A stretch of DNA of 64,000 nt from Gammaproteobacteria bacterium (lineage in GTDB: Bacteria; Pseudomonadota; Gammaproteobacteria; Pseudomonadales; JAUIET01). Numbering within the stretch: the first letter of the stretch is position 1; the number at the start of each line of letters is the position of its first letter. Below are positions 1-64,000 of the stretch, piece by piece. The notes under the pieces were generated by a model. It was not told the origin of the DNA, did not search any database, and saw only the letters and a list, made by a program, of their open reading frames with translations. The stretch lies in the NCBI GenBank assembly GCA_030429735.1, contig JAUIET010000008.1, forward strand, positions 74,726-138,725. The letters are read 5' to 3'. The position numbers were made by a program, and so were the translations under genes.

Positions 1-121
1 TTGCTCGCGGTGACTGTCGGGTGTCAGCGGAAGCTCTGCGCACAAGGCAAAGTCTTTGTCTCGAATAGCATCGACAAACGCAGTCACGAACTATTACTCA
101 TGCAGGACAGTGGCGTATAGA

Positions 122-1285
122 TCACGTAGTCACCCCGCTGACGTTACGAGAAAAACCTTCTTCAACATACACATATTTGCCCGTACCGTAGCCGTTGAAT
201 ACGGTCGCCGTCGAAGAGCCATAACCACCCATTTCACCAAACTCTATCCAGTCGCCTTCGTTAGTGCTTTCAGGTAAAGGAACGTCATAACTGAACACAT
301 CCAGCGAGTCGCAGGTTGGCCCAAACACTTTGAAGGGCACTTGATTCCCAGTCAGTAACTGATTGCCGCGAAACACCCGGGTAGGTAATTCCACGCGTGA
401 AAGCAGCTGTTCCATAAAGCCGCCGTAAATACCGTCGTTAAGAAACAGGACCGGCTCGCTGCGGCGATGTTTGACCCGCGTCAGTATCGAGACAGCCGGG
501 TCGACTAAGGCACGACCGGGCTCACACACCAGTTCTACATCCCGCTTGGAAAAACTGTTGCTGAATTGCTGCTCTATTTCATCAAAAAAAGACTGCAGCC
601 CTGGTGCGCCACTATTCGGGTATACGGTAGGAAAGCCTCCACCGATGTTCAGCATCTCAATGTTCACAGAAGACGCTTTCTCGATACTGGCCGCTCGCCG
701 TATGTACTCGTTGTACGCCTGTGCGCTGGTGCATTGAGAGCCCGGGTGGAAGGTGAGTGCAGTTCGATAACCGTAGCCTTTTGCCATTGACAGTAATTCG
801 CTAGCGCCGGCATCGTTAGTGCCGAATTTTTTTCCGAGATCGTATACGGCTGTAGACGCGCCGATGTTGAAGCGAATGGAGACTTCCAGGTCCGAATCGC
901 TACCAATAACACTGTGAATTTTTTTGAGCTCTATAGGGTCATCAATCGCGAAGCTTCGCACCGCGAATTCTGTGTAAGCCTGCTCAATTTCCATGCGAGA
1001 CTTGATCGGGTTATCGTACAGCAGTGTTGCACCTTCCTGGATGCTTCTAAGCAGCGCTATCTCGGTCACGGATGCAACGTCGAAGTGACTGATCCCAAGA
1101 TCACTCAGACCTTGCAACAGTGGGACAGCCGGGTTGGCTTTTACCGCATAGGCGACAGTTCCCGGAAACCCCTGCACAAACCTTGTCACATGATCTTCGA
1201 GCACGCCCAGGCTTAAGCAATTGACGGGCAGTTCCGGTTGTTGCTTTTCAATCAGTTCTACGGTACTTCGATAGGTTTCAAGCAT
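122..1285 (-). CDS. PLP-dependent decarboxylase, ornithine/DAP/arginine decarboxylase family (alanine-racemase fold, group IV)
   Basis: 387-aa ORF with ATG at 1285. PLP-lysine motif AYAVKANP, glycine loop NIGGGFP and C-terminal FGPTCDSLD are typical of ODC/LysA-like decarboxylases. Confidence 0.8.
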   Translation of the reverse strand: MLETYRSTVELIEKQQPELPVNCLSLGVLEDHVTRFVQGFPGTVAYAVKANPAVPLLQGLSDLGISHFDVASVTEIALLRSIQEGATLLYDNPIKSRMEIEQAYTEFAVRSFAIDDPIELKKIHSVIGSDSDLEVSIRFNIGASTAVYDLGKKFGTNDAGASELLSMAKGYGYRTALTFHPGSQCTSAQAYNEYIRRAASIEKASSVNIEMLNIGGGFPTVYPNSGAPGLQSFFDEIEQQFSNSFSKRDVELVCEPGRALVDPAVSILTRVKHRRSEPVLFLNDGIYGGFMEQLLSRVELPTRVFRGNQLLTGNQVPFKVFGPTCDSLDVFSYDVPLPESTNEGDWIEFGEMGGYGSSTATVFNGYGTGKYVYVEEGFSRNVSGVTT

Positions 1286-1446
1286 TGCTTAGCAGGTAGT
1301 GAGAAAAACAGCGATGTGACGCCGACTGTCGTCTAATCGAAAGTTGACTGGAAACAGTAGTTTAGCGCTCAGGGTCCGACAAAAGCTATAGAATTTAGCT
1401 ACTTTGTTCAATATCATGACTGCCCCTGTACCGCCTGGAGTCAGCA

Positions 1447-3438
1447 TTGAGCCGGCCAGACAATTCGCGCAATTTATTCAACAAGGCGTTGGACTTACTC
1501 AAGGAAAACGCGCACGAGGAAGCGGAAAGCCTTTGCCGGGATGCAATCTTACGTGAGCCGGGCGACGTTAACTTTATCGCGCTGCTGGGAACCATTCTAA
1601 TGCGCACCGGTAAGCTCGAAGAGGCTGAAACCTGTTTACGCAGGGCAGTCAGCATAGCGCCCGGATTCCCCAGAGCTCAGGAAGATCTGGGCACCGTCTT
1701 ATTGAACCTTAAGCGGGCCGATGAGGCATTGCCGTATTTGCAGAAGTCGGTTGAACTGAACGACCAGAATGCTGAAGCGTTTTTCAAGCTGGGTGGCGCC
1801 TTAAAAGCGCTCGGCAGGCTGGATGACGCTGAGAAGGCATTTAACAGGTCGACCGAATTATCGCCGCAAAAAGGCCAGTTTGCCCAGGCCGCTGAGTTGT
1901 TTCTGCAGGGTCGCTATCGTGAAGCCGAGAAAATTGCACAAGAGTTGATTCGTGCAAACCCCAGAGATGTGAATGCTGCGTCATTGCTGGCACGTGTTGC
2001 TATTCAGGCCAATTGTTTCAGCGATGCAGAGCCCTTGCTCAGAAAAATTGTGCAGCTCGCGCCTCGTTATGTTGAAGCCTGGCACGACCTCAGTACCGCG
2101 CTGAAGGAGCAGAGCCGATATGCTGAGGCGGTTGAGGCATTGGAGACTGCGATCGATATTGACCCGGATAATGCGGTGTCGCATTATTTTCACGCGGCTG
2201 CGCTAGCGATGGACGCCAAGCCGGAACTTGCGGAGCAATCATACCGTCGGGCAATAGGCTTGAACCCCACGTTGTCAGGTGCCCATTTAGGGTTAGGGCA
2301 TGTATTGAAAACCATTGGCCGGCAAGACGAAGGTATTGCTGCCTACCGGCGTGCCAAAGAGCTGCGCCCGAACTTCGGTGAAATTCATTACAGTCTTTCT
2401 AATCTGAAAACGTTTCGATTTGATGCGGATGAGATTGAAGACATGGCCCGGCGCCTTGAAAACGAGTCGCTAAGTAAGGAGTCCATTGTTCATTTCGCGT
2501 TTAGTCTGGGCAAAGCCTACGAGGACCTGGGCGACTATGACCGGGCATTTCCTTATTACGAGCTGGCAAATCGTACTCACAGGGAAAGTGTTGCTTATGA
2601 CCCGGTGCAAACGGAAATTGTGCATGGCCGAATAAGAGAGTTGTTTTCACCCGAGTTGTTTGAGAAAGCGCGCAACGACAATGCCGGGTGCAAAGATGCG
2701 GCTCCAATTTTTATTCTGGGGCTACCCAGATCGGGTTCTACGCTGCTTGAGCAGATTCTGGCGAGCCACAGCCAGGTTGATGGTACCAGCGAATTGCCGG
2801 ATCTTAGTCTGGTCTCGCAATCGTTGACCAATCCAAAACGAGGCTTGAGCTATCCCGGCGCTATTGAAACACTGAGTGCTGAGCAGTTGACGGCCTTGGG
2901 TGAAAAATACATCGAGCAGACTATGCGGCATCGTTCCGGTGCGCCATTTTTTACGGATAAAATGCCGAACAACTTCCCGCACATTGGGCTGATACAATTG
3001 ATATTGCCCAATGCAAAAATTATCGATGCGCGACGCCACCCTCTGGACAGTTGTCTTGGCTGTTTCAAACAGCATTTTGCCAAGGGACAAACCTTTACGT
3101 ACGACCTGTTTGAGTTAGGCGAGTTCTACCTCGAGTATGACAAGATGATGAAGCATTGGGACGCGGTATTGCCTAACCGCGTACTTCATGTGCAGTATGA
3201 AGATGTTGTTAACGACCTTGAAGGACAGGTGGCTCGATTGCTGGCGTATTGTGAATTACCCTTTGAGGATGCGTGCTTGAATTTTCATGAGACGGACAGG
3301 GCAGTTCGTACGGCAAGCTCGGAACAGGTTCGCCAGCCAATTTACTCTGGTTCAGTTAATAGTTGGCAACGTTTTGAAAAGCAATTGCAACCATTGATCG
3401 ACATACTCGAACCTGTGCTTCCTGCTGGAACAATCTAA
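1447..3438 (+). CDS. TPR-repeat protein with C-terminal sulfotransferase domain
   Basis: 663-aa ORF with a TTG start 6 nt after GGAG. The N-terminal ~400 aa are degenerate 34-aa TPR repeats (e.g. AEAFFKLGGALKALGRLDDAEKAFNRSTELSP). The C-terminal part has the PAPS 5'-phosphosulfate loop LPRSGSTLLEQIL and a 3'-phosphate motif RRHPLDS. Confidence 0.8.
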   Translation: MSRPDNSRNLFNKALDLLKENAHEEAESLCRDAILREPGDVNFIALLGTILMRTGKLEEAETCLRRAVSIAPGFPRAQEDLGTVLLNLKRADEALPYLQKSVELNDQNAEAFFKLGGALKALGRLDDAEKAFNRSTELSPQKGQFAQAAELFLQGRYREAEKIAQELIRANPRDVNAASLLARVAIQANCFSDAEPLLRKIVQLAPRYVEAWHDLSTALKEQSRYAEAVEALETAIDIDPDNAVSHYFHAAALAMDAKPELAEQSYRRAIGLNPTLSGAHLGLGHVLKTIGRQDEGIAAYRRAKELRPNFGEIHYSLSNLKTFRFDADEIEDMARRLENESLSKESIVHFAFSLGKAYEDLGDYDRAFPYYELANRTHRESVAYDPVQTEIVHGRIRELFSPELFEKARNDNAGCKDAAPIFILGLPRSGSTLLEQILASHSQVDGTSELPDLSLVSQSLTNPKRGLSYPGAIETLSAEQLTALGEKYIEQTMRHRSGAPFFTDKMPNNFPHIGLIQLILPNAKIIDARRHPLDSCLGCFKQHFAKGQTFTYDLFELGEFYLEYDKMMKHWDAVLPNRVLHVQYEDVVNDLEGQVARLLAYCELPFEDACLNFHETDRAVRTASSEQVRQPIYSGSVNSWQRFEKQLQPLIDILEPVLPAGTI

Positions 3439-3441
3439 ACC

Positions 3442-4377
3442 ATGGCAGCGAATAAAATACCCAGGTTAATTGCCACTTCGGTGGTTCGCGGAAGCGAAAA
3501 AGGCCAGAGCCATGGCGGTGTATACACAATTGATTTTTCAATTCCGCAGGTAACCCAGCACATCGACTGGAACACCAGCAATATAGATTTTACTGGCCGT
3601 GGTTGGGACAGAGGTTTACGTGGTATTGCGTACAATCAAGAGGACGTCTTTATTGCTGCGAGCGATGAATTGTTTTGTTACAACCCCGATTTTGAGGTGC
3701 GGGCCTCTTACACCAATAGATACCTCAAACACTGCCATGAGATTTGTAAGAAGGATAATTACCTGTTTTTGACATCAACAGGTTACGACAGCCTGCTGGT
3801 GTTTGATCTGGTGGCACGGCAGTTCACCTGGGGCTTGTACATTTCCAGGGACGGTCAGAAATGGCTTGGACAAAAGTTCGACCCGGAAAGCACCGCAGGA
3901 CCACCACCGTCGAATAACTACCATATCAATATGGTTCATGTTAACCAGCACGGCATCTACTTCTCTGGGCTCAACACGAGGGCCGTGTTAAAGGTGGACG
4001 GGCAAATGAACATATCGGAAGTGTCCAATCTGCCGGCCGGTGCCCACAATGCCCGTCCATTCAGAAATGGATTGCTGTTTAATGATACACAAAGTGATGC
4101 GGTGCGTTATGTGGCCCGAGATGGTGCGGAATGTGCGTTTGGTGTGCCGCGCTACAAAGACAGCGAGCTGGATTTTATGGGTGTTGACGACTCGCGTGTC
4201 GCCCGGCAGGCATTTGGAAGGGGCTTGTGCGTGATCAGTGAATCACTGGTTGCAGCCGGTTCTTCTCCATCGACTGTTAGTATTTATGATTTAAATAGTA
4301 GGGAGCGAATCGCAGCGGTGAATATCAGCATGGATGTTCGCAATGCGATCCATGGCCTCGAAGTCTGGCCGTTTTGA
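3442..4377 (+). CDS. Hypothetical protein, function unknown, translationally coupled to the TPR-sulfotransferase
   Basis: 311-aa ORF whose ATG lies 1 nt after the upstream TAA (taaaccATG). No motif I can assign. The repetitive beta-strand-rich composition suggests a propeller-like fold, which is only a guess. Confidence 0.55.
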   Translation: MAANKIPRLIATSVVRGSEKGQSHGGVYTIDFSIPQVTQHIDWNTSNIDFTGRGWDRGLRGIAYNQEDVFIAASDELFCYNPDFEVRASYTNRYLKHCHEICKKDNYLFLTSTGYDSLLVFDLVARQFTWGLYISRDGQKWLGQKFDPESTAGPPPSNNYHINMVHVNQHGIYFSGLNTRAVLKVDGQMNISEVSNLPAGAHNARPFRNGLLFNDTQSDAVRYVARDGAECAFGVPRYKDSELDFMGVDDSRVARQAFGRGLCVISESLVAAGSSPSTVSIYDLNSRERIAAVNISMDVRNAIHGLEVWPF

Positions 4378-4424
4378 TGCAGCGTTAAACCACTGCAATC
4401 GCTCCTATCGCAGCCGGCCTGATT

Positions 4425-4450
4425 GGCGCAAGCGATGCCTCGCTTGCGCC
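4425..4450. terminator. Perfect 11-bp stem hairpin between convergent genes (candidate bidirectional terminator)
   Basis: ggcgcaagcga-tgcc-tcgcttgcgcc. It lies between the stop of 3442-4377 (+) and the stop of the TBDR (-). No U-tract follows. Confidence 0.4.
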
Positions 4451-4472
4451 GTCGTTCAACCTTGAACCCTAA

Positions 4473-6845
4473 TCAGAAATTGAAACGGAGTTTGGCACCC
4501 ACTGATCGAGGTTTGATAATGTTCTGACTGCTCCGCCCGAAGAAGGTATCGAAGTCCGATGCATCGTTGAAGGTCACACCACGTTCATCGCTAACGTTGT
4601 TAACGTACAACTGAGCGGTCCAGGCATCAGTTTTAAATCCGATCTTAACGTCGGTTACAGAGTAGTCTCCTTGAAACAATCGGGGTGCGTTGGCCGAATC
4701 ACTAAGCTGATTCAGTGACGCGTCTTCTGAGCTGTGCTGTAAGCGGAAGTAGTACTCGCCGCCGCCAAACCAGTCAATCTCATCGGTGTATTCGACCGAG
4801 GCAGACCAGTTTCGGTCGGAAAACAAGGGCAAGCGAGCCACGGCTTCCAGTCCTAATGTCGCTACACCACCGTCAAAACGATCGTCAGGGAAACTTTCAG
4901 GTGCAATTACATCAGCGTTGAAAATCTCGGTGATGTTGAAGCTGAACAAAACGTTTTCGGTGACGGCGAAGTTCATATCGAAATCAATACCCTTGACTTC
5001 GGCATTACCAAGGTTGGCCACAACCACCTGGAAGGGCTCACCAATTTCGAAGCTGGGGTCGGTGGCTTCCAATTGCACATCTTCCCAGTCCATCTGGTAG
5101 TAGGTGGCATTCATCTGCAGTCTGCCATCCAGCCATGTGGACTTTATGCCTATCTCTTTGTTTTCCAGAATATCGGATTCATACTCCACCGGCAGCGTAG
5201 GCTCGCCACGGCCCCGATTGATGCCACCAACGCGATAGCCTTCTGAGTACAACGCATAGATCATCACGTCGTCGTTGATGTTGTATTGCAGGCCTACCTT
5301 GGGCACAAAGCCATCATCGGTACCACCTGCAGTCAGGTCCTGCTCAAGACGGGTAGTGGGTCGGGAGACAAAGTAGTCTCGATCCACTTCAACGTCGTAC
5401 CAGCGACCGCCCAGAATCAAGTCGATTTTGTCGGTTAGCGACCAGTCGATCTCACCAAACACCGCCATATCGGTACGAGTGGAAATTTGCGTTGATAGCC
5501 ACCAGCCGTCAGTGGGTGCTATGCCGGGGTAGTAATACGACCAGGCAGCAAAGGCCGGTGAATCGCGGTAGCCGTCGAGGAAGGAGATAAAGTCCCAGCG
5601 CTCATCGGTTTCCTGGTAAAACAGACCCGCTGTCCATTGCAGTCGGTCGGACGACGAACTCAGACGGATTTCTTGCGTGAACGCATCGTTTTGCTGATCA
5701 TTGGTTTGCCCGCCAATCGGGTCCAGGCCGAAGTTATAGGTTGCATAGCCAGCGTAAATGCCAAAGCTGTAGTGAAAGTAGGCGGCGTATGCCTGGGTAT
5801 CCGTCTGGTAAAAAATCTCGCGATCATAGTAGGACGACGCAGACACCAGCTGGGCAAAGCCAAGATCGGCTTCCAGCACCAGACTGATTTGCGTCCACTC
5901 ATCATCCCGGGTTTCTTCAATAAACTTTATGACCTGCAGATCACCTACGGTCGGGTCATGATCGTTCCACCCGTCCGCTTCAATTTTCTGGTAATTAGCG
6001 CTTAATGTTGCGGTCCAGTTGTCGTTAATGTCCCACTTGACCGCAGCGCGCGCACCCAGCCAGTCAACACTGTTGAAGTTGTCTTCCACTTGGCTGGCGT
6101 TGGTTAACTGGCCACCCAGTCCCGATCCCAATGGGTCGACCACTGTGGTGCCCAGTACGTTATCGATGAAGCCACCGTCTGTTGCACTGAAGCCCGTCAA
6201 GCGAACCGCCAGCTTGTCTTCAATAATCGGGATATTGACTGTGCCGTCAAGGTCGTAGCCCACGTCGCCAGACCTGATCTGGTCAATGCCCACGCCGATC
6301 GTGCCGGTAAACTCAGACGTATCAGGCTTGTTGGTGATGATGCGAATAGTACCCGACTGCGAGCTTGCGCCGTACAGTGTAGATTGCGGCCCCGCCAGCG
6401 CTTCAACGCGGGCAATATCTGCAGGGTACACATCCGGTGCCTGGGAGGTCAGAGTCAGTGGTTGTTCGTCAAGATAAATGGCAGCTGTTGGGTCAACCAG
6501 AAAACCGCCACCGTCACTGATACCGCGAAAAGTGATGGTATTCTGGCCAGGTGTTGTGCTGGCAATACTCACACTGGGCACAAAGCGGCTAAAATCTTCC
6601 AGCGTGACAAGCCCTTGTTTCTCCATCTGATCGCCAGACAGAGCTTGTATGTGCATGGGAACGTCTTGCGAACTTTCGGAGCGCTGACGAGCGGTAACTA
6701 TCACCTCCTCAAGCGCAAATTTCTTTTCCTGGGCGATCGCACCCGCTGTACCGCCGGTAAGCGCCACGCCAGAGGCTACTGACCCCGCGAGCACTTTCTT
6801 ACCCAATGTTGCATTCGTTACGTTCTTGTTATCAGCGTCTGTCAT
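4473..6845 (-). CDS. TonB-dependent receptor
   Basis: 790 aa. Plug-domain motifs are present (EEVIVTARQRSESSQDVP, TFRGI, IERVEALAGPQSTLYGASS). A long beta-barrel region follows and the protein ends in a terminal aromatic residue (LRFNF). Confidence 0.9.
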   Translation of the reverse strand: MTDADNKNVTNATLGKKVLAGSVASGVALTGGTAGAIAQEKKFALEEVIVTARQRSESSQDVPMHIQALSGDQMEKQGLVTLEDFSRFVPSVSIASTTPGQNTITFRGISDGGGFLVDPTAAIYLDEQPLTLTSQAPDVYPADIARVEALAGPQSTLYGASSQSGTIRIITNKPDTSEFTGTIGVGIDQIRSGDVGYDLDGTVNIPIIEDKLAVRLTGFSATDGGFIDNVLGTTVVDPLGSGLGGQLTNASQVEDNFNSVDWLGARAAVKWDINDNWTATLSANYQKIEADGWNDHDPTVGDLQVIKFIEETRDDEWTQISLVLEADLGFAQLVSASSYYDREIFYQTDTQAYAAYFHYSFGIYAGYATYNFGLDPIGGQTNDQQNDAFTQEIRLSSSSDRLQWTAGLFYQETDERWDFISFLDGYRDSPAFAAWSYYYPGIAPTDGWWLSTQISTRTDMAVFGEIDWSLTDKIDLILGGRWYDVEVDRDYFVSRPTTRLEQDLTAGGTDDGFVPKVGLQYNINDDVMIYALYSEGYRVGGINRGRGEPTLPVEYESDILENKEIGIKSTWLDGRLQMNATYYQMDWEDVQLEATDPSFEIGEPFQVVVANLGNAEVKGIDFDMNFAVTENVLFSFNITEIFNADVIAPESFPDDRFDGGVATLGLEAVARLPLFSDRNWSASVEYTDEIDWFGGGEYYFRLQHSSEDASLNQLSDSANAPRLFQGDYSVTDVKIGFKTDAWTAQLYVNNVSDERGVTFNDASDFDTFFGRSSQNIIKPRSVGAKLRFNF

Positions 6846-7067
6846 CGGTAAAAACCTCTTTATTTAATGCTGAGTGGGGCCGCATAGAGCCCTTTGGATT
6901 GGCTCAAGCTCGCTCGTAAAAAGTCGCATCCATACGCACACATTCCCGCGGGCTATGATATAGCCTTGCTGGAGTGTCTGCCAAGGTTAATTTCTTGCAT
7001 TTAAGTCATTGAAAATCCGAACAATTCGCGTGCCAGGATTGCGGTCATATGTGGAAATCGAGCCCTT

Positions 7068-7625
7068 TTATCGGGCAATATGGTCCGGTGGCACGTAATC
7101 GAAGATAAAGGTGATTCGGTCTTCATCACCTTTGTTGGTCACGCTGTGCTTGTGCTGGTTATTCACTTCGTAGATTTTGCCGACTTCCAGTGCGTGAGGT
7201 CGACCGTCAATCATGAAACGCACACGAGGGTTAGTGCTGATCGGTATGTGTATTCGGTGGCCATGGTGAAATGACGGGTGTTTATCGGTATGCGGTTTGA
7301 TCATGCCGCCAGCCAGGAGCTTGGCGGCCATTGCGCGAATGATTGTTCCGCCGGGTGGATAATGCCGCCTGATGATTTCGTGCATCACTGGAACGGCCTG
7401 ATTTGCCAGCAGGTCCCAGCCTGATTCCTTGCGCACTTCGATATTAGGCCAGCCTTCGCCGTCGGTGAAAATCAACACCACAGATTCGGTATAGCGGTGC
7501 ACATCGTACGCCTGTTGTCGATACTGCTGGTCCAACCAGGTTTCCGGTTTTAGCGCTAGAACGGTCTCACGCAATTCCGACGTATCAATGGGCTGCAGTT
7601 CTCTGAGTGAAACGCCTATATCCAT
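7068..7625 (-). CDS. Aspartyl/asparaginyl beta-hydroxylase family (2OG/Fe(II)) protein
   Basis: Motif HTDKHPSFHHGHRIHIPISTNPRVRFMIDG. The likely start is the internal ATG at 7625 (MDIGVS...). The ORF track extends to 7670. Confidence 0.65.
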   Translation of the reverse strand: MDIGVSLRELQPIDTSELRETVLALKPETWLDQQYRQQAYDVHRYTESVVLIFTDGEGWPNIEVRKESGWDLLANQAVPVMHEIIRRHYPPGGTIIRAMAAKLLAGGMIKPHTDKHPSFHHGHRIHIPISTNPRVRFMIDGRPHALEVGKIYEVNNQHKHSVTNKGDEDRITFIFDYVPPDHIAR

Positions 7626-7720
7626 CCGGTGTGTTCCATTATTGGTCTGCTCGCAGCGATGGGCATGCATGCCTCAATGAACAAGGTAAGATCGGGCATC
7701 GCAGCGGTCTCTTGGCGAGC

Positions 7721-8866
7721 TTATCGAGCACCCGGAATTCTATCCCGAACGGCCTGATGAAAAAACGCCACGGCACTCTCGTGCAATGACAGCGGTCCGG
7801 GTGAATAATTGCTCTGCTGCAAACCTTTCTGCACGCGTTCGCATAAGGTCTTGTCCTCGTCATTAACCTGGGTGTTGATCTCTATATTCACTTTTCTCAG
7901 TTCCAGTTCTGCTGCGCTACACTCTTTCGGTCCATAGAACGATGCGCGTACCAGTGTTTTATCAACAGTCAGTGGAATCAGTTGGAACAAATCCAGCATC
8001 TCGGGGTAGAAGTCCATGCCCAGATTATGCGGGAAACCCACCTGAAACCATTGGCCCCGGAATTTCTCAGGTACCCGATGCTCTGCCACGTGTGCAAGCT
8101 CCTGATAGCGCGCCTCCAATGGCACTGAAGAGCGCTGCTTGCTCAGCGGAAATACGCTATAACTGACACCGCTGCTATAGGTTTGCTCATCTTCAGGTAC
8201 ATCCAGTAATCGATTCAAACCCGGGTGGCCAATTGGTATGTGATAGTTCTCCTGATAATTATCCCAGGCGACTTTCCAGTTCACGTTCCATATTTCGTCG
8301 ACGGGGTCGCCAATCTGATGGTAGTTTTCCAGGTCATAGGCACGCACATAGTTGATGCAGTCACCGAATGATTCCGCCACACCCAACCTGGGGCTATTGA
8401 TTATTTTAACGAACAACAAGCCATGCATGTTTTCAAGGCCAACTTCGCGCAAGCCCATGCTGGCTTTGTCTAATGGCGGGAAGCTGTCCATTGACGGCAC
8501 GCCGCGCAGGCCGCCATCCAGGTTATAGGCCCAACCGTGATAAGGGCATTGAATCACTTTACTGCAATGCCCCGATTCACCTTCCAGCAGGCGCGATGCA
8601 CGATGCCTGCAGACATTTTGAAACGCACGAATCTGCTGGTCTTCACCACGGATAAGAATAACGCTGTTGTTTGCCATCTCGAAGTTGAGATAGTCGCCCA
8701 CATTTGGAATGTCGTTCGCGTGGCCGGCAAATTGCCAGTTTTTTAAGAAAAATACGTCCAGCTCCTGCTCCAACAGGGCGGGATCATTATATGCGTGCGG
8801 TTGCAGTGGCTTGCCGTGCGTGGTGCAGTCGGCGAGCGGGATAACCTTGTGATTAGCTGTGTTCAT
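7721..8866 (-). CDS. Rieske [2Fe-2S] non-heme-iron oxygenase, alpha-only (phthalate/VanA/GbcA-like) type
   Basis: Rieske motif CRHRASRL...CPYHGWAY and mononuclear-iron motif NWKVAWDNYQENYHIPIGH. The start is placed at the ATG at 8866, which follows GAGGAG by 6 nt. The track start at 8908 would overlap the upstream gene. Confidence 0.85.
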   Translation of the reverse strand: MNTANHKVIPLADCTTHGKPLQPHAYNDPALLEQELDVFFLKNWQFAGHANDIPNVGDYLNFEMANNSVILIRGEDQQIRAFQNVCRHRASRLLEGESGHCSKVIQCPYHGWAYNLDGGLRGVPSMDSFPPLDKASMGLREVGLENMHGLLFVKIINSPRLGVAESFGDCINYVRAYDLENYHQIGDPVDEIWNVNWKVAWDNYQENYHIPIGHPGLNRLLDVPEDEQTYSSGVSYSVFPLSKQRSSVPLEARYQELAHVAEHRVPEKFRGQWFQVGFPHNLGMDFYPEMLDLFQLIPLTVDKTLVRASFYGPKECSAAELELRKVNIEINTQVNDEDKTLCERVQKGLQQSNYSPGPLSLHESAVAFFHQAVRDRIPGAR

Positions 8867-8892
8867 GTGGCGCTCCTCGCTGGTAGTTTCGT

Positions 8893-10293
8893 TTATTTGG
8901 GCTTCCAAAGTCCCTCAGCGATAATGTCTTCCTGCGCCCGTTCAATGCCTTGCCTCAGGATGCTGATCATATCGTCGATTTGTTCGCGCTCTATCGTCAG
9001 TGGCGGTGACATAACGCACATGGAAATCAGCGGTCTGACAATCAGCCCAAGAGCCTGGCAATGGGCATCAATGCGCGCCCCGATCTCATAGGCGATTTCT
9101 CGGCCGGCTGCATCCTGGCCTTCCGCATTAATGCAGTCCACCGCGCCCATTAACCCGCGGCCACGTACTTCGGTGACCATTGCGATATCTTCCAATTCGC
9201 GCAGGCGTTGCTGGAAATACGGCCCAGTGTCATTGCGCACCTTGTCCAGCAATCCCTCACGCTCAATAATCTCTATGTTTTTCAGTGCGGCAGCCGCGGC
9301 CACAGGGTGACCTGAATACGTAAAGCCATTGGCAAAGTACGCACCAGTTGATTCGCCTTCCGTGAATTCGCGAATCAACCGGTCAGAAATCAGTAGAGCT
9401 CCCATGGGGATGTATGCGCTGGTCAAACCTTTGGCCGTAGTAATCAAATCGGGCACAAAGCCAAATTCGTCTTCACTGGCAAACCAGTGGCCAAGTCGGC
9501 CAAACGCGGTGACCACTTCGTCGGCAATGAACAGAATGTCATTCGCAGCGCAAATGGCCTTGCAGCGTGGGTAGTAACCGTCGGGTGGCACTATCACACC
9601 GCCGGAAGCCAGTACCGGTTCTGCAATCATTACCGCAATATTCTCGGGACCCAGTGACGCTATAGTGCGTTCCAGATGGGCAATTTTCTCCTCCAGAAAG
9701 TCGTCTACAGTCTGTCCGGGTTTGCGAAAATAGGGGTGCGGGCAGGGCAGGTGATGCACCAACTCCGATGCGAAATCAAGGAAGTTCTTGTCTTTCGGTT
9801 TTCCGGATACAGAGCCGCCGAGGAAGGTAGAACCGTGATACCCCATTTCCTGGGCAAGAATAATCTTCTTGTCGGGTTTGCCGCGATAGTTGTTGTAATA
9901 CTGCACGAAGCGCAGGGCAGAATCGACAGCGGTTGAGCCGCCCGTTGTGAAAAACACATGGTTGAGGTCGCCGGGAGCGCGCTTGGCCAGCTCCTTCGCC
10001 AGTTGTGGTGCAACCCCGTTGGTCATGTCCCAGGGGCTCGCATAGCCTAGTTTCATGATCTGATCAGACACCGTATCGGCCATTTCTTTGCGCCGGTGAC
10101 CGATATTCACGCACCACATACCGGCTGGCCCATCAATCAGTTTGTTGCCGTCCGAATCATATACGTAGATGCCGTCACTGCGCTCCAGCACTGTGCGCTC
10201 CGCGTCACCCACCGACTCCATGGATTCCCACGGGTGAATGAACTTGTTGTCCAGCGCCTGCAATTCTTCAGTTGATAAATCGTGTTTGGCCAT
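8893..10293 (-). CDS. Class-III (omega) aminotransferase
   Basis: 466 aa. The pattern is typical of this family: [33 protein letters not shown] (PLP lysine region). Confidence 0.85.
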
Positions 10294-10302
10294 GATGTGC
10301 TC

Positions 10303-11559
10303 CTATTGGCTTGCTTCAGTCATGCGCGCCAGATACCACTGAACAAAGTCCAGGCAGGCGTATTCGTATTCAGTGTGATAAGGGCCGGGTTGGTAGAACC
10401 GCGAGTTAACGCCCTCGGCATTACGGCGGATAATGTATTCATCTTCCAGAGTGGTTCGATGCCATAGCCAGGTGAGCTTTTCCTTGTCATAGTCCCGGCC
10501 CTGTTCTGCATCCTCCCGTACAAACCAGGTGATGTGCATATCTGTGTTCAGCTGATCTCTGGGGACGAACCGGTACATCACCCCATGGTCTGGATACACG
10601 ATCAAAAAGGTCAGAGGGCCGAATTGGAAGTCGGCAAGCCCACCGTCGTAACCCTGCAATTTGCCCAATAAGGGGGCCACTGCCTGACCGTCTTCGCTGC
10701 CACTCACGTGACCTGGATACAATGCATAGCGGCTGCATTCAACGCCGCCACCGGGAGAATCAGCATGTTGATAAACCTTATACACGAGGTCGCCAATTCC
10801 AGGAACGCCCGTCTGCTGCTCACAACGCGCCAGCATCTCTTCAGTTTCCTGTTTAATATTATCTTCTAAATCACTGATTGTATGAAGTTTTGCATAAGCT
10901 CTGTGAGCCGTGGCGCAGTGGTAACATTCCAGGTAGTTTTCCAGTGCGAGCTTCCAATTCGCCGCCACGGGGTAGGTCTGCTGGTGCGCGATTTTCCAGT
11001 TCTCAGGCTCGTGGGCGCTCAGAGGGCCGGCGATGCTTTCTACTTCCTTCGCGATAGGTGATGCATCGGGGTCACAGTTGATCAGAATAAAACCGTGACA
11101 AACATTAACCTGGGCTTTGCCAAGCGAGTGATCTCCGTGCGCGAAACCTGCCACAACATCCATTTGTCGCGCCGATTTAAGTGCGCCATTCAATTCATAC
11201 ACCCAGCCGTGATAGGGGCAGACAAAGGTTTTTCTGTTCCCCGGCGTTTGTTCGCAAACGCGTGAACCACGGTGCCTGCAGTTGTTGAACAAGGCCTGCA
11301 CTTGCCCGCGTTCATCTCTGCAGACGATGATGGATTCTTTGGCCACATCAAACAGAAAGTAGTCGCCGGTTTCTGGAATCTGGCTGATGTGGCCGGCACA
11401 TAACCAGCTTTTGAACAGGATGCCGTCCAGTTCGGTCTGATAAACAAGCGGCGACTGATAGAACCACGAATCCATTGCCTGGCCCGGCCTGGCCTTTTGT
11501 GCCTCCAGCATACCGGTTAGCCGGGTGCGGCTTGCCAGATCAGTGTCTATGAGTTGCAT
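10303..11559 (-). CDS. Rieske [2Fe-2S] non-heme-iron oxygenase, alpha-only type
   Basis: CRHRGSRV...CPYHGWVY and NWKLALENYLECYHCATAH. Confidence 0.85.
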   Translation of the reverse strand: MQLIDTDLASRTRLTGMLEAQKARPGQAMDSWFYQSPLVYQTELDGILFKSWLCAGHISQIPETGDYFLFDVAKESIIVCRDERGQVQALFNNCRHRGSRVCEQTPGNRKTFVCPYHGWVYELNGALKSARQMDVVAGFAHGDHSLGKAQVNVCHGFILINCDPDASPIAKEVESIAGPLSAHEPENWKIAHQQTYPVAANWKLALENYLECYHCATAHRAYAKLHTISDLEDNIKQETEEMLARCEQQTGVPGIGDLVYKVYQHADSPGGGVECSRYALYPGHVSGSEDGQAVAPLLGKLQGYDGGLADFQFGPLTFLIVYPDHGVMYRFVPRDQLNTDMHITWFVREDAEQGRDYDKEKLTWLWHRTTLEDEYIIRRNAEGVNSRFYQPGPYHTEYEYACLDFVQWYLARMTEASQ

Positions 11560-11583
11560 GCTTGTGAACTATCAGGCAGGCGT

Positions 11584-12783
11584 TTAGGCGTCGGGCGCCG
11601 GTGTTTGCAAACGTCGCGCCGGCTCCCACACGGGTTTGGTAATGATCGTGCACTTCGCCATCAACCGGGTCCAGTGCAATTCGCGCATGTAATATATCTC
11701 CGCTTCCAGTTCATCACCTGGTCGACCGTAAGGCATCTCCAGCGATGCCAGCGCAACATTGGTTTTTGCAGTTGGGCACCAGCCTGCCGAAGTGACGGTG
11801 CCTACTGCCTTGCCGCGACAATAAATAAACGAATGTTCAGCGGGTTTGTTACCTTCCACACTGAGCTTTACAAAGCGGTAGCGCGGGCCGTATTCCTTTT
11901 GCTTGAGCAAGGCCTTGCGGCCTGAAAACACAGGCTTGTTGAAATCCACCAACCAGCCCAGGCCAAGTTCCAATGGCGAACGACCACGACCATTGCGAAC
12001 GATTTGTTCGGCGGGCACAAAATCGACACCGGCGGCCAGATAACCCGCTTCAATCCTGGCTATATCCAGTGCTTCAGAGCCAAACGCGCGAATGCCGCGA
12101 AGTTTACCGGCTTCGAACAAGGCGTCCCAAAAACTCTCAGCCTGCTCGGGTGCCATCCAGGCTTCATAGCCGAGGTCACCGGTGTAGCCGGTTCTCGATA
12201 TCATGATGCGTGCGCCATTAAACTCGAAGGTCTGCATGCCAAATGGCTTGAGATTCTCCATTCCGGCAAACCCCATATTGCGAAGTACCCTGCAGGATGT
12301 GGGGCCTTGTATGGCCAGTGCGGCTACGTCCGCGGTTTCATCTATCACCTCAACATCAAAGCCGGCGGCGGACCACATCATCCAGTCCAATACGCGTTCT
12401 TGTGTGCACAAGCGGAATTCATTGTCTGCCAGTCGAAACACGGTGCCATCATCAATTACGTCGCCAGCGTCGTTGCACATCACAATATAGGCGACGCGGT
12501 TAACTGCCAGTTTGGCGATGTTTCGTGTCAGTAGGCGGTCAAGGTAGGCTTCTGCATCAGCGCCTGTTATCCGATACTTGGTCATGGGTGTTAAATCGAA
12601 CACACCTGTGTTGCTACGAATGGCGAAATACTCAAATTCCACATTGGTATAGCTGCTGGGTGTTGTATAACCTTGCCATGCCGACCATTCATTGATTTCA
12701 CACGCCTCAACGACACGGCTGTGAAACGGTGTATGCAGCATCATTTGGGTAGTATGCTGCGGTAGGGCGCTCAGTTCATTCAT
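11584..12783 (-). CDS. Aminomethyltransferase (GcvT/DmdA/LigM-like, folate-dependent) family protein
   Basis: 399 aa. GcvT-type N-terminus (GVFDLTPMTKYRITGADAEAYLDRLLTRNI) and SRTGYTGDLGYE motif. Confidence 0.8.
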   Translation of the reverse strand: MNELSALPQHTTQMMLHTPFHSRVVEACEINEWSAWQGYTTPSSYTNVEFEYFAIRSNTGVFDLTPMTKYRITGADAEAYLDRLLTRNIAKLAVNRVAYIVMCNDAGDVIDDGTVFRLADNEFRLCTQERVLDWMMWSAAGFDVEVIDETADVAALAIQGPTSCRVLRNMGFAGMENLKPFGMQTFEFNGARIMISRTGYTGDLGYEAWMAPEQAESFWDALFEAGKLRGIRAFGSEALDIARIEAGYLAAGVDFVPAEQIVRNGRGRSPLELGLGWLVDFNKPVFSGRKALLKQKEYGPRYRFVKLSVEGNKPAEHSFIYCRGKAVGTVTSAGWCPTAKTNVALASLEMPYGRPGDELEAEIYYMRELHWTRLMAKCTIITKPVWEPARRLQTPAPDA

Positions 12784-12814
12784 GATGTTCTCTTAACTCC
12801 TGCGCTGAGGGCTG

Positions 12815-14377
12815 TCAGCCCCGCAATATCTCTTCGGCTGCATTCTTACCTGCCAGCCCCATAAGCCCACCGCCTGGGTGCGCACCGGCGCCGCACAGAT
12901 ACAAGTTGTCTACCGGGGTTCGGTATTGTGTACAACCCGGCGTTGGCCGCATCATCAACACCTGATCAAGGCTGATTTCACCGTGGTGCCAATGCCCTCC
13001 ATGGGTGTTGAACTGCTGCTCGAGGTCTGCCGGGCTCAGGTACTCTGCGGCGCGTATCTGCTCTTTGATGCGTGGGGCGTATTGCGCGATGGTGTCAATC
13101 GCCACTTTCTGCGCCAGTTGCTTTTGTGCCTCTGTCCAGCCGTCCTTCAGCGCATAGGGTGCGTACTGGACGGTCGCTGACAGTACGTGTTTACCGGCCG
13201 GCGCAAGACTGCCGTCGTGCACAGTGGGAATGGAAATATCCATTGCCGGAGCAGGTGATAACTCTCCGTATTTCGCGTGATTGAATGCCCGCTCCACGTA
13301 CTTCATATCGGGTGCTATCAACAGGCGTGCCCCAGTCTGCTGTGCGTTCAAGCCGGTAAAATCGGGTAGGCCTTCCAGGGCGAGATGCAGCTTGGCGGCG
13401 TTGCCATTCATACGTATCACTTGCACGCGCCGGGAAAACCCCGCTTCGATGTTTCTGAGACCAACCAGTTTGGTGAACGTCGTTTTCGGGTCAGCGTTCG
13501 ATACAATGCTGTTCGCAACGATAGTGTCGCCATTGCCCAGCGTCACGCTTTTTGCAGAATCCGCGTTCAGATTAATCGTTATTACAGCACTGTTAGTGCG
13601 TACTTCAACACCTTGATGCTGCGCAGAATGCAACAGCACATCAGCCAATTGGCCCATGCCGCCTTTCAGCAGTGCCGGGCCGTTAAAGCGGTAGTGCTGG
13701 CCGAGTAAACGATACAGATACGTAAATACTGTGTTGGGCGACCTTGGGCCCATGTGCGAGCCCAATACGGCGTCCAGGCTCAGAGCACCCTTGAGCAACG
13801 GGTTATCCAAATGTTCGTTCAGTAGGTCATAAATATTGATCAGTCCGACTCTGAGCATTTCGCTCATGTCTTCTTTGCCCAGCATTTTCATATCAATGCC
13901 AAGGCGAGCCAGGGTTAACTTGTCGTGCCAATCGCTCTCAATCAACTTTGGCGGACGACGGTTAAACACTCTATCCAGCACTCTTACAAAACGCAGCAGC
14001 TGGCCCTGAAGAGCCGCAAACTGATGAGCGTCTTGTTCGCTTAGATCTCCGCCGCTGGCATGACTGCCATGAATACTGATGTGTTGTTGGCCGTTCGGGT
14101 TTAATGCAATGCTGTCGAGATCTTGAGCCGCATATACCAGACCGTGCGCAATCAGTTTCAGGTCGCTGACAATAGTGGGGTTCAATTGATACAGCCACTG
14201 CGCGCCTGCCGAAACCTTGAAGCCAGGTGCAAATTCACGTGTACACGCTGCTCCGCCAACGGTCGCGTTAGCTTCCAATACAAGAACACTCTTGCCGCTC
14301 TTGGCGAGATAGTTGGCACAGATTAAGCCATTATGCCCAGCACCGATAATGATGGCGTCGTATTTCTTGTCAGTCAT
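12815..14377 (-). CDS. NAD(P)/FAD-dependent oxidoreductase, phytoene-desaturase (CrtI)-like
   Basis: 520 aa. Dinucleotide fold YDAIIIGAGHNGLICANYLAKSGKSVLVLEANATVGGAA and C-terminal LYLCGAGAHPGGG. Confidence 0.8.
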   Translation of the reverse strand: MTDKKYDAIIIGAGHNGLICANYLAKSGKSVLVLEANATVGGAACTREFAPGFKVSAGAQWLYQLNPTIVSDLKLIAHGLVYAAQDLDSIALNPNGQQHISIHGSHASGGDLSEQDAHQFAALQGQLLRFVRVLDRVFNRRPPKLIESDWHDKLTLARLGIDMKMLGKEDMSEMLRVGLINIYDLLNEHLDNPLLKGALSLDAVLGSHMGPRSPNTVFTYLYRLLGQHYRFNGPALLKGGMGQLADVLLHSAQHQGVEVRTNSAVITINLNADSAKSVTLGNGDTIVANSIVSNADPKTTFTKLVGLRNIEAGFSRRVQVIRMNGNAAKLHLALEGLPDFTGLNAQQTGARLLIAPDMKYVERAFNHAKYGELSPAPAMDISIPTVHDGSLAPAGKHVLSATVQYAPYALKDGWTEAQKQLAQKVAIDTIAQYAPRIKEQIRAAEYLSPADLEQQFNTHGGHWHHGEISLDQVLMMRPTPGCTQYRTPVDNLYLCGAGAHPGGGLMGLAGKNAAEEILRG

Positions 14378-15986
14378 CAGCGTATGCTCCCGGCACTATG
14401 TTGGGCCTGCGCAAATCCTGCAGAATTTCCCTGGCGGCATTCGCACCAGGTGCCGCCATCACTCCGCCGCCAGGGTGAGTGCCTGAACTGCACATATACA
14501 TGCCTTTTACCGGGCCGCGGTACTGGGCGTAGCCTGGAAAAGGGCGGTTAAAGAGCAGTTGGTCAAAGGTAAGTTCGCCCATGAATATATTGCCTTCAGT
14601 GAGGCCAACTTCATTTTCCAGCTCGCGCGGTGTGCGCACCTCACAGTGCAATATGAGGTCTCTGAAATCCGGGCTGTGGTTGGCAATTTGCTGAATGACC
14701 GATTCGCCGAACTGATCACGTTCCTCATCCGTCCATTCCCGCCCGTCAATATAGGGTGGGGCGTACTGAACGAACACGGTCATCATGTGTTTGCCGGGTG
14801 GTGCCATGGTCGGGTCTATCTGACTGGGTATGAGCATGTCTAGATAGGGATCTTTTGACCAGGTCTCGTCTTTCCAGTCGTCGTAGGCACGTTCCATGCG
14901 TTCCAGCGAGTCGCTGAAATGCATGTCGCCTTTCAATAAAATGCTGCCATTTTCTATGCCTTCAAACGTTGGCATACCGTCCAGTGCAATATTGAGCTTG
15001 CCCGATGAACCACGAATCTTGAAGTTCCTGGCTTTTTTGACCACATCAGCGGGCAAATCACTCTCAGCCATAATGTTCAGGAAAGTGCGTTTTGGATCCA
15101 GGTTCGATACCACAATATCGGCGTGATACTCGTCACCATTGGACAGCGCAACACCAGTGGTTTTGCCATTCTTAACCATGATCTGGCCCACTTCAGCGTC
15201 GCACTTTATGTCGCCGCCAAACGACTGGAACGATGAGGCGAGGGCAGCGGATACGGCACCCATGCCACCGCGCGCAAAGCCCCAGGCGCCAACGGTGCCA
15301 TCTACGTCGCCCATGTAGTGATGCAGCAATACATAAGCACTGCCAGGTGAATACACGCCCAGCGCGGTGCCGATAATGCCGCTGCCCGCCAGGTGCGCTT
15401 TTAATACATCGGTCTCAAAGTACTCATCGAGAAAATCTCCGATGCTCATGGTCCAAAAACGCAAGGTATCCGCCAGACCTTCTTCTCCCATTTCGCCGAA
15501 GGCTTTGGCAAGATGCATTAGTTCCTTAAGATCTCGTGGCTTGAGCGATGTGGGGTCTGGTGGTGTACGCATCAAAAAAGGGCGAATCAAGCGTGTTTGC
15601 TTCATTACGTCTGCCGCGTAGCGATCATAAGCGTTGGCGTCGCGCTTTGAATGCCGTGCTATCTCGCGTTGCTGGCGTTCGTGGTCGTCGTAGTTGCCAA
15701 AGTAGTCGCCATTTTTGCAGAACGTTACGCCGCCGCCGTACGGTTGTACTTGCAGGCCGTGGCGGGGAAGCTCAAGATCGCGGGTTATTTCGGGGCGAAG
15801 CAGGCTGCATACATAAGAACAGTTGGAGTAGGTCCAGTCTTTGTGCAATTCGCGGCTAACGGTCGCACCGCCTATGTATGAGTTTTTCTCCAGAACGAGC
15901 ACGTCCAGTCCGGATTTTGCCAGATACGCCGCATTGCATAAGCCATTGTGGCCAGCGCCTATGACTATGGCATCGTATTTTTTCAA
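14370..15986 (-). CDS. NAD(P)/FAD-dependent oxidoreductase, CrtI-like (paralogue of the downstream gene)
   Basis: 538 aa with a TTG start 7 nt after GGAGA. YDAIVIGAGHNGLCNAAYLAKSGLDVLVLEKNSYIGGA and C-terminal MYMCSSGTHPGGG. Its stop overlaps the next ATG (ATGACTGA). Confidence 0.8.
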   Translation of the reverse strand: MKKYDAIVIGAGHNGLCNAAYLAKSGLDVLVLEKNSYIGGATVSRELHKDWTYSNCSYVCSLLRPEITRDLELPRHGLQVQPYGGGVTFCKNGDYFGNYDDHERQQREIARHSKRDANAYDRYAADVMKQTRLIRPFLMRTPPDPTSLKPRDLKELMHLAKAFGEMGEEGLADTLRFWTMSIGDFLDEYFETDVLKAHLAGSGIIGTALGVYSPGSAYVLLHHYMGDVDGTVGAWGFARGGMGAVSAALASSFQSFGGDIKCDAEVGQIMVKNGKTTGVALSNGDEYHADIVVSNLDPKRTFLNIMAESDLPADVVKKARNFKIRGSSGKLNIALDGMPTFEGIENGSILLKGDMHFSDSLERMERAYDDWKDETWSKDPYLDMLIPSQIDPTMAPPGKHMMTVFVQYAPPYIDGREWTDEERDQFGESVIQQIANHSPDFRDLILHCEVRTPRELENEVGLTEGNIFMGELTFDQLLFNRPFPGYAQYRGPVKGMYMCSSGTHPGGGVMAAPGANAAREILQDLRRPNIVPGAYADD

Positions 15987-16150
15987 CGTTGGTTCTCCGG
16001 GTTTTGCATGTGGTTTTTGCCGGTAATTTGGACCAGTGAGTTCAAGAACGCCCTAGTACCAGACACGCCATGTCCAGAGCGCTCGCTCTCGGTTTCCTGC
16101 CTTCAGTCTGATCTTCGCGGCAGAATGCCACGATTAAAGAAGAATGTCCA

Positions 16151-16170
16151 ATGAATGAGTATTCATTCAT
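16151..16170. promoter_or_regulatory. Perfect 8-4-8 palindrome, candidate TetR operator in the divergent intergenic region
   Basis: atgaatga-gtat-tcattcat, located between the minus-strand operon (start 15986) and the tetR-family gene (16435). Confidence 0.4.
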
Positions 16171-16257
16171 AACTGGATTATTGGCTGGATATTGGGTAAT
16201 CTTGTTGACAAACATCAGGCTACATTACGGAGGCAGTAGGTGATGTAGCACAGAGGC

Positions 16258-16387
16258 TTTTCGGTGAGTGAGACCTATGCGTGACTGTTTGAGACAAGGA
16301 GGTCGAAAACACCAATAGCAGGCCCTTAAGGGGCGCCCTCAGCAAAGGGTTCACGGCGTATCGCGCAAATATCTCACTCAGCGAAAA
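16258..16387. repeat. Degenerate copy (C) of the long-arm hairpin element family seen at 28599-28862
   Basis: ~27-nt imperfect arms (22/27 complementary) flank a 76-nt loop. The loop ends in gggttcacggcgt, which is identical to the A/B core. It also contains a degraded version of the inner hairpin. Confidence 0.5.
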
Positions 16388-16434
16388 GTCGGTCAATTCA
16401 GATATGCCCAAAACCGCAGTGCGAAGGCTTCCCG

Positions 16435-17097
16435 ATGGATCACCACTTAAAACCGGTTAAAACGGCTCCGGTAACGCCAAAAACAAAAAGACGTGCCATG
16501 CCCGCTGAAGATCGGCGTGAACAGTTGATTCAGGCCACAATAAAATGCATTGCCACCCAGGGTCTATCGTCCACAACCATGGCTCACATAACCAAGGAAG
16601 CAGGACTTTCAATGGGCATTGTGAATCTGCATTTTGAAAGCAAGGAAAAGCTTCTGATTGAAACGCTTCGTCACGTCACCGAGGAGTATCTCCGTGGTTG
16701 GAACGACATAATCAGCGCAGACACAGATGACGCCGCAGCTACGATTAAGACTTTGCTGGAGTTCGAGTTCAGCGCCAGTATTGTGTGTAAAGAAAAGCTT
16801 GCCGTTTGGTTTGCCTTTTGGGGCGAGGCAAAATCTCGACCCATCTATCAGAAGATTTGCGCCAAAAATGATAAGCGCACGGAAGACTCGCTGGTGCAGC
16901 TGTTTCAGCATTTTATCGATAGCGGCGGTTCCTCCTGGCAGCACCTTGATGCTGAACTGCTGGTAAGCACTCTTACAGCGCTGGTTGATGGTTTGTGGTT
17001 GGATCTGTTGCTGACACCCAGGCAGATGACCCGTGCCAAGGCCCGCGAAATCTGTTTGAATTACCTGACAAGCGTTTTTGGCAATCAATTCCAATAA
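16435..17097 (+). CDS. TetR/AcrR family transcriptional regulator
   Basis: 220 aa. N-terminal HTH REQLIQATIKCIATQGLSSTTMAHITKEAGLSMGIVNLHF. Confidence 0.85.
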   Translation: MDHHLKPVKTAPVTPKTKRRAMPAEDRREQLIQATIKCIATQGLSSTTMAHITKEAGLSMGIVNLHFESKEKLLIETLRHVTEEYLRGWNDIISADTDDAAATIKTLLEFEFSASIVCKEKLAVWFAFWGEAKSRPIYQKICAKNDKRTEDSLVQLFQHFIDSGGSSWQHLDAELLVSTLTALVDGLWLDLLLTPRQMTRAKAREICLNYLTSVFGNQFQ

Positions 17098-17110
17098 AGG
17101 GTCGACATTA

Positions 17111-18871
17111 ATGAAATTTCTAATTGCTGTTTGTATCGTTACGGGCCTGGCGGCAGGCATCACAGCCTGTGCGAATCAGTCTACATTGCAACAAGCAGAC
17201 ACCGTTTTTCGCAGTGGCGCGGTGTACACCATGGTTGAATCGCAACCCTGGGCCGAGGCGGTTGCCATTCGCGGTACCGATATCATTGCAGTAGGCAGCA
17301 ACAAAGATGTGGACGCCCTGACTGGTGCTGAGACCAAGGTCATCGATCTGCAGGGTAAAATGTTGCTGCCCGGGTTTCATGACGCGCATATTCACTCGAT
17401 GATGGGTGGCCAGATGCTTACCGGCTGTTCGGTAGCAGACGCCAGCACCGTGCAACAGACGCTGGATATTATTCGCACTTGTGCCCAACAATCAGAGCAA
17501 GAGTGGCTGATCGTCGAAAATTTTGATTTGTCTCTTTTTGGCGAGGATGGTCCGTCGCGTAAGTTGCTGGATGCTATTGATTCTGGACGGCCAATTGTGG
17601 TGAGTGGCGCGGATGGCCACACCAAGTGGCTCAACTCAGCCGCATTGGCAGCGGCTGGTATTACCGCAGACACTAAAACGCCACTCAATGGAGTGATAGA
17701 GCGCGAGGCCGATTATTCTCCGAGTGGAACGTTGAGAGAGGCAGCACTCTCGCTGGTGAGCAAAGTGCAGCCGGTACCCAGCGATGAACAGTTTCGAACG
17801 ATGTTACTCACCGCTGCCAGGGCGATGAACTCGGTTGGTATCACCTCGGTATTGGACGCCTGGGTTGCGCGTTCCAAAGAGGGTTGGAGTGGGGCTACTC
17901 ACATTGCCACAGTCAAGCAGCTTGCCGATGAAGGCTTGTTAACGATTCGACTAAACGGCGCCATGGCGTATGGCTACGGTGATATGTTTATTGCAGATGA
18001 GGGCAAAGTCTACGAGGAAACACTGGCACGACGTGCTGAATTTGAATCCGAACGGTTTCGTCTTCGCACGGTGAAATTGTTTGCAGACGGCGTATTGGAA
18101 GGAGAGACAGCGGCCCTGGTTGACCCCTACGTTGGTAAGAATGGATCAACCGGCAATCTTACGTTTTCTGCGCAAGAGCTTAAGAAAATCGTTACCGAGC
18201 TGGATGCGCAAGGTATCCAGGTATTCACCCATGCGATTGGTGATGGTGCGGTGCGCGCCACCCTGGATGCAATTGAAGCGGCCAGAGAGGTAAACGGCGC
18301 CGCTGATCGTCGTCATCATATCTCGCACCTCCAGCTTATTCACCCGGATGATATTCCGCGCTTTGCGGAACTGGGTGCTGTGGCAAATTTCCAGGCCTTG
18401 TGGGCCTATCCCGATGACTACATTATGGAGTTGAATTTGCCGGTACTTGGTCAGGCCCGTGTTAACCGCATGTATCCGATTGCCAGTGTGGCGAAAACCG
18501 GTGCGGTGGTTGTCGGCGGCAGTGACTGGAATGTGTCATCCATGAATCCGCTGGAGGCGATAGAAACGGCCCTGTTGCGCAGTGATGTGCTCAACAATGG
18601 CAGTAACGCAAGCAACAACGCAAAGCACGCACAAGTGTTGAACGAGAATGAGCGTGTTGATCTGGACACGATGTTGCGCGCCTATACCTCAGCCGCGGCG
18701 TGGTCAATGCATCAGGAAGCTATCAGTGGTCGGGTTGAAGCCGGCAAGCGCGCGGACATTATTGTATTGGATCGCAATTTGTTTCAGATTAAACCGGAAT
18801 TCATCAGCGAGACCCAGGTGTTGATGACATTGATTGATGGGCAAGTTGTTTTTGAGCAGACGCGCAACTAA
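17111..18871 (+). CDS. Exported metal-dependent amidohydrolase (Amidohydro_3 / YtcJ-like), probable lipoprotein
   Basis: ATG at 17111 gives MKFLIAVCIVTGLAAGITAC (lipobox). LPGFHDAHIH metal motif and GSDWNV near the C-terminus. The track's TTG start at 17078 overlaps the tetR end. Confidence 0.8.
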   Translation: MKFLIAVCIVTGLAAGITACANQSTLQQADTVFRSGAVYTMVESQPWAEAVAIRGTDIIAVGSNKDVDALTGAETKVIDLQGKMLLPGFHDAHIHSMMGGQMLTGCSVADASTVQQTLDIIRTCAQQSEQEWLIVENFDLSLFGEDGPSRKLLDAIDSGRPIVVSGADGHTKWLNSAALAAAGITADTKTPLNGVIEREADYSPSGTLREAALSLVSKVQPVPSDEQFRTMLLTAARAMNSVGITSVLDAWVARSKEGWSGATHIATVKQLADEGLLTIRLNGAMAYGYGDMFIADEGKVYEETLARRAEFESERFRLRTVKLFADGVLEGETAALVDPYVGKNGSTGNLTFSAQELKKIVTELDAQGIQVFTHAIGDGAVRATLDAIEAAREVNGAADRRHHISHLQLIHPDDIPRFAELGAVANFQALWAYPDDYIMELNLPVLGQARVNRMYPIASVAKTGAVVVGGSDWNVSSMNPLEAIETALLRSDVLNNGSNASNNAKHAQVLNENERVDLDTMLRAYTSAAAWSMHQEAISGRVEAGKRADIIVLDRNLFQIKPEFISETQVLMTLIDGQVVFEQTRN

Positions 18872-18947
18872 GCACCTGGTGCGCGCGTTGTGCACTACCT
18901 CAGAACGCCGGAGAGCAAAGTCGAGATTCCGGGAACGGTTTTAGAAG

Positions 18948-20084
18948 ATGGACGAATTACGCAATAAATTACAGCGATTTGCCGCCCAGTCGTTTCCATC
19001 TGCGGTAACGGCACCGCCCGAAATGTACAGTTCGGGCGAGTTACACGCGCTTGAACGCCAACGTATTTTTGCCAGGGAATGGGTATGTGTGGGGCGAACC
19101 CGGGAAATACCCGAGGTCGGTGATTACCTGACAAGCCGTCTTGAGGACCACTCGATTATCGTTGTCAGGCAAGCAAATAGCAGTGTGAAAGCTTTGTCGA
19201 ATGTGTGCTTGCATCGCTGCGCGCAACTTTTGCATGGCAGTGGCAATGTAAAATCCATTGTGTGTCCTTACCACGCCTGGGTTTATCAACTGGATGGCCG
19301 GTTAAGCAACACCATTCATATGGCGCAAACACCAGGGTTCGATGCCTCGACACATCAATTACCTGAAGTGCGCAGCGAGATATGGCATGGTTTTATTTAC
19401 ATCACTTTGAATGCGAGCGCGACACCGATACGTGATTTGTTGTCCGACTTCGAAGACGTCGTACGGGGCTATAAGCTTGAGCAGTATGTGCACGCATTCA
19501 GCTATGAGGAATCCTGGCCCGCCAACTGGAAGTGCTTTGTTGAAAATTACCTGGACGCGTACCATATCTTCAAAGTTCATAAGAAAACCTTCGGAGCGTA
19601 TGGTCATTTTGAGAACCAGACCGAATTGTTTGATGGCGGCGATCAATACACGTACCACCTGATTGTTGGCGATGAAACGGCGGCTTACCGCGCCGACCCG
19701 GCTGACTCGCTTGCGCATCCAAACAATGCATCGCTTGATGGAAAGTGGCGGGCAACCACGGTGCTCGCGGCGGTATTCCCCAGCCATACAATGCAAATTC
19801 AGCCCGACTTACTGTGGTATGTAACGGTTCTTCCAGATGGTGTGGACCGCTTTCGTATGCGCTGGTCTGTGTCGATTCCACCGGAAATAATGAAAGACAA
19901 TGATTCTGCAGCCTATGTTGAGACCGCACGCACTTTGCTGTGCGCCGTCAATGCCGAGGATGAAGCGATAATTGAGCGCGTCTATCGAGGGTCTCAAGAC
20001 CCGCTGGCAGTATCGGGTCCGTATTCCTGGCTGGAACGAAACGTTTTTCAGTTTGGTCGCTATCTCGCTCGAATGGTAAGCTAA
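18948..20084 (+). CDS. Rieske [2Fe-2S] non-heme-iron oxygenase, alpha-only type
   Basis: CLHRCAQL...CPYHAWVY and NWKCFVENYLDAYHIFKVH. Confidence 0.85.
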   Translation: MDELRNKLQRFAAQSFPSAVTAPPEMYSSGELHALERQRIFAREWVCVGRTREIPEVGDYLTSRLEDHSIIVVRQANSSVKALSNVCLHRCAQLLHGSGNVKSIVCPYHAWVYQLDGRLSNTIHMAQTPGFDASTHQLPEVRSEIWHGFIYITLNASATPIRDLLSDFEDVVRGYKLEQYVHAFSYEESWPANWKCFVENYLDAYHIFKVHKKTFGAYGHFENQTELFDGGDQYTYHLIVGDETAAYRADPADSLAHPNNASLDGKWRATTVLAAVFPSHTMQIQPDLLWYVTVLPDGVDRFRMRWSVSIPPEIMKDNDSAAYVETARTLLCAVNAEDEAIIERVYRGSQDPLAVSGPYSWLERNVFQFGRYLARMVS

Positions 20085-20120
20085 CGTTTTTTTCGGACAT
20101 TAGCGTTAATAAGGCGAATT

Positions 20121-21098
20121 ATGGGCACATCGGTTGTACGATTTACCACCAGTGAGAGTGATGAGTTGCACTGGGGGGTGTATAAGGAAGGTAACGTGTA
20201 CCCGTTGGCGCTCGCGGCAAACCATCACCGTGACGTTATGCAGATGTACTTTGATCGACGAGCCGCGTTTGACGCCGCCGTCAGTCGCATCGCCATCGCC
20301 GAGCACGACCTTGTGTACCAGGCGCCGCTATCGACCGATATTCAGTTAATTTGTCAAGGCTTGAATTACGCCGAACACCGCGTTGAAGGTGGCTACAAGG
20401 GGCAGGATCCTGACGCACAAAACCTTATTTTTCAAAAAGGCAGCTCGTCGATCTGCCGACCCAATTCTGCAATCATTCGTCCGGCCGGCTGCCAGCTGCT
20501 GGACTATGAAATTGAGCTCGGCTTTGTCAGCAAGCGCGATATCGCCATTGGCAGCGAGGTCGACGAACACAATTTGCCGGACTATATTGGCGGACTGGTA
20601 TTGGCCAATGATGTGTCTGCACGTGATGAACAGTTTGGCGTGCCGGCCATGCAGTGGTTTCGTGGCAAAAGTTTCCCTACGTTTTGCCCGATGGGGCCGG
20701 TGCTGTATTTACTCGATGCTGCGGACTATGCGAGCTTGAACGATCTTGAGCTGAATTTGCTGGTCAACGGCGAAGTGCGCCAAAGTGCCAGTACAGCGCA
20801 GCTTATTCACAAGCCCGCGCAAACTCTCACAGAGCTCGCCACTTTTATGCAACTGCGCGCTGGCGACTGTCTGCTCAGTGGCACGCCGGGCGGCGTTGCG
20901 CTTGAGATCAACACCAAAACAGGCCTGGCATTAATGCTGAACATGCGCAACGACAAAAAACGCCGCAAGAAGTTTACCGCAGCGCAGTTGAGTAATACGG
21001 ATTTTTTGCAGGTCGGGGATGAGCTGGAGTTAAGTATTCGCTCCACTGATGGCTCTATCAATCTGGGTAAGCAGAAAAACACCGTAGTTCAGGCGTGA
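20121..21098 (+). CDS. Fumarylacetoacetate hydrolase (FAH) family protein
   Basis: 325 aa. DYEIELGFV, NDVSARD, GKSFPTFCPMGP and GTPGGV motifs. Confidence 0.8.
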   Translation: MGTSVVRFTTSESDELHWGVYKEGNVYPLALAANHHRDVMQMYFDRRAAFDAAVSRIAIAEHDLVYQAPLSTDIQLICQGLNYAEHRVEGGYKGQDPDAQNLIFQKGSSSICRPNSAIIRPAGCQLLDYEIELGFVSKRDIAIGSEVDEHNLPDYIGGLVLANDVSARDEQFGVPAMQWFRGKSFPTFCPMGPVLYLLDAADYASLNDLELNLLVNGEVRQSASTAQLIHKPAQTLTELATFMQLRAGDCLLSGTPGGVALEINTKTGLALMLNMRNDKKRRKKFTAAQLSNTDFLQVGDELELSIRSTDGSINLGKQKNTVVQA

Positions 21099-21145
21099 AA
21101 ATGCCGAGACGTGGGGTGTAGTGCCAAACAGCCTGGGCAGAAGTT

Positions 21146-21994
21146 TTAAGCGCTCAATGCAGTGCGCAGCGCTTGAACCTCATCATTTGCGGCTTCAACA
21201 AATTCAGCGACTGTTTCTGTCTCAAGCCCCAGGCGCTGATACTCCGGGAAATCGGCGATGCTTTCCAGGCTATCAGGGTCGTCGTTGGCAGCGGCAATCA
21301 TTTCAGCAACTGACAAGGTGGCAACCATTCGCGAGTGTTCAGATTGTGCGGCATCTTCGTAATGCATGTAATGTTCTACAGCGGTGACCATGTCTTCGGG
21401 TAAGCACCAGCTCTCCAGAATAGATTTGCCTACCGGGCAATGCCAGGCCGACAGAACCTCATTCATACTGGCTTCGTCGGCAAACAGGCTCTCGTCCTTG
21501 CTGGCTCTGGACCAGATATAGACTTTACCAATGCCATGCATCATGCCGGCGAGAAGCGCTGTGTCTGCGTTCACGCCGCGCTGTCGCCTGGCCAGGGTGT
21601 GTGCGTAGGCCGCCACTGTAACGCTGTGTTCCAGCAGGGGTTGTAGGTGCTCAGATATGGCCTGGTAATCTTTTTCCAGTTCCAGCTGTCGCATGGCGAC
21701 TGTCATAGCTGTATTCTGCACAACATTCAGGCCGAGCCTGTTGATAGCAGACGGTACGTCGACAGTCTTGTTGCCACGCGAGTATTGCGCCGAATTGGCC
21801 AGTTTAAGTAAACACGCGGTCAGTTTGGGTTCGCGTGACACAATAATGGCGAGTTTGTCGACGGTGCAATTGTCATCATTCAGCGCGCTTCGTATTTGCG
21901 CTGCAACATTGGGAAACGACGGCAAGGTCAGCTTGCGTGAGTTAACATCATCGGCAAGTGCCTGAATAAACTGAAATGCCAGTTGGGTGCTCAT
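21146..21994 (-). CDS. HDOD domain protein (signalling, HD-related)
   Basis: 282 aa. LPSFPNVAAQIRSAL...KLAIIVSREPKLTACLLKLANSAQY and HGIGKV. Confidence 0.8.
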   Translation of the reverse strand: MSTQLAFQFIQALADDVNSRKLTLPSFPNVAAQIRSALNDDNCTVDKLAIIVSREPKLTACLLKLANSAQYSRGNKTVDVPSAINRLGLNVVQNTAMTVAMRQLELEKDYQAISEHLQPLLEHSVTVAAYAHTLARRQRGVNADTALLAGMMHGIGKVYIWSRASKDESLFADEASMNEVLSAWHCPVGKSILESWCLPEDMVTAVEHYMHYEDAAQSEHSRMVATLSVAEMIAAANDDPDSLESIADFPEYQRLGLETETVAEFVEAANDEVQALRTALSA

Positions 21995-22118
21995 CTCTCA
22001 TCCTTGAAAGTTACCAGCCACAAACGTGGGATTGGGCCCGCGGCAACACACCGCGTTCCTAAATTTTAGCCCAATATTTCACCTTTGCAGGCTGCTTTAG
22101 TGCAGCCTGTCGGCTGGA

Positions 22119-22907
22119 TCAGATATGCGTTGCCAGGCCACCATCTACTTCAATTGCGGCGCCGTTTACATAACTGGCTGCCTCAGAAGCAAGAAAGGTC
22201 ACCATAGCGGCAATTTCCTCGGGTTTGCCGTAGCGACCCTGGGGTACACCGCGAGAATTACCTGCAAAAACGTCTTCCTTATCGCGCTCGGTGGCGTCTG
22301 CCACTTCCTGAGCGGCTCGCTCCCACATGTCTGTGCGAATCAGGCCTGGCAGTACGGAATTAAACAACACATTATCGGCGGCGTATTTTTTCGACAAGGC
22401 CTTGGCTGTTGCGATCATAGCGGCTTTTGTGGCGCCATAGTCGATCAATGCCGCGTTCGGGTATTTGCCTGCACCACTGGCGATCATGATCACTCGCCCC
22501 CATTTCTGCTTGCGCATAGCCGGCAGACAGTGGCGGGTGCAGCGCACAGCAGACATCAGGTTCAGCTCGAATAAATGCTGCCAGTCGTCATCTGTCATGT
22601 ACAGGAAGTTACGCGACGGGCCAATGCCAACATTGTTGACCAGTATGTCCACTGTGCCAAGTTCGTCTACTTTAGACAGCAAGTCTAACACGGCATCGGC
22701 GTTGCCCATATCAGCGACCAGGCCATGCACGGAACCGTTATCCGAATCAGGTGTATAAGCGGCAAGCTCTGCCACGCCGTCTTCGCCGCGTGCGCAAAAA
22801 ACAACGTTCGCCCCCTGATCGGCCAACATTTTAACAACAGCATTACCGATACCAAGACTGGCTCCGGTTACCAGGGCGCGTCGGCCACTTAAATCAAGAT
22901 TCAACAT
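22119..22907 (-). CDS. Short-chain dehydrogenase/reductase (SDR)
   Basis: ATG at 22907 gives MLNLDLSGRRALVTGASLGIGNA. NNVG and YGATKAA (YxxxK) are present. The upstream extension to 22970 is unlikely to be real. Confidence 0.85.
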   Translation of the reverse strand: MLNLDLSGRRALVTGASLGIGNAVVKMLADQGANVVFCARGEDGVAELAAYTPDSDNGSVHGLVADMGNADAVLDLLSKVDELGTVDILVNNVGIGPSRNFLYMTDDDWQHLFELNLMSAVRCTRHCLPAMRKQKWGRVIMIASGAGKYPNAALIDYGATKAAMIATAKALSKKYAADNVLFNSVLPGLIRTDMWERAAQEVADATERDKEDVFAGNSRGVPQGRYGKPEEIAAMVTFLASEAASYVNGAAIEVDGGLATHI

Positions 22908-23068
22908 GCAATATCGCACTCCATTCGTAACAACAGACGCTACGATAGCAAAATGCAGCGCGCCTCGCATGCAAAGCGGAACGCGTGACGTGTGTTACCT
23001 CGCTCCTGTCTCGTATTTAGCCGGGCTCCCAACCAGGCAGCATACCAGCCCGCATGTGATTGGTTGGA

Positions 23069-23764
23069 TTACGACTCCGCTGAGACCTTCTTATAGGTCA
23101 GGCCTGCCAACGCGGCGCCCACAATCGGTGCAATCCAGAACAACCAAAGCTGCGACAATGCCCAGCCGCCCACAAATAAGGCAGGGCCAGTGCTTCTGGC
23201 CGGGTTCACTGAGGTGTTGGTCACTGGAATGCTGATTAAATGGATCAGAGTTAAACCCAGGCCAATCGCTAACGGCGCAAATCCGGCGGGTGCGCGGCCA
23301 TCAGTGGCACCAAGAATGATCATCAGGAACATGAAGGTCATCACAAGCTCAATGACCAGCGCGGCCGTCAAGCTGTAGCCCCCTGGAGAATGCTCACCGT
23401 AGCCATTTGACGCAAATCCGGCAGCCACATCAAACGCGGGGGTTCCGCTTGCAATAATGTAGAGAATGCCCGCACCTGCAATCGCACCGGCCACCTGCGC
23501 GGCGATGTATGGACCAAGTTCAGAGGCCGGGAAACGACCGCCAAGCATCAGGCCCACAGACACTGCTGGATTCAAATGACACCCTGATATATGACCTATC
23601 GCGTAGGCCATTGTCAGCACGGTGAGTCCAAAGGCCAGTGAAACACCGAGGAGGCCAATGCCTACATCCGGAAATGCCGCGGCGAGTACGGCGCTACCAC
23701 AACCGCCCAGTACCAACCAGAATGTGCCGATAAATTCGGCTGCTAATTTATTCGAAAGTTTCAT
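23069..23764 (-). CDS. aqpZ: Aquaporin Z
   Basis: [29 protein letters not shown] closely mirrors the AqpZ N-terminus. Both NPA boxes are present (HLNPAVS, SVNPARS). ATG at 23764. Confidence 0.9.
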
Positions 23765-23916
23765 TTTCTGTGCTCCGAGGGTCAACCAGATTCACATGCT
23801 TGCAACAAGTGGTCGATACCACAATCAAAAGCGTTTCGGTTTTTACATTGTTTACATTGCAGGTCGGCTATTGCGCACTGTTAAAATGCGGCGCAAAGCA
23901 GCCCTGGGGTTATTGA

Positions 23917-25617
23917 ATGCAATTTGTACAGGAGTGTCGGCACCTTACAGCGGTGCTCACGTTATTGCCTTTTTTAATGTTATCGCCATCCGTCAATAGC
24001 GAGATGGAGACAGACACTGTAGCTGACGCGGATAGCGTCGCGAACGAAACGACATCAGCGGTAAATCCCACTTTGCAGACATTCTCCAGCATGCTGAAGG
24101 CCAGAGGAGACAAGAGAGCCGAGCTTGCAACCGTAATAACAGCCTTATCTGGCGCAACCGACGAAGTCGAACAGAAAACCCGGCGCGAAGAAGCCGAGCA
24201 ACTACAGACTGAACTTGGCGAACTGGAAGAACAGATTGGCATTCTGGCGACTGGCGTTTCTGCCGCTGAGTTCGATTTGGCCGGTGGCCAGGCAATTGAT
24301 TTGCAAGGTGAACTTGAGCAGCTCATTCAACCCTTTGTGATTATGCTGAAGTCTGCGACCGAAGAAGCGCGTCAAATCGAATATTTGAAACACAAGAAAC
24401 TGACCGCCAAAGCGCATATCGGGATCGCCGAAAAGGCGCTGCAGGGCTTGGAAGTCCTTGACTCGGCCGACCTGGACGAGGAAATTGCGGTGGAAGTGGC
24501 ATCCATCAAGGCGAACTGGCAGGAAAAGTTAGCGGACGCCACGGACCTCGAAGCCACTATCGAACACCAATTGACAGCAAGGCTGGAGGCGCAGCAGAGA
24601 GAGTCGGAAGAGGGAGGGTCGACATTTGGCGACTTTTTTAAAGATCGTGGTTTAAGTTTGCTGATGGGTATTGGCGCGGCGGTTTTGGTGTTCACATTGT
24701 TGAAGCTGTTAGGTTCCGTGTTCAGTTATGCGCGCACCAGAGGTGGGGTGCAACGAAGCTTTAAAGTGCGGCTCAGCGCCTTACTGTTCAATGTGTTTAG
24801 CGTTGTGGCGGCTATCGCTGTCATGCTGTACATCTTCAACATGCGAAATGACTGGTTGCTGTTGGGTCTGGTCGTGTTGTTGTCAATCGCCATTCTCTGG
24901 ATGGGCTTGAAAATGCTGCCAGACATGCTCGAGCAGATTACCCTATTGTTGAACCTCGGAGCGGTTCAGGAAGGCGAGCGGGTAATGTTTGAAGGCGTGC
25001 CCTGGTTGGTCAAAAAGCTCGACTTCTATACCGACTTTGAAAACCCGGAATTGACCGGCGGTACCTTCACGGTACCTGTTCGAGAATTGCTGGGTTTGCA
25101 CTCCCGGCCTGCCGCACCGGATGAAGCATGGTTTCCAAGTCGTACCGGCGACTGGGTGAAAACCGAAGATGGCACTATCGGCAAGATCGTATTTCAAAGT
25201 CCTGAGATGGTGCAGATGGTTGAGTTAGGTGGTGCGCGACACACGTTTTCTGCCCCGGCGTTCTTTGAATCAGCGCCGACCAACCTGTCGTCGAATGCAA
25301 GAGTGGAAGTGGAATTTGGTGTGTCTTACAAGCATCAGGCAATTGGTGGCACAGAACTGCCGGAAAAGCTGGCCGCGTTTGTCGAACAGGGCTTGCTGAA
25401 GATGCTCGACCGCGATGCGCTGCTGGACGTTAATGTGGAGTTGCTGGCGTGCAACTCATCGTCGCTTGACTATGAGGTGGAGGCGGATCTGCATGGCAGC
25501 GCCGCTCACCGCTATGAAGATGTAGAACGAGCGCTTACGCGATTGTGCCTGGAAGCGTGTAACGAATACGGTTGGGAAATTCCGTTCCCGCAACTGGTAG
25601 TGCACAAAGGCGAGTAG
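23917..25617 (+). CDS. Membrane protein with signal peptide, long coiled-coil region, TM helices and an MscS-like C-terminal beta/alpha-beta region (putative mechanosensitive channel family)
   Basis: 566 aa. Acidic coiled-coil ([18 protein letters not shown]), at least 3 hydrophobic helices (aa ~250-345), then [24 protein letters not shown]...FTVPVRELL, which resembles the MscS beta domain. The assignment was made by eye only. Confidence 0.45.
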
Positions 25618-25652
25618 CCCGGTTAAACTGGTGCTTTTTAGAGGGGCAGATT

Positions 25653-26027
25653 ATGGCCGACAAACGTAACGAACTCACGCCGGAAGAGCAGCATATCATT
25701 CTGCACAAAGGTACAGAACGTCCTTTCACAGGTAAGTACGATGACTTTTTTGCAGAAGGTCTTTATCTGTGTAAGCAGTGCGATGCGCCGTTGTATCGTT
25801 CGGACGACAAGTTCCCCTCGCATTGCGGGTGGCCCAGTTTCGACGATGAAATTGAAGGCGCTATTAAGCGTGAAACAGACGCCGACGGGCGCCGGGTGGA
25901 AATACTGTGCGCGTCCTGCGATGGTCATTTGGGCCATGTATTTGAGGGTGAACGTTTAACAGAAAAAAACGTGCGGCATTGCGTTAATTCGGTGTCAATG
26001 AAGTTTGTTGCTGCAACGGAAGAATAA
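25653..26027 (+). CDS. msrB: Peptide-methionine (R)-S-oxide reductase
   Basis: [29 protein letters not shown], CxxC pairs ([20 protein letters not shown]) and catalytic RHCVNS. ATG at 25653. Confidence 0.9.
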
Positions 26028-26042
26028 TGCGGATCAGTCGCC

Positions 26043-26984
26043 CTAGCGCTGACGCCACGCGTTTGCCGCCAGAGTCAGTGCTTGCACAACGTCTGTTTGT
26101 TCCTGCTGATCGGCAAATTCCCTGTACAGGGTGCAGACGTTAATACCTATCCGTTCCGGGTCCAACCAATCGCGGAATTCAGCAAGCGGTATGTCGAGCA
26201 CTGCCTGATCCAATGGCATGCCGGAATCAAATCGCTGCCGGGCTTCCCGTTCTATGTGTCTGAGATAAGCCTGAACATTTCTCACACCGTTGACATCGGT
26301 CAAGGGCCCATGCCCCGGCACGATGTGTTCTGGCTCAAGTTCAATGATGAGGTCGCAGGCGGCAAGCCAGTTACTCACCGGGCCGGCCCAGATAATTGGG
26401 GTGCCATCGATGAAGAGAATATCTCCGGTAAATACCGTTTTGTCGTCGGGCACCCAGGCTAATACGTCGCCACCTGTATGGGCTGGGCCAACTTCAATAA
26501 GTTCTACTTTTTTATCGCCCACTCTTCGCTCAGTGCGTCCGGAAAATGTGGTCGTAGGTGGTGTATGGATAATGTCTTCAAAATTGAAGGCACCAAAACA
26601 GTGAATCAGATACTCACCCAACTCGCCCAATTCGGGTGCGGCACGCATCATTTCTGCCATCATCTCGGGCGTCATCTCGTCCATCTCGGCGGCGGCTGTT
26701 GCCGAGGCAATAATCTCTGCCTTCGTTAACAAGTGGTTGCCGTGACAGTGGTCACCATTGGCATGCGTATTGACCAGAAAATCGATCGTGTCAGCCCGCA
26801 CTTGGCCGGCATCCGCCATGCACTGCAACATATCCAGTGTGAGTTTCTCGTCGAATAAAGTATCGACCAGTAGCGATTGGTCGCCATCTACCACAAGACC
26901 AGCATTGCTCCAGCCCCAGGAACCGTCTGGCTGCAGATAGGCGAAAATTCCATTACCGAGATCCTGCAGGCCTTTTTTATACAT
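26043..26984 (-). CDS. MBL-fold metallo-hydrolase
   Basis: HANGDHCHGN (HxHxDH-type) and GHG motifs. The start is uncertain: ATG at 26984, ATG at 27023 or TTG at 27047. Confidence 0.75.
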   Translation of the reverse strand: MYKKGLQDLGNGIFAYLQPDGSWGWSNAGLVVDGDQSLLVDTLFDEKLTLDMLQCMADAGQVRADTIDFLVNTHANGDHCHGNHLLTKAEIIASATAAAEMDEMTPEMMAEMMRAAPELGELGEYLIHCFGAFNFEDIIHTPPTTTFSGRTERRVGDKKVELIEVGPAHTGGDVLAWVPDDKTVFTGDILFIDGTPIIWAGPVSNWLAACDLIIELEPEHIVPGHGPLTDVNGVRNVQAYLRHIEREARQRFDSGMPLDQAVLDIPLAEFRDWLDPERIGINVCTLYREFADQQEQTDVVQALTLAANAWRQR

Positions 26985-27053
26985 CGTGGTTGCATTTTGC
27001 TTCGCTTGCGAAGCCTCGATCATAGATAATTGCTGGCAACACAACAAGCTACC

Positions 27054-27320
27054 CTAGTGTCCCTTAACATAAGTTCGTACCATTTAGAACCAGCACAATG
27101 GCGTTCTTCTAGGCGTGTTCTGCAGGGAATATCGACTATATTGGCAAGGGACACAACAACGAAGAACGCCATTGTGCTGGCTCCCGGAGGGCCCGCCATT
27201 CGAGGCCTCCAGCTTCGTTGGACTCTTTGCGAATAGAGCCCGCTATTCACTGCAGAGTTCGCCTCGCTGGAGGCCTCGAATGACGGGCTAAATGGTACGA
27301 ACTTATGTTAAGGGACACTG
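27054..27320. repeat. Nested palindromic repeat element E1 (MITE-like): 33-34-bp terminal inverted arms enclosing two long-arm hairpins H1 and H2
   Basis: Arms are ctagtgtcccttaacataagttcgtaccatttag (27054-27087) and its complement (27288-27320). H1 has arms at 27090-27109 / 27161-27180 and a 51-nt loop. H2 has arms at 27191-27213 / 27266-27288 and a 52-nt loop. Confidence 0.8.
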
Positions 27321-27426
27321 GGCGTGTGATTATGGTCTGAGTCTTCGCAGCATACGCTGAATTGTCAGTGCTTATCTATGTGTTGAATCGTGGTTAGCTG
27401 AAAACACGTCAGCATCGATTGCAAAC

Positions 27427-28347
27427 TCACTCTTGTGCGCTGGCCATGGCAGACTGAACCATTGCCTTGATTTCTGCGCCTACCTGATGTCTGCTGTAGG
27501 ACAGAAGCCGCGTTTCCCTGGCGTCGGGCTCATAACTCACCAGCGCACCCGGTCCGGCGAACATGATTGCGTTGGGCAATATAGGGTGATCATCCGAGCG
27601 CACCTCGAGATCTACAGGGGCACCGGCAGCAGATGCCCAGGCTTCCAGATACTCCTTCCAGGTATAGTTTTCGTCACCAATCAAATAGGCTTTGCCGCTT
27701 TCGCCACGCTGTAATGCACCGGCAATCGATTCGGCGACTGATCTGGCGGTGATATGGTTAGTGCCACCTTCCGGTGCGAACAAGGGCAGGTCCGGTAACT
27801 GACCACTAGCGTATGCAATCAGGCCGAGTATGTGTGGAATATCCAGGCCGGGTAATTCGCCAAGAATGAACGGCGCGTTAAGACTGCATACGTTGAAACG
27901 TTCATCGCTTAGTGCACGAACGGCTTCATCAGTAACATGGCGCGAGTGTACATAGGGGTCTGTGTTGATGCGCTCGGGAGCAATCTGTGGATAAAAACTG
28001 CCCACGTATGCAGCGCGGGTGATACCAGCGGCTTTGGCGGCTTCGAAGAATCGAGGCACGGCTTCGTCATTCGCCTTTTTGTAAAATGAATCCGGGCTTA
28101 TTGAGCCGTCCATGGGCAGCTGGCGAATATCTTGAGCGGCTGCAAACACTAAGGCATCGAACCCTTCCAGGCGTCCGTCAGTGACGTCATCCTCTATGTA
28201 GTTGCAACGGATAAACTCTGTGTCCTTCAATGCATGCGCAGCAGGTTTGTTGCGCGACATAATCGTTACATCGTAACCTTGCTCGCTTAAATGGATGGCC
28301 GCGTGCCCGCCAACCAGGCCGGTTCCGCCAACAATCAGAGTTTTCAT
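27427..28347 (-). CDS. NAD-dependent epimerase/dehydratase family (atypical SDR) protein
   Basis: MKTLIVGGTGLVGGHAAIHLSEQGYDVTIMSR. ATG at 28347; an alternative ATG at 28359 directly abuts repeat E2. Confidence 0.8.
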   Translation of the reverse strand: MKTLIVGGTGLVGGHAAIHLSEQGYDVTIMSRNKPAAHALKDTEFIRCNYIEDDVTDGRLEGFDALVFAAAQDIRQLPMDGSISPDSFYKKANDEAVPRFFEAAKAAGITRAAYVGSFYPQIAPERINTDPYVHSRHVTDEAVRALSDERFNVCSLNAPFILGELPGLDIPHILGLIAYASGQLPDLPLFAPEGGTNHITARSVAESIAGALQRGESGKAYLIGDENYTWKEYLEAWASAAGAPVDLEVRSDDHPILPNAIMFAGPGALVSYEPDARETRLLSYSRHQVGAEIKAMVQSAMASAQE

Positions 28348-28359
28348 GTGAGTATCCAT

Positions 28360-28514
28360 CTAGTGTCCCTTACCATAAGTTCGTACGATTTAGCCCGTCA
28401 TTCGAGGCCTCCAGCAAGGCGAACTCTGCAGTGAATACCCAAAACACTCGCGTCGCTCGCGGGGCAGGCTCTAGCGGGCTCTCAATGGTACGAACTTATG
28501 GTAAGGGACACTAG
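28360..28514. repeat. Repeat element E2, a deleted or rearranged relative of E1
   Basis: 27-bp arms ctagtgtcccttaccataagttcgtac / gtacgaacttatggtaagggacactag. The interior shares gcccgtcattcgaggcctccagc + aggcgaactctgcagtgaata with the reverse complement of E1-H2. Confidence 0.8.
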
Positions 28515-28598
28515 ATCTGTGGTGATTTTACTTGTTTGTGGTCTGCCTTCTGTCTGATTAATAAAAAGTAACGCCGGGAAGATTTTGCCTCTAAATCC

Positions 28599-28708
28599 GG
28601 CAGAGTACGTCTGGGGCTGCGGCGGACACGCCGTGAACCCATCCATGGGGGCTTGTTGAAAAGGTCCCTCTTTTCAACAGTCCGCCACAGCCCCAGACGC
28701 ACTCTGCC
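28599..28708. repeat. Long-arm hairpin element A (28-bp arms, 54-nt conserved loop with a 10-bp inner hairpin)
   Basis: Arms at 28599-28626 / 28681-28708 have 26/28 Watson-Crick pairs. The two exceptions would be G-U pairs on the minus strand. The loop cacgccgtgaacccatccatgggggc... contains an inner hairpin at 28654-28679. Confidence 0.8.
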
Positions 28709-28762
28709 TCACTTTTGTGCCAAGAAAATAGGTGTTTTCGGAATTGGCAGGGGCTGAGGTCG

Positions 28763-28862
28763 AGTTCTGGTTGCCATTTTCCGGACCTTCAAAAAGAGGG
28801 ACCTTTTTGAAGAGCCCCCATGGATGGGTTCACGGCGTGTCCGGAAAATGGCAACCAGAACT
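28763..28862. repeat. Long-arm hairpin element B (23-bp perfect arms, same 54-nt loop as A in inverted orientation)
   Basis: Arms at 28763-28785 / 28840-28862. The loop at 28786-28839 is the reverse complement of the A loop: the first 26 nt are identical and the remaining differences are paired. Inner hairpin at 28787-28812. Confidence 0.8.
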
Positions 28863-28969
28863 TGGCCGGCATACTGGCACATTCTGCTCACGGCCGTTGT
28901 AAAGGCGACTTGATCAGGCAGCTGAAAGGTATAATGGAGAGTTACAGCAACATACAAGGAATCTTGGGA

Positions 28970-30109
28970 ATGCCACTTGTTCTTAACGAAGAACAGAGAA
29001 TGTTACGCGACAGCGTACGGGATTTTGTTAAAGACAATGCCAATGTCGACCACTTTCGGAAACTGCGTGACCAGGGTAATGGTCAGCCCTACGACGCAGA
29101 TACCTGGGCCAGCCTTGTTGAACTGGGTATTAGCGGGATTTGTATTCCCGAGGCTCATGGCGGGCTTGAATTTGGATACCTGGCCATGGGTGCAGTGTTC
29201 GAAGAATTCGGCAAGCAGCTGACGGCGTCTCCGCTGTTGAGCAGTGCCGTGTTTGGCGCTTCGCTGATTGAATTGGCGGGTACTGATACGCAAAAATCAA
29301 AGTACCTTCCGGCAATCGCCAGTGGCGAACTGACCGTTGCTGTTGGTATAGAAGAGGGCAGTCATCATGCGCCCCTGTACACCATGTTACCTCTAGTCGA
29401 GTCAGACGCTGGTTTTATTCTGAGTGGCCGCAAAGCTTTCGTAATGGACGGTCAATCGGCCGACATACTGATTGTCCTGGCCAGAAGTTCAGGTGGTCTT
29501 GGCGATACCGAGGGGTTAACACTGCTGTTGCTTGAAAAAGACCCTGCCGGCTTACAGCGCGACAATGTGCGCATGGTTGACAGTCGCGATTACGCTGACC
29601 TTGTGTTTATCGATGCCGAGGTCAGCGCAGACAGCGTGCTGGGGGATGTCGGAGAGGCTTTTGACCCGCTGGTATTGTCCCTGGACCGCGCTCGCGCGTG
29701 TCTGGCGGCGGAAATGCTGGGTGGCGCGCAGGAAATGTTTGACCGGACCATTGCTTACTTGCAGGAACGCGATCAGTTTGGCCAAAAGATCGGTTCGTTC
29801 CAGGCGCTGCAACATCGCGCCGCGGATATGTACACCGAGCTGGAACTGACACGCAGTACAGTAATGGATGCCTTGTCGGCACTGGATGAACAGCGCGATG
29901 ATATTAGCCAGGCAGTGAGTACGGCCAAATGTCGTATTAACGACACCAGCTTGCACATCGCCAACGAAGCGATACAAATGCACGGCGGCATTGGCGTTAC
30001 CGATGAGTTGGATATTGGTTTGTTCTTTAAGCGGTGCCATGTGTGTGTCAATTTGTTGGGCAACAGCGGTTATCACTCTGAACGTTTTGCAGGATTGAAT
30101 GGGTTTTAA
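28970..30109 (+). CDS. Acyl-CoA dehydrogenase family protein (probable non-catalytic partner subunit)
   Basis: ATG at 28970 follows AAGGA (MPLVLNEEQRMLRDSVRDFV). ACAD fold is present throughout. The track start at 28820 runs through repeat B and is rejected. By eye it lacks Glu at both canonical catalytic positions (LLGNSGYH instead of IYEGT; SLDRAR). Confidence 0.8.
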   Translation: MPLVLNEEQRMLRDSVRDFVKDNANVDHFRKLRDQGNGQPYDADTWASLVELGISGICIPEAHGGLEFGYLAMGAVFEEFGKQLTASPLLSSAVFGASLIELAGTDTQKSKYLPAIASGELTVAVGIEEGSHHAPLYTMLPLVESDAGFILSGRKAFVMDGQSADILIVLARSSGGLGDTEGLTLLLLEKDPAGLQRDNVRMVDSRDYADLVFIDAEVSADSVLGDVGEAFDPLVLSLDRARACLAAEMLGGAQEMFDRTIAYLQERDQFGQKIGSFQALQHRAADMYTELELTRSTVMDALSALDEQRDDISQAVSTAKCRINDTSLHIANEAIQMHGGIGVTDELDIGLFFKRCHVCVNLLGNSGYHSERFAGLNGF

Positions 30110-30111
30110 CG

Positions 30112-31314
30112 ATGACTGAGATTGATTACGACGCGTTTCGAGCAGAAACCCGAACTTGGTTGGAAGACAACTGCCCTGCGTCAATGCGCACGCCACCAGC
30201 AACAGATCGCAGTGACAATGTGATGGGTGGCAGCAAGTTTGACTTTAAATCTGAAGACCAGCGCGTATGGCTTGAGCGCATGGCTGAACGGGGCTGGACA
30301 GCGCCGGAATGGCCTGAACAATACGGTGGTGGTGGGCTGGATCCCAAGCAAGCGAAGATCCTGCGCAAGGAAATGGCCAGGCTGAATTGCCGGGCACCGT
30401 TGATAGGTCACGGTCTATGGATGTTGGGCCCCGCCTTGTTGGAATACGGCAGTGAAGAGCAAAAGCTTCAGCACTTGCCCAGTATCATCAATGGTTCAGT
30501 GCGCTGGTGCCAGGGTTACAGTGAGCCAGGCGCGGGTTCGGACCTGGCCAGCCTGCGTTGTAAGGCGGAAGACAAGGGTGATCACTATTTGGTGAATGGT
30601 CAAAAGTGTTGGACCAGTGACGGTGATAAGGCGGACTGGATGTTCTGCCTGGTGCGAACCGACGACAGTGGCCCCAAACAACAAGGCATCAGTTTTGTGC
30701 TATTCCCAATGGACACACCCGGCGTAGCAGTCCGCCCAGTACCGCTGTTAACCGGCGAATCTCATTTCTGCGACACCTTTCTGGAAAACGTTGTGGTGCC
30801 CAAGGAAAACCTGGTGGGTAAGGAAGGTGAGGGCTGGACCATTGCCAAAGCCTTGTTAGTGCATGAGCGAAACATGATGAGTTCCATGGACGATACAATG
30901 CCTGCGCCGCCCAAATCACTGGTGGAATATGCAATCGAATACGTTGGCCTGAATGAGAATGGTCGCCTGCGCGATCAGCGATTGCGAGCGCGTATGGTCT
31001 CGCAGATGATGAACAAACGCGCACTCGACCTGACCCAGTCGCGTGCTTTTGAAGAAGGTATGGCCGGTGTTCTGGATATGCGCATGACCTCAATTTTCAA
31101 ATACGCGGGCACAGAGAATATCAAGGACAATACCGCGCTTCTGGTAGACGTTTTGGGCCATTCAGGCTTTCGCTGGGACGCTGAAGAGCACTACGAAGAA
31201 ACCCAACGAACGGCGGCGTGGATGAATGCATTATCGTTCACAATTGCTGGCGGCAGTTCAGAGGTACAATTGAATGTGATCGCAAAGCGGTCTCTGGAAT
31301 TACCACAACAATAA
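30112..31314 (+). CDS. Acyl-CoA dehydrogenase family protein
   Basis: 400 aa, starting 2 nt after the upstream stop. WCQGYSEPGAGSDLASL and IAGGSSEVQLNVIA. A Glu occupies the IVD/LCAD-type position (LLVHERNMM). Confidence 0.85.
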   Translation: MTEIDYDAFRAETRTWLEDNCPASMRTPPATDRSDNVMGGSKFDFKSEDQRVWLERMAERGWTAPEWPEQYGGGGLDPKQAKILRKEMARLNCRAPLIGHGLWMLGPALLEYGSEEQKLQHLPSIINGSVRWCQGYSEPGAGSDLASLRCKAEDKGDHYLVNGQKCWTSDGDKADWMFCLVRTDDSGPKQQGISFVLFPMDTPGVAVRPVPLLTGESHFCDTFLENVVVPKENLVGKEGEGWTIAKALLVHERNMMSSMDDTMPAPPKSLVEYAIEYVGLNENGRLRDQRLRARMVSQMMNKRALDLTQSRAFEEGMAGVLDMRMTSIFKYAGTENIKDNTALLVDVLGHSGFRWDAEEHYEETQRTAAWMNALSFTIAGGSSEVQLNVIAKRSLELPQQ

Positions 31315-31326
31315 GCGGGAAGCACA

Positions 31327-33084
31327 ATGCTAGATACCTTGATCAAGAACTGCCAGCTCGTTGATGGCACGGGTGCAGCCCCCAGGTCTGCGGCAATTGG
31401 CATAAAAAACGGCCTGATCAAGGAAATTTACGAACAGCCGGCGCCCGAGGTACCGACTGCTGCGCAGGTGGATGCAAATGGTCAGCTGACTACCCCCGGC
31501 TTTGTTGATGTTCACACGCATTATGATGGCCAGGCCACCTGGGATGATCTGTTAGCGCCATCTGCTTATCACGGCGTAACCACTGCAATTATGGGCAATT
31601 GCGGTGTGGGTTTTGCACCGGTTCGGCCAGATGCCCATCAATTTCTTGTCGAGCTGATGGAAGGTGTAGAAGACATACCAGGCTCTGCGCTTGCTGATGG
31701 CATTAAATGGTCCTGGGAGAGTTTTCCCGAGTATCTGGACGCACTGGATTCGAACAAGCGAGCGATCAACATAGCCGCGCAAATGCCCCACGGTGCTTTG
31801 CGGGCATATGTGTTTGGCGACGATGCCAATGTCAATGCGCCAGCTACAGCTGCGCAAATTGCGGATATGGCCGCATTGGCGGGCGAGGCGGTGCAAGCCG
31901 GCGCTCTCTCATTCTCCAGCAATCGTATTCCAATGCACACCTCAGTGACCGGTGAGCCAGTGCCTGGTACCTTCGCTGAAGCAGGCGAATTAGTCGCAAT
32001 TTTAAATGCAGTGAAAGCGGCAGGCAGCGGCCTGGTCCAGGTGGTTCCGGCTGGACTGATGGGCGAAGATCCGGATGCACCTTTGCGAGAGCTGGAACTG
32101 TACCGGCAATTGAGTCTGGAAACCGGCTGTACCATCGCGTTCTTGACCGGACAGAACCATGTTAATCCTGAGATGTACCATGTCATCATGGAACAGACTG
32201 CCAAGGCCAATGCAGAAGGTGCAAGCTTGTGCCCATCCATTTCGCCCGGTGGTGGTGGTTTGTTAATGAGCTGGGATACGTTTAATCCATTTGCCGATCG
32301 GCCATCGTACGTCGAAATCGCGGAGTTGCCATTGCAGCAGCGTATTGAGTTGCTTTGCGATCCAAAGCGGCGAGCGCAAATATTATCTGAGCCTACCACT
32401 GCACCTATGCTGCAACACGCCCGAATGATATTAATGTCCAGCCTGGATTGCACGTTTGCCTGGGGCCATGTGCCGGTCTTCGAGCCAGAGCCGGAAGCGT
32501 CACTGGCGTACCGTATGGAGCACAACAAGCAAGATGCCGATAGCGCTATTTACGATTCCTTGTGCGAAGCAACCCGAGATGCGGACCCGGCAAACGGCCA
32601 GCCCGGCTTTCTTAAAGTGTTTATGTCAGGGTACAAGGGTGGTGATTTTCGCGCGACGGAGGAATTGCTGAAAGCAGACAGCACTGTGATCGGCTCATCC
32701 GATGGCGGCGCGCATGTCAATGTAATCTGTGATGCAAGTTACCCGAGTTTTATGTTGCAACACTGGGTTCGCGACCGTGATCGCGGCGCAAAATTATCTG
32801 TGGAGCATGTGGTAAAAATGATGACCCAGGACCCGGCAAGGCTGTATGGCCTGCACGATCGAGGCACTCTGCAGGCGGGTAAGCGGGCAGACCTCAACAT
32901 CATTGATCTGCCCGCCTTGAGCATGAAAGCGCCAAAAGTGGTTAATGATCTTCCCTCAGGTGCACCGCGTCTTATGCAGCGTGCCAGCGGTTACAGCATG
33001 ACAATGGTAGCCGGCCAGCCAACGTTCATTGATGATCAGGAAACTGGGAATCGACCTGGAACCTTGTTTAGATTAAACCAATGA
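31327..33084 (+). CDS. N-acyl-D-amino-acid deacylase (D-aminoacylase) family amidohydrolase
   Basis: 585 aa. LIKNCQLVDGTG...TPGFVDVHTHYDGQ and SDGGAH near the C-terminus. Confidence 0.8.
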   Translation: MLDTLIKNCQLVDGTGAAPRSAAIGIKNGLIKEIYEQPAPEVPTAAQVDANGQLTTPGFVDVHTHYDGQATWDDLLAPSAYHGVTTAIMGNCGVGFAPVRPDAHQFLVELMEGVEDIPGSALADGIKWSWESFPEYLDALDSNKRAINIAAQMPHGALRAYVFGDDANVNAPATAAQIADMAALAGEAVQAGALSFSSNRIPMHTSVTGEPVPGTFAEAGELVAILNAVKAAGSGLVQVVPAGLMGEDPDAPLRELELYRQLSLETGCTIAFLTGQNHVNPEMYHVIMEQTAKANAEGASLCPSISPGGGGLLMSWDTFNPFADRPSYVEIAELPLQQRIELLCDPKRRAQILSEPTTAPMLQHARMILMSSLDCTFAWGHVPVFEPEPEASLAYRMEHNKQDADSAIYDSLCEATRDADPANGQPGFLKVFMSGYKGGDFRATEELLKADSTVIGSSDGGAHVNVICDASYPSFMLQHWVRDRDRGAKLSVEHVVKMMTQDPARLYGLHDRGTLQAGKRADLNIIDLPALSMKAPKVVNDLPSGAPRLMQRASGYSMTMVAGQPTFIDDQETGNRPGTLFRLNQ

Positions 33085-33194
33085 AACATGGTATTTGTAG
33101 TAGCCTGATTCATGCCACCTGGGCTTCCAAGTCGGTCCCAGATGCTGGCAAAAATGCGATTTAATAATGTCAGAAGCTTATTGCAACGCCAGGT

Positions 33195-33884
33195 CTACGC
33201 GCGGTAAATTTCATCAGACACCCACATCACGGATCGCCGGCGGTCCACAAACAGATCTTCATCCTCACCAGGATTGCCGGCGTCAATACCTTTTGCCATG
33301 CCGGAAAAGAACGTTTCCATATCCGCAATATGCAATTCAGACACGCTGTCGATAGCGTGAATGCCAAAGCCGTGTTTCTCAGCCAGTGATCGCCCGGAGT
33401 CGAGGTCGGCGTGGAATTGCACGTAGCCCTCAATACCATGCAAGCCGATACCAAACTTGGCGTGCTCATGTTCATAGTGCTTTAGATAGTCTAAGTGGCT
33501 AAGGTCAGCGCGCCTGCGCATGCAGTATTGAAAACGGATCGGTGTTGCTGCTGATTCGACAAACACCTTATTGTCGCCAATCATTGCTGCGCTCAAGTCC
33601 AGATGAGCGTGCGCGCTCAGGCTTTCAGCGTTTTCTTTTAATGCTGCAAGCACAAGGTCTGAATCGATGTTGCTCTTTGTGAGCAATTCCAGGGATACAT
33701 CAAAAGCAAGTGGAAGCGCTTGCATATCACCCGTACCGCGCATCGAGTCTTCCGAATGAGCTGGCATTACCGTGGCGGAATGATCCGATTTGCTGGCAAC
33801 GTTATCGGCCAGCGAGCACAGTGCGTCACACAATGCGCTTTTGCGTGATGTGCGCGCAACAAAATGCAACAGCACTTTGTTCAT
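33195..33884 (-). CDS. Hypothetical protein, possibly a tandem EthD-like (dimeric alpha/beta barrel) protein
   Basis: 229 aa. Its ATG overlaps the upstream TAA (TAATG). The EthD-like call rests only on the pattern HYEHEHAKF...GYVQFH and is weak. Confidence 0.4.
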   Translation of the reverse strand: MNKVLLHFVARTSRKSALCDALCSLADNVASKSDHSATVMPAHSEDSMRGTGDMQALPLAFDVSLELLTKSNIDSDLVLAALKENAESLSAHAHLDLSAAMIGDNKVFVESAATPIRFQYCMRRRADLSHLDYLKHYEHEHAKFGIGLHGIEGYVQFHADLDSGRSLAEKHGFGIHAIDSVSELHIADMETFFSGMAKGIDAGNPGEDEDLFVDRRRSVMWVSDEIYRA

Positions 33885-34618
33885 TAGTCCAGCGTACCGA
33901 ACATCCAGTCATACAAGGGTGTTATGGAGCCGTAATTGCCGTGGTGCATGTCAATGTGGTGTATATGGTGCTTGGTGGTCAGGTAATCAATCGTTTTGAA
34001 CGGAAAGAAGTCCAGATTAAATTTGGTGTGGTTGATGGTATTCAATTGAGTCCAAATGACATAAGCCAATGCGGCAACGAGCGCGTGAATGTCACCCATA
34101 ATTGCTTGCGATGCAAACAGCGCAATCATAAATATTGAAAGACCAATAAACGTTTCAGCGGGATGCACATAATGCGCATCCGACCAGGAAGGGCTGCGGG
34201 CCTGGTGATGTAGCGCATGTGCTTTACGCATAGGCATCCAGTTACCATGAAACCAGAATCGGTGAGAAAGGTAGTAGATAAAGTCGTAGACAAGCAGCAG
34301 CACTACTATGTCAACCAGGTAGCGCCACCAGGGCATCGCCGACAAGGTTAACGTGAGCGGTGCCGCGACCAGTATCAGAAACAGATGGGCTGCACCACCA
34401 ATCCGCATATTGGCTTTGGCGATCGGGCGCCATTTGGGGTTGGCCATTTTCGGTTTATCTTCTTCGCGGTTCCACTCCCGCATTCGCTGTACATCCGCGT
34501 TTCTAAACACCAGCCAACGGCCCGCTTTGGTCAGGGCAATGGTGGCTACCAACCACACAAGAGACGCGGCCCAATGGTAGTTTTCTGCAAACCAGCTGCT
34601 TATTGTGTCGATACTCAT
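33884..34618 (-). CDS. Fatty acid hydroxylase / sterol desaturase family membrane di-iron enzyme
   Basis: Histidine boxes HRFWFH, HALHH and HHIHHIDMHH, plus several hydrophobic helices. Confidence 0.8.
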   Translation of the reverse strand: MSIDTISSWFAENYHWAASLVWLVATIALTKAGRWLVFRNADVQRMREWNREEDKPKMANPKWRPIAKANMRIGGAAHLFLILVAAPLTLTLSAMPWWRYLVDIVVLLLVYDFIYYLSHRFWFHGNWMPMRKAHALHHQARSPSWSDAHYVHPAETFIGLSIFMIALFASQAIMGDIHALVAALAYVIWTQLNTINHTKFNLDFFPFKTIDYLTTKHHIHHIDMHHGNYGSITPLYDWMFGTLD

Positions 34619-34622
34619 AGTG

Positions 34623-35798
34623 TCAGTCCGCTACGCCCACAGTTCCTTGTGCAAGTTTATCATTCCAGAGTCGGTACCAGTAAGTGATCAATGGCTCGTT
34701 TCGCCCGGAAACAACACCGTCGGGTAATCCGCCAGCTGCTATGCCTCGCTGGCATTGTTCTGCAGCATGAAGGTCTTCGTCTACGAATATTCGTTCGCCA
34801 AAATCAAACGATTCGGTGGCCGCTTTGCAAAGCTGCTGGTTGCTGGCCGGATCATCACTGCCCGTGAATACACCCGAGTAATACACGGTACTGGCGCCCG
34901 CGACTGGGCCTGGTTCTGCTCGGATCATCTGTGCCGCGCCCGGAACGGCGACAATGACTGTGCCAGGGAACACCGTGTGGTTGATAGCGCCCGGAAACTC
35001 TGAAGGCCAATCAGTTTCCGGGGTGTGCGCCAGATCCAGAATAGTTTTCAAAGAGAATGCCCAGCGCGTGTGTTGGCCATAGCAATCAACCACGCCATGA
35101 CTGCTCATGATTGGCGCCAGGCTGTCACGATGCAGGTTTTCAAAATGGTAACCTTCATTGCTTAAGCCGACGATTATTTTCCAATTGGCATTCACCTCGA
35201 AACGGCGGGTATCTATGCTGTTCATCGAGGCGAAATCGAAGTTCTCCAACGCTGCTTCAATGTCGCCCAGGAAGTCATTCACGGTATGTTGAGACATTGC
35301 CGGTGTCAGTCCGACGGTGAGTAGTCCGCCGCGATCAGAAACGGGCAGTGGGGTTAAACTCGTATCTTCCTGCTCTGGATTGGCCGTTGAAAAAGCGGCA
35401 TCTCTGCGCCGCCCCTTGAGTTTGCCGTCCAGATCGTAGGTCCAGCCATGAAAAGGGCAGCTTAGTGATTTAGCACAACCGTTACCGTCAGCCACTTGCG
35501 CGCCACGGTGACGACAGGCATTGATAAATGCGCGCAATTCGCCGTCAGCATTGCGACAGATCAGCAGCGGCCTGTCCAACACCGTGACGGCCTTATAAGA
35601 GTTAGGCTGTGAGACTTCGCCGGCGAAGCCAACCACCTGCGGGGTATTGGCAAAGAACAGTTCTTTTTCGGCCTGATGACGCTCAGTATCCGTAAAACTG
35701 AGCGAGGGCTCGATATAGGGCGCATCGCTTTGATCCGTGGTATCGCTTTGCACCCGGTGCAGCAAGCGCCGGCAGAGCTCTGTCAGGTCAGCATTCAT
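34623..35798 (-). CDS. Rieske [2Fe-2S] non-heme-iron oxygenase, alpha-only type
   Basis: CRHRGAQV...CPFHGWTY and NWKIIVGLSNEGYHFENLH. Confidence 0.85.
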   Translation of the reverse strand: MNADLTELCRRLLHRVQSDTTDQSDAPYIEPSLSFTDTERHQAEKELFFANTPQVVGFAGEVSQPNSYKAVTVLDRPLLICRNADGELRAFINACRHRGAQVADGNGCAKSLSCPFHGWTYDLDGKLKGRRRDAAFSTANPEQEDTSLTPLPVSDRGGLLTVGLTPAMSQHTVNDFLGDIEAALENFDFASMNSIDTRRFEVNANWKIIVGLSNEGYHFENLHRDSLAPIMSSHGVVDCYGQHTRWAFSLKTILDLAHTPETDWPSEFPGAINHTVFPGTVIVAVPGAAQMIRAEPGPVAGASTVYYSGVFTGSDDPASNQQLCKAATESFDFGERIFVDEDLHAAEQCQRGIAAGGLPDGVVSGRNEPLITYWYRLWNDKLAQGTVGVAD

Positions 35799-35924
35799 AG
35801 CGACATTCTAGGGAATTTAGCGCATGTTTGGGCGGCACATAAACCAATAGCAACGTAAGCCCCGTGGACAGCGGCAAACTCCAAACGTAGTCTATTGATT
35901 TGCTAATTAACACTCATCTGTTCA

Positions 35925-37409
35925 ATGCCCAAAAAATCAAGCTCAGATCAGCCCAGAGCACTTGCAGACATAAACGAGTGGTACGCACAATGTGATGTGC
36001 TGATTCTTGGTGGAGGTGGTGCTGGCATGTGCGCGGCCATTGAGGCCGCTGATGCTGGTGCGAGCGTGATCGTGCTGGAAGCGGCCAGCGATGCGGGCGG
36101 CTCCACAGCAATGGCCGGTGGTTTGATATACATGGGTGGCGGAACGCCAACACAGCAAGCGTGTGGCTTTGATGACGACATAGAAGAAATGTACAAGTAC
36201 CTTCTGATGGCATCGGGCCCCAACGCCGATGAGTCTAAAGTGCGCTTGTATTGTGACAGTACGCTTGAGCATTACACGTGGCTTACCGAGCAAGGTGTAA
36301 CGTTCAAACCGGAATACTATGCCGGTAAGCACACCAATACGCCGAATTGTGCGGGTTTGATGATTACCGGGAATGAAGAGGCCTGGCCTTACAATCAGCA
36401 TTCTGTGGCCGCGCCACGAGGTCACAAACCGCTGATAAAAGGCGATCACGGTGGCATTCCCTTGATGGAGAATTTGATTCGTCGGGCCACAGAAAAAGGC
36501 GTGTCGATACGCTGCGATGCCAGAGCGCTGACCAGTATTATGGATGGTCGCAGAGTATGCGGTCTTATAGCGCGCATTGATGGTCACGAATGCGCGTTTC
36601 TGGCACGGCGTGGCGTAGTGCTGTGCGGTGGCGGTTTCATTATGAATGACGACATGGTTGCTCGATACGCGCCGCGTCTTGTCCGAGGGAACTACCCCAA
36701 TGGCAATCCTAATGATACAGGTGCAGGAATCCGCATTGGCCTGGGCGCTGGCGGTGCTGCGATCAATATGCATGAGGGCTTTATCTGCACGCCGTTTTAC
36801 CCGCCTGGAGAGTTTCTGGAGGCTATGATTGTGGACGGTAATGGTCAGCGATTTATCAACGAAGATGTGTACCACGGGCGCATGGGCAGCGCGATTCTTG
36901 ACCGACCTGATCAACGCTATTACCTGATCATCGACAGCCGTCATTTTGACGTTCTTAATCGACCACCCAATGGCGGTTACCCGGTAGCGGGCACCGGTGA
37001 CACAATAGAAGAGCTGGAAACCGAATTGAAAATACCTGCTGGCGGCCTATGCAATACACTTCAGCAGTACAACCGGTTTGCTGCCGAAGGGAAAGATCCG
37101 TTGTTTCATAAGGCGGAGAAATACCTGACGCCATTAGATCAACCACCTTACGCTGCGTATGACCTGAGCATTGATGCGGGAGGCTACTTTGCGGTGATGA
37201 CCTTTGGCGGGCTGGATACCCTGACTACCGGTGAAGTACTGACCATTGAACGAAACACTGTTCCCGGCTTGTACGCTGCCGGTCGAAACTCGGCGGGTTT
37301 ACCGCGTTGCGCAGAGGGTTACGCCAGTGGCATGAGCATTGGCGACGCTACCTTTTTTGGCCGCTTGGCTGGCCGCTCCGCAGCGGCCAACACGCAAGGA
37401 TTGACATGA
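35925..37409 (+). CDS. FAD-binding dehydrogenase of the fumarate-reductase / 3-ketosteroid-dehydrogenase (FAD_binding_2) family
   Basis: DVLILGGGGAGMCAAIEAADAGASVIVLEAASDAGGSTAMAGG and C-terminal GLYAAGRN. Confidence 0.8.
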   Translation: MPKKSSSDQPRALADINEWYAQCDVLILGGGGAGMCAAIEAADAGASVIVLEAASDAGGSTAMAGGLIYMGGGTPTQQACGFDDDIEEMYKYLLMASGPNADESKVRLYCDSTLEHYTWLTEQGVTFKPEYYAGKHTNTPNCAGLMITGNEEAWPYNQHSVAAPRGHKPLIKGDHGGIPLMENLIRRATEKGVSIRCDARALTSIMDGRRVCGLIARIDGHECAFLARRGVVLCGGGFIMNDDMVARYAPRLVRGNYPNGNPNDTGAGIRIGLGAGGAAINMHEGFICTPFYPPGEFLEAMIVDGNGQRFINEDVYHGRMGSAILDRPDQRYYLIIDSRHFDVLNRPPNGGYPVAGTGDTIEELETELKIPAGGLCNTLQQYNRFAAEGKDPLFHKAEKYLTPLDQPPYAAYDLSIDAGGYFAVMTFGGLDTLTTGEVLTIERNTVPGLYAAGRNSAGLPRCAEGYASGMSIGDATFFGRLAGRSAAANTQGLT

Positions 37410-38248
37410 AGATAACGAAATTGGGCGGCCTGCTGGGTGCGCGAATAGAGGGTATCGACTTTAGCCAGAGCTTGAGCGACACACTGATTGAACAGATTGC
37501 GAACACCTTGTTTGAGCATCAGGTGGTGTGCATTGCCGCAGAACATATGAGCACTGAGCAACACGCGCGCATTGCCAGGCGGTTTGGTGAGCTTGAACAC
37601 AATGCAACCGATCAATTTGGCGTTGACGAGAACGTACCGTATTTAACCGTGATCGATTCAGAGAAAGGTGACCGCGCTGATTCATGGCACTGCGACGAGA
37701 CATTTCTCGAGCACCCGCCATTAGTCAATTTGCTGCACTGCAAACTACTGCCCGACGCCGGTGGTGACACTGCATTTATGAGCGCGGCTGCCGCGTACGA
37801 TGCCCTGTCAGACAAGATGAAAACGCTGCTGGAGGGCTTAACAGCGGTTCACGATTACGGTCACTTGTATGAACTTGGCTGGCGCTCCGGCATCCCGTTG
37901 GCGGAAATGATGGGAGACGTACTGGTAAAAGGGCTATTGCATTCGCACCCGGTTGTCAGGGAGCACCGGGAAACCGGTCGTAAGTGGCTAAGCGTTAACG
38001 CCACCTACACCCGCCACATCGAGGGTCTGACCCCGATTGAAGCCGATGCGATCTTGCGCCTGTTGTTGGCCCACATGCAGAAACCGGAATTCTGCTACCG
38101 ACATGCCTGGCAGCCAGGTGAGCTGCTGATTTGGGATCAGCAGGCTGTGCAACACTATGCGGTGCAGGATTTCACAAGCCGTCGGGTGATGCATCGTATT
38201 TCCGCGCTGGCAACGACGGAAACCTATAAAGGCGTAAAGCTGGCCTAA
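37406..38248 (+). CDS. TauD/TfdA family Fe(II)/2-oxoglutarate dioxygenase
   Basis: ATG at 37406 overlaps the upstream TGA (ATGA). MKITKLGGLLGARIEGIDF, WHCDETF (HxD) and GDTAF. The track start at 37307 is rejected. Confidence 0.85.
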   Translation: MKITKLGGLLGARIEGIDFSQSLSDTLIEQIANTLFEHQVVCIAAEHMSTEQHARIARRFGELEHNATDQFGVDENVPYLTVIDSEKGDRADSWHCDETFLEHPPLVNLLHCKLLPDAGGDTAFMSAAAAYDALSDKMKTLLEGLTAVHDYGHLYELGWRSGIPLAEMMGDVLVKGLLHSHPVVREHRETGRKWLSVNATYTRHIEGLTPIEADAILRLLLAHMQKPEFCYRHAWQPGELLIWDQQAVQHYAVQDFTSRRVMHRISALATTETYKGVKLA

Positions 38249-38270
38249 ACGTGTCGGTGGGCACGGTGGG

Positions 38271-39023
38271 CTACATGCCGACCGTATAGCCGCCGTCTAC
38301 AGGCAAGGTTTGACCGGTAATCCAACTGGCGCCCGGAGAGGTGAGAAACAATACGGCTGCTGCAACATCCGCCGGGTAACCTTCGCGTTTAATGCTCTGG
38401 CGTTTTAGCGTATCGGCGACCATATCAGGCATGTGCTCGAAGCTCAGCGAGGTCAAATTGCTGCGCACCAAACCGGCAGCCACGGCATTGGCGCGTATGC
38501 CCAGCTCTCCCCATCCTACGGAAAAGGTTTTCATTAACTGCACAATTCCGGCTTTCGCCGGCCCGTAAGCGGGCGTGAACACATTACCAAAATAAGACGT
38601 CATCGACGCAATGCCTATGATGCTTGCACCACCGTCAAAATCACTGGCGGCCAGCAAATCCTTACACGCTGAGCTCAGGTGAAACACGCTGTTCAAGTGA
38701 ATATCTATGGACTGATCGAAGCCATCGGTTTCCCATTCATTCATCAATGTTCCGCCGGCGTTGGCAACCAGTATATCCAGACTGTCTAAGCTGGCTGAGA
38801 GTGCACTGATAGCGTCTCGGTCGCTAACGTCAAGCATACTGTAGCGACAGCCAGCCAATGCCTCTGCACTCTCGTAATCATCCAGTGAGGGTTTTCGGCC
38901 AGTCACATGCACGGTGGCTCCTGCTTCAAGGTAAGCCTGCGCACAGGCCTGCCCAATACCGCTGGTAGCGCCGGTGATAAGCACGGAACAACCTGAATAA
39001 TCGAACGTAACTCTTTGAAACAT
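38271..39023 (-). CDS. SDR family oxidoreductase
   Basis: VLITGATSGIGQA, NAGG, YGPAKAG. Confidence 0.85.
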   Translation of the reverse strand: MFQRVTFDYSGCSVLITGATSGIGQACAQAYLEAGATVHVTGRKPSLDDYESAEALAGCRYSMLDVSDRDAISALSASLDSLDILVANAGGTLMNEWETDGFDQSIDIHLNSVFHLSSACKDLLAASDFDGGASIIGIASMTSYFGNVFTPAYGPAKAGIVQLMKTFSVGWGELGIRANAVAAGLVRSNLTSLSFEHMPDMVADTLKRQSIKREGYPADVAAAVLFLTSPGASWITGQTLPVDGGYTVGM

Positions 39024-39193
39024 AATGCTAATCCATTTTTAGCGGTACCTTGCTGCCAGGAGGGATTTTACCCTCAACAGGCGTGCGCCTTAATCAGCGT
39101 TTTTGATTCGCCGGCGCTTAATCCGCTGCCTATAATCAGAGCCACTGTGCCATAGCGTCGTGGGACGTTTTCTGGCAAGGTAGCGGCGGTGTC

Positions 39194-40102
39194 ATGGTTT
39201 ATTCCGGCAGAGTAACATCGCCTCTTGGAGCTCGCATTAACAAAGTAGTAATCAGCAGGCCGCCCGTGAACACATGGTTTTGTCGCGTATTCATCGTTTT
39301 ACCAGCCGTGCTCGCATCTGTTATCGCGAGTGCCGAGGAGAAGTTACCCCTGTGGGAACTCGGTGTGGGAGTGGCCGCACTGTCGCAGCCTCATTATTTT
39401 GCGGCCGCCGACAGTAGGGCTTACGTGCTCCCCATACCGTACTTCAAATATCGTGGTGACGTCTTTCGGGCTGACCGCGGTGGTATTAGAGCGCGCCTTT
39501 TTAAATCTGAACGAGTGACTCTGGGAATCAGCGGCGGAGGGTCGTTCCCGGTTGATTCCGAGGATGATGATGCGCGGCGGGGAATGCCCGATCTGGACGT
39601 GCTGGCCGAAATTGGTCCTAATCTCCGCGTCGACCTGGTGGACAGCGACGCGCTGCAATTGCAATTTCAGTTACCGGTCAGGGCTACTTTTTCCTTCGGT
39701 GACGATGCGGGCGACTACCAGGGATGGACCAGTAACCCAAGATTAGTTGCGAAAATGAGTTCAGGCGAGTGGGATTTGTTCAGCAGCTTCGGCCCGGTAC
39801 TATCAGATCAAAAGTACCACGCCTATATCTACGATGTGGCGCCGGAATTCGTCACGCCCGAACGCAGCGCCTACACGGCGTCTTCGGGCTATACGGCACT
39901 GCGTTTCGGTTTGAACATTAATCGCTATTACCGAAATATGTTCATCAATGGCTTCGTCCGATACTTCAATATGCAGGGCGCTGAAAACGACGACAGCCCG
40001 CTGTTTCGCCGTGAGCACAACTTTTCAGCGGGTATTACAGTCTCATGGGTACTGAAACAGTCCAAACGCACCGTCAGGGCAAGTGACGAAGACCTGGACT
40101 GA
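39194..40102 (+). CDS. MipA/OmpV family outer-membrane protein
   Basis: Signal-like FIVLPAVLASVIASA, then LWELGVGVAALSQPHYFAAADSRAYVLPIPYFKYRGDVFRADRGGIRARLF. An alternative GTG start at 39266 is possible. Confidence 0.75.
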   Translation: MVYSGRVTSPLGARINKVVISRPPVNTWFCRVFIVLPAVLASVIASAEEKLPLWELGVGVAALSQPHYFAAADSRAYVLPIPYFKYRGDVFRADRGGIRARLFKSERVTLGISGGGSFPVDSEDDDARRGMPDLDVLAEIGPNLRVDLVDSDALQLQFQLPVRATFSFGDDAGDYQGWTSNPRLVAKMSSGEWDLFSSFGPVLSDQKYHAYIYDVAPEFVTPERSAYTASSGYTALRFGLNINRYYRNMFINGFVRYFNMQGAENDDSPLFRREHNFSAGITVSWVLKQSKRTVRASDEDLD

Positions 40103-40195
40103 GCTTGCAGCGTGTTTGATGACGTGATCGTTAAGTTCACCGCGGCCGAGCGCGAAATACGGATAATAGCGCATCCCCAATTACCGGATTGACTC

Positions 40196-41314
40196 ATGCC
40201 CCTTAGCCCCCTGGACGATTTGCTTGCTCATCAAACCCCCGACACGTTTGATCATGTGTATACAGGTGATCGGAATTTCTATGACCGTTACTACTTTAAT
40301 GTGCACGGCTGCAGCGACGAACTGTTTATGGTCACAGGCATGGGCCAATACCCGAATCTTGGCGTTATCGATGCGTTCGCGTGCATATCCTTCGGTGATA
40401 CACATTACTCGGTGCGAGCATCCCGCGAGCTTGGCAATAACCGGCTCGACACCAGCGTTGGTCCATTTACGGTAGAGGTGCTGGAAGGCTTGCAGAAACT
40501 TCGCCTGAGTTGTGGCCCAAATGAGCACGGTATAGAGTTTGACCTTGTGTTCGATGGCTTTGTGCCGGCACTTGAAGAACCTGTTACCTATCGCAGAACA
40601 GGCAACAGGCTAACAGAGCATACTCAGCGTTTTGCACAGGTGGGTAATTACACGGGCTTTATCAGTATTGACGGTGAGCGTATTGAAGTTACCCCTGACC
40701 GCTGGATGGGCGCGCGCGACCATTCCTGGGGTATTCGACCCAATGTGGGCGAGATGGAGCCGGAAGGTATTAAGTCAAAGTATCGGAACCTGGAGACTTT
40801 TGGTCATTTTCATAACTGGATTCCAGCGCAGTTTCCTGACTATATGATCAAGATCTATTTTGATGAAGACGGTCAGGGCAATCGCATGCAGGAAGAGGCG
40901 GTTAAAGTACCCCGAATTGGAATTGATGAACCGGTTATTCATCTTGGCAGCCCGATTCCGGAATTCACGTACAAATCCGGCACCCGAGAAATAGCGAAAA
41001 CGGTGATTCGTTTCGCGCATTCTGATCTGGTGTTAACCGGTACACCGCTGCGTACCAATTACCTGCTGGGTGGATCCGGCTACAACCCGGGTCAGCCATA
41101 CTCTCTTGGCGTGTATCAGGGGCCGCTGACGGTTGATGGCCAGCGCTGGGATATGACGGATCCCGCCCAATTTGCCGAGATACAAGGCTTAAACGAAATG
41201 CTTTGCCGTTGGGAGTTGTCTAACGGAGATATTGGGTATGGCATGCACGAAAACTGCGTGTTCGGTATATACACACCATTCGGGTTTGACAGCTGGGAAG
41301 CCGTTGCGCCGTGA
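40196..41314 (+). CDS. Conserved-looking hypothetical protein, function unknown
   Basis: 372-aa ORF with ATG and coding-like composition. No catalytic motif recognised. Embedded among SDR genes. Confidence 0.55.
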   Translation: MPLSPLDDLLAHQTPDTFDHVYTGDRNFYDRYYFNVHGCSDELFMVTGMGQYPNLGVIDAFACISFGDTHYSVRASRELGNNRLDTSVGPFTVEVLEGLQKLRLSCGPNEHGIEFDLVFDGFVPALEEPVTYRRTGNRLTEHTQRFAQVGNYTGFISIDGERIEVTPDRWMGARDHSWGIRPNVGEMEPEGIKSKYRNLETFGHFHNWIPAQFPDYMIKIYFDEDGQGNRMQEEAVKVPRIGIDEPVIHLGSPIPEFTYKSGTREIAKTVIRFAHSDLVLTGTPLRTNYLLGGSGYNPGQPYSLGVYQGPLTVDGQRWDMTDPAQFAEIQGLNEMLCRWELSNGDIGYGMHENCVFGIYTPFGFDSWEAVAP

Positions 41315-41353
41315 TACGCCGACGTCTCAAAAAATCGGCCGGAGGAAAGTTGC

Positions 41354-42232
41354 GTGGGTCTTAAGAACGACAGAGTGGTTGTGGTTACCGGTGCCAGCCG
41401 TGGCGTAGGTAAGGGGGTTGCGCTGGCTTTGGGTCAGCCAGGTACAACAGTTTATATCAGTGGCAGATCGCGCACTGAGGGCCAAACATCTGCCTTGCCC
41501 GGTACCATCGATGCGACAGCGGATGAAATTCGAGCACGTGGTGGTGAGGCCAAAGTGGTTGTCTGCGACCACAGTGATGATGCGCAAATTGAAGCCTTGT
41601 TTGCGCGTGTCAACGCGGAGCAGGGCAGGCTGGATATACTGGTGAATAATGTGTTCCAAGTTCCGGACGATCTGCAGGAGTGGCGGCCGTTCTGGCAGCG
41701 TCCTGTTAATGATCACTGGCAAAAAATGATTGATCTGGGTTTGCGTGCGCACTACGTGGCCAGCGTTTTTGCCGCACCGAAGATGGTGGAGCAGGGCGCG
41801 GGTTTAATTGTTAACATCTCTTCGCCGGGCGCGATCGCGTATTTGCATTCTGTGATTTACGGAATTGGCAAGGCCGGTACCGACAAGATGATGCATGACA
41901 TGGCCAAAGAGTTACGTGAGCACAATGTGGCGGCATTGGCTTTGTGGCCGGGTGTGGTGAAGACAGAGCGAATCGCTCCGGCACTGGAAGCCAATGCCTT
42001 GCCAGACGATTACCAGCCGTTGATTCCGGGTATGGAGTCAGCGGAATTCCCTGGACTGATCATTGATGCGATTGCTGCGCACGACGACTACATGCGCTTC
42101 AGTGGCCGTTCGTGGTGGAATTCAGAGCTGGCGTTGGAGTTAGGCATAAAAGACATCGATGGCGCGCAGCCAGAATCTTACGCGCCATTTATGGGCTCGC
42201 CCTGGATTCCATCAGAGGCGATGATTAAGTAG
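41354..42232 (+). CDS. SDR family oxidoreductase
   Basis: GTG start 7 nt after GGAGGA. VVVVTGASRGVGKG, NNV, YGIGKAG. Confidence 0.85.
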   Translation: MGLKNDRVVVVTGASRGVGKGVALALGQPGTTVYISGRSRTEGQTSALPGTIDATADEIRARGGEAKVVVCDHSDDAQIEALFARVNAEQGRLDILVNNVFQVPDDLQEWRPFWQRPVNDHWQKMIDLGLRAHYVASVFAAPKMVEQGAGLIVNISSPGAIAYLHSVIYGIGKAGTDKMMHDMAKELREHNVAALALWPGVVKTERIAPALEANALPDDYQPLIPGMESAEFPGLIIDAIAAHDDYMRFSGRSWWNSELALELGIKDIDGAQPESYAPFMGSPWIPSEAMIK

Positions 42233-42263
42233 TTCGTTTCCATTACTTGAACCAGGGAATGCG

Positions 42264-43028
42264 ATGATGAATATCGATTTGTCAGGAAAAGTAGCACTTG
42301 TAACCGGTGGGAGTCGAGGCTTGGGTAAGGCCATATCGCTGGGCTTAGCTGATGCCGGAGCTGACATTATTATTGCCAGTCGCAAGATTGAGAATTGTCA
42401 GAAAGTGGCGGCTGAGGTTGAGGCCAAAGGGCGTCAGGCACTGCCAGTTGCGGCACACACAGCCGATATGAACAGTCTGGATGCGTTGATTGAGGCGTCC
42501 TATCAGCGCTTCGGCAAGATCGATTTGCTGATTAACAATGCGGGCACTAATCCGGCGATGGGCACTCTGAGCGACTTGAGCCCGGAGTTGTTCGACAAAA
42601 TGATGGGTATCAATGTTAAAGGCCCCTGGTATTTGGCGTCACGCATTGCGCCGAAGATGGGCGCGGCGGGTGGCGGTTCCATCATCAATATGATTTCAGT
42701 GTCAGGCATACGGCCCGCTGCGTATCAGGGGTTTTATTCATGCAACAAAGCGGCGCTGGACGCGCTGACGAAAGTGATGGCCGCTGAATGGGCGGACATG
42801 AACATACGTGTTAATGCGATCGCACCCGGTAGTTATCATTCCGATTTGTTTGACGTCAGCGCGGCGGCCATGCCGGGTTTTGAAGAAGGTGCCAAGCAGG
42901 CGAGCATGATGAAACGGATTGCTGCGACTGAAGAAATTTTGGGGCCGGTGCTTTATCTGGCCAGTGATTTGGGAAGTTATACGACTGGGTCAACAGTCGT
43001 CGCCGATGGCGGTTATCTAGCGAAGTAA
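42264..43028 (+). CDS. SDR family oxidoreductase
   Basis: ALVTGGSRGLGKA, NNAG, YSCNKAA. Confidence 0.85.
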   Translation: MMNIDLSGKVALVTGGSRGLGKAISLGLADAGADIIIASRKIENCQKVAAEVEAKGRQALPVAAHTADMNSLDALIEASYQRFGKIDLLINNAGTNPAMGTLSDLSPELFDKMMGINVKGPWYLASRIAPKMGAAGGGSIINMISVSGIRPAAYQGFYSCNKAALDALTKVMAAEWADMNIRVNAIAPGSYHSDLFDVSAAAMPGFEEGAKQASMMKRIAATEEILGPVLYLASDLGSYTTGSTVVADGGYLAK

Positions 43029-43048
43029 TTCATCACTTAACGATATAC

Positions 43049-43072
43049 ACCGCTTTTCAATTAGAAAGCGGT
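43049..43072. terminator. Hairpin between convergent genes (candidate bidirectional terminator)
   Basis: accgcttt-tcaattag-aaagcggt, between the SDR stop (43028) and the rlmI-like stop (43139). Confidence 0.4.
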
Positions 43073-43138
43073 ATTACAACGGACCTTGTTGATCCATTAC
43101 CCAACTGCCTGGGTTTGGCCGAGGTACGATCTGTTCAG

Positions 43139-44338
43139 TTAGTCCTTGTAGACTCGCGCAAACAGGGCCTTAAGGTAATCCGTTTCCGGAATCGCTGGAT
43201 GCACCGGGTGATCAGGCCCCTGGCTACCACGATAAATAAGTTGCACCTGCCGGTCGATTTTCCGCCCGGCACCGCGCACCTGATCCAGCAGTCGTTCTTG
43301 GCTCAGATGCATAGAGCAGGAACCCGACACCAGCAATCCATCACGCGCCAACAAGCGCATGCCCAACTCGTTAATGTGATAGTAAGCTGCCTCGCCTGAT
43401 TTCTGATCTTTACGACGTTTAATAAACGCAGGCGGATCAAGTACAACAATGTCAAAGCGCGTTTTTTCGGCTTGCAGCGTTTTCATCACGTCTATCGCTT
43501 TGCCCTTTAATGTTGTTACGCGCTCACTTACACCATTCAATGCTGCATTTTCTGTCGCCCATTCCAGCGCTTGCGCTGAGGCGTCAACACACACTACTTG
43601 CGCTGCGCCGGCTACGGCAGCCTGCACGCCCCAGCCGCCTGAGTAACTGAATACATCCAGTACTCGCTTGTCTTTGCACAAAGTCTGCAGCATGGCGCGG
43701 TTTAATCGATGGTCGTAGAACCAGCCGGTTTTTTGCCCCGTTTTGAGCGGCGCCATAAAACGTGTCTCGTTTTCAATAAGCTCTGCACATTCTGGAACCG
43801 GGCCGTAATCGGTTTGATACAGCGGCAGGCCTTCCAATTCTCTGGCGGAGTGATCATTTCGAAAAAGAATACTTGCGGGGTGCAGGCACTGGTCCAGTGC
43901 ATCGAGAATGTCCTGGCTGACGCTTTCCATGCCCGCCGTTGAGATTTGCACAACCAAATGATCACCAAAACGATCGACCACCAGACCAGGCAATAAGTCA
44001 GAGTCACCATAAACAAGTCGGTAGTAGGGCTGGCTGAAAAAGCGTTCTCGTAACGACAATGCCTGATTGAGCCTATGGACCAATAGTGATTTATCCAGTC
44101 CTTGCTTGTAGTCCCGGCTCACTATTCGGGCACAGATCAAACCGTTGGGATTGACCGTAGCCACTCCAAGGCTTTTTTGCTTGTCACCAAGCAATCGCAC
44201 CTGTTGGCCGGCGTGAAGCGCCTTAAGAGGTGTTGCCTTAATGTCTATTTCGTTCGAAAAGACCCACAAGTGACCCTTGCGCAGGCGCTTGTCAGCTCCG
44301 CGGTTAAGTTGCAACGGTGCTAGTTCAGAAGTGTCCAA
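43139..44338 (-). CDS. rlmI: Class I SAM-dependent 23S rRNA (m5C) methyltransferase, RlmI-like (PUA + MTase)
   Basis: GADKRLRKGHLWVFSNEI (PUA N-terminus), LDVFSYSGGWG and VVLDPPAF. The likely TTG start at 44338 gives ~400 aa. The track's His-rich extension to 44476 is unlikely to be real. Confidence 0.75.
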   Translation of the reverse strand: MDTSELAPLQLNRGADKRLRKGHLWVFSNEIDIKATPLKALHAGQQVRLLGDKQKSLGVATVNPNGLICARIVSRDYKQGLDKSLLVHRLNQALSLRERFFSQPYYRLVYGDSDLLPGLVVDRFGDHLVVQISTAGMESVSQDILDALDQCLHPASILFRNDHSARELEGLPLYQTDYGPVPECAELIENETRFMAPLKTGQKTGWFYDHRLNRAMLQTLCKDKRVLDVFSYSGGWGVQAAVAGAAQVVCVDASAQALEWATENAALNGVSERVTTLKGKAIDVMKTLQAEKTRFDIVVLDPPAFIKRRKDQKSGEAAYYHINELGMRLLARDGLLVSGSCSMHLSQERLLDQVRGAGRKIDRQVQLIYRGSQGPDHPVHPAIPETDYLKALFARVYKD

Positions 44339-44519
44339 TAATTTTATCCGGCGCTTAGGGCGTAATAGTGTGTGATGGTGATGATTTGCGTGCGTATTTT
44401 TGCAGCGCGGTGTTCGTACGTTAATCGGGTTAACACAATGGGAGGCGATTCTACCTTCTGGAGTGATGAGAACCAATCACTATCGTTGTTCGCAACAACG
44501 TGTTGACACGCCTGGCCTT

Positions 44520-44735
44520 TCACGCAATGGGCAAGCAGGTATCAAATTTCAACTCACGCAGTGCTATATGGGATTTGACCTGTGCAATCTGTGGGATCGC
44601 AAACATGAAATCCTCCAGAAAGCGGTCAAAACTTTCGATGCTCTCAGTGACCACGCGAAGAATAAAGTCGGCGTCACCGGTGGTGGCAAAACACTCGAGA
44701 AATTCCGGGCGCTCGGCAACCGAGCGTTCGAATTC
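44520..44735 (-). pseudogene. Displaced 3' fragment of an Lrp/AsnC-family gene (ligand-binding domain only); left direct repeat of the insertion
   Basis: The minus-strand reading gives ...TEFERSVAERPEFLECFATTGDADFILRVVTESIESFDRFLEDFMFAIPQIAQVKSHIALRELKFDTCLPIA*. There is no start codon and no HTH. It includes a 130-nt block (44572-44701) identical to 47930-48059. Confidence 0.85.
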
Positions 44736-45108
44736 GGTACTCGTTGCTCGGATTGGTTGCGTACTATTTGATCAGATATCAGCCGATCCGCGATCGGTGT
44801 GTCTTATATGCTGGCCTGATCGGACATATCAAAAAAGTGTGCGATCTTCTAACTTCGGCGGAGGTGGTTTAGACGAGCAAACTCCAAAAGCGCATACACC
44901 TAATTCAGCGAATGGTTACAGTTTAATCGTTGACGCTGGCTCGGTCGCGCTTTTCTCAAACCTGCCGATCATGCCAGACGCTGGCAAATGGAGGCGTTCC
45001 TATCATCTTTTTTCCTTTCTCGAGCATTCTTGCAAATATAAAAGTTGCATTTCGAATTTATAAAGACTAAATTCGTTTTAACGAGCGGGTTAATTCGAAA
45101 AACGCAAG

Positions 45109-46350
45109 ATGATTGAGCGAAAACTGGCAACAAGCATACTGGATGCGCTACAAGCATTTCCGGTTGTATACGTAAATGGGCCCCGCCAAGCTGGTAAAAG
45201 TACGCTGGTACAGAGCTTGGCACAAAATGATTGGCCCGCCGAATACGTGACATTCGACGAAGCGACTATGATGGGTGCAGCAGAGGCTAATCCAGAGAGC
45301 TTTCTACGCGCCTATCAAGATCGCCTCATTCTTGATGAGGTGCAGATGGCGCCTGCTCTCTTCCGTGCATTGAAGCTTCTTGCCGATGAAGCAAGACGTG
45401 CAGATAAAGCCAGGGCAAATGGACGCTACCTTTTAACCGGGTCGGCCAATATCATGGCTCTGCCCAAGCTCTCGGATGCGCTGGTCGGCAGAATGAGTGT
45501 TCTTACGCTCCTGCCGCTATCGGCTCTGGAAATAGCAAAGGGCGCAGGCGGCTTTCTTCCAAGCCTGATGAGTAACAGTTTTAAACCCGCCACGGTGCGT
45601 AGGAAGCACGCTTTGGTTGACGTCATCAGGCGAGCAACTTTTCCTGAAATAACAAATGATGACGACGATCGCGGTCGATGGTTTGAAAGTTATATCACCA
45701 CGATCTTACAGAGAGACGTCAGGCAGATTGCGGATATTGCTAAATTGGGAGTTCTGCCGAACCTGCTTAAAGTGCTGGCTGGCAGGGCGGGAGGACTTAT
45801 TAATGACGCCGATATTTCCCGCGCCATCGGACAAAATTCCGTGACAGCTAAAAACTATCGTATCTTGCTGCAAATGATGTTTCTGACATTTGACGTTAAA
45901 CCGTGGTATCGAAGTACGGGCAAGCGACTGGTGAAATCTCCGAAAGGATATCTCATGGACACCGCTCTTCTTTGCCATTTAGAGCAAATTGATTTGGCAA
46001 AGTCGGAACGTCAAGATCCTCACATTTTTGGGCATGTCTTTGAAAATTTTGTTGCCACTGAACTATTGAAACAACTCACTTCAAGCGAAGAAAAAGCAGA
46101 ACTCTATCATTTCAGAACCAGCGATGGGAAAGAAGTAGACTTTGTTCTGGAGCGCCGCGATGGGCGGCTTGCAGCGATTGAGGTAAAAGGACGTGACGCT
46201 GTGAGTGTTGCAGATTTCAAAGGATTGAAAGAGTTGTCCAGTTTGATAGGAGACGACTTCATTTGCGGTATCGTTCTATACCGTGGGAATAAAATCGTAC
46301 CTTTTGAGGAGAATATGTGGGCGGTGCCCGTCGACGCAATGTGGTCTTAG
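45109..46350 (+). CDS. AAA-type ATPase with DUF4143-like C-terminal domain (COG1373-type)
   Basis: 413 aa. Walker A VNGPRQAGKSTL and Walker B LILDEVQ. The C-terminal region with HVFENFVATEL...EVDFVLE is typical of this family. Confidence 0.8.
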   Translation: MIERKLATSILDALQAFPVVYVNGPRQAGKSTLVQSLAQNDWPAEYVTFDEATMMGAAEANPESFLRAYQDRLILDEVQMAPALFRALKLLADEARRADKARANGRYLLTGSANIMALPKLSDALVGRMSVLTLLPLSALEIAKGAGGFLPSLMSNSFKPATVRRKHALVDVIRRATFPEITNDDDDRGRWFESYITTILQRDVRQIADIAKLGVLPNLLKVLAGRAGGLINDADISRAIGQNSVTAKNYRILLQMMFLTFDVKPWYRSTGKRLVKSPKGYLMDTALLCHLEQIDLAKSERQDPHIFGHVFENFVATELLKQLTSSEEKAELYHFRTSDGKEVDFVLERRDGRLAAIEVKGRDAVSVADFKGLKELSSLIGDDFICGIVLYRGNKIVPFEENMWAVPVDAMWS

Positions 46351-46678
46351 TTTAAGCAGTCCCTATCAGTGTCGAAGCTGAAGTGCCAGGCGGATGAGTT
46401 TCGCATTGTAACTATCCAGTTCATAAGAGGCACTGGTAAGTGGAAACCGTCAGTAGATATTGAACCATCCTGTGAGTCGGCGCCATGTGTGTCCTATCAG
46501 CTGGCCAAATAGGGCATATCAAGGTCAGCAACCAGAGTTATCGTGTTATTTCCGTTTGCGCCTATCAGGCCAACAACATTGTCGAATACAAGTATCCTGC
46601 GCGTAAAACGCTCAGTACCCTTTGTGATCGTCGAACTGTGTATTTGTGAAATTTTTCTTTCTGGTCTAATGGTCCAAA

Positions 46679-46707
46679 TTGACGTTTATACATATTATAT
46701 GTATAAT
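46679..46707 (+). promoter_or_regulatory. Near-consensus sigma-70 promoter with overlapping palindromic operator upstream of vapB
   Basis: TTGACG (46679-46684), 17-nt spacer, TATAAT (46702-46707). The perfect palindrome tacatat-t-atatgta (46689-46703) overlaps the spacer and the -10 box. Confidence 0.6.
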
Positions 46708-46773
46708 GTGTAATGTATGCTATCCTGCCGCAAAGCTAGAGCGGTGTTGGGCTAATTGAATGAGGTGAGAACG

Positions 46774-47055
46774 ATGAGTGTTGATTTGCATGAGACTGTC
46801 TCGGCAACAGAATTAGTCCGCAACCTGTCAGTATTGATTGATAAAGTGCGAATATCCAATCGGAGCCTGTATATCACGAAGGGTAGCCAGACGGTGGCAG
46901 AATTGAGTCCGCCACCGAAGTCTGGTCTGCCAATAAGCGAATTGGGACGACTATTGGAATCTCTACCCAGACTGGACGACGATGCTGAAGCACTGTTAAC
47001 AGACATGGATGCCATTAGAACCCAAGGCGAATTGCCGGAGAACCCATGGGATTAG
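46774..47055 (+). CDS. vapB: Type II antitoxin (Phd/YefM-like fold), partner of the PIN toxin
   Basis: ATG at 46774 follows AGGTGAG. MSVDLHETVSATELVRNLSVLIDKVR...YITKGSQTVAELSP. Overlaps the toxin start by 10 nt. Confidence 0.75.
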   Translation: MSVDLHETVSATELVRNLSVLIDKVRISNRSLYITKGSQTVAELSPPPKSGLPISELGRLLESLPRLDDDAEALLTDMDAIRTQGELPENPWD

Positions 47056-47453
47056 TGATTGACACTAACGTATTCATCAATGCCGAAAATGGGCGCATTG
47101 AATTGAAGAATTTGGTGCGGTATGCCAATTATGGCGACGCTTTTATTGCGGCAGTAACGGTCTCCGAACTGCTGACGGGTGTACACATGGCCAAAACAAC
47201 CGCGATCCGTGTGCGACGCTCCGCATTTGTGGAGGGGGTACTGAGCGGTGTGCCGACTTTGGATTTCACAGAGGAGGTCGCCCGAACTTATGCGGAACTG
47301 TATGCGCATTTTTTAAGAAAACGAACAAAGCCCAGTAGCACTGTGCATGATCTTCAAATAGCGGCGACGGCCATTACGTATGGCTATGCGGTGCTGACCA
47401 GTAATATCGATGACTTTAAGAAAATACCTGGCTTGACAGTCGAATGCCTGTAA
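47046..47453 (+). CDS. vapC: PIN-domain ribonuclease toxin
   Basis: MGLVIDTNVFI (first acidic residue), TVSELL, and DLQIAATAITYGYAVLTSNIDDF. Confidence 0.8.
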   Translation: MGLVIDTNVFINAENGRIELKNLVRYANYGDAFIAAVTVSELLTGVHMAKTTAIRVRRSAFVEGVLSGVPTLDFTEEVARTYAELYAHFLRKRTKPSSTVHDLQIAATAITYGYAVLTSNIDDFKKIPGLTVECL

Positions 47454-47510
47454 TAGGTCCTGCCCCAACGAAGCGGTTCTATCGTGCGTGGCAGTAGCCC
47501 CCGATCTTGG

Positions 47511-47600
47511 CCGAGGCTTCAATACCCGAATATCCCGATACCCATCGACCTCCAACAAATGCTTGTCACCAGACACAATAAATTCAGTTTGGCTAGCCAC
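47511..47600 (-). pseudogene. C-terminal remnant of a second PIN-family toxin gene
   Basis: The minus-strand reading ASQTEFIVSGDKHLLEVDGYRDIRVLKPR matches the ...ADYLVTGDKDLL...I.I..P... C-terminus of stand-alone PIN toxins. No N-terminal part is present. Confidence 0.5.
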
Positions 47601-47609
47601 TGCAATCGA

Positions 47610-47666
47610 ATATGCTTCAAGTGGACGGAACGTGGTCCCGACGAAGTTGAAGTCACTGATTACTAG
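47610..47666 (+). pseudogene. higB: C-terminal remnant of a higB-type (RelE/ParE superfamily) toxin gene
   Basis: ...NRICFKWTERGPDEVEVTDY* matches the characteristic HigB tail (WRICFRW...V.IVDYH). Everything upstream is missing. Confidence 0.55.
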
Positions 47667-47670
47667 AGAA

Positions 47671-47793
47671 TATTAGGCACGTATACCGACACATAGAGTA
47701 CCGACTCATCCTGGCGAAATGCTGGTGGAGGAGTTTTTGAACCCAATGGAAATAACGCAAAGGGAGTTGGCGTCAGCTATTCGTGTTCCTTGA
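47671..47793 (+). pseudogene. higA: N-terminal remnant of a higA-type HTH antitoxin gene
   Basis: ...PTHPGEMLVEEFLNPMEITQRELASAIRVP* shows the HigA HPGE.L.EEFL signature. No start codon, and truncated inside the HTH. Confidence 0.55.
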
Positions 47794-47859
47794 ATTTATA
47801 GATCAATCTTCCTAACTGCTGCCAGGTTCAGCAAATTAATTACTGCTCCGCATACCAGT

Positions 47860-48333
47860 TTAACGATCCAATATTGCTGATCCTATCGGCAACGACGTGT
47901 CAAACTTCAACTCGCGTAGCGCAATATGAGATTTGACCTGTGCAATCTGTGGGATCGCAAACATGAAATCCTCCAGAAAGCGGTCAAAACTTTCGATGCT
48001 CTCAGTGACCACGCGAAGAATAAAGTCGGCGTCACCGGTGGTGGCAAAACACTCGAGAATTTCCGGGCGTTCGGCAACCGAACGCTCGAATGAGGTGGTG
48101 TTCTCGAGAATGTGCCTCGCAAGTGTCACGTGTACAAAGGCGCATAAGCCGAACCCTGACTTCGAGCGATTTAACAGTGCGCGGTAGCCTTCAATAACGC
48201 CCGCCTGTTCCAGCGCGCGAACGCGTCGCCAGCAGCCTGCGGTGGAGATGCCTACCCGTTCTGCCAATGCCTGATTGCTGAGCCTGCCATCCCCCTGAAG
48301 TATGGCCATGATTTTTCGGTCGGTATCGTCCAT
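47860..48333 (-). CDS. Lrp/AsnC family transcriptional regulator (intact copy)
   Basis: ATG at 48333. MDDTDRKIMAILQGDGRLSNQALAERVGISTAGCWRRVRALEQAGVI (HTH) plus a RAM-type C-terminal domain. Divergent from the IOR gene. Confidence 0.85.
   Translation of the reverse strand: MDDTDRKIMAILQGDGRLSNQALAERVGISTAGCWRRVRALEQAGVIEGYRALLNRSKSGFGLCAFVHVTLARHILENTTSFERSVAERPEILECFATTGDADFILRVVTESIESFDRFLEDFMFAIPQIAQVKSHIALRELKFDTSLPIGSAILDR
47878..48093. repeat. Right direct repeat (the 3' end of the intact lrp-family gene)
   Basis: Aligns without gaps to 44520-44735 at an offset of 3,358 bp. The 130-nt core at 47930-48059 is identical. Confidence 0.85.
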
Positions 48334-48488
48334 TGGGCGCAATCTCTAGATACGAAATATAATTACATATATCTATTAGAATTGAAATAATAATACGAAA
48401 ACGCCTGATATGCGACACAAAGTGTAAGCACCTTTCAGCCAAACTGGGCTAATGTCAGCGTATAAGGTTTCTCTACAAGTGTCTGCTT

Positions 48489-51400
48489 ATGAACAGTGCG
48501 CTCCCTCCAGATCTGGACAGCTATGAACTCAAAGACCGCTTTGCCAGAGCGCAGGGGCGGGTGTTTCTCACCGGCACTCAGGCACTGGTGCGCCTGCCTT
48601 TGATCCAGCGCCAGATTGACCAGGCCAATGGGCTGAATACGGCCGGCTTTATATCGGGCTACCGTGGCTCACCACTGGGCGGCTACGACATGGAACTGTG
48701 GCGTGCCAAACAGGAACTGGCAGACAATGCCATTGAGTTTCTGCCCGCGGTAAACGAAGACCTGGCGGCCACAGCGGTTCTGGGCAGCCAGCAGGTGGAA
48801 AGCGACCCGGATCGCCAGGTAGATGGTGTGTTTGGTATCTGGTACGGCAAAGGCCCGGGTGTTGATCGTGCCGGCGACGCCTTGAAACATGGCAATGCCT
48901 ATGGCAGTTCACCACACGGTGGTGCGTTGATTATCGCGGGTGATGATCACGGCTGTGTGTCGTCCAGCATGTCGCATCAGTCGGATGTGGCGTTTATGGC
49001 GTTTTTTATGCCCACGCTGAACCCTGCCTCTGTTGCCGAATACATCGAATACGGCTTGTACGGCTTTGCAATGTCCAGATACTCGGGTTGTTGGGTGGGC
49101 TTCAAAGCCATTTCGGAAACCGTTGAAAGCGCCGCCTCGGTCAACGTGGGTGTAACCCCCACGTTTCATGTGCCCAAGGATTATCAGGCGCCGGAGTATG
49201 GCTTGCACTACCGTTGGCCAGACCTGCCTGGTCCCCAGGTTGAGGCTCGCATGGTGGCCAAGCTGGATGCGGTGCGCGCGTTTGCCAAGCGTAACCCGAT
49301 TGACAAACGTATCTACGGCATACCAGACGCGCGGTTTGGCATCATCACCACTGGCAAGGGCCATCTGGACTTGATGGAGGCGCTTAAACTGCTGGGCATA
49401 GACGAGAACCGTGCACGAGAGATAGGCATAGACATCTATAAAGTCGGCATGGTCTGGCCACTGGAAACGGAAGGTGCCAGGGCCTTTCTGCGCAATAAAA
49501 AAGAAGTACTGGTGGTGGAGGAAAAACGCGGCATCATCGAAAGTGAGTTGAAAGAATTTCTGTATGACTATCAAAGCGACAAGCCCAATCGCATGGTGGG
49601 TAAGTACGATGAAGCGGGTAATCCGCTGGTTCCGTGGACCGGAGAGCTTAGCCCGACCTTGCTCGCGCCGATTGTCGCATCGCGAATCACGCATGAATTC
49701 CCGGAGCTGAATTTTGATGAGCAACTGGAAGCGCTGGCCGCCAGGCGGGTGTCGTTTGAAGCGCCGTCGGATGTAAAGCGTACGCCGTACTTTTGCCCGG
49801 GCTGCCCACATAACACCTCTACCAAGGTGCCGGAAGGCAGCAAGGCACTGGCCGGTATTGGCTGCCACTTTATGGCGTCATGGATGAACCGCAACACCGA
49901 GTCCCTGATTCAGATGGGCGGTGAAGGTGTGAACTGGGTGAGCAAGTCAAAATTCAATGGCGGCAAGCACATCTTTCAAAACCTGGGTGAGGGCACTTAC
50001 TTCCACTCCGGGTATATGGCTATCCGTCAGGCGGTTGCGGCAAATACCAACATCACCTATAAAATTTTGTTCAACGACGCAGTCGCCATGACCGGCGGCC
50101 AGCCGGTGGACGGCACCATTACTGTGCCCGCCATCGCAAACCAGGTTCGATCAGAAGGCGTGCAGCGCATCGCAGTCGTCAGTGACGACCCGGCGAAGTA
50201 CACCAACAAAGCCCAGTTCCCACCGGCCACCAGTTTTCACGATCGATCGGAAATGGACGAGCTGCAGCGGGAACTGCGCAACATACAGGGAGTGTCTGTG
50301 CTGATTTACGATCAGGGCTGCGCGGCTGAAAAGCGCCGCATGCGAAAGCGCGGAACCTACCCCGACCCGGCAAAACGGATATTTATCAATGACGCGGTCT
50401 GTGAAGGCTGCGGTGATTGTGGTGAGCAATCCAATTGCCTGGCGATTTTTCCGCTGGATACTGAACTGGGTCGTAAACGCAAGATCGATCAGTCGTCCTG
50501 CAACAAGGACTATTCCTGCGTGAAAGGCTTTTGCCCCAGTTTTGTGACGGTGGAAGGCGGAGAATTACGGCAAACCAGGGCATTGGATACCGACGACGAA
50601 TTGAACAGCAAGGTATCGCGGCTGCCGATGCCACAGTATTCAGCGCTGGACGACAACTACAACATGCTGGTAGCCGGTATCGGTGGTACCGGTGTCGTGA
50701 CCGTCGGTGCCTTGATCACCATGGCAGCGCACCTGGAGGGCAAAGGGGCCACGGTGCTGGACTTTACCGGCTTTGCGCAAAAAGGCGGCACGGTAATCAG
50801 TCATATTCGTATAGGTGCCACGCCTGAGGCGCTCACGCAAGTGAGGATTGCCGATGGCGCCGCCGATGCCGTGGTGGCCTGCGATATTGTGGCGGGTACC
50901 GATCCACGCTCCAGCAGAGTACTGTCGGCTGGCAGAACCCGGGTGCTGGTTAACAACACCGAAGTACCGAGCGGGCAGTTCGTCCAGGACAGAAACGCCA
51001 ATATGCGCATGCAGGATCGGCTGCAACTGATTCGAGGTGCGGTCGGCAAGGAGCGGGTTGAACTGGTTGAAGCCAATCTGGCCATGGAACGACTGCTGGG
51101 CAACACCGTGTATTCCAATGTATTTCTGCTCGGCCTTGCCTGGCAACGCGGCCTGGTGCCGGTATCACACCAGGCCCTGCTGCGCGCGATCGAGTTAAAC
51201 GGGGTGAATATCGCGTTGAACCAACAGGCGTTTAACTGGGGTCGTTTGGCAGCTGAGCACCCGGAGTACCTTGACCAAGCGGCTGCACTGAACACGGCAC
51301 GACCCACACCCCACACCCTGGAAGACATTATTGAGCATCGCGCCGCGCTGCTGACAGACTACCAGAACGCAGAGTACAGCGAGCGCTATCGGTCACTGGT

Positions 51401-51983
51401 CATGAGGGTGCACCACGCCGAAGCAGGTTTGGGCACGGGTTCAATGCCGCTCACCGAAGCCGTGGCCAGATACCTGTACAAAGTGATGGCCTATAAGGAT
51501 GAGTACGAAGTTGCCCGACTGTACACCAACGGTGAGTTTGCCAAAAAGCTGGGTGATACGTTTGAAGGCCCTTATCACCTTACATTTCATATGGCCCCGC
51601 CCATATTCAATGCCGGCACCGACGAGCTGGGGCGCCCCGGAAAACGTCAGTTTGGCCCATGGATGCTCAGCGCACTGAAGCTGCTGGCACGCTTGAAGGG
51701 CTTGCGTGGCACGGCCTTTGATCTGTTCGCCTGGTCACACGATCGGCGCAAGGAGCGGAAACTGATGGATGATTACATTGCCCTGCTGGATTCATTGGCA
51801 CAGGGCCTGAATGAGCACAACCACTCAGTAGCGGTTAGCTGCGCCAGCCTGCCCGACAAAGTGCGGGGCTTTGGTCCGGTGAAGTCAGAAGCTATTGCAA
51901 GGTATTACGAAGAAAAAGTACTGCTGTTGGATCAGTTTCACGGTGAGGACAAAGTGGTTGTGGTGTTTGAGGTAAGCAACTGA
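48489..51983 (+). CDS. Indolepyruvate:ferredoxin oxidoreductase family protein (fused IorA/IorB type 2-oxoacid:ferredoxin oxidoreductase)
   Basis: 1,164 aa. TPP-binding N-terminal half and ferredoxin-like cysteine clusters CPGCPH and CEGCGDCGEQSNC...CNKDYSC.KGFCPSF. C-terminal gamma-like domain GIGGTGVVT. Confidence 0.85.
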   Translation: MNSALPPDLDSYELKDRFARAQGRVFLTGTQALVRLPLIQRQIDQANGLNTAGFISGYRGSPLGGYDMELWRAKQELADNAIEFLPAVNEDLAATAVLGSQQVESDPDRQVDGVFGIWYGKGPGVDRAGDALKHGNAYGSSPHGGALIIAGDDHGCVSSSMSHQSDVAFMAFFMPTLNPASVAEYIEYGLYGFAMSRYSGCWVGFKAISETVESAASVNVGVTPTFHVPKDYQAPEYGLHYRWPDLPGPQVEARMVAKLDAVRAFAKRNPIDKRIYGIPDARFGIITTGKGHLDLMEALKLLGIDENRAREIGIDIYKVGMVWPLETEGARAFLRNKKEVLVVEEKRGIIESELKEFLYDYQSDKPNRMVGKYDEAGNPLVPWTGELSPTLLAPIVASRITHEFPELNFDEQLEALAARRVSFEAPSDVKRTPYFCPGCPHNTSTKVPEGSKALAGIGCHFMASWMNRNTESLIQMGGEGVNWVSKSKFNGGKHIFQNLGEGTYFHSGYMAIRQAVAANTNITYKILFNDAVAMTGGQPVDGTITVPAIANQVRSEGVQRIAVVSDDPAKYTNKAQFPPATSFHDRSEMDELQRELRNIQGVSVLIYDQGCAAEKRRMRKRGTYPDPAKRIFINDAVCEGCGDCGEQSNCLAIFPLDTELGRKRKIDQSSCNKDYSCVKGFCPSFVTVEGGELRQTRALDTDDELNSKVSRLPMPQYSALDDNYNMLVAGIGGTGVVTVGALITMAAHLEGKGATVLDFTGFAQKGGTVISHIRIGATPEALTQVRIADGAADAVVACDIVAGTDPRSSRVLSAGRTRVLVNNTEVPSGQFVQDRNANMRMQDRLQLIRGAVGKERVELVEANLAMERLLGNTVYSNVFLLGLAWQRGLVPVSHQALLRAIELNGVNIALNQQAFNWGRLAAEHPEYLDQAAALNTARPTPHTLEDIIEHRAALLTDYQNAEYSERYRSLVMRVHHAEAGLGTGSMPLTEAVARYLYKVMAYKDEYEVARLYTNGEFAKKLGDTFEGPYHLTFHMAPPIFNAGTDELGRPGKRQFGPWMLSALKLLARLKGLRGTAFDLFAWSHDRRKERKLMDDYIALLDSLAQGLNEHNHSVAVSCASLPDKVRGFGPVKSEAIARYYEEKVLLLDQFHGEDKVVVVFEVSN

Positions 51984-52108
51984 GGGCTTACTGTGCGGGT
52001 ATTTGAAGATACAATGGTGTCTCGAGGCGGTCATTTGGCGAACAACCAGTAATGTGCCAGTGAGAACACCCTCGGGCGTCGCTTTACCAGGGCTTGAAAC
52101 TAATAATA

Positions 52109-54325
52109 ATGGTTCGTTCACTTCTCGTTCTTATCTCGCTGGTGCTTGCCAGCATTGCTCAGGCCGAGCCACGCGCTGCATTAGAGGAGGTAATAGTCAG
52201 CGCCACCAAGCGCAGTGAAAGCCTGCAGGATGTGTCGATCTCTGTGGCCGTGCTCAGCGGCGATGAGCTCAGCCGGCGCAATAAAACCCAGATTGAGGAA
52301 CTGTCTCGCCTGGTGGCCGGTTTTACGTTTTCACCAGGTACCTCCGACGCTGCGCGCAATATCATCGTGCGTGGCGTGGGCACGCAGAGCTTAAGTCGCT
52401 CTGTGGAGCAATCGGTGGGTACGGTGGTGGACAATGTCGCCTCCGGCAGCCTGTCGGGATCCTTGCTTGACTACAGCGACGTAGAACGCATTGAAGTGCT
52501 GCGCGGACCACAGGGTATGCTGTTTGGCAAGAACGCCAGTGCAGGCCTTTTGAGCATTACCACGCGTGCACCCAGCGACGTGCTGAGCGGTGGCATAGGA
52601 CTGCGCTATGGCAGTGAGAACTTGCTCAACCTGTCTGCTTATGCGTCCGGACCATTGTTAGATGAGCGCCTGCTGGGTCGTTTGTCTGTATTTCAAAACA
52701 GCCGCGATGCGATCTTGAAGAATCAATTTCCCGGCGGCGACGACCTGAATAATCGTAACGATTGGGGCGCCCGGCTAAAATTACAGTGGCTGGCCACAGA
52801 CCGGCTGGATATGCTGTTCAGTGTGGTGCGCAATGAACGAGACCATAAGTGCTGCCAGGGCGCCTTGCGCCTGGTGGAGCCGGGTAGTGTCGCCGATCGG
52901 GAAGGCGGCCCGGTTGGTGAGCGGGTGGATACGATTATTGATAACGATACGGCTGAGGGAACAACCGAGCACACATCAGCTAGCATCGAAGTAAACTATC
53001 AGTTCAACGACTATACACTGACGTCTGTTTCCGCCTGGCTGGAAGACGATGTGTTTGGTGCCTTTCGCTCAGATCTGTACACGCGCACCGCACTGGTGCG
53101 CAACGACAGCCTGGCCAATTACCAGCAGGTAACCCAGGAGCTGCGCTTGAGCTCGCCTGTCGGCGGCGTATTCGATTACGTTGCCGGCTTGTATTGCTAT
53201 CGTCAGGAAATTGATCGCCGCTTCGACCGCCTGATCGATTTGTACGGAATCGATCTGGTGGCTGTTGCGAACACACTGGCGGTGTCTGTGCTGAACACCC
53301 ATCAAAACACCAGTGAGAGCCTGGCAGCATTCGGTCAATTGAATTGGCATTTGAGCGAACGACTGCGGCTGTCACTGGGTCTGCGGTATAACAATGACGA
53401 GTTGAGTATTGATCAAACCGTGGCGGCCATGCCCGGCACGCTGCCCGAAGCACCGCCAGGGTCAATCTCTGCGTCCACCAGCGAGACAGCCTGGTCATGG
53501 CGAGCAATCGCTGAAGTTGATGTTGCAGACGATGCCATGATGTACCTGAGCATTGCCAGGGGATACAAAGGGCCGGGCGCTAATTCCCTGCCTTCCGGAC
53601 CCAGCAGCGGCAATGTGTTTGTGGCCCCGGAAATTCCAAGCAATTATGAGCTGGGCCTGAAATCGCAATGGCTGGGTGGCAGGCTGCGTGCCAATGTGGC
53701 GGTGTACTTCACGCGCTTTGAAGACTTTCAGGCCTCTGCGCAGGTGCCCGATGCGTTTCCGCCCATCTTTTTTCTGGCCAACGCCGGCGAACTGGAAACG
53801 CGTGGCGCGGAGCTGGAGCTTACCACCAGGCTGAGTGATCGCCTGATGTTGTCTACGTCACTGGCGTACACCGACGCTGTTTTTTCCGAATGGCCAGACG
53901 GGCCATGCTACAGCGGTCAAACCGCAGCAGACGGATGCATTGACGGGTCTCAGAGTTTAAGTGGCGCGGACATGCCCAATTCCCCCGACTGGGCGATCAA
54001 CCTGACGGCAGACTACCGCATACCGCTTGCCTCCATGCCATTCGATGCCTTTATCAGTACCAGCGCCTACTGGCGTGACGAGACACTGTACTCAACAGCG
54101 AATGACCCTGTGTTAGTGGGCGAATCCTACGCGGTGTTTGACGTCGCACTGGGCATCGAAGCACCGGATCAGCGTTACAGTGCGCAACTGTTTGTGCAGA
54201 ATCTGTTTGATGAGTTTTATATATCGAGCATTGAAGAGCAATCGGTGGTGGGTATCCGGGCAGCGCATGGACTGCCGTACGACTACACACGGCGATTTGG
54301 CGTTTCTATTCAGATGAACTTTTAA
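52109..54325 (+). CDS. TonB-dependent receptor
   Basis: ATG at 52109 gives the signal peptide MVRSLLVLISLVLASIAQA. EEVIVSATKRSESLQDV and IERIEVLRGPQGMLFGKNASAG. Terminal QMNF. Confidence 0.9.
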   Translation: MVRSLLVLISLVLASIAQAEPRAALEEVIVSATKRSESLQDVSISVAVLSGDELSRRNKTQIEELSRLVAGFTFSPGTSDAARNIIVRGVGTQSLSRSVEQSVGTVVDNVASGSLSGSLLDYSDVERIEVLRGPQGMLFGKNASAGLLSITTRAPSDVLSGGIGLRYGSENLLNLSAYASGPLLDERLLGRLSVFQNSRDAILKNQFPGGDDLNNRNDWGARLKLQWLATDRLDMLFSVVRNERDHKCCQGALRLVEPGSVADREGGPVGERVDTIIDNDTAEGTTEHTSASIEVNYQFNDYTLTSVSAWLEDDVFGAFRSDLYTRTALVRNDSLANYQQVTQELRLSSPVGGVFDYVAGLYCYRQEIDRRFDRLIDLYGIDLVAVANTLAVSVLNTHQNTSESLAAFGQLNWHLSERLRLSLGLRYNNDELSIDQTVAAMPGTLPEAPPGSISASTSETAWSWRAIAEVDVADDAMMYLSIARGYKGPGANSLPSGPSSGNVFVAPEIPSNYELGLKSQWLGGRLRANVAVYFTRFEDFQASAQVPDAFPPIFFLANAGELETRGAELELTTRLSDRLMLSTSLAYTDAVFSEWPDGPCYSGQTAADGCIDGSQSLSGADMPNSPDWAINLTADYRIPLASMPFDAFISTSAYWRDETLYSTANDPVLVGESYAVFDVALGIEAPDQRYSAQLFVQNLFDEFYISSIEEQSVVGIRAAHGLPYDYTRRFGVSIQMNF

Positions 54326-54600
54326 ACGAGTTGCGAACCCACAGTGTAGGCAACCGACAATATCGAAGTCAGGCATATCATGATCCGGCCCACCGGATAA
54401 TGGCCCAGCATCACGCGGGTTAGTGGTTTACTATGACAGCTGTGATTATGCCTGCACTAAGTTTGTACATAATTTTCTTCAAACCCGTGTCAAATTCGAA
54501 TTTAATACAGTCGTTCACACTTTGTGGTGAGGCTGGCATGCTGCCGGCCAGAAGAATTGCCGCATTTTCCAAAAACTGCCGATGAGATCATTGAGTCATA

Positions 54601-57600
54601 ATGCCTAAAAAGAAGTACCCGAAATTCGCAGACAGAGTCTTGGAACTCACGAAAAATGATGCCCAATTACAGCAACATATGCCACGAGCAGACCTGTGGG
54701 AAGGGCTGGCTGACGATAGCGTGCCTCTGGCAAGCAATATTGATCGCTTACTAGCAGGCTACGGCGACCGCCCCGCGCTGGGTGAGAGAGAGTACACTCT
54801 GGAGGATACCAACGGTAGCGGTCGGCTTACTCGGCGTTACGGCCCGGGGTTCAAGACGATCTCCTATGTCGAGTTTCGTCACCGCGTTCGTTCAATTGCC
54901 TCAGCCTGGCGAGCAGACGGTCGCTTTCATGTCCGCCCGGACGAGTTCGTTTGCATGATGGGCTTTGCCGGCGTGGATTACAGCGCGCTGGACGTCGCGT
55001 GTCTGTACACGCAAACTGTGAGCGTTCCCGTTCAGGCCAATTATGGCTTTGACATGCTGCGTGGCATGTTAGCGCTGATTGAGCCGACCGTTATTGCCAC
55101 GGCCGCGCCCGACCTGGAAATGGCAGTTCGGCTTGCCGAAGCAATACCCAGCATCAAGAGCTTTATCGTGTTTGATTACGATGTTGGAGACAGCAGCAAT
55201 CTTGCCGCATGGGAGGCTTCCAAAAACGCACTCGCCGAAAAATGCCCGAACATTGCCGTGATATCGCTTGATGAGCTTGCGGAATTGGGGGATGCAGATG
55301 CCTGGGAAATGATGCCCCCGCACAGAGAGGGCGCTGAGCGCCTAACATCAATCATTCATTCCTCTGGCAGTACTGGTACACCGAAGGGCGCAATGTTACC
55401 GGAGCGCTCCGTGGTGGCTTCATGGAACGGTGTGTCGCCGGATGCGCCCGCTATTGGTATTGGCTTAGCGCCTTTGAACCATTTGATGGGTCGCTTGGTG
55501 ACGCAGGGAACCATGGGCGTTGGCGGCTTGGTTAATTTTACGCTGGCAGACGACATGTCTACGCTGATCGAAGACATTCGCGCCACCAGGCCAATTAATA
55601 TTGCGTTCGTGCCGCGTATTATAGATATGATTTATCAAGACTACCTCAATCAGGTATCGCGCCGGGCAAATGACAGCGGCATATCGGAAAATCAAGCGCG
55701 CGAAGAAATTATAATCGAGTTTCGTGGCAGCTATCTTGGCGACCGATTACTGGGCGGCAGTGTTGGCAGTGCACCGACCACCAAAGAAATGCGTGACTTC
55801 ATGATGGCTTGCTTCAATATACCATTGGTTGATGGTTACGGAAGTACGGAATCTGGTACTGGCAGAGTAACGTTCAATAATCGTGTGCTCAGACCAGGCG
55901 TTATCGACTATAAACTTCGCGATATGCCGGAGCTTGGCTACCTGACCAGCGATAAGCCTTACCCCCGCGGTGAGTTTTGCATTAAAACCAGAACACAGAT
56001 TCTTGGTTACTATAAGAACCCGGAAGCATCAGCGAAACTTTTAGATGATGAAGGGTATTATCTAAGTGGCGACATAGTCGAAGAGCGCGGACCTGATCAT
56101 GTGGTGGTTATTGACCGCTGTAACGATGTACTCAAACTGTCACAAGGTGAATATGTTGCTGTAGGGCGTCTCGGAACCATTTTCGAATCTGAAAGCGATC
56201 TTATCCAGCAAATTTATGTCTACGGCAACTCACTACGGTCTTATCTTGTGGCAACCGTAGTGCCCGATATGCAAGCCCTAACGTCAATTCTGGGTGACAC
56301 GCCTGAACCTAAAGCCATCATTGCTTTGATCCGTGAAGATTTCCAAAGAATCGCACACAGGGTTGATTTGAAGTCATTTGAAGTACCGCGCGAATTTATT
56401 CTGGAGCAAGAACCCTTTTCCGCCGAAAACGGGCTGCTAACCAGCGTCTTAAAGAAAAAGCGCCCCGCACTTAGAGAAAAATACGGCGAGCAACTGGAAG
56501 CCTTGTATGAGCAAGGCGAACAACTGCAGTCGGAGCAACTCAGTAGGCTGAAAGACCCGGACTCAACGCTCACCACAGTTGAAAAATTACGCATACTGTT
56601 AGCGAGTAATCTGGGAATCCAAGAGGAGGATGTTGACGACGACAAAACCTATCATGAACATGGTGGCGATTCTCTGGGGTCTGTCACGTTCGCAATGGCC
56701 ATTGCAAATGTGTTCGGAACCGAGATTGCATCCAATGATATTCTCAGCCCGGCTGGTGGAATCAATAGTTGGGTAAAAACGCTAAGCAGTGGCTCTGATA
56801 AAAAGCTTTCGAACTTCACAGACGTTCATGGCCAACGCACGGATGAGATTTTCGCCGCTGATTTAAGGCTGGAAAAATTTTTGCCGTCAGATGTTCTGGC
56901 AAGTGCATCCTCTTTGCCTGCCGCTGCATCCGGCGAGCCACGTACTGTTTTCCTGACTGGCGCCAATGGATTTCTTGGTCGTGTCGTGTGTCTGGAATGG
57001 TTGAAGCAACTGTCAACGCACGGAGGCAGGCTGATTTGTTTGATCAGGGCAAGCGACGATCTGGCCGCACTTTCGCGATTAAGCGATGCGTTTGATAGCG
57101 CTGGTGAGGAAATGTCATCAGCATTCAATAGTTTTAAGGGTTACCTTGAAGTAGTAGCCGGCGACTTTGGGCAACCGTATTTAGGCTTAACACAGGAGCG
57201 GTTCGAGTCCCTGGCCAATGAAGTTGATGTGGTCAGTCACGGTGGTGCGCTGGTCAATCACGTGCTGGACTACCAGTCTTTGTTTGTGCCGAATGTGGGT
57301 GGCGTGGCCGAGATTATCCGCTTAGCGCTTACGGGGAAAAAGAAACCGATTGATTTCGTGTCGAGTGTGGCCGCTTCTTCACATTTGCAATTTAACACCG
57401 GTGGCACCGAAACCGCCGAGCTGGCTGATTCGGCAAAGCTGAACGACCGCTATGCAAACGGTTATGGCGCCAGCAAGTGGGCGGGTGAGGTGTTACTGCG
57501 TGAAGCACACCAGGGTTTCGGCTTGCCCATCCGAATTTTTCGTGGTGACATGATGCTGGCGCACCGTGAGATAGCGGGTGTGATCAACAGCGACGATATG

Positions 57601-59211
57601 TTTACCCGCCTGCTGTACAGTGTGATTAAAACCGGTGTGGCGCCGAAGTCGTTTTATGAACCCAACCCTGACGGAAGCCGTGCACTGGTGCCTTATGACG
57701 GGCTGCCGGTAAACGCAGTTGCCGCGTCTGTAGTTAATGGCGGGCGGTTTTTTAGTGAGGGTAAAACGGTATTCTGCATCGACAACGCTTTCACTGATTT
57801 AAGCAATTCGCTTGACGCGTTTGTGGATTGGATCATTGATGCGGGCTATGACATCCAGCGCCTCGAAGCATATGAAGATTGGTTTTCGCGTTTCAAACGC
57901 CGAATGACGGCATTACCTGAAGAGGAAAAGAAACAAAGCGCTCTTGCCTTGCTGAAGGCGTTTGAGCGACCTAACTCGTTCGTGCCGTTCAGAGGTGAAT
58001 CCAGCAATTTCCAGCTGCTTGTTTCAAAAATGGGTATTGATGCTTCTGAGCTACAGTTGGATGCAGGGTTCATTGTTAAGTGCTTGAATGATATGGCTCT
58101 GCACGGCTTGATTGAAAAGCCGGGTAAACTGCCTGTTCCTAAAGCGCTAAATAAACCCGAAACATCGGTAACCCAGGCTTATGGGGTTACTTCGAGATCG
58201 TCTGATGTTACTGCGATGAACATAGAGCGTCGCTTGCCTGGTGCCAAAGACGTTGCGATTGATATCGAGTACTGTGGTGTGTGCCATTCAGATATTCACT
58301 TTGCGCACAATGATTGGGGAGCTACCCAATATCCGCTTGTTCCTGGCCATGAAATTATTGGTCGTGTGGTTGCTGTTGGCAAAGAAGTTGCTGAATTCAG
58401 TGTTGGCGAGCGGGTAGCAGTCGGTTGCATGGTTGATTCCTGCAGAAGCTGTGCAAGTTGCGAAGACGGTCTTGAGCAATATTGTGATGGCGGACTGGTG
58501 ATGACGTACAACAGCTATGATCACCGACATCAGAATGCGCTTACCTTTGGCGGTTACTCCAATGACATTGTTGTCGATAAAGACTTTGTGATGTCTGTGC
58601 CCGAAAACCTTGACCCTGCAGGTGCCGCACCACTTTTATGTGCAGGTATCACCACCTGGTCGCCCTTGCGCGAATGGGGTGTGAAAGAAGGCATGCGGGT
58701 GGGTGTGGTAGGGCTTGGTGGTCTTGGCCACATGGCCGTCAAATTTTCTGCAGCCCTCGGCGCGCACACGGTTTTGATTTCAACGTCGCGCGAGAAAGCG
58801 GATGATGCCCGAAGATTGGGCGCCGCCGATGTGTTGATTTCCAAAGATCTGGACGCCATGCGCGATGCGAAAGAGAGCTTCGATTTCATACTGGACACAG
58901 TGCCAGTGCATCATGATGTTGATGACTACCTTCGACTGTTGAAGCGCGATGCGACGCTTTGCCTGGTGGGCGCTTTAGAACCACTGGAGTTTCACTCAGG
59001 ACGCGTAGCGATGCGGCGAAAGAAAATCAGCGGCTCATCCATTGGCTCAATCAAAGAAACCAGAGATATGTTAGCGTTCTGTGGTGAAAACAACCTCACG
59101 GCCGATATTGAATTGATCAAACCCGATGATATTCAACATGCATGGAATAGGGTGCAACGCAGTGACGTCAAATATCGGTTTGTGATTGATATGCAAGGGG
59201 CTAAGCAATAA
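54601..59211 (+). CDS. Four-domain fusion: carboxylic-acid-reductase-like adenylation domain, carrier (PCP/ACP) domain, thioester reductase domain and YahK-type Zn alcohol dehydrogenase
   Basis: 1,536-aa uninterrupted ORF. SSGSTGTPKG (aa 254-263), GGDSL with Ser691, TGANGFLG (from aa ~786) and YGASK. The C-terminal ~350 aa carry GVCHSD, GHEIIG, CRSCASCEDGLEQYC and GLGGLGH, and are collinear with E. coli YahK as I recall that sequence. Confidence 0.85.
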   Translation: MPKKKYPKFADRVLELTKNDAQLQQHMPRADLWEGLADDSVPLASNIDRLLAGYGDRPALGEREYTLEDTNGSGRLTRRYGPGFKTISYVEFRHRVRSIASAWRADGRFHVRPDEFVCMMGFAGVDYSALDVACLYTQTVSVPVQANYGFDMLRGMLALIEPTVIATAAPDLEMAVRLAEAIPSIKSFIVFDYDVGDSSNLAAWEASKNALAEKCPNIAVISLDELAELGDADAWEMMPPHREGAERLTSIIHSSGSTGTPKGAMLPERSVVASWNGVSPDAPAIGIGLAPLNHLMGRLVTQGTMGVGGLVNFTLADDMSTLIEDIRATRPINIAFVPRIIDMIYQDYLNQVSRRANDSGISENQAREEIIIEFRGSYLGDRLLGGSVGSAPTTKEMRDFMMACFNIPLVDGYGSTESGTGRVTFNNRVLRPGVIDYKLRDMPELGYLTSDKPYPRGEFCIKTRTQILGYYKNPEASAKLLDDEGYYLSGDIVEERGPDHVVVIDRCNDVLKLSQGEYVAVGRLGTIFESESDLIQQIYVYGNSLRSYLVATVVPDMQALTSILGDTPEPKAIIALIREDFQRIAHRVDLKSFEVPREFILEQEPFSAENGLLTSVLKKKRPALREKYGEQLEALYEQGEQLQSEQLSRLKDPDSTLTTVEKLRILLASNLGIQEEDVDDDKTYHEHGGDSLGSVTFAMAIANVFGTEIASNDILSPAGGINSWVKTLSSGSDKKLSNFTDVHGQRTDEIFAADLRLEKFLPSDVLASASSLPAAASGEPRTVFLTGANGFLGRVVCLEWLKQLSTHGGRLICLIRASDDLAALSRLSDAFDSAGEEMSSAFNSFKGYLEVVAGDFGQPYLGLTQERFESLANEVDVVSHGGALVNHVLDYQSLFVPNVGGVAEIIRLALTGKKKPIDFVSSVAASSHLQFNTGGTETAELADSAKLNDRYANGYGASKWAGEVLLREAHQGFGLPIRIFRGDMMLAHREIAGVINSDDMFTRLLYSVIKTGVAPKSFYEPNPDGSRALVPYDGLPVNAVAASVVNGGRFFSEGKTVFCIDNAFTDLSNSLDAFVDWIIDAGYDIQRLEAYEDWFSRFKRRMTALPEEEKKQSALALLKAFERPNSFVPFRGESSNFQLLVSKMGIDASELQLDAGFIVKCLNDMALHGLIEKPGKLPVPKALNKPETSVTQAYGVTSRSSDVTAMNIERRLPGAKDVAIDIEYCGVCHSDIHFAHNDWGATQYPLVPGHEIIGRVVAVGKEVAEFSVGERVAVGCMVDSCRSCASCEDGLEQYCDGGLVMTYNSYDHRHQNALTFGGYSNDIVVDKDFVMSVPENLDPAGAAPLLCAGITTWSPLREWGVKEGMRVGVVGLGGLGHMAVKFSAALGAHTVLISTSREKADDARRLGAADVLISKDLDAMRDAKESFDFILDTVPVHHDVDDYLRLLKRDATLCLVGALEPLEFHSGRVAMRRKKISGSSIGSIKETRDMLAFCGENNLTADIELIKPDDIQHAWNRVQRSDVKYRFVIDMQGAKQ

Positions 59212-59595
59212 CCGAAGTCTGTCGCAGAGCCTCGCGTTGTATCTCGTCAATACCAAGAGACTCCAAAACCACATCAGTATGCTGCCCATTATGGAACGCA
59301 TTTACGGAACAAGAGTGACCGGAACTAACTCCACAGGACAAACCTAGCCTCAAAACTTTGCCGTTTTGCACAGCTTGGTGGGCACTGGGTCTTGTACTAT
59401 ATCTCATCAGGCTGCGTGCAGCTAAGCGATTCAGCGTAGACTCTGCGCGGTCGGGCTACATCGAGGAATAAACGTAGTCATAGAACTGCGACAATGCTCG
59501 TGAGCCGTAAGGCAATTAGGGGAAAACATTCACCGAAACGGGTGGGTTTGGAAGTGAAGTAAACGTGCTGGTCACTATTCTACTCCTTGGCTATT

Positions 59596-60441
59596 TTATT
59601 TTTGAAACAATACTTCGGGGCTGCCGTACTCGTAATAGCCTAAGGGCCCGGCCATCATTCCATCATCGTAGTGAGAATACAGGTCATAACCCAATAACTG
59701 ACGAGCGCGCTCCGGCCACTGCCTTGCCTGCTCTACTGTGGTGTGAAGGAAATGATTCTCCTGGGTGCGCAGCCAGCCAAGCACATACGAGGCAACAATC
59801 GCCCGCCGCCGCTCGCCGCTGGTATTTGCACCGCCGCCATGTAGGGTTTTGCCACCCACAAACACAATGCTCCCAGCACGCATAACCGCTTGGGCAATTT
59901 CATCAGGCTTGGCTGTGCGTTCCGGGTCGTCCCAGAGATGACTGCCTGGTACAACCTGGGTTGCGCCGTTTTCCACAGTGAAGTCTGTGCCTGCCACCAT
60001 AGTGTTGAATTGCAACATTCGCCCCGGCATCCAGAAATGCCCAGGCCAGATCATGTCATCTGTATGGAGTTCCTGAGCCGTTTCGCCACCATGGATCTCT
60101 ATGATCTCGCTGGAGTTCAACAAGTACTGCCCACAGCTTGGCGCCAAAAAATGATCCATCACGCCCAGAATACGTTCATCGATCATGTGTTCGACGTAAT
60201 TGCTTGCCTTGCTAACGATACCATTCAACCTCACCGTGTGGTGGCCAAGAAATTCCTTGGCCTCTGGTTCACCATAATCATAAGGGGTATAGGAGTCGAT
60301 AGATGTTTGCACAGAAGCGTTGAATTCAGACAACCATTCCTGCGTTACAAAGTCGTCAACGATGACAGCTCCGTGTTCTTCTACTTCCGCCACAATATCG
60401 GCATCAGAGCAATCCGAGGGTTGGTGTGTAATGGCGGCCAT
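59596..60441 (-). CDS. Phytanoyl-CoA dioxygenase (PhyH) family Fe(II)/2OG oxygenase
   Basis: 281 aa. QELHTDD (HxD) and a later GKTLHGGGAN His. Overall PhyH-like pattern. Confidence 0.7.
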   Translation of the reverse strand: MAAITHQPSDCSDADIVAEVEEHGAVIVDDFVTQEWLSEFNASVQTSIDSYTPYDYGEPEAKEFLGHHTVRLNGIVSKASNYVEHMIDERILGVMDHFLAPSCGQYLLNSSEIIEIHGGETAQELHTDDMIWPGHFWMPGRMLQFNTMVAGTDFTVENGATQVVPGSHLWDDPERTAKPDEIAQAVMRAGSIVFVGGKTLHGGGANTSGERRRAIVASYVLGWLRTQENHFLHTTVEQARQWPERARQLLGYDLYSHYDDGMMAGPLGYYEYGSPEVLFQK

Positions 60442-60471
60442 AAGCTTAACTCCTGTAGATGTTCTTCCAGA

Positions 60472-60493
60472 TTATCTGACAGTTGACAGATAA
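60472..60493. promoter_or_regulatory. Imperfect 22-bp palindrome overlapping a TTGACA -35 box; candidate TetR operator
   Basis: ttatctgacag|ttgacagataa has 9/11 arm positions complementary. It contains ttgaca (60483-60488), followed 17 nt later by gagaat. Located in the PhyH/tetR divergent intergenic region. Confidence 0.4.
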
Positions 60494-60538
60494 ATGCAAA
60501 CCCATGAGAATACTGCCTGGTGATACAATTAACAGACT

Positions 60539-61222
60539 ATGACTCAAGCAACGAAACGGGGTGCCCCTCATAAGGCGGTAAAGCGCTTGGAGGTAAAAAG
60601 TGCGGATCCCAAGCGCAGAGCAACCAAGCGACTAAAAGCCAGTGAGCGCCGCGCCTTAATCATAGAAGCTGCCCAGGCAATTTTGCTGGCAGAAGGCTTG
60701 TCTGCGCTTACCTTAAGAAACGTAGCCGAAGCCGCTGGCATACGCATGGCTACTCTTCAGTATTACTTTCCAAGTCGTGAGCAGCTCTTTCAGCACGCGT
60801 TTCAGGAAACAGTGGATGCGGTTTGGACTCAGGCCATCAATCAACTTGATTCAACTCCTGCATCCAACACTGAAGAACGGCTGATCGGCTTTCTTCGATC
60901 AATGTGTGAAACAAGCCGTAATGAGCCGATGATCGGCTGTTTCATTGAACTATGGGCGGCAGCGCGAGTGCATGATTACGCAGCCGACATAATGCGAACC
61001 TACTACGACGATGCGGTTGCTCTATTGGCACAATTGATTCAAGAGGCTCGGCCGGTACATGGTGCAAAGCAAAGCCATCAGCTGGCGGTGCTGATTATGT
61101 CTATGATCGAAGGCCTATCACTGTTTAATCAGATTGATTCACAGTCGAATCGCAGGCCGCGTATTGCTCCTGTTAAGATGCAGGAATCGATAATGGTTTT
61201 GCTTAATGCGGGTCGAGGCTAA
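60539..61222 (+). CDS. TetR/AcrR family transcriptional regulator
   Basis: ERRALIIEAAQAILLAEGLSALTLRNVAEAAGIRMATLQYYFPSREQL. Confidence 0.85.
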   Translation: MTQATKRGAPHKAVKRLEVKSADPKRRATKRLKASERRALIIEAAQAILLAEGLSALTLRNVAEAAGIRMATLQYYFPSREQLFQHAFQETVDAVWTQAINQLDSTPASNTEERLIGFLRSMCETSRNEPMIGCFIELWAAARVHDYAADIMRTYYDDAVALLAQLIQEARPVHGAKQSHQLAVLIMSMIEGLSLFNQIDSQSNRRPRIAPVKMQESIMVLLNAGRG

Positions 61223-61393
61223 GCTGGTGGGGGCAGATTAGTCATGCCCCACTTTCGCTCAGAGCCGAGTTCTTAGGGACTAGTGAGTATTAAACTGGCT
61301 GGTCTTGCGGTGGAACGGGTGTGCGTCAATCAAATGCAGTAGAATCGACGTCATACATCGTACTTTGCACGCTTGATTCCGGGAAAGACTGCA

Positions 61394-62809
61394 ATGCTTG
61401 AGCCAAGAAACAATCCCAACCCATCGTATATTGTTGACCCACCGAGACTCCTGCGCTTTTTGATGGCAAGGGCGCTGGGGCGTGTGGCCAATACCCGGCA
61501 GATTGCCAAAAAACGGGCGGCGGCCGAAAAGAAGCGCAGGTCTGAGGGGCGCGCTCACCGTGTGGAATATTTTCATCAGGTGGACGACCCTTATTCGCAC
61601 TTGATGGCGCAAGTGATCGCGCAGTTTGCCCAGTGTTACGAGATTGAGTTTGTGCCGCATGTTATCCGTGCAAGTGGCGGTCGTAATCAGCCGGAACAGG
61701 AAAAACTGGCGGTTTGGGCACGGCGTGACTGTGGCTTGATTGCACCTCAATATGGTTTGAGTTTTCCTGACGACGCGGGGATAGTACCGCAAGCATCGCA
61801 ACAGGAGGCTGCGAACCGCGCACTGGCCAAGCTCGGCGCCGATGAGTTTCTTGCCCGGATTGAATCTATCAGCACCGCACTGTGGTCTGGTATTTCGATC
61901 GAGTCTGATCGGACGGCAGCGACTGCAGCAGAAGCGCACTCCGCACTTGATGAAGGGTCAGCACGACTGGCTGAATTGCGCCATTATTCAGGTGCCATGC
62001 TCTATTACGAGGGTGAATGGTACTGGGGCGTTGACCGACTGTTCCACCTGGAGCAACGTCTGCGCGACCTTGGGGCCTGTAAGCAGCCTGAGCAGCCCTA
62101 TGTCGTGCCACGGCCAGACACAGATGTTAGCGGCGTGGACGCCAGTGATCTGGACTTGCACTTTTTCCCGTCGTTGAACAGCCCTTATACCTCGATCATT
62201 TTTGACAAAACCATTGAACTCAGCAAGACCTGCAACATCAACTTTCACCACAAACCTGTGTTACCGATGATCATGCGTGGCGTGGCCGCCACCCCAACCA
62301 AGGGTACTTATATTTTCTTTGACACAAAGCGTGAGGCTGACTTTTTTGGGGTGCCGTTCGGCAAGCACGTAACACCGATTGGTGAGCCAACCAGGCAGGC
62401 ATATTCCTTACTGCCGTGGGCCAAGTCACTTGGTAAAGACATTGAACTGCTCAGCACCTTATTGCGTTATGCCTGGTCCGAAGGTAAGGCATTGCACAAA
62501 CAGAAGAACCTGACGCAGGCGGTGGAAGAGGTGGGTCTTGTTTGGTCTGAGGCGCTAAAGCACCTTGGCAGCGACGACTGGAAACCCTTCATAGAACAAC
62601 ACCAGGATGAAATGGTAGAAGGCATGGGCCTTTGGGGTGTGCCTTCCTACCGGCTTTGTGGCCCTGAGGGCGAGCATGATCTGGAGGTATGGGGGCAGGA
62701 TAGACTATGGTTGGTGGCGGCGGAGATTCGAAGAAGGGCTGGCTTGTGCAGCAGCGACCTTCAACAAGGCACGGCCCGCGAGCGCGATGATCGCCAGCAC
62801 AGGCAGTAA
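61394..62809 (+). CDS. Protein with two DsbA-like / 2-hydroxychromene-2-carboxylate-isomerase-like thioredoxin-fold domains
   Basis: Two repeats of the family N-terminal pattern (VEYFHQVDDPYSHLM and LDLHFFPSLNSPYTSII), and WGVPSY near the C-terminus. The start is ATG at 61394 or TTG at 61373. Confidence 0.6.
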   Translation: MLEPRNNPNPSYIVDPPRLLRFLMARALGRVANTRQIAKKRAAAEKKRRSEGRAHRVEYFHQVDDPYSHLMAQVIAQFAQCYEIEFVPHVIRASGGRNQPEQEKLAVWARRDCGLIAPQYGLSFPDDAGIVPQASQQEAANRALAKLGADEFLARIESISTALWSGISIESDRTAATAAEAHSALDEGSARLAELRHYSGAMLYYEGEWYWGVDRLFHLEQRLRDLGACKQPEQPYVVPRPDTDVSGVDASDLDLHFFPSLNSPYTSIIFDKTIELSKTCNINFHHKPVLPMIMRGVAATPTKGTYIFFDTKREADFFGVPFGKHVTPIGEPTRQAYSLLPWAKSLGKDIELLSTLLRYAWSEGKALHKQKNLTQAVEEVGLVWSEALKHLGSDDWKPFIEQHQDEMVEGMGLWGVPSYRLCGPEGEHDLEVWGQDRLWLVAAEIRRRAGLCSSDLQQGTARERDDRQHRQ

Positions 62810-62863
62810 GACACGCGCTTTTCTCACGCTGTGTGTCTCACAACTCATGCCACCCAATTGCTT

Positions 62864-63907
62864 TTAGATACTGCCCGCGAACGACTGAGCGTTAAGTAGA
62901 TAGTCGTCCACACGTTTGGCCACCATGTCAGGTGTCGCCACCTTCATCCCGCCCGCCGCGCCTTTAAGCAAACGGGCGTACACACCCTCTACGATACACG
63001 CCTGTTTCCACCAGGAGAACGATTGATACCATGCCATATTCTTTCGAACATTGTTGCCGGATAAGGTTTCGTATCGATCAATGACGAATTCTCGGGTAGG
63101 AAACGTCGCCTGCGCTGTGGGCGGGTCTTGCAGCCATGTCAGGCTTTCGCCCGGTTCTGCCCAGTAATTCAGCGACCAGATAAAATCAGCTACCGGGTCG
63201 CCTATAGTGCAAAGCTCCCAGTCAAGTACTGCCGCCATACTGAGGTCTGAATTGAGCACAGTATTGTCAAAACGATAGTCTCCATGCGCCAAACCCGGCT
63301 GGCTTGTGCTGTCTGGTATGCTGCGTTCTAAAACACCGTGCAACTCCGCAAATGCAGTCACATCTCGGGCTGCGGCTGCGTTTACCTGCGTCAGCCAACG
63401 CTTGAGTTGCCGCTCCAGATACGCGTCATGGCGCGCCAGATCCGAAAGACCAACGGCCTCAAGATCAACCGTATGAAACGCCACTTGCGCGCTTATTAAT
63501 GCCTCAGTTGCCGCAAGGCATTGATCTTTGCTCAAATCACTGGATGACTGACTGTCGCGGATAACGCGGCCCTCAATCATCTCCATGCAATAAAAGTCGG
63601 CGTCGCACACGTTTCTGTCATCGCAGTAAGCAAGCATTCGCGGTACAGGCACAGGGGAAGCTTGCAGCGCAGCCATAATCCGGTATTCCCTGTGCATGTC
63701 ATGCGCGGTGGCCAATCGAGCCCGCAATGGCGGGCGTCGTACAACAAAGCGTTGCTGCCGCGCGTCGCTGGCAATGTACGTAAGATTGGATCCACCAGCT
63801 GGTACCAGGCTGAACTTAAAAGGCGGTACAAAACCTTCAAGCGTGTCTGCCAACCAGGTGGCTATGGTGTCTGGCCAGTCTTCCTTGTTGATGTGTTGAG
63901 TGCTCAA
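62864..63907 (-). CDS. Phosphotransferase (aminoglycoside-phosphotransferase-like kinase) family protein
   Basis: GGSNLTY, catalytic-loop-like GLAHGDYRFDNTVL and DWELCTIGDP. The likely TTG start at 63907 follows GAGG. The track start is at 63976. Confidence 0.75.
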   Translation of the reverse strand: MSTQHINKEDWPDTIATWLADTLEGFVPPFKFSLVPAGGSNLTYIASDARQQRFVVRRPPLRARLATAHDMHREYRIMAALQASPVPVPRMLAYCDDRNVCDADFYCMEMIEGRVIRDSQSSSDLSKDQCLAATEALISAQVAFHTVDLEAVGLSDLARHDAYLERQLKRWLTQVNAAAARDVTAFAELHGVLERSIPDSTSQPGLAHGDYRFDNTVLNSDLSMAAVLDWELCTIGDPVADFIWSLNYWAEPGESLTWLQDPPTAQATFPTREFVIDRYETLSGNNVRKNMAWYQSFSWWKQACIVEGVYARLLKGAAGGMKVATPDMVAKRVDDYLLNAQSFAGSI

Positions 63908-64000
63908 AACCGGCCTCAGGAAACCACAGACCCAGGGTAGCGTCGCTCCAATACCGAGCGAATACCGTCCCGCCAACTAATATTGCATGGGCCCGCCAGT

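Follow-up and report, generated by a model that had tools for sequence, protein, structure and literature searches.

What kind of genetic element carries the same folded interior, in opposite orientations, on two neighbouring stems of different sequence? The question is raised by elements A and B, two 110-nt hairpins in a 64,000-nt stretch of gammaproteobacterial DNA (GCA_030429735.1, JAUIET010000008.1:74726-138725) that was analysed as a whole and is called the window here. The best explanation is that A and B, a divergent pair of the typical kind, belong to a family of structured elements that is old, chromosomal and present in many copies. Below we describe the pair and its family, the strand on which selection acts, and the functions that could account for both.

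The pair and its family

Element A lies at 28599-28708 (inverted repeat I2) and element B at 28758-28867 (inverted repeat I3); the strand whose loops read GGA (hereafter the GGA strand) is minus in A and plus in B. Two hairpins with a shared interior in opposite orientations had been foreseen by the original prediction and are found at these positions, with corrected dimensions: each has arms of 29 nt that are 93% complementary, rather than stems of 28 bp in A and 23 bp in B (B is longer than claimed), and the shared loop between the arms is 52 nt instead of 54 nt. On the GGA strand of A the outer stem P1 is formed by a 5′ arm at 28680-28708 and a 3′ arm at 28599-28627; the arms of B are 28758-28786 and 28839-28867. 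That the arms are unrelated apart from their innermost bases was an overstatement: those of A and B are about 52% identical by position (manual count), and the family has a weak arm consensus, with GG at -17/-16 ... T.C.GGAC on one side and GTCC.G.A ... CC on the other. Inside the arms of A, hairpin P2 (28630-28652, minus) reads GCC-CCCA-UGGA-UGGG-(UUCAC bulge)-GGC with apex C-AUGGAU-G, as indicated by the predicted fold, family covariation and apex counts, and hairpin P3 (28654-28679, minus) has a 10-bp stem and the minus-strand loop AGGGAC, as indicated by family covariation and the fold. In B, P3 is CUUCAAAAAG-AGGGAC-CUUUUUGAAG (28787-28812, plus; 100% complementary inverted repeat I8, also recovered in the fold), and P2 (28814-28836, plus) again has the apex C-AUGGAU-G and the UUCAC bulge. 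Between the elements lies a 49-nt spacer (28709-28757), partly palindromic around GAAAATAGGTGTTTTC, into which inverted repeat I1 reaches.

The window contains the 26-mer CACGCCGTGAACCCATCCATGGGGGC exactly two times, one on each strand, and none of 100 shuffles contains it; all four single strands of A and B have folding z-scores of -9.4 to -11.5, matched by 0/200 shuffles. The inner hairpins (TGTTGAAAAG/CTTTTCAACA in A; CTTCAAAAAG/CTTTTTGAAG in B, reverse-complemented) differ at eight positions that form four double substitutions, all of which keep pairing, just as originally described. The description of A's two arm mismatches was likewise accurate: each is C.A when read on the plus strand and G.U when read on the minus, and the mismatches in the arms of B are also G.U on the strand with the same core orientation. 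Predicted folds are more stable on the GGA strand of each element (A: -83.7 kcal/mol on the minus strand vs -76.6 on the plus; B: -71.2 on the plus strand vs -64.2 on the minus).

Many further copies exist, and their differences are compensatory. An exact scan with the 20-mer GTGAACCCATCCATGGGGGC over one genome per GTDB species returned at least 120 loci. Among the matches listed are Stenotrophomonas, Xanthomonas, Arenimonas, Luteimonas, Marinobacter, Microbulbifer, Cellvibrio, Halieaceae, Methylomicrobium, Saccharospirillum, Rheinheimera, Oceanisphaera, Halopseudomonas, Ectothiorhodospiraceae and Woeseiaceae; three contigs with a Klebsiella label are MAG contigs. Complete copies are all alike in plan: an outer stem that varies encloses the conserved core and, after it, an inner hairpin that also varies. 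A covariance model (R1) built from 78 copies (alignment A2), which is at hand for annotating the family, finds 184 copies in 123 stretches. Copy density, counted more than 1 kb away from exact-core copies, is about 1 per 33 kb, which extrapolates to roughly 100 or more copies per genome in many non-enteric Gammaproteobacteria. In the window the model recovers A (28614-28693, minus; 90.8 bits, E 2.7e-19), B (28773-28852, plus; 93 bits, E 7.8e-20) and a tentative third, degenerate member at 16257-16388 (plus; match at 16278-16367, 17.3 bits, E 0.076 with filters off). This putative copy has a long outer stem, a P3 loop reading AAGGAG and the conserved GGGUUCACGGCGU, carries a longer insert in place of P2, and folds with a z-score of -5.6. 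Together with the GGA loop motif, the functional strand and the divergent arrangement of A and B, it goes beyond what the original prediction contained.

The family matches no described element that we searched for. No Rfam family was found by cmscan against Rfam 15 over 27800-29500 at E up to 10, nor on the elements in a gathering-threshold scan over 12 loci, which rules out an rRNA or tRNA fragment or a known RNA family. By blastn there was no match in 5,426 E. coli genomes (20,395 records). We rejected phage or plasmid cargo on the same kind of evidence, with no match among 2.9 million viral contigs or 50,697 phage records and one weak match only among plasmids. In the literature that could be searched by core sequence, no paper was relevant and none printed the core; the family is apparently undescribed so far.

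Several other features lie close to the pair. A separate repeat with 35-nt terminal inverted repeats (CTAGTGTCCCTTAACATAAGTTCGTACCATTTAG) has copies at 27053-27322 and 28358-28516. The first comprises two hairpins with 23-bp arms and 51-52-nt loops (27087-27183 and 27191-27288); the shorter second copy has one arm and part of one loop only, and is missing from the ortholog L121, a clean insertion by the start of an epimerase-like gene. The public gene call for the neighbouring acyl-CoA dehydrogenase (P0001, 429 aa, 28820-30109) takes the AUG of B's P2 loop as its start, and its orthologs are called at 379 aa, equivalent to a start at 28970; gene callers can be misled by the repeat, which here places the start inside B. 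A perfect TATAAT at 28933-28938, downstream of B, is conserved in all three genomes. A peptide translated from the AUG in the P2 loop was considered and rejected, since the frame enters the variable arm and the AUG is lost in variants with an AGGGAU loop.

Fold, selected strand and turnover

On the GGA strand the unit reads 5′-arm-GGAC-(P3)-A-GCCCCCAUGGAUGGGUUCACGGCGU-GUCC-arm-3′ and folds into a three-way junction of the variable outer stem P1 with two small hairpins, P2 and P3. P1 is sharply peaked at 27-31 bp, P3 is a hairpin of 8-11 bp, and P2 follows the pattern GC(C)-NNN-loop-N'N'N'-UUCAC-(G)GC. Across 95 copies, model partners pair in 94.7% of cells, compared with 34-43% for slid partners, and 27/29 model pairs show double changes; all three helices covary. 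P2 is invariant among exact-core copies and covaries in diverged ones, where its CCC/GGG is replaced by UAC/GUA, CAC/GUG, CUC/GAG or GCAC/GUGC, with 25 and 27 double changes in its pairs and none broken. Arms differ even between copies of the same genome (A and B in the window; the sets in L035, L119 and L008). The proposal that selection acts on a folded single strand is borne out by these pair changes and by the asymmetry of arm mismatches between strands.

Extra material occurs in or near the P3 apex of some copies (L017 at about 3650-3830, L043, L060, L079, L025, L005, L012, L077 and L082), often in the form of further small hairpins with TCC/GGA loops. With its insert L017 has four GGA/TCC loops, and L079 has a perfect GAACCCC-ATCCAT-GGGGTTC hairpin. 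The module seems to be expandable.

The mismatches identify the strand. Arm pairs were scored as Watson-Crick only, and the scoring therefore favours neither strand. On the GGA strand there are 73 G.U vs 6 A.C mismatches in exact-core copies and 39 vs 4 in diverged copies, about 112:10 in total; a first count had given 76 vs 5 (P = 2e-17). G.A, A.G and G.G mismatches are also far commoner than their pyrimidine counterparts. The G.U bias is present in every gene context (20:0 in copies antisense to both neighbours) and in either member of an inverted pair, and which strand pairs better does not depend on how the flanking genes are oriented. Neither gene read-through nor exposure at the replication fork is therefore the cause, and the fold of one particular strand is kept. 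We also rejected orientation relative to replication: copies divide 60:53 by local GC skew and 57:53 by GC3 skew, a test of little power because skew sign did not follow the coding-strand majority, and more weight attaches to the asymmetry being shared by the two copies of an inverted pair.

Orthologous loci separate the fates of arm and core. The acyl-CoA dehydrogenases of two relatives are 89% and 88% identical to the window's protein. In L121 the two elements occupy the same positions, whereas L122, a contig that begins inside B, shows B only. Between the window and L121 the cores are 100% and 98% identical and the arms 41-59% identical, with the arms of each ortholog still paired; the A-B spacer is 67% identical, compared with 46-48% for other unconstrained intergenic DNA. 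The same picture of a conserved core and drifting, paired arms is seen in 17 orthologous comparisons. Because orthologs share positions and cores while their arms diverge at a neutral level, the arms must be part of the element and change where they stand. They turn over at about the neutral rate under a pairing constraint, with the interior under strong purifying selection. Whatever its function, the family thus offers a clean natural experiment in compensatory evolution, combining neutral-rate stem turnover, intact pairing and strand-specific wobble.

A tiny mobile core that targets or creates palindromes, another of the original suggestions, does not fit these loci, where orthologous sites keep both elements and the arms drift in place. 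Arms copied from the target site by a palindrome-creating core were rejected for the related reason that orthologs share elements and boundaries. Nor are there other marks of such mobility: the best 8-mer direct repeat in the flanks scores 6.0, compared with 5.9 in mismatched controls, and neither Y1_Tnp nor any other transposase occurs among 148 flanking proteins, a scan of neighbours that could easily miss a single RAYT per genome. These proteins yield 220 ordinary Pfam families, and the genes between wider pairs are ordinary enzymes, with no transposase or RAYT among them. Gains or losses of copies do occur. One L008 copy has no counterpart at the orthologous L054 site, and a 1-kb A+T-rich insertion in one of two about 93%-identical genomes (L041 6760-7757 vs L030 7281-7302) carries a family copy whose inner arms resemble those of another copy in the same genome. 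Short-read assemblies probably break at the repeat: L122 starts inside element B, and several further contigs end within a copy.

The arrangement of copies is as regular as their fold. Neighbouring copies no more than 500 nt apart are inverted in 38/40 pairs, and in 35 of these 40 the pair is divergent, with GGA strands pointing outward as in A and B (P = 1e-16). Pair spacers are heterogeneous, and pairs are found in tandem, convergent and divergent gene contexts. All copies are intergenic, preferentially just past stop codons; within 60 nt of one, the mRNA strand is non-GGA in 34 cases and GGA in 9, probably because of the divergent pair geometry. Single copies in tandem contexts show no significant preference (24 antisense vs 16 sense, P = 0.27). 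Two wide Stenotrophomonas pairs have tandem repeats in their spacers, with GCTTTGATCTGCTCGG-like units in one (L031 4700-5000) and a repeat translating as NRPIDQST in the other (L101 6150-6500).

Few transcription signals were found around the copies. There is no sigma-70 consensus promoter near A or B, and promoter-like sites on the GGA 5′ side are not enriched over the mirror side. Sigma-54-like TGGCAC boxes were seen by eye in some flanks, with the -12 GC not at the required spacing. A search for the GacA/UvrY box TGTAAG-N6-CTTACA with up to two mismatches found none near copies except one downstream site. The scan for intrinsic terminators at the outer stems found no T-run, the flanks starting GCCAC.../...GA; a terminator module, as had been suggested for the pair, finds no support in this or in the indifference of the better-paired strand to the direction of flanking genes. 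The 17 orthologous comparisons show no greater conservation on the 5′ side of the copies than on the 3′ side.

Beyond the outer stem, Xanthomonadaceae (L031, L058, L088, L113, L115) and Microbulbifer (L008, L054, L057, L062) have conserved extensions specific to their lineage. Stenotrophomonas copies have TTGATC-N17-(C/A)AC(T/C)GT-CG on the GGA 5′ side, Microbulbifer copies have ...CGAA / stem / GCCACC...TACGAAGCACC, and copies of the window's lineage have TTGGCA(C/G)-N4-5-TGA / stem. Such flanks could be promoters, processing sites or extra helices. The commonest neighbours in alignment A4 are acyl-CoA dehydrogenase (4), thiolase (3) and aldehyde dehydrogenase (2) of 148; these beta-oxidation genes are small numbers that may be due to chance, one being the ortholog of the window's own gene.

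Candidate functions

The loops suggest a partner. SELEX on CsrA gives the consensus RUACARGGAUGU, and RsmE-hcnA has the site CANGGANG. Among 95 copies, about 90% have apices that read C-A-N-G-G-A-Y-G: P2 apices are CATGGATG (60), CAGGGATG (11), CATGGACG (9) and others, and P3 apices are CATGGATG (36), CAGGGATG (15), CAGGGACG (5), GAGGGACC (5) and others. The stems beneath vary freely, whereas the GG of the loop never changes and its A is conserved to at least 90%. ANGGA in hairpin loops is named as the CsrA recognition element in a passage of PMC13443453, and GGA-containing hairpin loops with ANGGA are the CsrA motif (PMC9788540). Judged by sequence, a hexaloop A-N-GGA-Y with C-G closure is of the CsrA/RsmA site type. 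The two GGA motifs of each unit are spaced about 23-26 nt, and two identical loops on adjacent hairpins would suit a homodimer with two binding faces.

We tentatively favour, at somewhat less than even confidence, a reading in which the elements are a structured RNA module that clamps a CsrA dimer. The GGA strand would be RNA, and a single CsrA/RsmA dimer would bind both identical loops at once with its two RNA-binding faces. The ~29-bp outer stem, of any sequence, would serve as a rigid, nuclease-resistant scaffold and possibly also as an RNase III processing signal, and each copy would act as a CsrA clamp, titrating the regulator locally or globally. Observation establishes the fold with its covariation, the loop motif, the functional strand, the age and vertical persistence of the copies and their divergent pairing; an RNA on the GGA strand, transcription outward from the spacer or from the unit's own 5′ flank, and CsrA as the partner are what we infer. 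The strand-specific wobble signature and divergent pairing fit outward transcription best; the pairs have the layout that two units read away from a common centre would give, and the 67% identity of the A-B spacer agrees with this. Several observations count against this reading, however. CsrA needs the loops only, which leaves the invariant GGGUUCACGGCGU and the fixed stem length unexplained; selection on each copy would be weak if ~100 copies made up a trans-acting sponge; promoter, GacA/UvrY box and T-run terminator were all not found near copies; the mRNA strand near stop codons is mostly non-GGA (34:9); single copies in tandem contexts show no significant preference for either strand (24 antisense, 16 sense, P = 0.27); and 5′ and 3′ flanks are equally conserved in the 17 orthologous comparisons. 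A bolder version, which we regard as improbable, is that the copies are autonomous sRNA units, typically transcribed in divergent directions from a common spacer, ~100 of which form the main CsrA/RsmA buffer of many non-enteric Gammaproteobacteria, Xanthomonadaceae included, with the 29-bp stem as a processing and stability ruler; they would be a dispersed, repeat-encoded regulator of a global regulator. To our knowledge, no classical sponges of the CsrB/RsmY/Z type have been found in Xanthomonadaceae.

The main rival to the CsrA-clamp RNA, though an unlikely one, is a REP/REPIN-like element that works as single-stranded DNA and for which RNA is irrelevant. Its copies would be kept or spread by a dedicated strand-specific enzyme, such as a RAYT-type HUH nuclease with one gene per genome, that recognises loops and stem of the folded GGA-strand DNA. 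G.T and other G-containing mismatches are best tolerated in DNA hairpins, and the strand asymmetry fits DNA as well as RNA. Presence/absence differences between related genomes and the negative promoter searches near copies also fit, and high copy number, extragenic position, hairpins and inverted pairs are hallmarks of REP/BIME elements according to a passage of PMC2817692. However, a variable stem with a conserved loop is the reverse of a REP, GTAG is not frequent in the flanks, REPs are species-specific but this core is shared unchanged between orders, and the 148 flanking proteins include no Y1 transposase. Moreover, orthologous copies with paired arms at neutral divergence need selection or repair at each locus, beyond a master copy, and the asymmetry of both pair members means that single-strandedness would not come from template exposure at the replication fork.

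Alternatively, the structured RNA could have a partner other than CsrA, either another loop-binding protein or other copies of the family through sense/antisense pairing. UCC-loop RNAs would be complementary without a mismatch, for 26 nt or more, to RNAs of GGA orientation from other loci; both orientations occur in mRNAs, and any transcript that crosses a pair has both. The invariant GGGUUCACGGCGU, the UUCAC bulge and the 27-31 bp stem also exceed what CsrA needs. We nevertheless think a different partner doubtful, less probable than the DNA element, since the two loops agree with the CsrA motif in their sequence, their size and their closing pair, no specific alternative can be named, and selection for pairing acts on one strand only.

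Less probable again is a generic REP/ERIC-like structural role, as an exonuclease stop, a terminator or insulator, or a nucleoid-protein site, in which the GGA loops would be incidental. The 34 copies that lie within 60 nt of a stop codon in the forward (non-GGA) orientation fit such a role, and pairs would act in both directions. Near stop codons, however, the better-paired strand is usually not the mRNA strand (34:9), the asymmetry ignores gene direction, the stem has no T-run, and an invariant 26-nt core with two loops conserved across orders is not needed. Equally improbable is a selfish palindromic repeat of no host function, in which hairpin-templated repair or gene conversion keeps arms paired and homogenises cores: conversion within the palindrome could give neutral-rate yet paired arms without selection, and high copy number and ordinary flanking genes agree with it, but within-genome conversion cannot hold the core identical across Xanthomonadales, Cellvibrionales, Methylococcales and Marinobacter, and offers no reason for the 112:10 asymmetry of G.U over A.C or for GGA conservation atop covarying stems.

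If the GGA strand is a CsrA/RsmA-binding RNA, ~100 dispersed high-affinity sites per genome would alter models of CsrA availability. This would be relevant to plant and human pathogens (Xanthomonas, Stenotrophomonas) and to abundant marine degraders of hydrocarbons and polysaccharides (Marinobacter, Microbulbifer, Cellvibrionales), and would offer a candidate for the Csr antagonists so far missing in several of these lineages. The proposed tie between the family and a global regulator is directly testable.

Comparison with known systems

The CsrA-clamp reading invites comparison with the Csr/Rsm antagonist RNAs (CsrB/C, RsmX/Y/Z and Xanthomonas RsmU, PMC7694677), which share A-N-GGA loops and two sites spaced for one CsrA dimer. 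Each of those RNAs comes from a single-copy gene with a terminator, carries from 3 to about 20 GGA sites and is either expressed under GacA/UvrY control or derived from an mRNA, whereas here, with no GacA box, terminator or Rfam match, two sites sit on a 29-bp stem in ~100 dispersed copies. RsmU itself (PMC7694677) was rejected as the identity of the element, its sequence being unrelated and its primers having no sequence in common with the core; a Xanthomonas filamentous-phage packaging signal (bioRxiv 10.1101/2023.12.30.573655) was rejected as unrelated in sequence. MITEs differ in that no target-site duplication above controls and no nearby transposase is seen here.

Among repeats, ERIC in enterobacteria and Correia/NEMIS in Neisseria are 100-150 nt intergenic hairpins that occur in either orientation and are thought to be active when transcribed. 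ERIC/IRU elements resemble our family as long intergenic hairpins in either orientation that are conserved between species. Their sequence, with a 127-bp enterobacterial consensus, is unrelated, however, with no family match in the 5,426 ERIC-bearing E. coli genomes, and ERIC is conserved along its full length, whereas here conservation is confined to the interior and there are no terminal inverted repeats or target duplications.

REP/BIME/REPIN elements are similar in being extragenic and chromosomal, with ~100 or more copies per genome, hairpins, neighbours in opposite orientations and long vertical persistence. In contrast, REPs are 20-40 nt, have a conserved stem and a 5′ GTAG and are species-specific; the unit here is ~110 nt, the sequence of its stem is free, and different orders share its 52-nt interior, which folds into two more hairpins. 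The 148 flanking proteins gave no sign of a RAYT link, though a single RAYT per genome would easily be missed there, and GTAG is not among the frequent 4-mers in the 25-nt flanks on either side, whose motifs are lineage-specific. The varied arm sequences also speak against an ordinary conserved REP family.

With attC sites the family shares a folded single strand as the thing recognised, one functional strand, conserved structure and variable stem sequence. In attC, the R''/L''-L'/R' boxes (GTTRRRY) are conserved at the stem base and the apex is variable, whereas here the apex is conserved and the base variable; attC sites form same-orientation arrays by intI, whereas these copies are dispersed among housekeeping genes and arranged in divergent pairs. 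A conserved loop on a variable stem is thus, as the original prediction held, the opposite of the pattern in both REP/BIME and attC, with arms that vary and an interior that does not. Together, these comparisons describe a dispersed, structured intergenic repeat that is apparently new to the literature.

Follow-up and report, generated by a model that had tools for sequence, protein, structure and literature searches.

A decayed, immobile accessory islet between an Lrp/AsnC-family gene and an orphan copy of its 3′ end

In the 64-kb stretch of gammaproteobacterial DNA analysed here (the window), the end of a gene for an Lrp/AsnC-family regulator is present twice, on either side of some 3 kb of other DNA. 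How did this arrangement arise? The features that frame the question are the following.

43139–44338, minus strand: rlmI-like class I SAM-dependent rRNA methyltransferase, 399 aa (Pfam PUA_3 and Methyltrans_SAM), the left chromosomal neighbour
44520–44738, minus strand: orphan lrp end, the 72 last codons, with its own stop TGA at 44520–44522 and the tail ...FDTCLPIA
44572–44701, no strand assigned: left copy of a 130-nt block, 0 mismatches in 130 nt
47785–47859, minus strand: ~75 bp downstream of the lrp stop, common to the relative L082; inner limit of strain-specific DNA
47860–48333, minus strand: intact Lrp/AsnC-family regulator gene, 157 aa (Pfam HTH_24 and full-length AsnC_trans_reg), tail ...FDTSLPIGSAILDR before the stop
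47885–48096, no strand assigned: right repeat copy, containing the identical block at 47930–48059
48489–51983, plus strand: indolepyruvate ferredoxin oxidoreductase (IOR) family gene, divergent from lrp (NCBIfam NF009589, 1729 bits)

A repeat search detected a single direct repeat, 44527–44738 and 47885–48096, of 212 nt with 92% identity and a gap-free offset of 3358. Alignment agreed, confirming the first-pass annotation, which had placed the ~70 last lrp codons twice at a distance of 3,358 bp without gaps. No further copy of the whole repeat was found within the 64-kb window. An exact position count also bore out the claim that 130 central nucleotides are identical: 44572–44701 equals 47930–48059 over 130/130 nt, and identity ends exactly at both limits. 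The flanks had been described as 85–90% identical; by our count they are more diverged, at 71–84%. The gene-end flank 44520–44571 is mismatched at 15 of 52 nt (71% identity), or at 11 of 45 nt when counted from 44527 (76%), and the gene-internal flank 44702–44738 at 6 of 37 nt (84%). Beyond the repeat limits, identity at the same offset is ~30% (11–13 matches per ~40 nt on either side). At a flank divergence of ~19%, the chance of 130 identities in a row is about 1e-12. Third codon positions hold 15 of the 20 differences between the two copies, which is expected if one of them derives from the functional gene of another lineage and argues against local duplication followed by decay; the orphan thus goes back to an allele that once worked.

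The right copy belongs, as originally read, to an intact gene, a 157-aa ORF with complete HTH_24 and AsnC_trans_reg domains, and its protein is identical to P0361 of the NCBI record. The left copy is indeed an orphan fragment of 72 codons closed by its own TGA; Pfam matches positions 13–73 of AsnC_trans_reg in it (E 1.4e-18). Its homology to lrp starts sharply at codon ~84 (FERSVAERPE), and no decayed lrp homology was found upstream of this start. A hairpin proposed at 44484–44500 did not hold up. It is a 6-bp A+T-rich stem without a T tract, the terminator scan did not report it, and folding of the region is no more stable than that of shuffled sequence (z = +0.3).

By composition, the DNA between the lrp copies is foreign, in line with the insertion read in the first-pass annotation. 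Its GC content is 47–49% vs 52–54% in the flanks, and no other part of the window deviates as strongly in tetranucleotide composition (z 3.4). The ~3.1-kb islet, from 44739 to ~47790, is decayed, immobile and accessory, and carries a candidate defence gene (PDC-S01), vapBC, a higA stump and a possible second PIN stump. ORFs and Pfam matches agree with the cargo first described, namely a DUF4143-type ATPase, vapBC and toxin–antitoxin debris. No recombinase ORF is present in the islet, again as first noted, nor does any of the ORFs scanned from 33 to 64 kb encode one.

45030–45108, plus strand: leader of the DUF4143 gene, travelling with the gene; metagenome homology begins here, with none further upstream
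45109–46350, plus strand: DUF4143/AAA_14 ATPase/PD-(D/E)XK protein, 413 aa (Pfam DUF4143 E 5.6e-43, AAA_14 E 4.9e-23)
46688–47455, plus strand: vapBC module, with a promoter-like site at 46679–46707, an antitoxin at 46756–47055 and a PIN toxin at 47046–47453
47500–47672, minus strand: possible C-terminal stump of a second PIN-family toxin (weak tblastn match to plasmid PIN toxins, E 8e-3; nothing in Pfam)
47677–47793, plus strand: truncated higA, a HigA-family antitoxin gene of which the first ~37 codons remain, ending at the junction with lrp-proximal DNA

The islet is a mosaic of compact modules that circulate separately: they recur, sharply bounded, in genomes that are unrelated. The DUF4143 module (45030–46355) is present in 20 metagenome loci, and homology stops at the stop codon. 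In its leader, a promoter-like core of ~55 nt, TTGCAAATATAAAAGTTGC.TTT.GA..TTATAAA, is conserved in nearly all of the 14 aligned loci, even where protein identity is only 48–55%. The protein corresponds to the PADLOC candidate defence gene PDC-S01, whose HMM it matches over its full length (E 7.8e-141), and it has the same AAA_14 and DUF4143 domain pair. This family combines an ATPase with a fused PD-(D/E)XK domain (PMC12988326; PMC3424549). The gene is a candidate anti-phage gene, of a kind for which antiviral activity is unproven in most cases (PMC12988326). Over exactly 46688–47455, the vapBC module shares 80% identity with L115, and five other assemblies also have members of its VapC cluster. 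Pfam recognised the PIN toxin (E 8.9e-14) and, by a weak PhdYeFM match, a Phd/YefM-like antitoxin at 46756–47055; the promoter scan scored the site at 46679–46707 as 11/12. The truncated higA is 78% identical to annotated HigA antitoxins (tblastn, E 2e-11).

The DUF4143 gene lies between two copies of a further motif.

44797–44832, plus strand: 36-nt imperfect-palindrome motif, copy 1 (GTGTGTCTTATATGCTGGCCTGATCGGACATATCAA)
46487–46522, plus strand: copy 2, a direct repeat of copy 1 at a distance of 1,690 bp

The window holds these 2 copies vs 0 expected. A third was found in L082 at 2380–2416, forming a 14-bp hairpin (z = -4.35), and only these three copies are known in total; DUF4143 relatives at other loci do not have the motif. 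A gene between two direct, hairpin-forming motifs resembles integron cassette arrays, CALINs and the hairpin-flanked passengers of the IS200/IS605 type. Unlike these, the islet has neither an integron integrase nor TnpA, and the motif, judged by eye, bears no resemblance to the R''/R' consensus of attC.

Relatives of the flanking genes do not reveal an empty site. The rlmI-like protein, 100% identical to P0121, matches NCBIfam models under their equivalog cut-offs, and synteny to the left of rlmI is kept in L084, L087 and L089. The conserved partner of lrp is IOR; the pair is present in most Halieaceae/Pseudomonadales loci wherever there is enough upstream DNA. In none of 26 such loci does rlmI lie within 10 kb of lrp–IOR, and no empty site, with lrp directly followed by rlmI, was found among retrievable relatives. 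This does not support the view of rlmI as the original neighbour of lrp, as it adjoins lrp in no relative. In one relative, an MFS transporter comes after an 81%-identical Lrp. In relatives whose RlmI is 83–85% identical, the genes upstream of rlmI are different. Two of these (L084, L087) have an APH gene there; the homologue in the window is 18.5 kb away, and at this position the genus-level relatives have other genes in place of the intervening stretch. An ancestral duplication had been named as the observation that would speak against insertion; no relative has the duplicated arrangement. Among 10 sampled distant relatives, none has an integrase downstream of lrp, where metabolic or unassigned genes are found.

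The 95% identical relative L082 has the same tail (SLPIGSAILDR), the one first read as regenerated, and ~75 bp beyond it, followed by different cargo. Homology to the window ends at the truncated higA. The strain-specific boundary is therefore at ~47785–47795, inside this truncated gene and not at the repeat edge. No integrase lies within 2.5 kb of the L082 lrp. Since its contig is unbroken through lrp, only the lineage of the window has the identical block. L082 differs from the window's core at 10 sites, all third codon positions; this excess and that between the repeat flanks (15/20) indicate that the compared sequences are alleles under purifying selection. At three sites of the 34-nt gene-internal flank the intact gene stands alone, the orphan having the same base as L082 and the outgroup.

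Classical attachment sites include the 3′ ends of protein genes, icd among them, and the earlier remark that such integration is less common was overstated. In E. coli, phage 21 and e14 integrate into icd, leaving icd and an icdC pseudogene; the islet likewise has an intact gene on one side and an orphaned duplicate of that gene's 3′ end on the other. There the element-borne copy completes icd, and we read the same geometry for the islet and lrp. As a benchmark, the e14 icd/icdC repeat is 165 bp long and ~92% identical, with roughly a dozen mismatches, mostly at third positions, spread across its length, and a longest identical run of ~30 nt (PMC13626634). The lrp repeat is of the same size class (165 vs 212 bp), with ~92% identity and mainly synonymous differences. 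Unlike icd/icdC, it has 130 perfect nucleotides, with every mismatch outside that block. This pattern speaks against the block as a site-specific recombination core; judged from the aligned copies, homologous recombination or gene conversion fits better than a fixed site-specific crossover. Defence-type cargo is also shared with e14 (Lit, McrA), but the islet is five times smaller and has no recombinase, whereas e14 retains intE and xisE and still excises (PMC13626634).

We consider Campbell-type recombination of a circular element carrying the ~70-codon lrp end of another lineage the most likely origin of the decayed, immobile islet, at roughly even chances. Such an element would have recombined into lrp, so that the incoming fragment now ends the intact regulator gene and the displaced end is the orphan at 44520–44738. 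A former recombinase next to lrp may have been lost in the deletion that truncated higA at ~47790, and the 130-bp identity would be a later or concomitant tract of RecA-type recombination or gene conversion, not an integrase core. In favour of this model, foreign DNA is enclosed by 212-nt direct repeats of the 3′ end of a gene that is itself intact. In such elements, the integrase usually sits at the lrp-proximal junction, and here higA is cut at that position. The mainly third-position differences, the foreign, sharply bounded modules known from elsewhere and the similarity to e14 icd/icdC also agree with it. Against it stand the missing recombinase and empty site, the lack of any relative in which rlmI adjoins lrp, and the ten distant relatives without integrases downstream of lrp. 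Because L082 has the supposed element tail and ~75 bp more, the model needs a related element at the same site there. Additionally, it is the orphan and not the intact gene that matches L082 and the outgroup, opposite to the simplest expectation, albeit at three sites only.

The islet could also have arisen without any site-specific recombinase, although we hold this to be unlikely: non-replicating circular or concatemeric DNA with an lrp 3′ fragment from a previous host would have entered by a single RecA-dependent crossover within lrp, the 130-bp block being a heteroduplex and mismatch-repair tract. The perfect block in 71–84% flanks, against scattered icd/icdC mismatches with runs of at most ~30 nt, would agree with this, as would an islet in which neither a recombinase gene nor a stump was detected and cargo modules that are self-contained and mobile without recognisable ends. 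On the other hand, 130–215 bp of 80–100% homology gives only low recombination rates, a circular intermediate is required for which there is no known route of formation, and the outcome is hard to tell from Campbell-type insertion with gene conversion. A similarly low probability is given to the lrp–rlmI gap being a recombination hotspot for accessory genes, with the intact lrp, its tail and the ~75 bp all native. The orphan would then be either what is left of a second lrp allele, once complete, or an old attachment scar that arrived with accessory DNA, and gene conversion from the resident lrp would later have homogenised 130 bp. The different accessory genes of L082 beyond the common ~75 bp, the cut higA and the orphan's agreement with L082 and the outgroup at several flank sites suit this reading, as does the upstream side of rlmI, a synteny breakpoint in all relatives examined, with the 18.5 kb to the APH homologue absent from this position in L084 and L087. 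Integrase-less defence or accessory hotspots, which lie between core genes and whose islets are exchanged through homology in the flanks, also carry small modular cargo (a candidate defence gene, toxin–antitoxin modules, debris) without mobility genes, and differ in cargo at the same place between close relatives, as here. Nevertheless, such hotspots normally have no second copy of part of the flanking core gene; the orphan lrp end is the mark of single-crossover insertion. Its sharp start at codon ~84, with nothing of a decayed lrp before it, also speaks against the hotspot reading, under which its direct orientation and its place right at the distal edge of the foreign DNA would be a coincidence.

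Two further readings are much less probable. On three sides of the block, Logan k=31 contigs of ERR3428548 end after exactly 30 nt of it (L090 at 44601; L001 covers 44672–47959), and this graph is equally compatible with the integrated form or with an empty site and a circle. The population might consist of a 3,358-bp circle and an empty site in which rlmI adjoins an lrp with the CLPIA tail, or of both forms, the integrated arrangement being only one threading. We think this improbable: the public 215-kb contig shows the region as integrated, L082 demonstrates that lrp with the SLPIGSAILDR tail exists in nature, and the islet has no replication gene. Least credible is a tandem copy of the lrp 3′ region with cargo native to the locus. 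A direct, gap-free repeat would suit it, but the cargo is compositionally foreign and present in unrelated genomes, the flanks are 16–29% diverged, mostly at third codon positions, unlike a pseudogene decaying in place, and no relative has the duplication.

The lrp duplication and islet are an ordinary, decayed integration scar of a kind already well known. The two 130-bp repeats should permit rare, precise, RecA-dependent loss of the islet, after which lrp would be chimeric but complete, with ...CLPIA as its end.

A repeat search and an alignment showed that the end of the lrp-family gene occurs twice as a direct repeat: 44527–44738 and 47885–48096 (212 nt) are 92% identical, free of gaps and offset by 3,358 bp. 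Position-by-position counting set the identical block (44572–44701 = 47930–48059) at exactly 130 bases. All mismatches between the copies fall outside this perfect 130-nt block, with 15 in the 52 nt of the gene-end flank (44520–44571) and 6 in the 37 nt of the gene-internal flank (44702–44738). The repeat described in the first-pass annotation, with its gap-free offset and its 130 identical nucleotides, is therefore real, but the flanks, put there at 85–90% identity, are less alike when counted (71–84%). At the divergence of the flanks, 130 consecutive identities would be expected by chance with a probability of ~1e-12. Past the limits of the repeat, identity at the same offset is only ~30%, and no third copy was found within the 64-kb window. 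The two copies are the following:

44520–44738, minus strand: orphan lrp end (left copy), encoding codons ~84–150, a CLPIA tail and a stop; located 181 bp upstream of an rlmI-like methyltransferase gene
47860–48333, minus strand: intact Lrp/AsnC gene, 157 aa, the end of which is the right copy

The target ORF is complete, with both of its Pfam domains (HTH_24 and AsnC_trans_reg) at full length, and its divergent partner is a gene of the indolepyruvate ferredoxin oxidoreductase (IOR) family. Two direct copies of the gene end enclose foreign DNA; the copy next to the gene supplies the end of the ORF, and the orphan starts abruptly at codon ~84. Such a layout bears the signature of Campbell-type insertion, in which a circular molecule with an lrp 3′ fragment integrates by a single crossover. 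The "hairpin" once noted after the orphan turned out to be a weak A+T-rich stem that is absent from the terminator scan and folds no better than shuffled sequence. Scanning and folding gave no convincing terminator 3′ of either lrp copy.

The DNA between the copies (the islet, ~44739 to ~47790) was compared with its flanks and is foreign by both GC and tetranucleotide composition. Its G+C content is 47–49%, against 52–54% on the left and 55–57% on the right, and in tetranucleotide usage it deviates more than any other part of the 64 kb (z = 3.4). Profile searches returned the cargo that had been proposed from the sequence alone, namely a DUF4143-type ATPase, vapBC and toxin-antitoxin debris; DUF4143, vapB and vapC are the only islet ORFs with matches. 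The islet is a mosaic of compact modules, and besides the intact genes it holds two remnants:

higA stump: first ~37 codons, with 78% identity to HigA genes of plasmids (E 2e-11, tblastn against annotated plasmids)
possible second PIN stump: weak match only (E 8e-3)

The scan of ORFs and that of spacer frames agreed with the earlier reading that the islet has no recombinase, and neither found a recombinase ORF or stump inside it. The spacer frames gave no Pfam match. With Rfam, no part of the window gave a match at the gathering threshold and the islet gave none at E <= 1; the window contains no tRNA or tmRNA gene; an attachment site of the tRNA type is therefore excluded. Plasmid searches with islet DNA and one ORF of a related contig (L082, described below) as queries yielded a distant vapC match only, or nothing.

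The largest module encodes a 413-aa AAA_14 + DUF4143 protein that matches the PADLOC candidate PDC-S01 (PDLC04790) over its full length (residues 1–413, E 7.8e-141). This family, described as a fusion of an ATPase with a PD-(D/E)XK domain, is very common (PMC12988326, PMC3424549), and for most candidates of this kind validation is still pending (PMC12988326). In 20 metagenome loci, DNA homology with relatives is confined to the span from 45030 to the stop codon (45030–46355), that is, the ORF and its leader (45030–45108), and the surrounding genes are unrelated from one locus to the next. The promoter-like core of the leader, ~55 nt (TTGCAAATATAAAAGTTGC.TTT.GA..TTATAAA), is kept even where the proteins are only 48–55% identical. 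Since homology begins exactly with the leader and stops at the stop codon, the DUF4143 gene seems to move as a ~1.33-kb unit with its own conserved leader and without recognisable ends.

In the vapBC module, the PIN toxin gene (47046–47453, PIN E 8.9e-14) follows a small antitoxin gene (46756–47055) with an overlap of 10 nt. The best match to an NCBIfam VapC equivalog reaches 57 bits against a cut-off of 140; as a PIN toxin it is VapC-like without being a curated equivalog. A promoter scan placed a promoter-like site with a score of 11/12 ahead of the module (46679–46707). This site, TTGACG-17-TATAAT, overlaps a palindrome, TATACATATTATATGTATA (46679–46730), a likely autoregulatory operator of the antitoxin. 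A 6.45-Mb genome (L115) carries a vapBC pair that is 80% identical exactly over 46688–47455. There (9643–14796) two transposase genes bracket it and another AAA_14/DUF4143 gene is 3 kb away, so the two cargo types of the islet also co-occur elsewhere.

The DUF4143 gene is surrounded by copies of a 36-nt imperfect palindrome with the consensus TGTGTCYTA...GCTGGCC..AT.GG.CATATCAA, of which three are known:

44797–44832 and 46487–46522, window: both in direct orientation at a spacing of 1,690 bp, one on each side of the DUF4143 gene
2380–2416, L082: same orientation relative to lrp, within the different cargo of that contig

Unlike the two window copies, the one in L082 folds better than shuffled sequence (14-bp hairpin, z = -4.35). 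Searches of the remaining window, 100+ other loci, IMG/VR and JGI metagenomes gave no further copy. An identity as an attC site, an IS200/IS605 end, a REP element or a terminator found no support in any of the four cases. By eye, the attC R″/R′ consensus expected of integrons and CALINs was not seen in the motif, and no integron integrase (IntI) is present among the islet ORFs. A DUF4143 cassette bounded by the motif was also rejected: the relatives share only 45030–46355, without it.

Searching genome contigs for Lrp gave 80 loci, the best of them from Halieaceae/Pseudomonadales at 64–74% identity, and none with a second lrp fragment or with rlmI close by. Most of the 26 Halieaceae/Pseudomonadales loci keep the lrp–IOR pair wherever enough upstream DNA is present; rlmI was not found within 10 kb of lrp in any of them, nor was another lrp fragment, and the genes downstream are not conserved. 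Viral contigs gave no match to Lrp, and none of ten genes scanned downstream of lrp in distant relatives is a recombinase (0/10). Near relatives are few: a protein search with Lrp returned only two above 75% identity. In L083, whose Lrp is 81% identical, a gene for an MFS transporter directly follows.

The closest sequence, L082, is a 4.8-kb Logan contig with 95% identity to the window across IOR and lrp. Its Lrp ends in the C-terminal tail of the intact copy (SLPIGSAILDR), and the contig shares ~75 bp beyond the stop, up to 47785–47795, where homology ends exactly at the higA truncation. Beyond this junction lies different accessory DNA with a pair of hypothetical genes encoding 76 and 208 aa. 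The 208-aa protein has 4,087 homologues, found in other accessory settings wherever the context is readable, and in one locus the 76-aa gene is also close to such a homologue. L082 ends in a perfect palindrome, CAAGTGTGGCACGTGCCACACTTG (4791–4822), which recurs near the homologous 208-aa gene in three metagenome contigs (L111, L112 and L113) and is probably a repeat at which the assembly broke. L082 differs from the window in clusters, with ~20 differences in 90 bp within the IOR gene (49229–49318) and ~25 in the lrp–IOR intergenic region (48340–48410), against 0–5 per 100 bp elsewhere in IOR. This clustering suggests a patchy recombination history at the locus.

Relatives with an 83–85% identical RlmI keep the synteny on the far side of rlmI and have other genes upstream, where lrp is not found. 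In two of them (L084 and L087) an APH gene follows, the homologue of which lies 18.5 kb away in the window (62864–63976). The interval between rlmI and APH holds a gene for a 331-aa membrane protein in both, plus a giant cadherin-repeat gene in L087. The corresponding 18.5 kb of the window (44342–62863) contain the orphan, the islet, lrp, IOR, a TonB-dependent receptor, a carboxylate-reductase-like multidomain enzyme, PhyH, TetR and a DsbA-like gene; 48.5–53.5 kb is a mild tetranucleotide and GC outlier. The juxtaposition of lrp and rlmI is peculiar to this lineage, and synteny breaks where the orphan and islet lie, so rlmI is no more than a possible original neighbour of lrp. Among the relatives retrieved, none of which is close and also has both flanks, there is no empty site with lrp followed directly by rlmI: the two genes are never adjacent, and the site in L082 holds other cargo.

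To read the differences between the copies, we compared the intact copy, the orphan, L082 and L083 in one alignment. Between the two window copies, 15/20 differences are at third codon positions, as are all 10 between L082 and the shared core of the window. This bias indicates that the compared sequences are alleles that evolved as working genes. The flanks are a mosaic in which the orphan agrees with L082 at seven sites and the intact copy does so at the others; polarised against L082 and L083, the ends have too few sites to tell which is native. Over the whole of lrp, the window and L082 diverge by ~7%, and the core is not exceptional in this comparison. The two window copies thus became identical within this lineage.

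The 130-bp block had been taken for a recombination core. A fixed site-specific crossover cannot make it, given flanks that differ by 16–29%; it is better explained by gene conversion between the copies after insertion, or by heteroduplex repair during a RecA-dependent insertion. The account we prefer, with moderate confidence, is that an integrative element would have inserted in the lrp 3′ end, its recombinase would have been lost through the deletion that truncated higA beside lrp, and the core would have been homogenised later. What speaks most against it is the supposedly element-derived tail, which L082 shares together with ~75 bp; a related element must then be placed at the same site in L082. 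We regard a hotspot as unlikely; in that model the orphan would be either a scar that was imported or what remains of a second allele, with conversion following later. Capture by homology, with no integrase involved, also has a rather low probability. A further reading, in which the islet is an undescribed kind of integrase-free accessory DNA that homes by homology and has a captured host-gene 3′ fragment as its only "attachment site", is distinctly improbable. Such a small circular element may enter and leave by RecA-type recombination, which would explain the perfect block, and the 36-nt hairpin motif, known so far from two strains and there from cargo downstream of this lrp alone, may mark joints where modules such as PDC-S01 get added.

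That the repeat was mis-threaded during assembly, the true state being an empty site plus a 3,358-bp circle, is very unlikely. Logan k=31 contigs from the same sample (ERR3428548) do break off after exactly 30 nt of the block on three sides (L090 at 44601; L001 spans 44672–47959), and the graph fits the integrated form and the empty site plus circle equally; a 215-kb public contig is assembled in the integrated arrangement. Local duplication we hold to be extremely improbable: the orphan differs mainly at third codon positions and thus is not a copy that decayed in place.

The best-documented parallel of insertion into a gene 3′ end is that of e14/phage 21 in icd (PMC13626634). When we examined icd and icdC, they shared 165 bp at ~92% identity with mostly third-position differences. 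As in that case, a direct repeat of the 3′ end of the target gene flanks the foreign DNA on both sides, the lrp ORF is restored and the differences of the orphan are mainly synonymous; as in integrative elements of this type, the composition is foreign to the host. Unlike them, the lrp islet has no site-specific recombinase gene, and its repeat contains a perfect 130-nt block with all mismatches outside, whereas those of icd/icdC are scattered and the longest identical run is ~30 nt. The locus may well be a decayed gene-3′-end integrative element of the e14–icd kind, with cargo that is ordinary for a defence/toxin-antitoxin islet.

By itself, a further target of insertion into gene 3′ ends, here an Lrp/AsnC regulator gene from a marine gammaproteobacterium of uncultured type, is a routine entry in a long list. 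The islet illustrates how PDC-S01, a very common candidate defence gene, travels alongside toxin-antitoxin modules. With a repeat of 130 bp, integrated and excised forms are indistinguishable in k-mer assembly graphs. The perfect block indicates that homogenisation can affect gene ends duplicated by insertion and so make them substrates for precise RecA-dependent loss; such loss would switch the C-terminal tail of the regulator.

What the first reader, a model, noticed from the sequence alone, without database searches (positions are those of the whole stretch)
54601..59211. Natural fusion of a complete carboxylic acid reductase (A-PCP-R) to a complete Zn alcohol dehydrogenase in one 1,536-aa ORF
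One uninterrupted ORF concatenates four modules.
- Module 1 is an ANL adenylation domain. Its N-terminus resembles Nocardia/Mycobacterium-type carboxylic acid reductases (CARs). It carries SSGSTGTPKG at nt 55360-55389.
- Module 2 is a carrier domain with GGDSL. The predicted phosphopantetheinyl serine is Ser691 (nt 56671-56673).
- Module 3 is a thioester-reductase SDR domain with TGANGFLG (from nt ~56950) and YGASK.
- A proline/lysine-rich linker (EKPGKLPVPKALNKPETS) follows.
- Module 4 is a full YahK/cinnamyl-alcohol-dehydrogenase-type ADH at nt ~58174-59208. It has the catalytic-Zn motifs GVCHSD and GHEIIG, the structural-Zn motif CRSCASCEDGLEQYC, and the dinucleotide loop GLGGLGH.

Characterised CARs end after the reductase domain and release an aldehyde. 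Separate host aldehyde reductases of the YahK/YjgB class then reduce it. Here the second step is covalently attached. This predicts a single polypeptide that converts a free carboxylic acid to the alcohol using ATP and 2 NAD(P)H, possibly with aldehyde channelling. I am not aware of a characterised A-PCP-R-ADH enzyme. No phosphopantetheinyl transferase gene is visible in the window.
Basis: partly seen in the sequence, partly recalled or inferred. Interest (0 to 1): 0.8.

Follow-up and report, generated by a model that had tools for sequence, protein, structure and literature searches.

The report
Carboxylic acid reductase fused to ADH
This gene encodes one long protein that joins a complete carboxylic acid reductase to a complete zinc alcohol dehydrogenase; the join is real, is conserved in uncultured bacteria and arose at least twice, so the protein very probably converts a free acid all the way to an alcohol, though nobody has tested this.

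Summary
ORF 54601-59211 (+) encodes 1,536 aa with an adenylation domain, a carrier domain (Ser691), a thioester-reductase domain and a full YahK-type zinc alcohol dehydrogenase (ADH), joined by a roughly 21-residue linker.

It is not an assembly artefact:
- The identical protein occurs in two independent read-set assemblies.
- About 35 protein clusters (at 90% identity) share the architecture, and all catalytic residues are invariant in the 28 aligned.
- The ADH domain is under strong purifying selection (dN/dS 0.06); the linker is not (0.40).

The fusion arose at least twice. Pseudomonadales-type lineages carry a YahK-type ADH. A Bacteroidota (Saprospiraceae) lineage carries an Ahr/YjgB-type ADH that is only about 32% identical.

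A second YahK-type clade has a sister lineage with separate, adjacent, in-frame CAR (carboxylic acid reductase) and ADH genes. Reading through that stop codon would give a linker of exactly the fused length.

Most likely mechanism: acid + ATP + 2 NADPH gives a primary alcohol through a transient aldehyde. The substrate is unknown, and channelling is neither supported nor excluded.

The closest characterised analogue is eukaryotic ATRR (A-T-R1-R2), whose second reductase belongs to a different fold family. My verdict is a new variant of a known kind, uncharacterised, of moderate to high interest.

The parts
54601..59211 (+). Whole gene: 1,536-aa CAR-ADH fusion protein (A-T-R-linker-MDR), stop codon included
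   Evidence: uninterrupted ORF. (identical protein P0001 plus 28 full-length homologous clusters). (two independent assemblies).
54326..54600 (+). 275-nt upstream intergenic region. The gene has its own upstream space after the TonB-dependent receptor gene; no promoter is demonstrated.
   Evidence: Only a weak consensus match (9 of 12) at 54354-54381. The N-terminus MxxKKxPKY is conserved across the family.
54601..56550 (+). Adenylation (ANL) domain, about residues 1-650, of type I CAR kind
   Evidence: Pfam AMP-binding, residues 84-471. NF041592 matches end to end. PDB 6oz1 and 5msc align from residue ~10 to ~637.
55360..55389 (+). ANL core motif SSGSTGTPKG (S254-G263)
   Evidence: All but one position invariant in 28 fused proteins.
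56581..56775 (+). Carrier (T/PCP) domain, residues 661-725
   Evidence: Pfam PP-binding, 39 bits against a cut-off of 20.8.
56671..56673 (+). Ser691 in GGDSL, the predicted phosphopantetheine attachment site
   Evidence: G688-L692 invariant.
56944..58113 (+). Thioester reductase (SDR-type R) domain, residues 782-1171. It includes TGANGFLG (786-793), Y955/K959 and D983.
   Evidence: TIGR01746, 232 bits against a cut-off of 213. NAD_binding_4. Alignment to the R domains of 5msc and 5msp.
57463..57477 (+). YGASK: catalytic Tyr955 and Lys959 of the R domain
   Evidence: Invariant in the family. Aligns to YANGYGNSKW of the solved CARs.
57547..57549 (+). Asp983, equivalent to Asp998 of Segniliparus rugosus CAR (motif RSDMIL; FRGDMML here)
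   Evidence: Alignment to chain 5msp_A puts D998 opposite D983. Invariant in the family. The functional meaning of D998 (two-electron limit) is recalled from Gahloth et al. 2017 and was not re-read here.
58114..58176 (+). Interdomain linker, residues 1172-1192 (EKPGKLPVPKALNKPETSVTQ)
   Evidence: Variable in sequence but nearly constant in length within its clade. dN/dS 0.40 against 0.05-0.11 for the domains. Low pLDDT in the model.
58177..59208 (+). YahK-type zinc medium-chain alcohol dehydrogenase / aldehyde reductase domain, residues 1193-1536
   Evidence: Pfam ADH_N and ADH_zinc_N. Best PDB hit is YahK 1uuf, 364 bits. dN/dS 0.06.
58282..58284 (+). Cys1228 (GVCHSD), a catalytic-zinc ligand. 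The other ligands are His1250 (nt 58348-58350) and Cys1347 (nt 58639-58641), with Glu1251 adjacent.
   Evidence: Invariant in all 28 fused proteins. Aligned to the same residues of YahK.
58441..58485 (+). Structural-zinc lobe: Cys1281, Cys1284, Cys1287 and Cys1295
   Evidence: All four invariant. Aligned to YahK CKHCEECEDGLENYC.
58711..58731 (+). Dinucleotide-binding loop GLGGLGH (1371-1377). It is followed by the STSxxK stretch (S1396, K1399), predicted to bind the 2'-phosphate of NADPH.
   Evidence: Invariant or nearly invariant. Conserved with YahK TTSEAK. The NADPH assignment is inference from the cinnamyl-alcohol-dehydrogenase family.
59212..59595 (.). 384-nt downstream intergenic region before a convergent PhyH-family gene, so the fusion gene stands alone

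Best explanation
The gene encodes a self-contained, bifunctional carboxylic acid to primary alcohol reductase.

Proposed steps (all chemistry below is inferred from homology, not shown):
1. The adenylation domain activates a free carboxylic acid with ATP.
2. The acyl group moves onto the phosphopantetheine arm on Ser691 of the carrier domain. A PPTase encoded elsewhere in the genome must install that arm.
3. The SDR-type (short-chain dehydrogenase/reductase) R domain (Tyr955/Lys959, NADPH) cleaves the thioester reductively and stops at the aldehyde.
4. The tethered YahK-type zinc MDR domain (catalytic zinc on Cys1228/His1250/Cys1347, NADPH) reduces the aldehyde to the alcohol.

Net reaction: RCOOH + ATP + 2 NADPH gives RCH2OH + AMP + PPi + 2 NADP+.

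The flexible linker of about 21 residues keeps the second active site close. The reactive aldehyde is therefore consumed locally rather than accumulating. Proximity is all the data support; a dedicated tunnel is not indicated.

The fusion most probably arose by loss of the stop codon between adjacent CAR and aldehyde-reductase genes.

The substrate is unknown. My working guess, with low confidence, is an aliphatic or fatty-type acid.

What is shown: domain presence, intact catalytic residues, conservation, purifying selection, at least two independent origins, and the split-gene relative.
For: - Domains: all four are detected above their thresholds. The CAR part aligns end to end with the curated CAR model and with the three solved CARs.
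- Residues: every catalytic or cofactor residue of all four modules is invariant across 28 fused proteins down to 40% identity.
- Selection: dN/dS against the 86%-identical homologue is A 0.05, T 0.10, R 0.11, ADH 0.06 and linker 0.40. The ADH is the best-conserved domain within the clade.
- Two-electron limit: D983, the equivalent of SrCAR D998, is invariant.
- Independent origins: the window's clade (A) and clade B carry a YahK-type ADH (best PDB hit 1uuf at 364 bits, against 197 for 7bu2). Clade C carries an Ahr/YjgB-type ADH. It passes NF047908 at 508 bits against a cut-off of 470; its best PDB hits are 6c49 and 7bu2 at about 390-400 bits, against 217 for 1uuf. Clade C ADH domains are only about 32-35% identical to those of A and B.
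- Tree: on the CAR part the three fused clades never group together (0 of 100 bootstraps). Clades B and C each group with unfused CARs in 100 of 100.
- Split relative: the unfused CAR P0113 is sister to clade B. A separate ADH gene follows it after 33 nt and is 73% identical to the clade B ADH domain, against 64% or less for any other ADH compared.
- Same frame, same length: that stop and start are in one frame, and read-through would give 19 residues between LGLI and KPVAAYAA. This is exactly the linker length of the fused P0020.
- Other partners: unfused CARs nearest the window's clade are followed 12-51 nt downstream by an SDR gene, so a CAR plus downstream reductase is a recurring pairing.
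- Engineered precedent: M. marinum CAR plus Sfp plus E. coli Ahr makes fatty alcohols (PMC7744569).
- Natural precedent: ATRR shows that an A-T-R1-R2 protein performs exactly this two-step reduction.
Against: - No biochemical or expression data exist. All members come from metagenomes or MAGs (metagenome-assembled genomes), none from a cultured strain.
- The CAR part scores 1162 bits, below NCBI's equivalog cut-off of 1300. The ADH part scores below the Ahr cut-off (287 against 470). Exact isofunctionality with the characterised enzymes is therefore not guaranteed.
- CAR R domains can reduce some aldehydes on their own (PMC10168641), so the ADH domain may not be strictly required.
- No PPTase gene lies in the window, and no operon is conserved around the gene. 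Context therefore says little about substrate.
- The AlphaFold didomain model gives no confident interdomain geometry (pTM 0.61).
Confidence: 0.75

Rival explanations
1. The fusion is an assembly, sequencing or gene-calling artefact. In reality two adjacent genes (CAR and ADH) have been joined by an error in the linker.
For: Adjacent separate CAR and ADH genes do exist in a relative, and they are in the same frame. One cluster member is split into 806-aa and 724-aa pieces on a single contig. Reads could not be mapped here.
Against: - The identical 1,536-aa protein is assembled independently from two runs and also sits on an NCBI contig.
- About 35 clusters from four data sources and many assemblers keep one ORF across 40-100% identity.
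- The linker keeps its length but not its sequence, and it carries no stop in any of the 28 aligned proteins.
- The split copy breaks inside the R domain, not at the junction.
Confidence: 0.02
2. The ADH domain does not act on the CAR product. It may be a dimerisation or scaffold module. It may run oxidatively (alcohol to aldehyde). Or it may reduce a different carbonyl of the substrate, for example the keto group of an oxo-acid.
For: MDR enzymes of this class are normally dimers (general knowledge), so dimerisation is a likely side effect. Zinc ADHs are reversible in vitro. The substrate is unknown, and no contact between the R and ADH domains is predicted.
Against: - A pure scaffold would not keep all seven zinc ligands, the GxGGxG loop and the STSxxK stretch invariant at dN/dS 0.06.
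- Both ADH subfamilies recruited independently (YahK and Ahr) are the NADPH-dependent aldehyde reductases known to consume CAR products in E. coli.
- Other relatives pair the CAR with a downstream SDR instead. That fits 'any aldehyde reductase will do' better than a specific second-site chemistry.
Confidence: 0.1
3. It is a dedicated tailoring or loading enzyme of a specialised-metabolite pathway (NRPS-like, that is nonribosomal-peptide-synthetase-like). It would make a specific amino alcohol or polyketide alcohol rather than act as a general acid-to-alcohol reductase.
For: - A-T-R enzymes are common in natural-product clusters.
- The unfused sister of clade C (P0106) sits next to a PKS (polyketide synthase) gene.
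- A PKS fragment ending in carrier-R-ADH exists (P0229).
Against: - Five fused homologues and the window have six different neighbourhoods with no biosynthetic core genes.
- The protein matches the type I CAR model end to end, far better than any NRPS model.
- Where neighbours recur, they are acyl-CoA dehydrogenases, enoyl-CoA hydratases, CoA transferases, acyl-CoA ligases, MFS transporters and TonB receptors.
Confidence: 0.1

Closest known systems
Type I bacterial carboxylic acid reductases (Nocardia iowensis CAR, Mycobacterium marinum CAR, Segniliparus rugosus CAR; PDB 5msc, 5mso, 5msp; NCBIfam NF041592; 'FadD9')
   Same: The A-T-R order is the same. Alignment is end to end over residues ~8-1171 (E down to 5e-267). 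The ANL motif, the pantetheine serine, the R-domain Tyr/Lys and the SrCAR-D998-equivalent Asp are all shared. About 40% identity by tblastn to Nocardia and Mycobacterium CARs.
   Different: The characterised CARs end after the R domain (about 1,170-1,190 aa) and release the aldehyde. This protein continues for 365 more residues into a zinc ADH. It scores 1162 bits, below the 1300-bit equivalog cut-off. It comes from uncultured Pseudomonadales-type bacteria, not Actinomycetota.
E. coli YahK (PDB 1uuf) and the cinnamyl/sinapyl alcohol dehydrogenase branch of zinc MDRs
   Same: Best solved-structure match for residues 1191-1531 (364 bits). The catalytic and structural zinc ligands, the GxGGxG loop and the T/S-T-S-x-x-K stretch are identical in kind. 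Free-standing bacterial YahK-like proteins are up to 60% identical.
   Different: YahK is a free-standing protein of about 350 aa. Here the domain is the C-terminal module of a 1,536-aa protein.
E. coli Ahr/YjgB (NCBIfam NF047908; PDB 7bu2 and 7bu3 as recalled)
   Same: Same superfamily and the same presumed role, an NADPH aldehyde reductase acting on CAR products. A parallel fused lineage in Bacteroidota carries a domain that passes this model (508 bits against a cut-off of 470).
   Different: The window's domain does not pass this model (287 against 470) and is only about 32% identical to the Ahr-type fused domains.
ATRR, the NRPS-like glycine betaine reductase of fungi, protists and invertebrates (A-T-R1-R2; Hai, Huang and Tang; bioRxiv 10.1101/559534)
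   Same: Same logic in one polypeptide. A-T-R1 makes the aldehyde and a fused C-terminal aldehyde reductase makes the alcohol. Mutagenesis of each reductase domain demonstrated this for ATRR.
   Different: ATRR's second reductase is a YdfG-like SDR, not a zinc MDR. The authors report atrr genes as exclusive to eukaryotes. Its substrate is glycine betaine, recognised through cation-pi contacts. The fusions are non-homologous in the fourth domain and so are convergent.
Engineered CAR + Sfp + Ahr pathway for fatty alcohols (Akhtar et al. 2013, as summarised in PMC7744569)
   Same: The same two catalysts act in sequence on free fatty acids.
   Different: The engineered route uses separate proteins from different organisms, put together by design. 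Here the pair is covalently linked by evolution.
Alcohol-forming fatty acyl-CoA/ACP reductases (for example Marinobacter Maqu_2220, 'MaFAR')
   Same: One protein performs a four-electron reduction of an activated acyl group to a fatty alcohol, in marine Gammaproteobacteria (PMC7744569).
   Different: These enzymes start from acyl-CoA or acyl-ACP. They have no adenylation or carrier domain and no zinc MDR domain.

Membership tests
Type I carboxylic acid reductase (EC 1.2.1.30; NF041592) | A-T-R domain order with full-length similarity to characterised CARs | tested here: met
   The model is matched over positions 2-1160 of 1160 by residues 11-1171. PDB 5msc, 5msp and 5mso align end to end.
Type I carboxylic acid reductase (EC 1.2.1.30; NF041592) | Score at or above NCBI's curated equivalog cut-off (1300 bits) | tested here: not met
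   1162 bits. Fused relatives score 1235 and 1261, also below the cut-off. It is best called CAR-like or a CAR-family member, not a proven equivalog.
Type I carboxylic acid reductase (EC 1.2.1.30; NF041592) | ANL core motif, pantetheinylated serine in GGDSL, and R-domain TGxxGxLG with the catalytic Tyr/Lys | tested here: met
   S254-G263, S691, T786-G793, Y955 and K959 are present and invariant in the family.
Type I carboxylic acid reductase (EC 1.2.1.30; NF041592) | [quoted passage not shown] | not testable with these tools
   This needs enzyme assays. No PPTase gene is in the window.
Zinc-dependent MDR alcohol dehydrogenase, YahK / cinnamyl-ADH branch | GroES-like and Rossmann domains, with catalytic zinc ligands (Cys, His, Cys) and a four-Cys structural zinc site | tested here: met
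   ADH_N and ADH_zinc_N. C1228, H1250 and C1347, plus C1281, C1284, C1287 and C1295, are invariant and aligned to YahK.
Zinc-dependent MDR alcohol dehydrogenase, YahK / cinnamyl-ADH branch | Closest solved relative is YahK rather than another MDR branch | tested here: met
   1uuf scores 364 bits, cinnamyl/sinapyl ADHs 320-330, and 7bu2 (Ahr-like) 197.
Zinc-dependent MDR alcohol dehydrogenase, YahK / cinnamyl-ADH branch | NADPH-dependent aldehyde reduction | not testable with these tools
   Only the GLGGLGH loop and the STSxxK stretch can be read from the sequence. Cofactor preference and direction are inferred.
Aldehyde reductase Ahr/YjgB (NF047908) | Score at or above the curated cut-off (470 bits) | tested here: not met
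   287 bits for the window protein. The Bacteroidota fused lineage does meet it, with 508 bits.
ATRR-type A-T-R1-R2 acid-to-alcohol reductases | A-T-R followed by a fused C-terminal aldehyde reductase | tested here: met
   Architecture shown.
ATRR-type A-T-R1-R2 acid-to-alcohol reductases | R2 is a YdfG-like short-chain dehydrogenase; eukaryotic distribution; glycine betaine specificity | tested here: not met
   The fourth domain here is a zinc MDR. The hosts are bacteria. Specificity was not tested. It works like ATRR but is not a member of that family.

The most novel reading that the evidence does not exclude
CAR-MDR fusions would form a previously unrecognised class of bacterial one-protein acid-to-alcohol reductases that evolved convergently at least twice. 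In this reading the tethered ADH, probably dimerising the whole enzyme, captures the aldehyde directly at or near the R-domain exit. That would be true kinetic channelling, so free aldehyde never equilibrates with the cytoplasm. The result would be a natural, aldehyde-free four-electron carboxylate reductase. It could have a defined physiological role, for example fatty alcohol supply for wax esters or ether lipids in marine bacteria.
Probability: 0.2. Interest if true: 0.8.

Novelty: new variant of a known kind. Interest (0 to 1): 0.62.

Why it matters
CARs are among the most used enzymes for making aldehydes and, with helper reductases, alcohols from bio-based acids. Controlling what happens to the toxic aldehyde is the central practical problem.

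A natural single polypeptide that carries out both reductions would be three things:
- a ready-made biocatalyst;
- a natural experiment on whether covalent proximity gives channelling;
- a template for linker design in engineered CAR-ADH fusions.

On the evolutionary side, evolution joined CARs to the same two aldehyde reductase classes (YahK and Ahr/YjgB) that are known to consume CAR products in E. coli. The in-frame split pair is an unusually clear example of a gene fusion whose linker appears to derive from an intergenic spacer.

On the physiological side, it points to an unexplored acid-to-alcohol route in uncultured marine Pseudomonadales-type bacteria and in Saprospiraceae.

Tried and rejected
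1. Conserved operon. Six fused loci (the window/L001, L003, L004, L005, L006, L007) have unrelated neighbours, so context gives no firm substrate. Acyl-CoA dehydrogenase, enoyl-CoA hydratase, CoA-transferase and acyl-CoA ligase genes recur near several loci. TonB receptors also recur (the window). Both gene types are abundant in these genomes, so I treat them as weak hints.

2. L022. This Pseudomonadales MAG holds the closest free-standing ADH. It looked as if it might carry an adjacent CAR (a 1,153-aa ORF), but that ORF is a hybrid histidine kinase.

3. L025 (Acidovorax MAG). The match over residues 1060-1536 suggested an R-ADH fusion, but the locus has two separate ORFs.

4. Nocardia loci L009 and L015. 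The CAR and an MDR ADH lie within about 6 kb but are separate genes about 2 kb apart. I did not pursue this.

5. Unfused relatives of clade C. P0311 has no adjacent ADH. P0312 could not be located. P0106 sits beside a PKS gene. No pre-fusion state was found for clade C or for the window's clade A. Relatives of clade A have an SDR downstream instead.

6. AlphaFold2 model of the R-linker-ADH part. Mean pLDDT 80.5, pTM 0.61, with low confidence in the linker and the zinc lobe. The alignment was shallow (27 sequences). The model is not usable to judge whether the active sites face each other, so I ran no fold search on it.

7. Rfam scan of the window at gathering thresholds. No hits.

8. Literature. 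Eight searches found no natural CAR-MDR fusion. Gahloth et al. 2017 (PMC5563451) is not held, so the role of SrCAR D998 rests on my memory.

9. GTDB genome scan. It found only one fused representative (L008), so the taxonomic spread is under-sampled.

10. Direction of the clade B event. An in-frame split pair of equal length is formally compatible with fission of a fused ancestor. I prefer fusion because unfused CARs are the outgroup state and arrival of an ADH as a neighbouring gene is mechanistically simpler. The data do not prove it.

Full report
**1. Observation**

The window has one uninterrupted ORF at 54601..59211 on the + strand, 1,536 codons. These are SSGSTGTPKG (residues 254-263), GGDSL with Ser691, TGANGFLG (from T786), YGASK (Y955-K959) and the Pro/Lys-rich linker (1172-1189). 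The ADH motifs GVCHSD, GHEIIG, CRSCASCEDGLEQYC and GLGGLGH are also present.

Domain searches agree with the four-module reading:
- Pfam finds AMP-binding (84-471), PP-binding (661-725), NAD_binding_4 (785-1041), ADH_N (1215-1335) and ADH_zinc_N (1374-1494), each above its gathering score.
- NCBIfam's carboxylic acid reductase model NF041592 is matched over positions 2-1160 of 1160 by residues 11-1171. The score is 1162 bits, just under the 1300-bit equivalog cut-off.
- The thioester-reductase model TIGR01746 passes its cut-off.
- The Ahr aldehyde reductase model covers residues 1191-1530 at 287 bits, below its cut-off of 470.
- Against solved structures, the three full-length CARs (5msc, 5msp, 5mso) align end to end (E down to 5e-267). 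The C-terminal 345 residues align best with E. coli YahK (1uuf, 364 bits), then with plant cinnamyl, sinapyl and geraniol dehydrogenases.

**2. The fusion is real**

- The identical protein, with identical neighbours, was assembled independently from two sequencing runs (ERR3428548 and ERR3428547). It is also on an NCBI contig of 215 kb.
- A search of 5.8 billion protein clusters returned 28 further full-length clusters with the same six Pfam domains. They are 87% down to 40% identical and come from NCBI MAGs, JGI, ENA and Logan. A second search added six more.
- In an alignment of 28 fused proteins, every catalytic or cofactor residue of all four modules is invariant. These are the ANL motif, G688-L692 around the pantetheine serine, the R-domain glycine-rich loop, Y955 and K959, the three catalytic-zinc ligands (C1228, H1250, C1347), the four structural-zinc cysteines and the GxGGxG loop.
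- Codon-level comparison with the 86%-identical homologue gives dN/dS of 0.05 (A), 0.10 (T), 0.11 (R), 0.06 (ADH) and 0.40 (linker). Across the clade the ADH is the best-conserved domain.
- The linker varies freely in sequence but keeps its length.
- The base composition shows no discontinuity at the junction.

An artefact or a decaying appendage is therefore excluded for practical purposes. I could not map reads.

**3. Surroundings**

The gene stands alone. There are 275 nt of intergenic DNA upstream, after a TonB-dependent receptor gene. There are 384 nt downstream, before a convergent PhyH-family gene.

Further neighbours are:
- upstream, an AsnC-type regulator and a 1,164-aa POR/DUF6537 oxidoreductase;
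- downstream, a BetI-type TetR regulator, a DSBA-like protein and an APH-family kinase.

No PPTase domain occurs in any window ORF of 150 aa or more, and no Sfp-type motif occurs in the six-frame translation. The PPTase must be encoded elsewhere.

Five other fused loci have entirely different neighbours, so there is no conserved operon. Genes of acyl-CoA metabolism recur near several loci. This is a weak hint toward aliphatic or fatty substrates.

**4. Evolution**

On the CAR part, a neighbour-joining tree of 118 sequences places the fused proteins in three clades:

| Clade | Members | Bootstrap result (of 100) |
|---|---|---|
| A | the window protein, P0001-P0019 | monophyletic in 100 |
| B | P0020, P0021 | groups with unfused P0105/P0113 in 100 |
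| C | P0022-P0029 | groups with unfused P0106 in 100 |

A+B and A+B+C appear in 0 of 100 bootstraps.

The ADH domains tell the same story:
- Clades A and B are YahK-type. They are 62% identical to each other and 56-59% on average to free-standing YahK-like ADHs.
- Clade C is only 32-35% identical to A and B. It is a bona fide Ahr/YjgB-type domain. It scores 508 bits on NF047908 against a cut-off of 470. Its best PDB hits are 6c49 and 7bu2 at about 390-400 bits, against 217 for YahK.
- One clade C member is labelled Saprospiraceae, and its unfused relatives are labelled Chitinophagales or Bacteroidota.
- Clade A members are labelled Pseudomonadales or Pseudomonadota MAGs. One 72%-identical copy is in a MAG labelled Burkholderiaceae.

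CARs have therefore been fused to zinc aldehyde reductases at least twice, and probably three times.

**5. A caught intermediate**

The unfused CAR P0113 is the sister of clade B. It is followed after a 33-nt spacer by a separate 351-aa MDR gene. That gene is 73% identical to the clade B ADH domain, and no other ADH compared exceeds 64%.

The CAR stop codon and the ADH start codon are in the same frame. Reading through would give 19 residues between the conserved LGLI and KPVAAYAA. This is exactly the linker length in the fused P0020.

The simplest reading is that stop-codon loss between adjacent operon genes produced the fusion, with the linker descended from the intergenic spacer. Fission of a fused ancestor is formally possible, but I consider it less likely.

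Unfused CARs closest to clade A are instead followed 12-51 nt downstream by an SDR gene, with a divergent MFS transporter upstream. 'CAR plus a downstream carbonyl reductase' is thus a recurrent unit in these bacteria, with different reductase folds filling the second role.

**6. Mechanism**

From established CAR chemistry and the intact residues, I propose the following steps, all inferred:
1. The A domain adenylates a free acid.
2. The acyl group is carried as a thioester on the pantetheine of Ser691.
3. The R domain reduces it with NADPH to the aldehyde.
4. The tethered YahK-type domain reduces the aldehyde with NADPH to the primary alcohol.

The R domain keeps Asp983, which aligns with Asp998 of S. 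rugosus CAR and is invariant in the family. From memory of Gahloth et al. 2017 (not re-readable here), that residue enforces the two-electron stop. The ATRR preprint also states that CAR R domains perform a strict two-electron reduction. Another paper, however, shows measurable aldehyde reduction by CAR R domains (PMC10168641).

The STSxxK stretch after the Rossmann loop is shared with YahK. By analogy with the cinnamyl-ADH family, it suggests NADPH use and therefore the reductive direction.

An AlphaFold2 model of residues 740-1536 folds both domains (mean pLDDT 80.5). Its pTM is 0.61 and the region around residues 1170-1209 has low confidence. A flexible tether is plausible. A fixed channel is neither supported nor excluded.

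**7. Comparison with the known**

- The CAR part is a type I CAR relative.
- The ADH part is a YahK relative.
- The closest characterised whole-protein analogue is ATRR. This is an A-T-R1-R2 enzyme that reduces glycine betaine to choline by two sequential two-electron steps. Its R2 is a YdfG-like SDR, and its authors describe the gene as exclusive to eukaryotes. The present protein works like ATRR but is not a member of that family, because its fourth domain has a different fold and a separate origin.
- The engineered route M. marinum CAR + Sfp + E. coli Ahr (PMC7744569) is the synthetic counterpart. Clade C is its covalent natural version.
- Eight literature searches found no report of a natural CAR-MDR fusion. 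The library is incomplete, so this is absence of evidence only.
- In 1.84 billion 50%-identity representatives, the window's clade collapses to a single representative. Only a few other R-plus-MDR combinations appear among the best 150 hits. The architecture is rare.

**8. Verdict**

The function is predicted with good but untested confidence (about 0.75). The substrate and any channelling remain open.

It is a new variant of a known kind. The concept is known from ATRR and from engineering. The bacterial MDR-type fusion, its convergent origins and the in-frame split intermediate are new as far as I can tell.

Noticed in passing
L089 4494-9128 (JGI 3300061608, Ga0597496_001313): An unfused CAR (P0113) is followed after 33 nt by a separate YahK-type ADH gene in the same reading frame. 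An MFS transporter lies upstream and a TonB receptor downstream. Reading through the stop would reproduce the 19-residue linker of the fused clade B proteins.
   Followed up: yes
L090 6001-10593 and L091 6001-10602: The unfused CARs nearest the window's clade (P0067, P0036) are each followed 12-51 nt downstream by a ~321-aa short-chain dehydrogenase gene and preceded by a divergent MFS transporter. This is a CAR plus SDR pairing reminiscent of eukaryotic ATRR, but as two genes.
   Followed up: partly
Proteins P0229, P0170, P0122 (Pfam): Other rare combinations exist. P0229 is a PKS fragment ending in ketosynthase-carrier-R-ADH. P0170 is an 855-aa R-ADH protein without A or T domains (possibly a fragment). 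P0122 is a tandem ADH-ADH protein.
   Followed up: partly
L008 (MAG labelled Burkholderiaceae, JASGIS010000001.1, 6.68-Mb contig): This is the only fused copy found among GTDB species representatives. It is 72% identical overall (82% in the ADH domain) to the window protein, whose other close relatives are labelled Pseudomonadales. That suggests horizontal transfer or a labelling issue.
   Followed up: no
Cluster of P0011: P0279 (806 aa) and P0280 (724 aa) on one 22,065-bp contig: One member of a fused cluster is split into two pieces that add up to about 1,530 aa. The break is inside the R domain, so this is probably a frameshift, sequencing error or pseudogene, not a domain-boundary split.
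   Followed up: no
window 46756-47453 (+) and 45109-46350 (+): A small overlapping gene pair looks like a toxin-antitoxin module. It consists of a 99-aa protein with no Pfam hit followed by a 135-aa PIN-domain (VapC-like) protein. An AAA_14/DUF4143 ATPase gene lies just upstream, and a ~400-nt stretch (46350-46750) has only short ORFs. An AAA_14/DUF4143 gene also lies upstream of the fused gene in L006.
   Followed up: partly
window 7721-21098: A dense island of putative amine or quaternary-amine catabolism genes. It holds three Rieske oxygenase alpha subunits (7721-8908, 10303-11559, 18948-20084). It also has a class III aminotransferase, a GcvT-like aminomethyltransferase, two flavin amine oxidases, an amidohydrolase, a BetI-type TetR regulator and an FAA hydrolase. 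A TonB receptor lies at 4473-6845.
   Followed up: no
window 47860-51983: An AsnC/Lrp-type regulator is divergent from a 1,164-aa fused oxidoreductase (POR plus DUF6537, indolepyruvate/2-oxoacid ferredoxin oxidoreductase-like). This lies just upstream of the TonB receptor and the CAR-ADH gene. The same arrangement is in the two independent assemblies L001 and L002 but not in other fused loci.
   Followed up: partly
window 33195-35798 (-): Three consecutive genes: a Rieske oxygenase alpha subunit, a fatty acid hydroxylase-family protein and an EthD-domain protein. Two acyl-CoA dehydrogenases lie nearby (28820-31314). This may be a lipid or sterol-type oxidation module.
   Followed up: no
window 1447-3438 (+): A 663-aa protein combines multiple TPR repeats with a C-terminal sulfotransferase domain. 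Another sulfotransferase gene lies just beyond the window end in L001 (16953-18098).
   Followed up: no
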